Origin: an uncultured Polyangiaceae bacterium | GTDB taxonomy: Bacteria > Myxococcota_A > Polyangia > Polyangiales > Polyangiaceae | Reading direction: 5' to 3' | Length of the DNA stretch: 19,771 bases | Assembly: GCA_964537685.1 (NCBI GenBank) | Contig: CAZICM010000102.1 | Span: 1-19,771 of the forward strand | Shown here: positions 1 through 19,771 of the stretch, in pieces | How positions within the stretch are numbered: the stretch's first letter is position 1 | How the letters are laid out: the number at the start of each line of letters is the position of its first letter | The notes under the pieces: generated by a model | Databases searched by the model: none | What the model saw: the letters and a program-made list of their open reading frames with translations, nothing else | What the model was told of the DNA's origin: nothing | Program-made: the position numbers and the translations under genes

Positions 1-1804
1 CCTCCCGCGTCCATGTATTGCCCTGATGCTTAAACGCCAATACATCAAAGCCCGCCGTCAATTGAATCCCGCCGTTTACCGCATAAGAACCGGGTACTAG
101 GATCTCATTCTGCCCATCCGCATCGATATCCGCAGGAATAAATTCGATATCACAAGGATGCTGAAGCAGTGCCGGAATAGCAATCGCATTTGCATCAAAA
201 CCTTGAAGCGTCCACAGATTCACCGACCATTCATGAACATTTTCAAATTGGCAGCTCACCAGATCCGGCATTCCATCGCCATTCACATCTGCTAAATGAG
301 ACGAAGCATTCGCCGAATTAAAATGCAGCGGAGGCGCCGAGCCTTGAGCATATATTCTCTTTGTATTGCTCTTCAGATATTGGGCCGGCTGCGCTCCATT
401 GGATGATATCAAAAAACCCCAATTCACATATTCGCCCCGAAGATCGTGCAACAATAGATCCATGCGGCCATCATGATTAAAATCGATCGGCGTCGCGCTC
501 TCGGGCGGCCCTGGCAAGTTCGTGATGGGATCGATCACATGCGGCTGTTCAAAGACAATCTGCGATGCATTAAAATAATTACCCTGCCCCTGATTCGGCA
601 ACAATCTCCATAGCGTCTTATCTTCTCCGGGCTCGAGCTGCGTATCTTGCTCCGATATTAAAAGATCATCCAGGCCATCCCCCGTCATATCCAGCGTCAT
701 CACGCTTCCAAGATCATTGCTCGGACCTGATAAACCCGTCATCAACTCGTCAAAACCTGTTCCCTGCCCATGATCATAAGAAAACTTTGTTGCGGGCTTG
801 CAGGCTTGATCCGAAGCGCATTCTTGAATGGACGAGAGCAGTATGCGCTGGGTATTCGGCGATGTCTGATATGAAAACCTATATTCTCGAACCAGTTTAT
901 CTTCAGGTCCCCGGGCTTCAATCTTCTTCAGTTTTAACGATCGTTTTATGATCATTCCCCGGGCATACAGCTCCCGGGGTGTCTGCGATTCATATTTGAA
1001 AACGAGAGCCCGCGACGCAGGTGCATCAGGATGATCCGTGTAATCGATTCGCTCAGGCCCAAACTCCAGCGTATGACCATCCACTGGATCGCGCTCATTC
1101 TTATAGCTATATAAAACCGCGTTCTCATTTCGATCCCGCTGCTTGGATATCAGCCATGAGCGAACTACGCCGTCGCGTGAAAACACTTTGCCGCTGTCTT
1201 CGCTGCCATATTCAAAGATCAGCCCCGACTTCGCATAGACCGTAAACGCTGCCGGCCCTTTTGCGTTTGAGCTCGCTATGATCTTCGAAAAAGAATCAGG
1301 AACCGTCCGGTATTCATTGGGCGCAACTTCCACCAAGCGCGCCCCGTCCATGCAAAACGCATCCCCCGTATCATCCCCAACCGCCTCAATCTCGCCATCG
1401 TCCGCTAGATTCTTGCCGCAGCGCGAAATCGCCGACAGTCCCCCCAGCGAAAACCCAAACCCCAAAAATCCGTCATCCGAGCCGCTTGAGTAGCGGACAG
1501 AAATGCCTGGCACCTGCCCAGCCCGCCCAGGAACCGCCTCGATCGCATACAAAAAATTTGCTTCGCCGGCGCTTGACACCGAGAACAAGAAGTGGTTGGC
1601 ACCTGCCTCCGCCGTTTCCCCATTCGGCAAATCAGAAAGTGGCCGCTCTTTATCAAAATCTGGACAGCCCCAATACAACCCGCCCGGTGGAAGCGGTGCA
1701 GGCGCCGCTGCAAATGGCGAAATCTTCGCGTCTCCGCACGCGCCCGCTACCAGCACCACAAAGAGCACACCTAGCAATCGAAGGGGCAGTCCTTGTTTGG
1801 GCAT
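1..1804 (-). CDS. SpvB/TcaC-N-terminal domain plus FG-GAP/VCBS repeat protein (N-terminal region of the Tc-toxin TcB / Rhs family), putative lipoprotein; the 3' end lies outside the window
   Basis: Absent from the ORF track because it has no stop in the window. Read on the reverse complement from the ATG at 1804-1802, the frame stays open to base 1 (601 codons). The N-terminus MPKQGLPLRLLGVLFVVLVAGAC is a signal peptide with a lipobox-like VAGAC. GISVRYSSGSDDGFLGFGFSLGGLSAISRCG fits the SpvB-domain core. Repeated D-x-GDG-x-x-DL motifs (LDMTGDGLDDLLI, IDFNHDGRMDLLL, LADVNGDGMPDLVS, ADIDADGQNEILV) are FG-GAP/VCBS-like. Confidence 0.75.
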   Translation of the reverse strand, partial: MPKQGLPLRLLGVLFVVLVAGACGDAKISPFAAAPAPLPPGGLYWGCPDFDKERPLSDLPNGETAEAGANHFLFSVSSAGEANFLYAIEAVPGRAGQVPGISVRYSSGSDDGFLGFGFSLGGLSAISRCGKNLADDGEIEAVGDDTGDAFCMDGARLVEVAPNEYRTVPDSFSKIIASSNAKGPAAFTVYAKSGLIFEYGSEDSGKVFSRDGVVRSWLISKQRDRNENAVLYSYKNERDPVDGHTLEFGPERIDYTDHPDAPASRALVFKYESQTPRELYARGMIIKRSLKLKKIEARGPEDKLVREYRFSYQTSPNTQRILLSSIQECASDQACKPATKFSYDHGQGTGFDELMTGLSGPSNDLGSVMTLDMTGDGLDDLLISEQDTQLEPGEDKTLWRLLPNQGQGNYFNASQIVFEQPHVIDPITNLPGPPESATPIDFNHDGRMDLLLHDLRGEYVNWGFLISSNGAQPAQYLKSNTKRIYAQGSAPPLHFNSANASSHLADVNGDGMPDLVSCQFENVHEWSVNLWTLQGFDANAIAIPALLQHPCDIEFIPADIDADGQNEILVPGSYAVNGGIQLTAGFDVLAFKHQGNTWTRE

Positions 1805-1968
1805 GAAAGATAAATATCAGCTTCCTTGTCCAAAATCTTGTTTCACCGCGCAGAAAGCCCTGGCACCCTTTTCCCAGAAGAGCCCGTCTCCCTCGTTTCC
1901 AGCACCTGGCAGGCCCAACTTGCGCGGAAGCCGTCAAAACAAAGCAATATAAGCGCGCCTTTTCGGCT

Positions 1969-2304
1969 GTCCATGGACAAGCCCAACAGAGCGCGCGGGA
2001 TGCGGACGATATCCATGGATGGCAAACGCAACCCGCACGGGACGAGCGTGCGGTCCATGGACGGCAAACGCAACCCGCGCGGGACGGGCGTGCGGTCCAT
2101 GGACGGCAAACGCAACCCGCCCGGGATGAGCGCGCTGTCCATGGACGGCGAATGGCATCGCGGCCGAATTGCATGCCCGGTGCACGAACAAAAAACCCGG
2201 CGCGCACGGGAAAAGGCAAGCGTCCATGGATGGCCAAGGCGACCCGCGCGGGCGGCGAACATAGCGCATGGACAGCAAACCTTGAACGCGCGGGGCGCGC
2301 AAAA
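1969..2304. repeat. About 8 head-to-tail copies of a 42-bp unit (best copy GTCCATGGACGGCAAACGCAACCCGCGCGGGACGGGCGTGCG), degenerating toward cas4
   Basis: Units start at 1969, 2011, 2053, 2095, 2137, 2179 (degenerate), 2221 and 2263 (degenerate), an exact 42-bp register. Each good unit carries the palindromes TCCATGGA and CCCGCGCGGG. The array lies in the divergent intergenic region between the SpvB-like gene (start 1804) and cas4 (start 2435). Confidence 0.9.
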
Positions 2305-2434
2305 AGATGGGCGATCCCTCCCCTTCTGCGCTCCCGCTTTTTTAAAAACCTGCTTTTCCCCGACAAAATCAACACGCTTCCAGCTTTTTTCCCTTGAGGC
2401 GCCCTCCCAACACCCGCCATAACACCCGCTCACC

Positions 2435-3097
2435 ATGGTGGATATGCCCCTCTCCCGCTTGAGCGAAGATGACGACCTCGTCCCCATCTCCGCCCTCCAA
2501 CATTTTTTGTTTTGCGAACGCCAAGCCGCCCTTATTCATATCGAGCGCGTTTGGAAGGAAGATACGGCCACCGCCGAAGGGCGCCTCCTGCATGAGCGCG
2601 CCGATATCCCAGGACGCGAAAATCGCCGCGGCACCCGTATCGAGCGTTCGCTGATGCTCCGTAGCCAAAAATTGATGCTCTATGGCGTGGCCGATACCGT
2701 CGAGTTTCCCGCCCGGGGTAAGGCCGGCCCTCCTTTTCCTGTCGAATATAAACGGGGCCGGGTAAAAGATTTATTGGCCGATCAGGTACAGCTTTGCGCG
2801 CAGGCTTTATGCCTTGAGGAAATGCTGGGCGTACCGGTGCCGGCGGGCGCTATTTTTTATGGTGAAAGCCATAAGCGCCTCGATGTACCTTTCGATGAAA
2901 GCCTTCGCGCCAAAACCCAGGAAAGCGCCCTGCGCATGCACGCGCTTATCCGCAAGGGCGAACTGCCCCAAGCGGTGTATGGCCCAAAATGCAAGCGATG
3001 TTCGCTTGAATCGCTATGCCTGCCCAGGGTTCCAGCCGATGCTCAACGGACACATCGCTATTTAGAGCGGCTATTGACCCAAGATATAGATGCCTAA
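2435..3097 (+). CDS. cas4: CRISPR-associated exonuclease Cas4 (RecB-like nuclease with Fe-S cluster), type I-C-like
   Basis: 220-aa ORF. It has an N-terminal Cys in ISALQHFLFCERQAALIHIE, the VEYKRG (EYK) nuclease motif, QLCAQALCLEEM, and a C-terminal C-x2-C-x5-C (CKRCSLESLC). It sits directly upstream of cas1-cas2. Confidence 0.9.
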   Translation: MVDMPLSRLSEDDDLVPISALQHFLFCERQAALIHIERVWKEDTATAEGRLLHERADIPGRENRRGTRIERSLMLRSQKLMLYGVADTVEFPARGKAGPPFPVEYKRGRVKDLLADQVQLCAQALCLEEMLGVPVPAGAIFYGESHKRLDVPFDESLRAKTQESALRMHALIRKGELPQAVYGPKCKRCSLESLCLPRVPADAQRTHRYLERLLTQDIDA

Positions 3098-3119
3098 TCC
3101 CGGAGGATCTTTATATTTT

Positions 3120-4151
3120 ATGAATCTTCAACTAAATACCCTATTCGTTACCTTGGATGGAGCCTATCTTCATAAAGATCATGCCACGCTGGTCGTCAAG
3201 CAGGAAGGCGAAACCAAGCTTCAGATTCCCATGGCCCATTTAGCATCGGTGGTATGCATGGGGCGCGTCGGCCTATCGCCGGAACTGATGGGCGCATTAA
3301 GCGAAGCGAACATCCATGTTGCCTTTTTCTCTGCGAATGGACGCTTTTTAGCCCGGGTGGAAGGCATGCCGGGCGGGAATGTGCTCTTACGGCGGAGTCA
3401 ATTCCGGGCGGCGGACAGCCGGGAGAAGAGTTTATCGCTGGCGCGATCGATGGTGATTGGGAAAGTGGCGAATACCCGTTCATTTTTAATGCATGCGCGG
3501 CGGGATGCGGGAGACGGCAAGAAGGGGGAGCTTAAGACCGCGTGTGAGCGGTTATCGATTCATTTAAGAGCGCTTGCATCGGCGGATAACCTAGAGACGG
3601 TACGGGGATTGGAAGGCATAGCGGCGAAGGATTATTTTGGGGTATTTGATCATTTAATTAAAAGGCCGGAGGCAGAATTCCGATTTGAAGGCCGGAGCCG
3701 GAGGCCGCCGCGGGATCGGATGAACGCGCTTTTATCGTTTGGCTATGCATTATTGATGCAAGACTGTGCGGGTGCGCTGATGGGGATGGGGCTGGATCCT
3801 GGGGTAGGATTTTTACATGAGGAGCGGCCTGGCCGATTATGTTTAGCGTTGGACATGATGGAGGAGCTACGGTGTGCGGTGGTGGATCGGCTGATGTTAT
3901 CGCTGGTGAACCGTGGGCAGCTTGCGGTGGAAGACTTTATGGAGGAGGCTTCGGGAGGATACCGATTAAAGGACGAAGCGCGCAAGAAGGTATTGGTAGC
4001 GTATCAAGAGAACAAGCAGCAAGAGGTGAGGCATATCTTTTTGGATCAGGCGACGGTATGGGGGCGGGTGCCGCATTTACAGGCGCAATTATTGGCGCGG
4101 GCGCTGCGTGAAGGCGGAGCAGGGGAGTACGCGCCATTTTCGATAAGATAG
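3120..4151 (+). CDS. cas1: CRISPR-associated endonuclease Cas1, type I-C (Cas1c) family
   Basis: MNLQLNTLFVT..., GRFLARVEG..GGNVLLRRSQ, NALLSFGYALL and GLDPGVGFLHE are Cas1c-like blocks. I prefer the ATG at 3120, which has GGAGGA at 3103-3108. The track start at 3090 overlaps the cas4 stop and adds 10 non-conserved residues. The stop at 4151 is secure. Confidence 0.93.
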   Translation: MNLQLNTLFVTLDGAYLHKDHATLVVKQEGETKLQIPMAHLASVVCMGRVGLSPELMGALSEANIHVAFFSANGRFLARVEGMPGGNVLLRRSQFRAADSREKSLSLARSMVIGKVANTRSFLMHARRDAGDGKKGELKTACERLSIHLRALASADNLETVRGLEGIAAKDYFGVFDHLIKRPEAEFRFEGRSRRPPRDRMNALLSFGYALLMQDCAGALMGMGLDPGVGFLHEERPGRLCLALDMMEELRCAVVDRLMLSLVNRGQLAVEDFMEEASGGYRLKDEARKKVLVAYQENKQQEVRHIFLDQATVWGRVPHLQAQLLARALREGGAGEYAPFSIR

Positions 4152-4164
4152 GAGGGAGGGAGCG

Positions 4165-4455
4165 ATGATGGTATTGATATGTTATGATGTAGCACAAGAC
4201 GACAAGGCCGGGGCGAAGCGACTGAGGCGGGTATCGGAAGCGTGTAAAGACTATGGGGTACGTGTACAGTATTCGGTATTTGAGTGCCGGATTGACGGAG
4301 TGATATGGGTCAATTTACGGAACCGGTTATTGAGCGAGATCGATTTGGGGAAGGACAGTTTGAGATTTTATTTTATCCGAGAGAACGACGCGGAGCGGAC
4401 AGAGCATCATGGGGTGAGAAAGCCAGTGGATCCGACGGGGGCGCTGGTGGTCTAG
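4165..4455 (+). CDS. cas2: CRISPR-associated endoribonuclease Cas2
   Basis: 96 aa. MMVLICYDV...RLRRVSEACKDYGVRVQYSVFEC...LRFYFI is a typical Cas2 ferredoxin-fold signature. GGAGGGAGGGAG lies upstream, and the gene is immediately followed by the leader and array. Confidence 0.92.
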   Translation: MMVLICYDVAQDDKAGAKRLRRVSEACKDYGVRVQYSVFECRIDGVIWVNLRNRLLSEIDLGKDSLRFYFIRENDAERTEHHGVRKPVDPTGALVV

Positions 4456-4655
4456 CGCGGATCGATGCGGACGCGGGAGAGCTGGGGGGTTCGCGCATAA
4501 TGCGGGGCGTGCGGGGATTTGGTTTTTTTTGGTTTTTTTGTTTGGGAGGAGAGCGGGATGGGAGTAGGATGGCGGGCGCCGCATTGCTCTTTGGTGGCCG
4601 GTTCGCGAAAAGCGGTTGTTTTTTCGAGGGATTTTGGGCACTTAGGGGGCGCGGC
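4456..4655 (+). promoter_or_regulatory. CRISPR leader (between cas2 and repeat 1) with a T-rich tract
   Basis: 200 bp of non-coding sequence next to the first repeat. A T-rich tract GGTTTTTTTTGGTTTTTTTGTTTGGG lies at about 4518-4546. The repeat orientation (3' end ATTGAAAC) implies plus-strand transcription from this side. Confidence 0.7.
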
Positions 4656-7056
4656 GTCGCTCTCTTCTTATGAAGAGGGCGTGGATTGAAACCTGTGCCC
4701 GACGAGCTCACCGGCCTTGTCGAGCAGGTCGCTCTCTTCTTATGAAGAGGGCGTGGATTGAAACTCGATCGCCGATGTTATCGCCGCGCGGATCGGCCTG
4801 TCGCTCTCTTCTTATGAAGAGGGCGTGGATTGAAACTAAAACGCCGCTGTACGTCTCTGCTGGCAGCGTGGTCGCTCTCTTCTTATGAAGAGGGCGTGGA
4901 TTGAAACTATTCGATCGTATGCGGCGACATGCTGCGCCTGCAGTCGCTCTCTTCTTATGAAGAGGGCGTGGATTGAAACGCGATGGTCGCTTCCGCTATG
5001 CGTGGGATCGAGGGTCGCTCTCTTCTTATGAAGAGGGCGTGGATTGAAACTCGAAGGCCGACACGGAGGAGCAGATCCGCGTGCGCGTCGCTCTCTTCTT
5101 ATGAAGAGGGCGTGGATTGAAACAATGACCAAAGGAAAGGAGACGGAGGTAGATGAAAGGTCGCTCTCTTCTTATGAAGAGGGCGTGGATTGAAACGTTG
5201 ATCCAATATCCCCCGCACACATAATCACGTCGCTCTCTTCTTATGAAGAGGGCGTGGATTGAAACTGTACCTTGCTTCTTTGGTATTCCTTGCCCCCAAT
5301 GTCGCTCTCTTCTTATGAAGAGGGCGTGGATTGAAACCTTCATCTTCGTCGCCTCCTCCTGCACTCGCCCAAGTCGCTCTCTTCTTATGAAGAGGGCGTG
5401 GATTGAAACAGCACTTGTTTGATATCCCATCCCGTGTCAATCACGTCGCTCTCTTCTTATGAAGAGGGCGTGGATTGAAACCTATCAATCGATAGCAATT
5501 CCGCGGGCAAAGGCTCGTCGCTCTCTTCTTATGAAGAGGGCGTGGATTGAAACACTTTATCTCCATTGTTTGAAGACATGGAGCATCAGTCGCTCTCTTC
5601 TTATGAAGAGGGCGTGGATTGAAACCACCAATCCGGGCGAGGACCCCAAACACTGTATCGTCGCTCTCTTCTTATGAAGAGGGCGTGGATTGAAACTGTT
5701 ATCAGTGACAAAAAGCCCTCAATATACACAAGTCGCTCTCTTCTTATGAAGAGGGCGTGGATTGAAACGCCGAGCCGCTGCGGCAGCCCGGCGGCTGGGC
5801 AAGTCGCTCTCTTCTTATGAAGAGGGCGTGGATTGAAACCGGGAACGCTCGCGCGTCTTGCTAGACAGCCTGTCGCTCTCTTCTTATGAAGAGGGCGTGG
5901 ATTGAAACCGACGGGATCTGCCTGATCTGCCTCATGTGCCTAGTCGCTCTCTTCTTATGAAGAGGGCGTGGATTGAAACGGGTCTTGCGCCCTAACTAGC
6001 ACGCGATACGTGAGTCGCTCTCTTCTTATGAAGAGGGCGTGGATTGAAACTGAGCTTCTTCCGCCGCTGCTTTGAGTTCTTCAAGTCGCTCTCTTCTTAT
6101 GAAGAGGGCGTGGATTGAAACGGATGCTCTGTCGCGCGCCTTGAATCATCTCAAAGTCGCTCTCTTCTTATGAAGAGGGCGTGGATTGAAACATCAACGA
6201 AAAGCTCATGACGCAGACCTTGTGCAATCGTCGCTCTCTTCTTATGAAGAGGGCGTGGATTGAAACGTAGATCGGGTGACATTTAGGCGACGCCCTGACC
6301 ACGTCGCTCTCTTCTTATGAAGAGGGCGTGGATTGAAACGCCGATATGGCGCGCAGTCCGCGCGTTGACCTTCGGTCGCTCTCTTCTTATGAAGAGGGCG
6401 TGGATTGAAACCATCGCTCACGGCGTCCCATCCCCAGCGCCCATCGGGGTCGCTCTCTTCTTATGAAGAGGGCGTGGATTGAAACCCGTCCGGACCGATA
6501 CCTCGCTTAAACCAGGTGAGGTCGCTCTCTTCTTATGAAGAGGGCGTGGATTGAAACGTGACTTCGCGCGGAGTCGCATTGCTTATCGAAGTCGCTCTCT
6601 TCTTATGAAGAGGGCGTGGATTGAAACCGGTGACGGTTACGGTTACGGTGCCGGTTACGGGTCGCTCTCTTCTTATGAAGAGGGCGTGGATTGAAACGAT
6701 TGGCGATAAACGGATGCAGGAGCCCCCACGATGTCGCTCTCTTCTTATGAAGAGGGCGTGGATTGAAACGATTGGCGATAAACGGATGCAGGAGCCCCCA
6801 CGATGTCGCTCTCTTCTTATGAAGAGGGCGTGGATTGAAACTTGGCTGCTGCGATGTATGCCATCAGGGCGAACGCGTCGCTCTCTTCTTATGAAGAGGG
6901 CGTGGATTGAAACAGCATCCGGCTTGCGTGGGAGAAAGAGGCTTGGGCGTCGCTCTCTTCTTATGAAGAGGGCGTGGATTGAAACATGAACGACCACATC
7001 GCTTTTCGGATCTCTTCGGGTCGCTCTCTTCTTATGAAGAGGGCGTGGATTGAAAC
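4656..7056 (+). CRISPR. CRISPR array with 34 identical 37-nt repeats GTCGCTCTCTTCTTATGAAGAGGGCGTGGATTGAAAC and 33 spacers of 32-37 nt
   Basis: Repeats start at 4656, 4728, 4800, 4871, 4943, 5014, 5087, 5160, 5229, 5301, 5373, 5445, 5517, 5589, 5660, 5732, 5803, 5872, 5943, 6014, 6085, 6156, 6230, 6303, 6375, 6449, 6521, 6591, 6661, 6733, 6805, 6877, 6949 and 7020. The termini GTCGC...GCGTGGATTGAAAC are those of classic type I-C repeats. The internal hairpin pairs GCUCUCUUC with GAAGAGGGC (9 bp including one G-U pair) around a UUAU loop. Confidence 0.99.
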
Positions 7057-7413
7057 TTATAACAGCGAGGATTCAACTCCGATGAATCCGCGCTGAACGA
7101 AACACACTGCAAATCACACGAAGGGGTCGCAGGAAAGGATGCCGAAGCCCCAGCGATCGCATTGATGGCTGATGAAGATGCAGGGATGCCAGCGCTGAAA
7201 AATCCCCGCCGAATGAGCCGCCATCGGAAAATAAGCAATACGCCATTCCCACCTCGGCGCCCATCCCTGCCCTAACCTCCCCGCTCCCGCCATCCTGTCA
7301 CCAAATGGTGTTGCAGGAAGGCGCATTGTCCGACTGATGCGTTTTGCAATTCGTGCTTCAATCTGTCCAAGCTCTGTGGCTTTGAGGGATACGGCGATTG
7401 CCAAGGTAGCCGA

Positions 7414-7437
7414 TCAACAACTCAACAGTTGCATTTG
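7414..7437. repeat. Copy 1 of the 24-bp motif TCAACAACTCAACAGTTGCATTTG (core palindrome CAACT-N4-AGTTG); candidate operator
   Basis: Identical over 24 nt to 13590-13613. It lies in the 540-bp non-coding stretch between the last CRISPR repeat and the gene starting at 7596. Confidence 0.85.
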
Positions 7438-7595
7438 TCTTGTTTTGTTTCGGCTGTTTTCCATCTCGATCTCCCTCCGAATCGATTGATTCTCGAGGCA
7501 CTTCAATTGCGCCGCAAAATCTGATAGCCACAAAAAAGCGGCCGATGTAATGAGACGCCGGCCGCACGGGAACCCTTTTTAGATAAGGCCACCCA

Positions 7596-8636
7596 ATGAA
7601 AAAATTGCTACGATTTGCCTGCTTTGTGCAAGTCCTGTTTGGTCTTGCTTTTTTTTCTGGCCGAACTGCGCGCGCTCAGTCGAATTCCGAAGAGGTGTTC
7701 AACATGCTCTTCGAGCAGGGCAGCAAAGCCGCTGATAAAGACAACTTCAATGAAACGATCGCGGCTTGGATTCCTGCATATCGCATCAAGCCACACTATA
7801 AGATCGCCTGCGGTATCGGCCGCCTCTCCCTGCGCTTGGAACGCCTTGTGGAGGCCGCAACCTGGCTGAATCGATGCAGGCTCACCGCGCCGCCACCAAA
7901 AACAGACGAAGGCATCGCGAGGCGCGGCACGGAGTTGGTCGAGCTTGAGGTCGCAAAAGCGCATCTCATCACCGCAGCCGTTCATGCAGAACCAGGGGCA
8001 ACGATCTTTGCTCACGGTGACGAAATGGGGATCGCTCCGCTCAACGTGACCCTGTTTTTTGCGCCCGGTAAAAACTCGATCGAGGCGCGGAAATCAGGCG
8101 AAACCATGACCATAGCTTTTGAGGGCGAGCGTGGTCAGGAACTCACTATCGATTTAAGGCCGCGCCAATTGCCCGCGCGCGTCGTCCCTATCTCAGACGC
8201 AGAAACCCCTTCGCCTCTCGTGACCGCGCCTGTGCCTGCTCCGGCCACCCTCACCATGCCCTCGTGGGAACCCAAGCCCGCAACGTGGCGCTCATGGGGC
8301 AAAATTGCCCGAAGCAACGTCTACATTTTTACGATGGGTGGTGCTTTTGCCCTCGGCGGTTACTTTGCTCTTGTGAGCGAGGGAATGCAGGACAGCCACG
8401 AAATGGAGCTCAGCATGGCGGTGAAATACACGCGAATGGGGCTCTATGTGGAAGCTGCTTCCGCACTTGACTCGGCCAAATCCGCGAACTTCTGGCGCCT
8501 TGTGTCTTCCGGATTTTCGACCGCGTTTCTTATCGCCGGTAGCACGATGGCTAGTGGATGGCTGGGCGCCGTGACGTTGGACAATGTTTCGATTGGCCGT
8601 GACTCGGCCTTGGTTCAAGGGAGTTTTCGATGGTGA
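7596..8636 (+). CDS. Secreted/membrane protein with a PEGA-like domain (hypothetical)
   Basis: 346 aa. The signal peptide is MKKLLRFACFVQVLFGLAFFSGRTARA. A PEGA-like segment reads GATIFAHGDEMGIAPLNVTLFFAPGKNSIEARKSGE. A Pro-rich linker follows, then two C-terminal hydrophobic helices (VYIFTMGGAFALGGYFALV and FSTAFLIAGSTMASGWLGAV). The stop overlaps the next start (ATGGTGA). Confidence 0.65.
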   Translation: MKKLLRFACFVQVLFGLAFFSGRTARAQSNSEEVFNMLFEQGSKAADKDNFNETIAAWIPAYRIKPHYKIACGIGRLSLRLERLVEAATWLNRCRLTAPPPKTDEGIARRGTELVELEVAKAHLITAAVHAEPGATIFAHGDEMGIAPLNVTLFFAPGKNSIEARKSGETMTIAFEGERGQELTIDLRPRQLPARVVPISDAETPSPLVTAPVPAPATLTMPSWEPKPATWRSWGKIARSNVYIFTMGGAFALGGYFALVSEGMQDSHEMELSMAVKYTRMGLYVEAASALDSAKSANFWRLVSSGFSTAFLIAGSTMASGWLGAVTLDNVSIGRDSALVQGSFRW

Positions 8637-9592
8637 CGCTCGGCAGATTCGCGTTGATGGTTGCGGGATTCTTACTTCTCGCCGATGGATGCGGCACGGC
8701 GGAAGCAACACAAGAAGCCTACGATAAGTGCCTCGATTTCAACTATGGGCATGGCGGCCCTGCAACTGGCGAGGGAGGCCAAGGCGGAAGCGTCGCCAAT
8801 GCATGCACGCCTGAATGTACAGCAGAAACGGCGGCGAAGGATTGCGCCGCTCTGGCGCCCGATCCTCGTTGCGGAAGCGTGGTGTGTGTTGAAAACAGGT
8901 GTGCGCGGCAAATTAAGCCCGGCCCGATTCCTTCCCAAAAATATGGCGACTGCAAACAAGCCGTTTGTGATGGAGCGGGCAACCTGATCGAAATAGGTGA
9001 TGATACGGATTACTACAACGATGGGAATCAATGCACTGTTGATTTTTGCAAGAGTGGCGCGGCGCATTTCGTGATGCCAGACGGTGTTCAATGCCCCGAA
9101 ACGGACGAGGGATTTTGTTATAATGGCGAATGCGTTGAATGCATTGGCACTTTGCCACAGGCCGCATGCAAAGGCGCCGGGATGGTCTGCAATCAGTTTT
9201 GGTGTGAACTCTTTGTGGATTGCATTGGAAAGTGTGGCGGCAATTGCGTCCCGTGCTCCTTTGGCCAAGCATGCATTGAGAATGCCGATTGCTTGAGCGG
9301 AGTTTGTGCGAATGGAATATGTCAATTCCCGACATGCGCGGACGGGGTCAAGAACGATGGAGAGACGGGCAAGGATTGCGGTGCCCCAAGCTGCGCCGAT
9401 TGTCCACCCGGCGAGGGTTGTGTGCTGCCCGAGGATTGCCTTAGTTCTGTCTGCATGTTGGGAATTTGCCAAGCTCCCACATGCACCGATGGAGTGAAAA
9501 ACGGCGACGAGGAAGGCATTGATTGTGGCGGCAGTTGCGGCGCATGCTTTGCCCAATGGGAGAAAAAAATGCGCAAACGGGGTAGTATTTAG
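8630..9592 (+). CDS. Secreted cysteine-rich repeat protein (hypothetical)
   Basis: 320 aa. The N-terminal hydrophobic leader MVTLGRFALMVAGFLLLADGC is followed by about 40 Cys residues. There are two clear C-terminal modules of the form C-x-x-x-x-DCLS-x-VC-x-x-GICQ-x-PTC-x-DGVKN-x-x-E-x-G-x-DCG-x-x-x-C-x-x-C. The start is translationally coupled to the upstream gene. Confidence 0.75.
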   Translation: MVTLGRFALMVAGFLLLADGCGTAEATQEAYDKCLDFNYGHGGPATGEGGQGGSVANACTPECTAETAAKDCAALAPDPRCGSVVCVENRCARQIKPGPIPSQKYGDCKQAVCDGAGNLIEIGDDTDYYNDGNQCTVDFCKSGAAHFVMPDGVQCPETDEGFCYNGECVECIGTLPQAACKGAGMVCNQFWCELFVDCIGKCGGNCVPCSFGQACIENADCLSGVCANGICQFPTCADGVKNDGETGKDCGAPSCADCPPGEGCVLPEDCLSSVCMLGICQAPTCTDGVKNGDEEGIDCGGSCGACFAQWEKKMRKRGSI

Positions 9593-9655
9593 ATCAACCG
9601 CCACGGCAAAGAACAAGGTCAACCCAGCAAGCCAAATCGCAATACGGAGGAGAGA

Positions 9656-10381
9656 ATGATTAAATTTCCGGGCAAACACCAGCGGCTTCGACAAATAGCC
9701 ATTACGGGCGCGATCCTTATTTCGACGCTTATGCATGCCCCTAAAGCAAGAGGCACCGATTTTGGTGATCTTGGGATCGAGCCCATCGATGCGGATGCAA
9801 TGCGTTCCTATATGACGGCTCATTATCGAGACATTCAAGTCCACGGAGGCGTATCGATTGGCCTTGGCGCGGTGGGCATGGCGGCCGGTGCGTATCTGCT
9901 CCTTCGGCCGCCCGCAGCGGAACACCGCAAGATTTCGATCCCCTTGCTGACCTTTGGAGTGAGTCAAATTGTTGTTGGCTCGCTTTTAGTCGCATTTCCC
10001 CCTCCACACGTTGCCGAGGCGGGAGGCATGCTCACAAACGACCCCGATCGATTCATCACTTCTGAGCAGGACCGTGCGAGCAATCTCCACCGGCTTCTCA
10101 CGTATGGGGTGGTCGGCGCGTCTAGCAGCGTTTTGATTCCCATGGTTGTATGGTTGTTTTCAGATGAGTTCAAGAAGACTTGGCAGCCGCTCATCGTCAC
10201 ACAGGTGGGCGAAGGGTTAATAACGTGGCTTATGGCTTCATCACTTCAGGGGTCTTTGGAGGATTATCAGCGGAAGCTCTTTGGCTTTGAGCTGAACAGA
10301 GCATTGCAATCCCCTGGTAGTCCTCAACCAAAACCAATGTTGACCCGCCCGATCATGTTCAAGGTAACGGTTCCATTTTAG
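9656..10381 (+). CDS. Integral membrane protein (hypothetical)
   Basis: 241 aa with GGAGGAG 5 nt upstream of the start. Hydrophobic segments include ITGAILISTLMHA, VSIGLGAVGMAAGAYLLL, LLTFGVSQIVVGSLLVAF and LLTYGVVGASSSVLIPMVVWLF. I recognise no family. Confidence 0.6.
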   Translation: MIKFPGKHQRLRQIAITGAILISTLMHAPKARGTDFGDLGIEPIDADAMRSYMTAHYRDIQVHGGVSIGLGAVGMAAGAYLLLRPPAAEHRKISIPLLTFGVSQIVVGSLLVAFPPPHVAEAGGMLTNDPDRFITSEQDRASNLHRLLTYGVVGASSSVLIPMVVWLFSDEFKKTWQPLIVTQVGEGLITWLMASSLQGSLEDYQRKLFGFELNRALQSPGSPQPKPMLTRPIMFKVTVPF

Positions 10382-10465
10382 GCCCTTCTTTCGCTTTAGG
10401 CGAATGATTTCACATGGTCTTATGATATCGATCTTGATTACCCGCTTGAACTGAAGGAAGACTCC

Positions 10466-12628
10466 ATGAAAGACTGGCTTCGATTTGGCAGCAAAATAGG
10501 CGACCACACCATCACGGGTGTTGGCCGGCACGGCACGGATATCCAGCGATACAAGGCCATTCATCGCAGAACTCGTGTCCCGGTTATCATCACTTGCACG
10601 ATGTACGACAAAGAGCGAGGGCCGTTCAACTTTGAGGCTCGAGCTGAATATCGAGCCTCGCTTAACATTTGCGTGCCTTTGCTAGACTGGGGTAAGACCG
10701 AACAAGGTTTGTTTTACCTCGTCGAACCGGACCTGAACATCCAACCTCTCAACTCTCTTCCAGACTCCTCCTCCCCACAAATGATTTGCGTAGTGGCCCA
10801 TGCTTTGGCCTGCCAGCTCAGAGCGTTTGCCAGGGCGTATTTTTTACACGGTGCCCTTGAACCGCGGGAAACTGTGGGGATTGTTAAAGGACAGGTTACA
10901 ATCTACGGTGTGGGTTTCCGTCAGATCCTTGAACGCGACAGGGGGATAGGAATTCACGCAAGCGATCACACCGCACCCGAAATCATGGATGGAAGAACGT
11001 GGGATCACAAGGCGGACGTATACAGTGTGTGTTCTATTGTAGCATCGATGTGGAAAGTCTGCAACAAGTCGCTCCGCGATTTGGGGTTCGTTGGCGACTT
11101 GTTGGAACTGGGCTTGCGCCCGGACCCAGCGGAGCGCTTGATGTGGGGAGACTTTGTGCGTGTGTTTGGCGATCTTTTGCACCAAATCATTGAGCACACA
11201 TGGCCACCGGGCGAGAAGACCGATCGGGTCAAAAAATTTTTGGAAAAGGAAGCGGATTCCAGGCCGGATTCGGACGAAACGCCCATTGACAATCACACCG
11301 AGCCCCTGGACGCTAAAGTGCTTGGGGACTGGGAGATCCGTCTGCAATTCGCGGAAGCAAGCGATGGGATCGAAAGCTACCTTGCCCAACGGATTCGCGG
11401 CTCTGAAGTCGCTTTATTGCGCAGATCTCGATCGTCCACGGTGCACGCAACGGCGCTACACGCAACCGCGCTAAAGGAGTGGATGGCGAAACGGGACACG
11501 ATCACTCAACCAAACATCCCTTCGTTGGTGGACGCAGGTGTAAGTTGCGATGGATGGATGTTCGTTGCCGAGGATTTCCCGGCAGAGAATGTCCTACCCT
11601 CCCTTTTTGAATTCGGGAGCCTCGAGAACCAGCGCGAAAAGGTTCTCAAGACTGTGCGGAGCGCGGCGCAAGCACTTCAAACAGCGGCAAAACGCGGAGT
11701 GTTTCACGGGGATTTGGTGCCCAACCGCGATTTGATCGTTGATCGAAAGAATGGACGATTGATGGTGATGGGGATCGGAGCTCTTCAAGCCTTCGGCCTC
11801 GGGGAACATGTGACGAGCAACCCTCACGCCGCACCGGAACGGCGCGCGGGAGAGCCCTTTGATCACCGCGCCGATATGTATGCACTTGCGGCGATTCTTC
11901 GCGAAGCGCTGAGCCAAGCGGGAACAGAAGAGCTTGAAGGATGTTTCGTCCAATTTTTTGAGATCGCGTTAGCCCCCAAACCGGCGGATCGTTTCAAAAC
12001 CTGGGGAAAGTTCCTCGCATCGCTGGATCGATGCCTGAAATTGTCCGCGGCGCAATCGGCGAAAAGCAAAGGCGGGACAAGACCGGCAGCGCCCACCACG
12101 GCGCCCGCCCACACGCCGACGAGCTGGACGCCGTCATCCAGCGATCCTACACCGCCTCCGGCACCTCAAGGCGCAAAAGCGGGCGAACGCGAAGCCGCAC
12201 GGGTGCTCGAGCTCGTGGTGAACCCCGCGAACGAAAACACCCAGCATGGGCCGAAAGGGACGGAGGGCGAGACGATCGACCGTGAAACCCTGCCTTCGCC
12301 GGTTTTCGCTCCAGCGTGGCGGCCATCGCGTGCATTGGCCTGGATCGCTTCAAGCGTGGGCGGCGTCGCTTCTGTTGCGGCATCCCTCGCGTTGCTTTGG
12401 TCTGCGCGCGTTCCCCCCCTCGCGCCGTTTGAGTTGGTCCAAAGTCCTGCGACATATGAAACCTCGAGTGTGTTATGGGCCATGAGTGCGGTGGAAGGCA
12501 TTCGATCCATCGAGCCTTCGCAATCCGCAATTGTATCGCACCCGAGGGGCAGCCATGCGCGCCTCGAACCCGCCCGTTCGCGCGGTTGCAGCCTTGTTCA
12601 CTGCACGCTCGAAGGGGATCAAGAATGA
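10466..12628 (+). CDS. Membrane-anchored protein with two tandem degenerate Ser/Thr-kinase-like (pseudokinase) domains
   Basis: 720 aa. Domain 1 has a G-loop GVGRHG, but VAIK is replaced by VIIT, HRD by HGA (FLHGALEPRE) and DFG by YGVGF; TAPE and DVYSVCSI are kept. Domain 2 has no G-loop; VALLR replaces VAIK, HGDLVPNRD keeps the Asp and Asn, MGIG replaces DFG, and AAPE and DMYALAAIL are kept. A Pro/Thr-rich linker, one TM helix (ALAWIASSVGGVASVAASLALLW) and a tail of about 90 aa follow. Confidence 0.7.
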   Translation: MKDWLRFGSKIGDHTITGVGRHGTDIQRYKAIHRRTRVPVIITCTMYDKERGPFNFEARAEYRASLNICVPLLDWGKTEQGLFYLVEPDLNIQPLNSLPDSSSPQMICVVAHALACQLRAFARAYFLHGALEPRETVGIVKGQVTIYGVGFRQILERDRGIGIHASDHTAPEIMDGRTWDHKADVYSVCSIVASMWKVCNKSLRDLGFVGDLLELGLRPDPAERLMWGDFVRVFGDLLHQIIEHTWPPGEKTDRVKKFLEKEADSRPDSDETPIDNHTEPLDAKVLGDWEIRLQFAEASDGIESYLAQRIRGSEVALLRRSRSSTVHATALHATALKEWMAKRDTITQPNIPSLVDAGVSCDGWMFVAEDFPAENVLPSLFEFGSLENQREKVLKTVRSAAQALQTAAKRGVFHGDLVPNRDLIVDRKNGRLMVMGIGALQAFGLGEHVTSNPHAAPERRAGEPFDHRADMYALAAILREALSQAGTEELEGCFVQFFEIALAPKPADRFKTWGKFLASLDRCLKLSAAQSAKSKGGTRPAAPTTAPAHTPTSWTPSSSDPTPPPAPQGAKAGEREAARVLELVVNPANENTQHGPKGTEGETIDRETLPSPVFAPAWRPSRALAWIASSVGGVASVAASLALLWSARVPPLAPFELVQSPATYETSSVLWAMSAVEGIRSIEPSQSAIVSHPRGSHARLEPARSRGCSLVHCTLEGDQE

Positions 12629-12685
12629 ATATGAAGCCGATTATGTTCGAATTGAAGTTTGCCTTCTGATTGGTCGTTTGAAGCT

Positions 12686-13093
12686 ATGCCTGCAAAACCC
12701 CTTTCAGCCGTCGAGGTAGGGAACCGCATACGCGAGCACCGAAGAGCGCGGGGGCTGATTCTTGCCGACTTGGCCCGAAAAGCGGGCCTAACGATGGAAC
12801 AGCTTCAAAGGATTGAGCAAGGTCTGCACGATCCAACGGCTTCGGTGCTTTGGGCCATCGCAAGGGGGCTAGGGCTGTCACCTGGAGACATTCTAGCGCC
12901 ACGGGGCACACTGTCAGATGAAGCTCGAGAGTTTATCGAGCTTTGCGCGATGGTGCCGAGTGAAGTGCAGCAGGCACTTGTGCAGATTATGAGGGCAAGC
13001 CTTGCCGAAGTGCGCCCCGCCACATCTTCGCCATCCTTGAAGCGAGACGGGAAGGCGAGTCAAGGAAAGCGGCCGAAGGCGATCGGGAGATAG
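12686..13093 (+). CDS. XRE-family helix-turn-helix transcriptional regulator (paralog 1 of 3)
   Basis: VGNRIREHRRARGLILADLARKAGLTMEQLQRIEQGLHDPTASVLWAIARGLGLSPGDIL is a canonical XRE/Cro-C1 HTH. I prefer the ATG at 12686; the track start at 12659 is a TTG. The stop at 13093 is secure. Confidence 0.85.
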   Translation: MPAKPLSAVEVGNRIREHRRARGLILADLARKAGLTMEQLQRIEQGLHDPTASVLWAIARGLGLSPGDILAPRGTLSDEAREFIELCAMVPSEVQQALVQIMRASLAEVRPATSSPSLKRDGKASQGKRPKAIGR

Positions 13094-13142
13094 GATGTAT
13101 GCTTTTTGAGACTCGGCTTACATCGGACTTGATTCCTCGCTT

Positions 13143-13163
13143 GAAGAGGGCGGGGATTGAAAC
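13143..13163 (+). repeat. Solitary CRISPR half-repeat: GAAGAGGGCGGGGATTGAAAC matches the 3' 21 nt of the array repeat at 20 of 21 positions
   Basis: The array repeat at positions 17-37 reads GAAGAGGGCGTGGATTGAAAC, so there is a single T-to-G difference. The half-repeat lies 6.1 kb from the array, on the same strand, and ends 18 nt upstream of the ATG (13182) of XRE paralog 2. The sequence on its 5' side is not repeat-like but can still form a short CCTC/GAGG stem. Confidence 0.9.
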
Positions 13164-13181
13164 AAACCAGGAGATCGGACG

Positions 13182-13562
13182 ATGCAACGCGAGAGACAAG
13201 ATAGCAAAGCGGAGCTTGGCGCGGTGATTCGGCGATGGCGGGCAAGGCAGAGCCTAACCATTGAGACATTGGGAGAGCGAGCGGGCTTGCACAAAGACGA
13301 TCTGATGATGATCGAGTGTGGCGAGTGCGATCCGGCCTTTTCGACGGTATGCGCAATCGCGGCGGGTTTTGGGTTGAGCGCGGGCGAGATGCTATCCGAC
13401 GATCATGAGGCGTTAGCCGACAGCGCGCTCGAAATGGTCAGGCTTTTTGCCGATGCGCCGGAGCCGATAAGCAGTGCGTTGCCAGGCTTTTTGAATGCCT
13501 GCATTGCCGCGAAAGAGGCGAAGGCAAGGCGAAGGGCGCGGGGGAAGGCGATAGGGAGCTAA
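13182..13562 (+). CDS. XRE-family helix-turn-helix transcriptional regulator (paralog 2 of 3) with a conserved C-terminal extension
   Basis: 126 aa with AGGAG at 13169-13173. The HTH reads LGAVIRRWRARQSLTIETLGERAGLHKDDLMMIECGECDPAFSTVCAIAAGFGLSAGEML. The C-terminal block ADSALEMVRLFADAPEP...ACIAAKEAKARRRARGK is shared with paralog 3. Confidence 0.88.
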   Translation: MQRERQDSKAELGAVIRRWRARQSLTIETLGERAGLHKDDLMMIECGECDPAFSTVCAIAAGFGLSAGEMLSDDHEALADSALEMVRLFADAPEPISSALPGFLNACIAAKEAKARRRARGKAIGS

Positions 13563-13589
13563 AGAACAGGACAACCTATGGGTACTCAG

Positions 13590-13613
13590 TCAACAACTCA
13601 ACAGTTGCATTTG
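13590..13613. repeat. Copy 2 of the 24-bp motif TCAACAACTCAACAGTTGCATTTG; candidate operator
   Basis: Identical to 7414-7437. It lies 28 nt after the stop of XRE paralog 2 and upstream of paralog 3. Confidence 0.85.
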
Positions 13614-13663
13614 CCCCGATTCATCCCACGGTGACTTTTTGCTCCAGCGCTCTTCGTGTCGGT

Positions 13664-13687
13664 TCAACAACTCAAATGTTCTATTCG
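13664..13687. repeat. Degenerate copy 3 of the 24-bp motif (TCAACAACTCAAATGTTCTATTCG, 19 of 24 identical)
   Basis: Aligned by eye to copies 1 and 2. The first 12 nt are identical and the second half-site is degenerate. It starts 74 bp downstream of the start of copy 2. Confidence 0.6.
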
Positions 13688-13797
13688 TCCTCTCTGCGCC
13701 TTCCCAGCACAACCGCGCTCCTCTGAAGCCCGAATCGCCCGCTTCGCAGAATTAGGGTGACTGCAAACAAGTTGTGTGCAATAACGATGGTCGTCGA

Positions 13798-14304
13798 ATG
13801 GAAATGAACGACGACTCCGATACTTACAACGATGGCAATCTCGGCCCGGCCGACGACGGCCAAAGCAGCTCAAGCTTCGACCAGCGGAGCACGGACCCGG
13901 CAGGCGATCGAATCATCGATCACGAGAAGCTCGAGAAGCTCGATGCCAAGTCAGAGCTCGGCATGGCAATCCAACGTTGGCGGATAAGGCGGGGGCTAAG
14001 CGTAGAGGCATTGGGAGAACGGGCAGGGTTGCTTGGGCACCATGTCTTGATGATTGAGCGCGGGGAGTGCGATCCCGCGTTTTCGACGGTAGCCGCAATC
14101 GCGGCGGGTCTTGGGTTGAGCGCAGGCGAAATGCTATCCGGGGATCATGAGGCTATCGCGGATAGTGCGCTCGAAATCGTGCGGCTGTACGCGGATGCGC
14201 CGGAACCGGTGAAGAGCTCGCTTCCAACCTTTTTGATGGCGTGTATTGCAGCCAAGGAGGCTAAGGCCAAGCGGAGGGCGCGAAGAAAGCCCAGCGGAAG
14301 CTAA
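13798..14304 (+). CDS. XRE-family helix-turn-helix transcriptional regulator (paralog 3 of 3) with an acidic, low-complexity N-terminal extension
   Basis: The HTH (LGMAIQRWRIRRGLSVEALGERAGLLGHHVLMIERGECDPAFSTVAAIAAGLGLSAGEML) and the C-terminal block (ADSALEIVRLYADAPEP...ACIAAKEAKAKRRARRK) are very close to paralog 2. The start is uncertain: GTG at 13774 (track), ATG at 13798 or ATG at 13804. The stop at 14304 is secure. Confidence 0.8.
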   Translation: MEMNDDSDTYNDGNLGPADDGQSSSSFDQRSTDPAGDRIIDHEKLEKLDAKSELGMAIQRWRIRRGLSVEALGERAGLLGHHVLMIERGECDPAFSTVAAIAAGLGLSAGEMLSGDHEAIADSALEIVRLYADAPEPVKSSLPTFLMACIAAKEAKAKRRARRKPSGS

Positions 14305-14399
14305 AAGAACGAGGCGATGCCCACAAAGCCTCTTTCGGCCACGGCCCGCTTTGCAAAAAAGTGCTTGACGCCTCCCTGGGGAAAAGGCAGGCCAAAGAC

Positions 14400-14945
14400 A
14401 TGAAGACAAAACAGCGAGAAGACTTGCTCGGCACACTAAAAACCCGCTTTGAAAAAAATATGCGCCGTCATTTGGGCCTTGAATGGGCAAAGGTGCAAGC
14501 CAAGCTGGAGGCGAGTGCTGAAAAGCTACGGTCGCTCGGCGAAATGGAGAGAACGGGCGGCGAGCCGGATGTCGTTGGCTACAATCAACAAAGCGGCGAG
14601 TATTTGTTTATGGATTGTTCTGCGGAAAGCCCCGAGGGCCGCAGGAGTATTTGTTATGACCGGGAGGCGTTGGATTCAAGAAAAGAACATAAACCGGCCG
14701 ATACCGCCATGGATATGAGCAAGGCCATGGGGATTGAAATGCTCACGGAAGAACAATACCGGACGCTGCAATCCCTTGGAGAATTCGATACAAAAACATC
14801 GAGCTGGCTAAAAACACCCGCTGAAATTAGAAAACTCGGCGGCGCTATCTTTGGCGACCGCCGCTACAATCATGTCTTTGTGTATCACAACGGCGCTTCG
14901 TCTTATTATGCCGCCAGGGGATTCCGGGGCGCGCTGAGGGTCTGA
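14400..14945 (+). CDS. DUF4256 family protein (function unknown)
   Basis: The blocks MERTGGEPDVVGY, FMDCSAESPEGRRSICYD, GIEMLTEEQYRTLQ, FDTKTSSWLKTP and GGAIFGDRRYNHVFVYHNGASSYYAARGFRGALRV are, as I recall them, the conserved DUF4256 blocks. I prefer the ATG at 14400 over the GTG at 14361 used by the track. Confidence 0.78.
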   Translation: MKTKQREDLLGTLKTRFEKNMRRHLGLEWAKVQAKLEASAEKLRSLGEMERTGGEPDVVGYNQQSGEYLFMDCSAESPEGRRSICYDREALDSRKEHKPADTAMDMSKAMGIEMLTEEQYRTLQSLGEFDTKTSSWLKTPAEIRKLGGAIFGDRRYNHVFVYHNGASSYYAARGFRGALRV

Positions 14946-15068
14946 ATCGCATCTTCGCCAACGCGGCTCATCGGATTGGTGAATGATTTTTTATTATTTT
15001 TATTCTATTTTCGATCGAGAATTATTTTCGATCGAATGGACGCGCTTTATGCCGGATATTCAATCCAA

Positions 15069-15452
15069 TTACACAGAAAATCGATAGGGTGGAAGCGTTT
15101 CAATCGTATTCATCACTGTGCGCCCATTCGCCGAGCGCGCCACATAGTGCGTTCCCATATCCACGATGGGCTTTTCCCGTTCGGGTATGGGCTCGCCCTC
15201 TTCCGCTTCTTCTTCGGCCGCCTCCGGCTCGACATTTAAATCTAAATCGCCGGGATCTTCGCCCGATGGCTGTTCGGGCTTCACCACGCTGGTCGCCCCA
15301 ATGCTCGCCAATAACTCGCGTATCCCGTCCTCGCCGCCTTCGTAGGCCGACATATCATTGCCAGACACGCCCAGCGCGCCCGCCGCCATGTCCACCGCCG
15401 CGTCCACCAAATCGCCCGCCGACGGAACTTTGATGCCGAAATCGATGCCCAT
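15069..15452 (-). CDS. Small acidic hypothetical protein, last gene of the M23/LysM operon
   Basis: 127 aa with GAGAGG 8 nt upstream of the ATG, which lies 17 nt after the LysM gene stop. It has an acidic low-complexity centre (EPEAAEEEAEEGEP), no signal peptide, and no family that I recognise. Confidence 0.6.
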   Translation of the reverse strand: MGIDFGIKVPSAGDLVDAAVDMAAGALGVSGNDMSAYEGGEDGIRELLASIGATSVVKPEQPSGEDPGDLDLNVEPEAAEEEAEEGEPIPEREKPIVDMGTHYVARSANGRTVMNTIETLPPYRFSV

Positions 15453-15469
15453 AAACTCAAACCTCTCTT

Positions 15470-16093
15470 CTATGAACCGTATTCGTCCTCAAGCGCCTTC
15501 GCCGTCTTGTCGTCCAGCTCGCCCGTCGGCTCTATCCCTTTGATGCGCTGAAAATCCGATATCGCTTGCTTGGTTTCGTCGTCGAGATCGCCGTGTATGC
15601 CGCCTTCGTAGAGCCGGAAGTTTCTCAGCCGTCCCTGCGCTCCCGATGCCTGTTTCGCCGGATCGATGTGTCCAAGCGCCAGCGTGTAGCGCTGCCTCCG
15701 CTTCGGCAAAAATAAAGTCACCGTGCTTAAATCCGCGGGGATATCGGCCTTCAGCTTGCCCGAACCGTCGGTCTTGCCTTCTATTTCTTCGCCCAAGAGC
15801 CCCAGCACATAAGGCTCGTTCGGCAGAGGTTTTAGGTTTGCCGTCAGCTTTAAATGAATCGTCGCCTTCTCGAGCTTGACTTGAAAGGTGTGCCGCTTCT
15901 TCGTCTCGGCCGACTCCATCTTGCGCGTCCGATCGGGCACAAACACCTTGTCGCCCGGATGGAGCACATTGGGATCTTTGCGCTTGTCGCGCAGCTCTTG
16001 ATTCTGGCCGGCCTCCCACAAAAGCTTCCAGGGCATGCCGTGCTTGGCCGCGATGCTCGCGATGCAATCCCCTTGCTTTACCGTGTAATACAT
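15470..16093 (-). CDS. LysM-domain protein with a C-terminal peptidoglycan-binding-like (PGB1-type) repeat
   Basis: 207 aa. The N-terminal YTVKQGDCIASIAAKHGMPWKLLWEAGQNQELRDKRKDPNVLHPGDKVFVP is a LysM domain. The C-terminal GDLDDETKQAISDFQRIKGIEPTGELDDKTAKAL resembles a PG_binding_1 helix pair. AAGGAG lies upstream. There is no signal peptide. Confidence 0.75.
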   Translation of the reverse strand: MYYTVKQGDCIASIAAKHGMPWKLLWEAGQNQELRDKRKDPNVLHPGDKVFVPDRTRKMESAETKKRHTFQVKLEKATIHLKLTANLKPLPNEPYVLGLLGEEIEGKTDGSGKLKADIPADLSTVTLFLPKRRQRYTLALGHIDPAKQASGAQGRLRNFRLYEGGIHGDLDDETKQAISDFQRIKGIEPTGELDDKTAKALEDEYGS

Positions 16094-16114
16094 GGCTCTT
16101 CGCTCCTTCGCGCT

Positions 16115-16894
16115 CTATTCCGTCGGCATGTTCTTGCGCCACTGCGCAAGATAGGGCGTTGGATTGATTAAATCCGAGCGGCGCTGATATGGCGGGTTGC
16201 CCCTCACCGTGAGCCCTCCCGATGCCTGACCGCTGTACATCTCCAAATGGAGCATGTCGGACGGTACGCGAATCCCCACCAAATGCCCTACGCGCGCAAT
16301 GCGCTGGCCCGCTTGGACTTTGTCGCCTTCGCGCACCGTGGTCTTCGATTGGATCTCGCCATAGCGGATCACAAAGTCGCCGTGATCGACTTCCAGCGCA
16401 TAGGTGTCGCAATAAAAATAATAAGGTCCGCGAATCACCTTGCCGTTTCTTACGGCATGTATCCAAGTGCCCAGCGGCGCATAGAGATCGCAGCCCGCAT
16501 GCTTGCGGCCCCCGCTTCGCCCAGACCCAAAGCTGCCCGGATTCTTCGTCCAGCTTTCCGAGTACACACGCGAGAGCGGAAAATACGTGCCGCCTCCGCC
16601 CGTTGTGGCCACCGGCGTATGAGGCGGGGTCGCTGTGTCCACGCCCGAACCGATATTGGTCGCATTGGGATTTTCGAGCAGCGACCAGGTTTTAGGGCCA
16701 ACGACGCCATCATCGCGCTCGCCGTGCTTGCGCTGAAACGCCTTGACGGCTTGCAGCGTGCCCGGGCCGAAATAGCCGTCGGTGCCCACATGGAAACCCC
16801 AGCGAAGAAGCTGTCGCTGCATCGTTTGAACCTCATCGCGTAAATGAGGGGAATGATCGGGATAACCGTCGTTCAGTCGAAGTGTCGGATGCAT
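16115..16894 (-). CDS. Peptidoglycan-binding domain plus M23 (LytM/lysostaphin-type) metallopeptidase-like protein without a signal peptide; candidate T6SS cargo effector
   Basis: 259 aa. The N-terminal VQTMQRQLLRWGFHVGTDGYFGPGTLQAVKAFQRKHGERDDGVVGPKTWSLL is a PG_binding_1 domain. The M23-like core has HAGCD (HxxxD), LEVDHGDFVIRYGEI and GQRIARVGHL...SDMLHLEMY. The gene is divergent from vgrG. Confidence 0.8.
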   Translation of the reverse strand: MHPTLRLNDGYPDHSPHLRDEVQTMQRQLLRWGFHVGTDGYFGPGTLQAVKAFQRKHGERDDGVVGPKTWSLLENPNATNIGSGVDTATPPHTPVATTGGGGTYFPLSRVYSESWTKNPGSFGSGRSGGRKHAGCDLYAPLGTWIHAVRNGKVIRGPYYFYCDTYALEVDHGDFVIRYGEIQSKTTVREGDKVQAGQRIARVGHLVGIRVPSDMLHLEMYSGQASGGLTVRGNPPYQRRSDLINPTPYLAQWRKNMPTE

Positions 16895-17035
16895 GGCTAA
16901 ATCCGCCTAGGAGTGTAAGCCATAAACAGGGGCTTCCTCCACTGTTTGCTTACGGTGTATGTTCAGAAGCCGGGCCGGGCGCCGCCGCCTTGGGGCATCC
17001 GCTTCTGCCCACCTGCCAAATGGAGGAACCGGGTC

Positions 17036-19117
17036 ATGCCGGTCTTAGAGCTGTCTTTTGCATCCGGAGAATCTTCTCTCGGTGTGCGCCGGTTTTCGGT
17101 GCATGAAACGCTTTCCAGCTTGTTTTCAGTGTCCGTCTGGGCGCGCTCGGAGAATCCGGGTGTCGATTTAGAGGCGCTGATCGGTCAGGAGGCTTCGCTG
17201 CGTGTTCAGAGCGGCGTGAAATTCGCGCGGCTCGGCGGGGCACGGCTGTGGACGGGCATTGTCAGCAATGCTCAGCAGGTGCAGGCCGTGATTCCCGGAG
17301 GCGGCACCAAGGAGCTTTCGACCTATTACGTGCGCATTGTGCCCAAGCTGTGGCTTTTGACCCAGAAGCGCAATTACCGGGTGTTCCAGCACCAATCGAT
17401 TCCAGACATCGTTGAAAAGATTTTGGGCGACTGGGCGATCGAGCCGACGTGGAAGCTGGGCGGAGAACATCCCAAGCTCGAGTTTAAGGTTCAGTACGCG
17501 GAGAGCGACTACTCGTTTATCAGCCGGCTCTTGGAGGAGGCCGGGATTGCCTTCTGGTTCCCCGATGATGACAACAACGGCTCAAAGCTGTTTTTGGGCG
17601 ACAAGCTCGAGTCGGGCGAGCTGAGGCCGGGCGAGGCGCTGAGTTTCGTCGACAATCCCAATCAAGAGGCCGAAAAAGAATTTGTCACGCGGGTTCGCAT
17701 TTCCCACGAAGTGAAGCCGGGCGCGCATGTGATGCGGTCTTTTGATTTCCGCAATCCGACCTTTAATTTAATGGGCGACGGCCCTCAGCTTATGGGCGCG
17801 GATGGGCGTTTCGAGCAATATCACTACGAACCCAACTCATTTAATATTGAGACCGACAAGGGCGGCAACACACCGGTCGCGGACGACAAAGGCACGGCGA
17901 GACATAGCGAAGCCTATGGGCGGGAGCGGGCCGAAAAGCGTTTATTGGCCGAGCGTTCGGGGCACCGGGCCGTCACATTCGACACAAACACCATCGATTT
18001 ATGGCCTGGGCAAATTCTAAAAATTGACCGGCATCCCCACGGTGAAATCAACGATTCGAGCAAGCTTCTGGTGACAGAGTTTTCGGTCGAAGGCACACCG
18101 GAAGGCGAATGGAACATGTCGGCGAGGGCCGTGTTTACGGATATGCCTTACCGGCCTCAGAACAAGACGCCCAAACCCCGGGTTGAAGGCGTACAGAGCG
18201 CGCTGGTCGTCGGACCGAAGGGCCAAGAGATTCACACCGATGAATTTGGCCGGGTTCGCGTGCATTTTCCCTGGGATCGGGAAAGCAAATCGGACGATTT
18301 CAGTTCGCTGTGGGTGCGCGTAAGCCAGGGCTGGGCGGGCACGGGTTATGGAATGATTGTGATTCCGCGCATTGGCCAAGAAGTATTGGTGGCCTTTGTG
18401 GCGGGCGATCCCGATCAGCCCATTGTGGTTGGCCGGGTATTCAACGCGACGCAGACGCCGCCCTATAAATTGCCCGAACACAAGACAAGAAGCACCTGGA
18501 AGAGCGACTCATCGCTGGGCTCGGACGGCTTTAACGAGATTATGTTCGAGGATCTCAAAGGCCACGAACTCGTATGGGAACAGGCGCAGAAGAACCGGAG
18601 GCGCCTGGTCAAAAACGACGAGTTTATAACCGTCGTCCACGATCGGCAGAAACTGGTCAAGCACGACGAAACCGAGCGAACGCTGGGTTTTGTAAAGATC
18701 TACATCGGCAAAGATCAAGACATTGTCATCAAGCATGACAAGCGCGAGCGCGTAGAAGGCAATAGCCATTTGCGCATATACGGCAAACGCAACCAACAGG
18801 TGGATGGCAAGCAATCCCTAACGGTAAAGGGCGACCGGCATGAGATTGTCGAGAAGAATCATGCGCTTGCGGCCGGCGAAGAGATTCATATCTCGGCGGG
18901 CACCCAACTGGTCATCGAAGCCGATCAGGACATTACGATCAAAGGTCCGGGCGGCTTTGTACGCATTGATTCGAGCGGCGTGATCATCAACGGCAAGACA
19001 GTAAAGATCAACAGCGGCGGATCGCCTGGATCGGGCAAAGGCTCGAGCCCGGATGCACCGGTTGAAGCGGTGGAAGGCAATACCGACGACGTGAGCAAGA
19101 CGCTCATTGGTCAATAG
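17036..19117 (+). CDS. vgrG: Type VI secretion system spike protein VgrG (TssI)
   Basis: The N-terminus MPVLELSFASGESSLGVRRFSVHETLSSLFSVSV is typical of VgrG. Other matching blocks are YYVRIVPKLWLLTQKRNYRVFQHQSIPDIVEKIL, VQYAESDYSFISRLLEEAGIAFWF, the gp5 OB-fold block RVHFPWDRES...WVRVSQGWAGTGYGMIVIPRIGQEVLVAFVAGDPDQPIVVGRVFN, and C-terminal beta-helix repeats. GGAGGA lies 8 nt upstream of the ATG at 17036. The track start at 16946 is an upstream in-frame extension. Confidence 0.93.
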   Translation: MPVLELSFASGESSLGVRRFSVHETLSSLFSVSVWARSENPGVDLEALIGQEASLRVQSGVKFARLGGARLWTGIVSNAQQVQAVIPGGGTKELSTYYVRIVPKLWLLTQKRNYRVFQHQSIPDIVEKILGDWAIEPTWKLGGEHPKLEFKVQYAESDYSFISRLLEEAGIAFWFPDDDNNGSKLFLGDKLESGELRPGEALSFVDNPNQEAEKEFVTRVRISHEVKPGAHVMRSFDFRNPTFNLMGDGPQLMGADGRFEQYHYEPNSFNIETDKGGNTPVADDKGTARHSEAYGRERAEKRLLAERSGHRAVTFDTNTIDLWPGQILKIDRHPHGEINDSSKLLVTEFSVEGTPEGEWNMSARAVFTDMPYRPQNKTPKPRVEGVQSALVVGPKGQEIHTDEFGRVRVHFPWDRESKSDDFSSLWVRVSQGWAGTGYGMIVIPRIGQEVLVAFVAGDPDQPIVVGRVFNATQTPPYKLPEHKTRSTWKSDSSLGSDGFNEIMFEDLKGHELVWEQAQKNRRRLVKNDEFITVVHDRQKLVKHDETERTLGFVKIYIGKDQDIVIKHDKRERVEGNSHLRIYGKRNQQVDGKQSLTVKGDRHEIVEKNHALAAGEEIHISAGTQLVIEADQDITIKGPGGFVRIDSSGVIINGKTVKINSGGSPGSGKGSSPDAPVEAVEGNTDDVSKTLIGQ

Positions 19118-19141
19118 AGCGATAGCGATAAGGAGAGGACG

Positions 19142-19510
19142 ATGCCTGCGGTATCACGCATCACAGATCTGCATACCTGTCCCGCGCACGGCGGAGGTCC
19201 GGTCATTACGGGCGAAACCTCGGTCATCATTGGCAATCAGCCGGTAGCGCGGGTAGGCGACAAAATGGTCTGCGGGCCATCCGTCGATGTGATTGTTCAA
19301 GGGGAAAACTCAGTAACCGTGGGATATATGCCTGTAGCCCGCATTGGCGACGGAACGGCGCACGGCGGAAAGCTATCCAAAGGCGATCCCACGGTTATCA
19401 TCGGCTCGAGTCCTCAGAACGAAACACTAAAAACGGACAAGCCTTTCTGCGAAGAATGCGAACGCGCGAGAAAAGAAGAGGAAGCGCGGGCCCAGCGCGG
19501 AAAGGCATAG
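19142..19510 (+). CDS. PAAR-domain protein (T6SS spike tip)
   Basis: 122 aa. ITDLHTCPAHGGGPVITGETSVIIGNQPVARVGDKMVC...VTVGYMPVARIGDGTAHGGKLSKGDPTVIIG is a PAAR-repeat pattern. AAGGAGAGG lies upstream, and the gene sits immediately downstream of vgrG. It has a short charged C-terminal tail with a CEEC motif. Confidence 0.9.
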   Translation: MPAVSRITDLHTCPAHGGGPVITGETSVIIGNQPVARVGDKMVCGPSVDVIVQGENSVTVGYMPVARIGDGTAHGGKLSKGDPTVIIGSSPQNETLKTDKPFCEECERARKEEEARAQRGKA

Positions 19511-19513
19511 CCG

Positions 19514-19771
19514 ATGACGCCTCGATGCATTGTAGAAGTGCGCTGGGGGAAGCTCGGCGGCGAAAAAGCCGTCATTGAACCGGGCAAAACGCTGCGGGTG
19601 GGGCGCACATCGAGGGCCGATTTTGAGATTGCGCACGATAGCAAGATGTCGAATGTGCATTTTGAGCTGTCGTGGGATGGCAAGACATGCACGCTGCGCG
19701 ATTTAGGAAGCATGGCGGGGACCGAGCTTCACGGCGAAAAGATAGGCAAAGAGGCGACTGTACGGCATGGG
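19514..19771 (+). CDS. FHA-domain protein, N-terminal part (runs off the window)
   Basis: Not in the track because it has no stop in the window. The ATG at 19514 lies 3 nt after the PAAR stop. MTPRCIVEVRWGKLGGEKAVIEPGKTLRVGRTSRADFEIAHDSKMSNVHFELSWDGKTCTLRDLGSMAGTELHGEKI fits the FHA pattern (vGR...aD..i.d..vS..H..l......l.DLgS..GT.l.G). Confidence 0.75.
   Translation, partial: MTPRCIVEVRWGKLGGEKAVIEPGKTLRVGRTSRADFEIAHDSKMSNVHFELSWDGKTCTLRDLGSMAGTELHGEKIGKEATVRHG

Follow-up and report, generated by a model that had tools for sequence, protein, structure and literature searches.

A junction between two regulator genes that is matched by a spacer of a type I-C CRISPR array is interrupted by a solitary half-repeat of that same array, and this interruption is both real and unusual. 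The best explanation that we can offer, to which we give about an even chance, is that the half-repeat represents array-derived DNA captured at a recombination hot spot and is thus a structural scar. The analysis covered one 19.8-kb contig, hereafter the window, of a single uncultured lineage, and the strains used for comparison are represented by short metagenomic contigs. Samples containing this lineage are SRR12262947, SRR10064596, SRR31643647, SRR31643649, SRR31643658, SRR35041408, SRR1027651, ERZ28614589 and ERZ15186127.

The adaptation module of the CRISPR locus (2435..4455, forward strand) consists of cas4 (2435-3097), cas1 (3090-4151) and cas2 (4165-4455), matching the Pfam families Cas_Cas4, Cas_Cas1 and CRISPR_Cas2, respectively. 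A profile search for cas3, cas5, cas8 and cas7 identified none of them in the 19.8-kb window. The array itself (4656..7056, forward strand) is composed of 34 identical 37-nt repeats, GTCGCTCTCTTCTTATGAAGAGGGCGTGGATTGAAAC, separated by 33 spacers, with the leader on the cas2 side. Cas1 belongs to the type I-C clade (NCBIfam Cas1c, 461.8 bits vs a cut-off of 385), the repeat ends in ATTGAAAC and its predicted fold is a 10-bp hairpin followed by an 11-nt tail; the Cas1c affiliation, the repeat end and the hairpin with an 11-nt handle all identify the array as type I-C. The terminal repeat R34 (7020..7056, forward strand) is a perfect copy, and its last 22 nt (7035-7056) constitute the left member of a direct repeat. 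Spacer 26 (6486..6520, forward strand; CCGTCCGGACCGATACCTCGCTTAAACCAGGTGAG) is an ordinary type I-C spacer, which must be old because it is the 26th of 33 counted from the leader. It is made up of a diverged copy of a motif that we call M (nt 2-22), a single T and a block, AAACCAGGTGAG (nt 24-35), resembling a second chromosomal sequence, block B.

The half-repeat (13143..13163, forward strand; GAAGAGGGCGGGGATTGAAAC) is located 6.6 kb downstream of spacer 26 and corresponds to repeat nt 17-37 with one T-to-G change, sharing 20/21 identities with the 3' end of the repeat, or 21/22 if T13142 is counted as well. All 34 repeats of the array being perfect, the displaced half-repeat bears the only mutation; in strain L015 it too is a perfect copy (22/22). 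No other copy exists outside the array (0.00 expected by chance), and the orientation is that of the array. The half-repeat keeps repeat nt 17-37 (16-37 with T13142) and lacks the 5' stem arm of the native repeat; the only hairpin predicted for it leaves a tail of 7 nt, not 11, and is weaker in strains L015 and L010. Of the 11 handle bases, the last 10, GGATTGAAAC, do not vary among the strains compared, and the 11th, handle-distal base is T in L015 and G in the other strains. Rfam and tRNA scans returned nothing.

Two helix-turn-helix genes flank the half-repeat. Upstream of it lies XRE1 (12686..13093, forward strand), which encodes a 135-aa HTH_3/HTH_31 regulator and is the last gene of a bracketed 6.1-kb segment, whereas XRE2 (13182-13562) and its paralogue XRE3 (13798-14304), sharing 74% identity at the DNA level, are found downstream, likewise on the forward strand. 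The space between XRE1 and the half-repeat contains the right-hand inverted copy of motif M, CGGCTTACATCGGACTTGATTCCTCGCT, plus a T (13114..13142, forward strand), the counterpart of spacer 26 nt 2-23. On the other side, block B (13164..13181, forward strand; AAACCAGGAGATCGGACG) comprises the XRE2 ribosome-binding region and is the counterpart of spacer 26 nt 24-35. A 15-codon upstream reading frame begins with TTG at 13157.

Alignment of spacer 26 to this junction reproduced the coordinates, the identities and the same-strand placement of two matching blocks reported in the initial annotation: nt 6-23 align to 13124-13142 with 16/18 identities and one 1-nt gap, and nt 24-35 to 13164-13175 with 10/12 identities. 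When the half-repeat is excised, the local alignment extends over 30 columns, 26 of which are identical, and scores 21, compared to 13 with the half-repeat left in. End to end, the whole spacer and the excised junction share 28/35 identities with two 1-nt indels. Every possible 21-nt deletion (∼17,000) in the non-array window was compared with the 33 spacers on both strands (66 orientations). The top score of 21 was obtained for the deletion starting at 13143, that is, for removal of the half-repeat itself; the best score elsewhere was 18 and that of the intact sequence 15. Counting offsets from 13142, the 3' block of spacer 26 matches well only at 21; a match with 10/12 identities or more has a probability of 3.8e-5 per offset and of ∼2e-3 over 60 offsets. 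A shuffled-sequence check gave a mean maximum of 10.2 (sd 1.2) for 3000 shuffled spacer sets aligned to the excised junction, with the largest value at 18 and none reaching 21. A chance resemblance can be argued only from the fact that the comparison was picked after seeing the data; given the outcome of the shuffling and of the deletion scan, its probability is close to nil and it is effectively refuted.

The match had originally been assigned to the 5' UTR of an XRE gene. This is accurate for the 3' block, AAACCAGG(A/T)GA, which is the ribosome-binding region of XRE2; the 5' block, on the other hand, corresponds to the 3' flank of XRE1, and an inverted copy of this short element is found beside the end of the array. 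The accompanying suggestion that the half-repeat might be looped out is mechanistically meaningless for Cascade. The resident site has no TTC PAM and would be mismatched in the seed even without the 21 nt. Specifically, CTT/GCT occupies the PAM position and the five PAM-proximal bases of spacer 26 are mismatched. Taking into account the absent PAM, the mismatched seed and the 21-nt interruption, it appears that the resident copy is out of reach of crRNA-26, which could still target relatives without the scar.

Judging from its sequence, the source of spacer 26 must have carried both blocks contiguously and hence without the 21 nt, and by the same comparison it was ∼80% identical to the resident junction between the XRE1 3' flank (motif M) and the XRE2 ribosome-binding site. 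Because 28/35 identities are to be set against a strain divergence of 0–3% over kilobases, this source appears to be a diverged homologue rather than the resident locus. The donor may have been another copy or allele of the XRE-regulated kinase island, residing on the chromosome of a relative or on a mobile element. A relative of the XRE region devoid of the insertion had been proposed before; the contiguous blocks and the degree of divergence agree with that proposal. Its premise of a free-standing insertion does not hold, as detailed below, and the 3' edge of the half-repeat is a strain-variable junction. It is spacer 26 by itself that suggests a sibling without the half-repeat, for which the 16-mer CCTCGCTTAAACCAGG would be the signature.

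Searches for the protospacer of spacer 26 in IMG/VR (four patterns), JGI metagenomes, GTDB genomes, GenBank phages and PLSDB yielded no match. Two 19-mers derived from the spacer were not matched in IMG/VR either, nor was the junction pattern GATNCCTCGCTTAAACCAGGNGA, which tolerates both alleles, in IMG/VR and the JGI metagenomes, and blastn searches with the spacer retrieved only chance matches among GenBank phages and PLSDB plasmids (E of at least 1). All 33 spacers, concatenated, matched no phage record. With 0/33 spacers matching phages, it is plain that this organism's mobile elements have not been sampled, so that the missing protospacer carries no information. The 22-mer of the repeat does not occur in GTDB genomes, IMG/VR or JGI metagenomes, no relatives of XRE2 were found among GTDB genomes, and protein homologue searches with XRE2, XRE1 and a paralogue, XRE1'', returned this lineage alone. 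Diverged paralogous XRE modules are present in the same populations, with XRE2' at 85–89% DNA identity (89% in L008/L009 and 85–86% in L011-L013) and XRE1'' at ∼76–77%. In the cluster XRE2'-XRE3'-XRE1'', no uninterrupted M-B junction was found after XRE1'', which is directly followed by DUF4256.

The array and the half-repeat delimit a distinctive segment. A palindromic element (7063..7095; stem 7063-7074/7084-7095, 11/12 pairs) starts 7 nt past the last repeat and contains an inverted copy of motif M (7064-7090). This copy and 13114-13141 share 24/28 identities (score 34 vs 16.9 ± 2.3 for shuffled sequences, with 0/2000 reaching it), and in the repeat listing the two are recorded as pair I5 with 19/21 complementary positions. 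Motif M has 2 matches in the window, vs 0.01 expected; just these two copies occur in the ∼25 kb sampled, in addition to the diverged one in spacer 26, so that M may or may not belong to a high-copy family of extragenic palindromes. Direct alignment of 7035-7056 and 13142-13163 gave 21/22 identities. The 22-nt direct repeat and the inverted 28-nt pair just inside it bracket a 6.1-kb kinase-plus-XRE cassette. The initial annotation regarded the half-repeat as an insertion into the UTR; it does split the spacer-equivalent sequence, but it is not free-standing, as it forms this direct repeat with the last repeat of the array.

Within the cassette, an operon of four genes (7596..12628, forward strand; 7596/7704-8636, 8630-9592, 9656-10381 and 10466-12628) precedes XRE1. 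The product of the last of the four is a 720-aa Ser/Thr-kinase-like protein belonging to the PD-T4-6 defence type (PADLOC, E = 1.7e-20), whereas profile searches assigned the first three to no known family. No signature of a Cas effector, integrase or transposase was detected in the operon proteins. An operator-like repeat upstream of the operon (7405..7437, forward strand) recurs at 13581-13613 and 13655-13687, with 88% and 70% identity, a sequence likeness that appears to tie the cassette to XRE2 and XRE3. Since the half-repeat has operator-like repeats and XRE paralogues on either side, M and B would form one unit, which the half-repeat interrupts.

Comparison of strains revealed that even near-identical ones carry different DNA to the right of the half-repeat, with three variants breaking within 5 nt of each other, between 13163 and 13168. 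Four breakpoints were mapped: that of the half-repeat (13142/13143), that of a 70-nt insertion in L015 (13117/13118), which bounds motif M on the left, and those of variants T4 (after 13163) and T3 (after 13167). The same 50-nt intergenic stretch has thus been broken four times independently in strains that are otherwise 95–100% identical, and is a rearrangement hot spot. One event at this hot spot would have put repeat nt 17-37, derived from the array 6 kb upstream, precisely where M adjoins the ribosome-binding site. This event may have been recombination or end-joining involving the 3' boundary of the repeat; the resident would have gained the 21 nt, or alternatively the donor lost them. 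Against this reading, neither joint displays useful microhomology, and the insertion stops exactly at the last base of the repeat, which is not predicted by random capture of filler DNA.

The half-repeat looks like a recombination scar and not like a regulatory or RNA device: the match peaks exactly at the half-repeat, which is highly non-random; the half-repeat is the sole outside copy, in array orientation and nearly or fully intact (20/21, and 22/22 in L015); the four breakpoints cluster at the junction; no guide-target logic was found; and the canonical Cas5c hairpin geometry is absent. Two more specific routes were rejected. Template switching between the inverted copies of M predicts the reverse-complement orientation as well as TTATAA, a pattern other than the one observed, and a crossover between spacer and protospacer followed by deletion would require at least two precise deletions.

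The geometry of direct and inverted repeats resembles the footprint of a cassette insertion and in this respect speaks against a scar, under which it is deemed only partly causal. It is possible, albeit doubtful, that 7057-13141 (the four genes and XRE1) is a non-autonomous mobile cassette with ∼28-nt terminal inverted repeats, integrated into or at the last repeat, in which case the half-repeat would be either the distal copy of a 22-nt attachment core or target duplication, or what is left, on the 3' side, of a 35th repeat that was split. The predicted empty site would be the last repeat joined straight to AAACCAGGAG, and the predicted junction of the excised circle CCTCGCTTGAAGAGGGCG(T/G)GGATTGAAACTTATAACAGCGAGG. 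The intact repeat at the proximal end and the partial 3' copy at the distal end of the 22-nt direct repeat fit such a cassette, as do the inverted pair (7064-7090 / 13114-13141) just inside it, the confinement of the sole mutation to the displaced copy, which is often so for terminal repeats, and the strain-specific DNA after the half-repeat, as would be expected for a trailer or for stacked cassettes. Under this model, however, B would be mere array trailer, yet spacer 26 contains M' and B' contiguously, and the operator repeats and XRE paralogues spanning the half-repeat argue that the cassette and XRE2/XRE3 are one unit. Furthermore, none of the five genes displays an integrase or transposase signature, the spacing between direct and inverted repeat is 7 nt on the left and 1 nt on the right, and there is no short target duplication. 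No empty site was present among the contigs found, all of those reaching the left end sharing the same junction. Thus, the 3'-part direct repeat and the terminal inverted repeats are in place, and a recombinase or a pair of empty and occupied sites is not. A broader version, which we consider unlikely, is that the 3' end of the repeat, immediately after GGATTGAAAC, acts as an integron-like recombination site at which defence cassettes are inserted or exchanged behind the array. Each cassette would end in a palindrome plus a half-repeat that regenerates the site, the catalyst would be the neighbouring stand-alone Cas4-Cas1-Cas2 module, which cuts exactly there, or another recombinase, and an array spacer against the junction without the half-repeat would discriminate resident from non-resident islands.

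Explanations in which the half-repeat functions as RNA, or in which the array attacked its own chromosome, have to be weighed against the same junction. Type I-C 'CRISIS' units are crRNA-like RNAs supervising defence systems (Shu et al., bioRxiv 10.1101/2024.12.27.630466); they directly follow the supervised genes and match a site directly before them, are located inside the cas operon between cas3 and cas5c, and possess a hairpin, an 11-nt handle and an in-register target flanked by TTC/TTA. The half-repeat might by analogy be a solitary repeat unit that, cut by Cas5c, leaves an 11-nt handle, with the adjoining guide directing Cascade to a PAM-flanked promoter site that it matches in part, thereby repressing the defence genes or XRE2. 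It does follow a kinase-type defence-like operon, a site immediately preceding that operon is complementary to motif M, and the last 10 nt of the handle are invariant across strains, but the chances of this reading are slim. The complementary block is on the 5' side of the half-repeat and not on the 3' side, where the sequence is strain-variable and contains no PAM-flanked partial target: guides taken from the 3' side (variants T1, T3 and T4) gave background matches only, none of them PAM-flanked. M and its partner are out of register and can be aligned only with indels. The sequence after the last repeat, used as a guide against M, would pair from its 8th base only, 7 nt out of register, and M as a guide with a degenerate upstream handle has indels inside the seed. 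The predicted hairpin, which is weaker in two strain variants, is followed by a tail of 7 nt and not of 11. Accordingly, neither the hairpin with an 11-nt handle nor an in-register, PAM-flanked target on the 3' side was found, and although the half-repeat stands directly after the defence-like operon and XRE1, it lies downstream of the array, with no cas5c nearby and no Cascade genes within the window.

Far less probable still is an RNA anti-CRISPR, a decoy transcribed from an island of mobile origin that would soak up Cas5/Cas7. Such Racrs are solitary repeat units located beside anti-CRISPR loci, typically with helix-turn-helix genes, and one case of type I-C has been tested (Camara-Wilpert et al. 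2023, PMC10651486); they are full repeat mimics with a stem-loop, carried by phages and plasmids and usually placed behind a promoter or an anti-CRISPR gene. The location between two helix-turn-helix genes is in line with this possibility, but just 21–22 of the 37 repeat bases are present, the hairpin of the repeat is missing so that the unit is not a full mimic with a stem-loop, no promoter-like site is nearby, there is no evident anti-CRISPR-like gene, and the unit sits on the host chromosome beside the host's own array. It is also quite improbable that the junction is a scar of autoimmunity, with spacer 26 acquired from the organism's own chromosome, which then escaped through the 21-nt insertion, changes in PAM and seed and possibly loss of the effector. 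The interruption inside the protospacer equivalent, the strongest divergence at the PAM and the PAM-proximal bases, and the absence of cas3, cas5, cas8 and cas7 beside cas4-cas1-cas2 would fit. However, seven substitutions or indels in 35 nt plus an insertion far exceed the 0–3% divergence between strains, one PAM or seed change suffices for escape, and strains that differ elsewhere agree in the half-repeat, M and B; the effector genes may lie elsewhere in the genome, the window being one 19.8-kb contig. Within that contig, instead of a near-perfect protospacer with a PAM, there is a 28/35 match split by 21 nt with CTT/GCT at the PAM position.

Solitary repeats outside arrays have recently been shown to serve as regulators and as anti-CRISPRs, and the half-repeat described here passes neither test. 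It is tied to structural change instead: it marks the far edge of a defence-like cassette behind the array, and the DNA of the strains begins to differ no more than 5 nt from the last base of the repeat, while the array keeps the uninterrupted form of the junction as a spacer. If repeat ends are recombination points, arrays would, besides recording infections, serve as landing pads aiding the assembly of defence islands. Should it be no more than a scar, the half-repeat would still provide a rare natural case of a spacer by which a rearrangement close to the spacer itself is dated and documented.

Several known systems share individual features with this locus. The CreA/CreR mini-CRISPRs, involved in CreTA and in Cas autoregulation, have two repeat-like flanks and a spacer-like seed matching a PAM-flanked promoter (bioRxiv 10.1101/2023.03.10.532045); the half-repeat, too, is what remains of a repeat in degenerate form, lies close to a CRISPR locus and partially matches DNA in its vicinity, but it is single, lacking a second repeat-like flank, and no target was found for it. 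With CRISIS units it shares the derivation from a type I-C repeat, the position after a defence-like cluster, a complementary site upstream and the conservation of the handle-proximal bases, and it differs from them in comprising repeat nt 17-37 only, in having the complement on the 5' side and with indels, and in its variable 3' sequence devoid of a target. Like Racrs, it is a solitary repeat mimic outside an array that adjoins helix-turn-helix genes, but it is a half-repeat without the native stem-loop, chromosomal and located beside the cognate array. Genomic islands integrated in tRNA genes are flanked by the intact gene on one side and by a partial copy of its 3' part on the other. The segment behind the array recalls such islands, as well as inverted-repeat cassettes, in its intact target copy, partial 3' direct repeat and inverted repeats inside; here, however, the target would be a CRISPR repeat, neither a recombinase nor an empty site was found, and spacer 26 contradicts the simple form of the model. 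Finally, self-targeting or self-like spacers with degraded targets were reportedly described by Stern and colleagues in 2010. Spacer 26 is like these in resembling its own genome, where the resident target is disabled, but the resemblance is ∼80% only and the target is split by repeat-derived DNA, an arrangement of which we know no earlier description.

Spacer 26 (6486–6520; 26th of 33 from the leader) had been described in the initial annotation as matching the 5′ UTR of a resident XRE gene in two blocks separated by a 21-nt CRISPR half-repeat, and all of the elements were found where they had been placed. The half-repeat (13143–13163) is identical to nucleotides 17–37 of the repeat at 20 of 21 positions and is the only repeat copy outside the array, with none expected by chance. 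Once it is removed, spacer 26 aligns locally with a score of 21 instead of 13 (26 identities in 30 columns); end to end, spacer and excised junction share 28/35 identities with two 1-nt indels. A score of 21 was not attained in any of 3000 shuffled spacer sets (mean maximum 10.2, sd 1.2, largest 18), and when all 21-nt deletions were scanned over the non-array window with all spacers and both strands, the single best one started at 13143, the highest score at any other place being 18. The split match is therefore real and above background. Its 3′ block is the XRE2 ribosome-binding region (AAACCAGGAGAT in the resident sequence, AAACCAGGTGAG in the spacer), so that the assignment to the UTR holds for this part; the 5′ block lies functionally outside the UTR and belongs to a motif, M (13114–13141), in the 3′ flank of XRE1.

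The array (4656–7056; 34 identical 37-nt repeats, 33 spacers) follows a type I-C adaptation module of cas4 (2435–3097), cas1 (3090–4151; placed in the I-C clade by NCBIfam Cas1c at 461.8 bits, cut-off 385) and cas2 (4165–4455), which stands alone in the window, essentially a single NCBI contig of 19.8 kb: effector genes cas3, cas5, cas8 and cas7 were not found there. Upstream of cas4 are a divergent reading frame of >605 aa (2–1816, minus strand) and a 42-nt tandem repeat (3.3 copies, 2012–2149); metagenomic contigs break at the latter and also at the array. Spacers 29 and 30 (6698–6732 and 6770–6804) are identical, indicating duplication inside the array, and spacer 28 (6628–6660) consists of CGGTTA-like units in a low-complexity run. 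The terminal repeat is identical to the other 33, the usual degenerate last repeat being absent from the array proper; the sole mutated copy is the displaced half-repeat.

Downstream of the array, a four-gene operon (7596–12628) ends with a 720-aa protein carrying a kinase core of the PD-T4-6/phage Ser-Thr kinase defence type. The other three products matched no family in Pfam, NCBIfam, PADLOC or PHROG, and the two searched against PDB sequences (320 and 241 aa) gave no credible match; the operon is a candidate new defence system adjoining the array. Three XRE-type helix-turn-helix genes follow in tandem: XRE1 (12686–13093), XRE2 (13182–13562) and XRE3 (13798–14304). An operator-like repeat containing a short palindrome, TCAACAACTCAACAGTTGCATTTG, occurs upstream of the operon (7405–7437) and twice between XRE2 and XRE3 (13581–13613 and 13655–13687), a placement which suggests the XRE proteins as common controllers. 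The remainder (14361–19510) holds a DUF4256 gene, then two peptidoglycan-binding/M23/LysM (cell-wall hydrolase) genes, minus strand, and beyond these vgrG (16946–19117) and PAAR (19142–19510), so that the CRISPR/defence island borders on a type VI secretion effector locus.

An inverted copy of M (7064–7090) starts 7 nt after the last array repeat. The two have 24 of 28 bases in common with one gap, scoring 34 against 16.9 ± 2.3 for shuffled sequences (0/2000 reaching 34). The inverted copy is included in a palindrome (7063–7095; 12-bp stem with 11/12 pairs, loop AACTCCGAT), which may serve as the array's terminator. When up to 5 edits were allowed, M recurred in the window only once more, inside spacer 26, and ∼25 kb of sampled sequence contained no further copy. 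The order of elements is: last repeat (ending in TGAAGAGGGCGTGGATTGAAAC), TTATAAC, inverted M, the four genes and XRE1, M, a T, the half-repeat, the ribosome-binding site and XRE2. Two repeat pairs thus enclose 6.1 kb, an outer direct repeat of 22 nt and an inner inverted one of 28 nt, and the half-repeat, previously treated as a solitary element, is better viewed within this larger architecture.

For comparison, 20 short contigs of relatives were fetched from public metagenome assemblies by exact-protein look-up. M, T and half-repeat are kept in eight of them (L001–L007 and L010; 97–100% identical to the window, with L022 re-reading the L002 contig), with single substitutions in L001 (GAAGTGGG) and L010 (ATTGCTCGC). 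They are also kept in L014, which diverges after 13167, and in L015, which diverges directly after the half-repeat, contains 70 inserted nt at the left edge of M, and has a half-repeat that copies the repeat perfectly (22/22). To the right of the half-repeat L015 encodes a small signal-peptide protein (107 aa, 3880–4230) and then a second kinase-like gene; the former can start only at a TTG that lies within the half-repeat and is preceded, at 6 nt, by a putative ribosome-binding site, GAGGG. The same TTG opens a 15-codon frame in the window (13157–13204), overlapping the XRE2 start codon. A paralogous cluster, XRE2′-XRE3′-XRE1′′-DUF4256, is 85–89% identical, with similarity to the window starting only at 13162; it has a (TGGA)n repeat in front and no half-repeat. 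This microsatellite and related GGATGG-rich sequence, which precede XRE2′, occupy the first ∼90 nt of L008, L009 and L011–L013, where assemblies break. Scaffold L010 (1480–1570) joins the half-repeat junction to sequence of this kind across a run of N, which implies that either a single genome carries XRE2 twice or strains are mixed. The comparison thus yields four independent breakpoints within 13117–13168, and to the right there are three variants, all starting ≤5 nt from the repeat's last base.

Searches for the donor of spacer 26 gave no match in IMG/VR, JGI metagenomes, GTDB genomes, GenBank phages or PLSDB plasmids. This is uninformative, since 0/33 spacers match phage records and the repeat does not occur in GTDB genomes, IMG/VR or JGI metagenomes, the three large collections. 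The spacer source had counterparts of M and of block B, 13164–13181 (M′ and B′), contiguous and ∼80% identical to the resident junction. Resident strains differ from one another by ≤3%, and the source was therefore a diverged sibling rather than the resident locus. A sibling donor without the half-repeat, as originally proposed, remains the best reading, while the notion of "looping out" should be dropped. The resident site has CTT/GCT at the PAM position and mismatches at the five PAM-proximal bases, and is for these reasons safe from the CRISPR RNA of spacer 26.

The half-repeat derives from the array, and its junction with M and B is a rearrangement hot spot; recombination between the two would have left the half-repeat as a scar. 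An alternative, which the direct-plus-inverted repeat geometry would fit, is that the cassette of 6.1 kb entered as a unit at the terminal repeat and that a partial copy was left at its distal end. Three points speak against its simple form, however: spacer 26 shows that M′ adjoins B′ elsewhere, a recombinase is lacking, and operator-like repeats and XRE paralogues flank the half-repeat on either side, so that M and B belong to a single island. Neither scar nor cassette explains why the inserted piece ends, and later rearrangements start, exactly at the repeat's last base. Such precision would be expected of Cas1-Cas2, or of a site-specific recombinase that targets the repeat end, an origin to which we assign a low probability.

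RNA anti-CRISPRs are a known class of repeat mimics (PMC10651486) and require a full stem-loop, which is missing from the half-repeat; Rfam gave no match, and no promoter-like site was found near it. In recently described type I-C loci, solitary repeat units directly follow defence genes and yield crRNA-like RNAs with an 11-nt handle, their 3′ spacer-like part matching a promoter site that is flanked by TTC or TTA and lies immediately in front of the same genes (bioRxiv 10.1101/2024.12.27.630466). Although the layout here is strikingly alike, the defining features fail. Strains differ in the sequence 3′ of the half-repeat, for which no PAM-flanked target was found; M, the complementary block that is conserved, is on the 5′ side and pairs with its partner only via indels, and the sequence after the last repeat, taken as a guide, would pair with M only from the 8th base on. 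The canonical repeat is predicted to fold into a 10-bp hairpin with an 11-nt tail, whereas the only hairpin predicted for the half-repeat leaves a 7-nt tail and is weaker in two strains.

Follow-up and report, generated by a model that had tools for sequence, protein, structure and literature searches.

The locus described here raises the question of how the 3' part of a CRISPR repeat came to lie by itself, about 6 kb past an array, in the leader of a gene encoding an XRE-type regulator, and whether it has a function in that position. The window, by which the whole analysed stretch of 19,771 nt of DNA is meant, contains the following features that bear on this question.

2435..4455, + strand, cas4, cas1 and cas2, with Cas1 of type I-C by TIGR03640
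4656..7056, + strand, CRISPR array of 34 identical 37-nt repeats and 33 spacers
7596..12628, + strand, 'cassette A', encoding proteins of 346, 320 and 241 aa and a 720-aa kinase-like protein
12686..13093, + strand, XRE paralog 1 (XRE1), 135 aa, its stop codon 88 nt before the start of paralog 2
13143..13163, + strand, repeat-derived 21-mer, corresponding to repeat nt 17-37 and identical at 20/21 positions
13153, + strand, the single mismatch of the 21-mer (T in the repeat, G here), immediately 3' of the Cas5c cut site
13182..13562, + strand, XRE paralog 2 (XRE2), 126 aa, HTH_31, with the Shine-Dalgarno sequence AGGAG at 13169-13173
about 13804..14304, + strand, XRE paralog 3 (XRE3), DNA about 74 % identical to paralog 2

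The ectopic repeat fragment and its surroundings

The genes cas4 (2435-3097), cas1 (3090-4151) and cas2 (4165-4455) all lie on the + strand, and a leader of 200 nt separates cas2 from the array. The predicted Cas1 scored 462 bits against the type I-C model TIGR03640 (cut-off 385), and the array repeat, GTCGCTCTCTTCTTATGAAGAGGGCGTGGATTGAAAC, folds into a 10-bp stem followed by an 11-nt tail, UGGAUUGAAAC, the tail being the pattern of type I-C (PMC8524198). The array and the cas4-cas1-cas2 genes are of type I-C. No cas3, cas5, cas8c or cas7 was found in the window, including the region upstream of cas4, where there are 630 non-coding nt, including a 42-nt tandem repeat, and, beyond these, a divergent SpvB/FG-GAP toxin-like ORF running off the window. 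Four other contigs encoding an identical Cas2 likewise start at cas4, and effector genes are absent from these contigs too; they could be located elsewhere in the genome.

The region between the array and the XRE genes is occupied by cassette A, of which a paralogous 'cassette B' is present in related strains. Its four genes have no family assignment, and the 720-aa protein matches PD-T4-6 defence-kinase models. Downstream of the three XRE genes there are a DUF4256 gene, peptidoglycan-hydrolase genes on the opposite strand, vgrG and a PAAR gene. As signs of a mobile element, integrase and phage genes were looked for, and none was found in the window.

The 21-mer at 13143-13163, GAAGAGGGCGGGGATTGAAAC, lies on the same strand as the array repeats and comprises the 3' stem arm, GGCG and the 11-nt type I-C 5'-handle of the repeat. 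Its first base is 6,086 nt from the end of the last repeat. It is situated in the 88-nt gap between the stop codon of XRE1 and the start of XRE2, and is followed by AAACC, the AGGAG at 13169-13173, 8 nt and the ATG (13182) of the 126-aa HTH_31 protein. The preliminary description had claimed an identity of 20/21 between the 21-mer and the 3' part of the repeat, in the orientation of the array, and this was confirmed, the number of such matches expected outside the array by chance being 0.00 (200 shuffles). In a search of the window for the 3' 21-mer with up to three mismatches, only the 34 array copies and 13143-13163 (one mismatch) were found, so that the 21-mer, which had also to be considered as a possible common genomic motif, has its sole site outside the array there. 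When the whole window was compared with the repeat in a scan that allowed gaps, 13143-13163 scored 40 over a background with a mean of 13, a standard deviation of 3 and a maximum of 25, and was thus a 9-sd outlier. A degenerate half-repeat directly after the last array repeat (TTATAACAGCGAGGATTCAA) was also considered and rejected; its score of 19 is within the background.

That the 21-mer resembles the repeat by chance, or is a motif common in genomes without any relation to CRISPR, has next to no probability. Nothing but the shortness of the match speaks for it, and against it stand the identity of 20/21 (21/21 in the related contig L019), the expectation of 0.00, the position as the sole site outside the array and, as independent support, the exact agreement with the split in the match to spacer 26 presented below. 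The 21-mer is a genuine ectopic fragment of the repeat and derives from the array.

Completing the repeat would take 16 more nt, and of the 16 at this place just 5 match when aligned without gaps. The TCGCT at 13137-13141 is identical to repeat nt 2-6, and the site can therefore also be read as a repeat with an internal deletion of 9 nt (nt 7-15), which gives a match of 26/28 to the repeat over 13136-13163; by our own estimate, a 5-mer match of this kind would arise by chance in about 1 % of cases. The repeat-derived part is specific to the leader of paralog 2, with the ribosome-binding site and start codon of XRE2 coming next, as had been described earlier. A relation to the region upstream of paralog 1 had been proposed as well, and here the similarity is real but weak (CTGATTGGTCGTTTGAAG vs TTGATTCCTCGCTTGAAG, 14/18), being equalled in 39 of 2000 shuffles (p ~0.02).

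The 21-mer belongs to the class of standalone CRISPR repeat-like sequences, which are dynamically generated and lost (Shmakov et al. 2023, PMC10120712). Like those, it is intergenic and outside the array, matches the resident repeat over at least 16 bp (20/21 here), is partly degraded and is conserved in close relatives (loci 95-100 % identical). It differs from the cases of Shmakov et al. in its place (the leader of an unrelated regulator gene, 6 kb past the array, instead of an interval between cas genes), in consisting of the 3' part of the repeat only, without a mini-array or a predicted target, and in having its empty site recorded by a spacer of the same array. It is unusual in that it splits the match to a resident spacer, marks a recurrent breakpoint and keeps exactly the Cas5c determinants.

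Spacer 26 and the interrupted match

The sequences on either side of the 21-mer correspond to consecutive parts of one spacer of the array:

6486..6520, + strand, spacer 26, CCGTCCGGACCGATACCTCGCTTAAACCAGGTGAG
13124..13142, + strand, left flank, matching spacer 26 nt 6-23 with one gap and two mismatches and containing TCGCT
13164..13175, + strand, right flank, matching spacer 26 nt 24-35 at 10/12 positions

When the 21-mer was deleted in silico, spacer 26 aligned as CGGAC-CGATACCTCGCTTAAACCAGGTGA with CGGACTTGATTCCTCGCTT^AAACCAGGAGA at a score of 38, and all other spacers scored 26 or less anywhere in the array-masked window, so that the link to spacer 26 claimed earlier proved both real and precise. 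Exact 8+8 split matches to spacers, with gaps of 1-100 nt, occurred twice in the real window, the match of spacer 26 being one of the two, and 0.61 times per shuffled window, and a split match by itself is therefore unremarkable. The split and the 21-nt gap fall exactly on the borders of the independently defined 21-mer; the chance of a split at a given position and with a given gap is about 3.5e-7. Since spacer 26 matches the joined flanks, this array has sampled an uninterrupted leader, which exists today or did so in the past. No DNA copy of such a leader was found in the sequences searched, and spacer 26 is its sole evidence. The tandem arrangement of the XRE1-XRE2-XRE3 paralogs makes the uninterrupted leader the natural ancestral state.

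The reading that we prefer, and to which we assign about an even chance, is that the 21-mer arose passively, when the locus recombined illegitimately with the array nearby, and that its effects are in cis. Under this reading, the last 21 nt of a type I-C repeat would have gone into the existing intergenic leader between XRE1 and XRE2 at CTT^AAAC. The likeliest source would be one of the 34 repeats 6 kb away, by way of template switching or illegitimate recombination, for which TCGCT/TGAAG on the left and AAAC on the right would have offered short homologies, and the outcome would be a lineage-specific structural variant at a rearrangement hot spot. We infer an insertion at this locus rather than a deletion in the donor of the spacer, arguing from parsimony. 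Flanking microhomology explains the exact 21-nt event under neither the insertion nor the deletion reading, and at the right junction the AAAC is duplicated, not shared. A slippage deletion of 21 nt in the spacer donor was considered separately and rejected, as there is no flanking direct repeat that would give that product.

About 9 of the 35 nt of spacer 26 disagree with the resident flanks: its first 5 nt have no counterpart, and the remainder aligns with one gap and three mismatches. Strains that have diverged by 1-4 % overall have just 0-2 changes over the whole leader. The donor of the spacer was therefore a clearly diverged copy, from a relative or from a paralogous locus, and such an uninterrupted, diverged donor is more likely than the resident copy shortly before the insertion. 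TTC is a functional PAM for type I-C in general, the motif being taken from the type and not from this particular system; the PAM-homologous place at the resident leader reads GCT/CTT. Self-targeting would call for a functional PAM at this place and for near-complete complementarity, including the PAM-proximal seed, and the complementarity is here interrupted by 21 nt.

The suggestion in the preliminary description that the insertion is an escape scar from self-targeting by spacer 26 holds insofar as the insertion does lie inside the match, and fails insofar as it makes the resident copy the recent source of the spacer. A true escape scar, for which spacer 26 would have been taken from this very locus and autoimmunity would have selected both the insertion and the loss of the effector genes, is improbable, though it has some appeal: self DNA near an array is a known hot spot of acquisition, and the effector genes are missing from upstream of cas4, their normal place in type I-C loci. 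Loss of cas genes and mutation of the target are documented routes of survival under self-targeting (PMC6990116). Against such a scar weigh the 9 or so differences in 35 positions beside the insertion, where one change would suffice, the 0-2 leader changes among the diverged strains and the absence of TTC from the PAM place; the use of a repeat fragment as filler would also be left unexplained. The coincidence of the insertion with the match would have a simple account in survivorship, namely that a spacer derived from kin is kept only if the resident copy differs at that place, and the insertion is such a difference.

Under the preferred passive origin, the first effect in cis would be that crRNA-26 cannot recognise the resident copy, given the 21-nt interruption, the PAM-proximal mismatches and the lack of TTC, and spacer 26 could consequently be kept against uninterrupted copies in relatives or at paralogous loci. 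Spacer 26 had no meaningful match in phage, plasmid or IMG/VR collections, and a comparison of the other spacers with the variable cassettes gave nothing above background. Occurrence of GATACCTCGCTTAAACCAGGTGAG with a 5' TTC on another replicon or in another strain would favour a spacer directed against a kin copy.

Spacer 26 can be compared with tolerated self-targeting or cross-reactive spacers (Stern et al. 2010, as reviewed in PMC6990116; 'heterologous autoimmunity', bioRxiv 10.1101/2021.01.04.425308). In those systems, as here, there is similarity between a resident spacer and a chromosomal site. Tolerance is accounted for by a disrupted target, the lack of a PAM and missing cas genes in those systems and at this locus alike. 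Unlike in those systems, the disruption at this locus is a piece of a CRISPR repeat exactly inside the protospacer, and no description of a protospacer disrupted in this way was found. A single array here holds both the source of the insert, the repeat, and the record of the empty site, spacer 26. If the insertion is a mere scar, it illustrates that a spacer against kin DNA can persist by way of an indel in the resident copy; if it was linked to the CRISPR machinery, it would represent a new route for resolving autoimmunity and for making ectopic repeats.

Breakpoints at the repeat end in related strains

The comparative set consisted of about a dozen short metagenomic contigs, all from close relatives. 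The exact XRE2 protein was encoded by seven Logan contigs, 98.6-100 % identical to the window, all seven of which carry the 21-mer element; the version in L001 is GAAGTGGG. Altogether, the element was present in L001-L007, L010, L019 and L030 (95-100 % identical to the window), and every strain with the XRE1 leader carries it.

Over cassette A and XRE1 the contig L019 is 97 % identical to the window; it shares the left flank and contains a perfect 21/21 copy of the repeat part. Its homology to the window stops at 13163/13164, which is the 3' end of the repeat. Past the repeat there are about 35 nt of unrelated DNA, then the 3' third of a gene for a 331-aa protein and, further on, a 510-aa kinase-like gene; this downstream region is a 5'-truncated cassette B, paralogous to cassette A of the window. 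L019 additionally has a 72-nt insertion 27 nt upstream of the 21-mer. The contig L030 has the element as well, and its homology to the window stops at 13167/13168, 4 nt past the repeat end. The contig L009, from a sample shared with L030, consists of unrelated DNA and then of homology starting from CAGGAGATCGGACG-ATG. The best interpretation of L030 and L009 together is that an unknown element has been inserted at AAAC^CAGG, and an N-gap scaffold, L010, agrees with it. The upstream region of the type found in L008, L009 and L020 had been a candidate for a repeat-less allele; this was rejected, the AAAC^ end in L030 and the ^CAGGAG start in L009 being explained most simply by the inserted element.

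An alignment of 11 sequences has full conservation up to the repeat end, followed by three different continuations. At least four structural events are thus crowded into about 50 nt, three of them no more than 4 nt from the 3' end of the repeat. The locus is a rearrangement hot spot, and the island around it is hypervariable and contains paralogous kinase/XRE cassettes. Two of the 21 positions of the 21-mer, one of them the Cas5c-critical U, differ between strains with an overall identity of 95-100 %; variation at this level between such close strains gives no suggestion of constraint on the 21-mer.

For the preferred reading as a passive scar, the two further junctions within 4 nt of the repeat end are an adverse point, as they look like something more. 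They might be accommodated if the ectopic repeat end were an active joining site. Cas1-Cas2-Cas4, or repair templated by the array, would then have put the fragment inside a kin or self protospacer and disarmed it, and the same end would later have been reused for swapping the defence or regulatory cassettes downstream. We regard this as a minor possibility. The three structural junctions within 4 nt of the repeat end in close strains are what this proposal draws on. If true, it would provide a birth route for ectopic repeats and would mean that CRISPR repeats reshape neighbouring islands.

The junctions are also relevant to the possibility, in our opinion a slight one, that the 21-mer is the remnant of another array, whether a second or an older one, or of a piece of an array that has moved, and is what a deletion left of a repeat-spacer unit. 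L019, with its perfect half-repeat and about 35 nt of orphan sequence, would then be the less eroded state, and repeats would have served as homology patches in the exchange of cassettes. The interval in question (L019:3902-3936), from the repeat end to the start of homology with the 331-aa-protein gene, measures 33-35 nt, which is the length of a spacer; the homology between strains stops at the repeat end as if the partners shared the repeat alone, and the last array repeat and the 21-mer bracket cassette A in direct orientation. On the other side, spacer 26 has the flanks contiguous without a repeat, the left junction is the same in all strains, and no other repeat copies were present in any related locus retrieved. 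The 35 nt of L019, moreover, are matchless and internally palindromic, and encode in frame a hydrophobic N-terminus loosely like that of the intact protein. As a bona fide spacer these 35 nt are without support.

Relatives of the XRE proteins were sought in GTDB genomes, JGI metagenomes and IMG/VR, which returned distant HTH proteins only, and an index of 5.8 billion proteins returned only near-identical sequences and paralogs. No meaningful match to the 21-mer, the XRE2 start or the 35-mer of L019 was found in IMG/VR, phages or plasmids. An ORF of 42 codons that spans the leader (13099-13227) was rejected, its frame being lost in L019 and L030.

Candidate functions, the predicted hairpin and the Shine-Dalgarno sequence

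CreA/CreR guides and RNA anti-CRISPRs have ectopic repeats as their raw material. Both types of function had been proposed for the 21-mer in the preliminary description, and neither found a basis in the window.

For a guide of the CreA/CreR type (CreTA, PMC9458426; CreR, bioRxiv 10.1101/2023.03.10.532045) the resemblance lies in a degenerate repeat with a handle-encoding 3' end, followed by a possible pseudo-spacer. The 21-mer differs in having no second repeat, no PAM-flanked promoter target and no adjacent Cascade genes or toxin gene, and its pseudo-spacer would be the ribosome-binding site and start of XRE2 itself. Downstream of 13163, no second repeat was found, either as an ungapped match of at least 20/37 or as gapped similarity above background. 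Within the window the only partial target of the pseudo-spacer was a 10/12 match, which is the tail of spacer 26 inside the array, and there was none near cas4 or the leader of the array. Mini-arrays of this type lie within or beside an effector-complex operon, and the 21-mer lies 6 kb past an array that is accompanied by cas4, cas1 and cas2 only.

The RNA anti-CRISPR RacrIC1, with acrIC5, is likewise a single type I-C repeat-like unit on the transcript of a protein gene and near HTH genes (PMC10651486). Racrs mimic the whole repeat and its fold, have a strong promoter of their own and are found on phages or plasmids (PMC10651486). Unlike these, the element here keeps 21, or at most 27, of 37 nt (nt 17-37 with TCGCT), is predicted to fold differently, has no predicted promoter and resides on the array-bearing chromosome. 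In place of the native 10-bp stem there is a 9-bp stem with five pairs in the native register. A scan of the + strand from 12400 to 14400 with the sigma-70 consensus, which may not be that of the host, gave no site, and Rfam gave no match. The genes of the window and the searches of IMG/VR, phage and plasmid collections gave no link to a virus, plasmid or mobile element. In this genome the 21-mer probably does not work as a crRNA-like guide or as a Cas decoy.

The fold of the leader has the following element at its centre:

13134..13156, + strand, predicted 9-bp hairpin, UCCUCGCUU / GGGCGGGGA, loop GAAGA

The arms of the hairpin lie at 13134-13142 and 13148-13156, and its predicted energy is -13.8 kcal/mol (z = -3.7), with none of 200 shuffles being as stable. 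Five pairs on the loop side (CGCUU/GGGCG) keep the register of the native stem base, and the outer four pairs occupy the first four nt of the handle. Recognition by the Cas5c of B. halodurans is centred on UGG, the loop and the 5' overhang being dispensable, and the Cas5c of S. mutans tolerates changes better (PMC8524198). The part of the repeat that survives here is thus the part that Cas5c is reported to read, namely the stem base in its native register and the whole 11-nt tail. The UGG lies directly downstream of the cut, and the G at 13153 takes the place of its U; the change from T to G turns a U.U into a U.G pair and is predicted to stabilise the hairpin by 3.5 kcal/mol (from -10.3 to -13.8). 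L019 has T at the equivalent position, so that its UGG is intact. The array repeat has the features of a Cas5c substrate and L019 keeps the stem base and UGG; the copy in the window has GGG and a predicted stem over the cut site. In 10 of the 11 aligned sequences a G stands in place of the critical U, and the predicted stem encloses the cut site.

From these features it could be supposed that the XRE1-XRE2 transcript carries a working miniature type I-C repeat, bound or cut by Cas5c alone or with Cascade, which would uncouple XRE2 from XRE1, load Cas7 over the ribosome-binding site or act as a Cas5c decoy; the output of XRE2 would then follow the level of Cas protein. We consider this unlikely. 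It is favoured by the nature of the part that was kept, which includes the stem base, cut site and 3' overhang read by Cas5c (PMC8524198), by the five inner pairs in native register and the intact UGG of L019, and by its presence in all strains having the XRE1 leader; RacrIC1-acrIC5, a solitary type I-C repeat co-transcribed with a protein gene, is a precedent (PMC10651486). It is opposed by the lack of cas5c, cas7, cas8c and cas3 in the window and the related contigs, by the G in place of the critical U in 10 of 11 sequences and the pairing of the first four handle bases, by the lack of a second repeat and of a partial target, and by the 21-mer showing no sign of purifying selection. The organism's own chromosome, beside its own array, would also be an odd site for an anti-CRISPR decoy. 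Today the 21-mer probably has no Cas-dependent function. If the preferred passive scar is the correct reading, it illustrates that a partial repeat near an HTH gene should not be read as a regulatory RNA in the absence of a second repeat, a target and an effector.

A second effect in cis may nevertheless follow from a passive scar. In fold models of the uninterrupted leader, the pyrimidine tract UCCUCGCUU pairs with the Shine-Dalgarno region; with the insert, it is predicted to pair with the inserted GGGCGGGGA, leaving the Shine-Dalgarno sequence free. The stable hairpin would thus capture a tract that is otherwise paired with the Shine-Dalgarno sequence. The differences in fold at the Shine-Dalgarno sequence were indistinguishable from those of shuffles (z = -1.1 to -1.6), and its release is accordingly a plausible cis effect and not a stronger claim. 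An origin of the insert by snap-back or fold-back was also considered and rejected; the stem contains three G.U pairs and hence is not a reverse complement at the DNA level.

The CRISPR array and the DNA ahead of cas4

The type I-C array contains an identical pair of neighbouring spacers, 29 and 30, which is one repeat-spacer unit present twice, so recombination does occur inside the array. Directly 3' of the last repeat lies a trailer that loosely resembles nt 13-35 of the repeat, with indels.

6698-6732 and 6770-6804: spacers 29 and 30, both GATTGGCGATAAACGGATGCAGGAGCCCCCACGAT
7057-7076: array trailer, TTATAACAGCGAGGATTCAA

As a degenerate repeat the trailer scored 19, which is not significant because it falls inside the background (mean 13, sd 3, maximum 25).

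No type I-C effector genes were found ahead of cas4 in positions 1-2434 of the window. The space ahead of cas4 is occupied by 630 nt of non-coding DNA containing a tandem repeat, beyond which a partial toxin ORF is located, and this arrangement matches that of contigs from other samples.

2012-2149: tandem repeat of a 42-nt unit, 3.3 copies
1804 to 1, divergent: partial ORF with SpvB and FG-GAP (Tc/Rhs-type toxin)

Cassettes, regulators and T6SS genes downstream of the array

The four genes which follow the array (cassette A, 7596-12628) encode products of 346, 320 and 241 amino acids and a kinase-like protein of 720 amino acids. In related strains (loci L023, L026 and L019) the paralogous cassette encodes proteins of 331, 510 (kinase-like) and 374 amino acids together with two XRE proteins. 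Between the two cassettes, the Cys-rich proteins of 374 and 320 amino acids share 52 % identity, and both kinase-like proteins (720 and 510 aa) match PD-T4-6 defence-kinase models with E values of 1e-20 to 1e-22.

A repeated motif, (G)TCAACAACTCAACAGTTGCATTTG, which includes the palindrome CAACT...AGTTG, precedes the first gene of cassette A in one copy and XRE3, the last of the three tandem regulator genes, in two. It is also kept in the diverged contigs L008 and L020, and is a candidate operator of the XRE proteins.

7405-7437: motif copy upstream of cassette A
13581-13613 and 13655-13687: motif copies upstream of XRE3
16946-19510: vgrG (723 aa) and PAAR genes

In contig L001, which continues past the end of the window, vgrG and PAAR are followed by an FHA/DUF4123 gene (T6SS adaptor). 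M23 and LysM peptidoglycan-hydrolase genes are located on the strand opposite vgrG/PAAR. The array therefore adjoins an auxiliary T6SS effector cluster, and the kinase and XRE cassettes may be an undescribed module within a defence or T6SS island.

The junction ahead of XRE2 and the L019 gene remnant

In a lineage with 85-89 % identity to the window (L008, L020-L022; L009, L010), a (TGGA)n microsatellite and approximately 90 nt of unknown DNA directly precede the XRE2 ribosome-binding site. Assemblies break at this place, and it lies at the start of the L008 and L020-L022 contigs. Taken with L030, in which homology to the window ends 4 nt past the repeat fragment, this region appears to be the right end of an inserted element.

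A TTG that belongs to the repeat fragment (gaTTGaaac) is the first codon of the longest ORF in the truncated L019 gene, and GAGGG is found 7 nt ahead of it.

L019, 3895-4218: longest ORF of the truncated gene

The repeat fragment in L019 may supply the translation start of this gene remnant.
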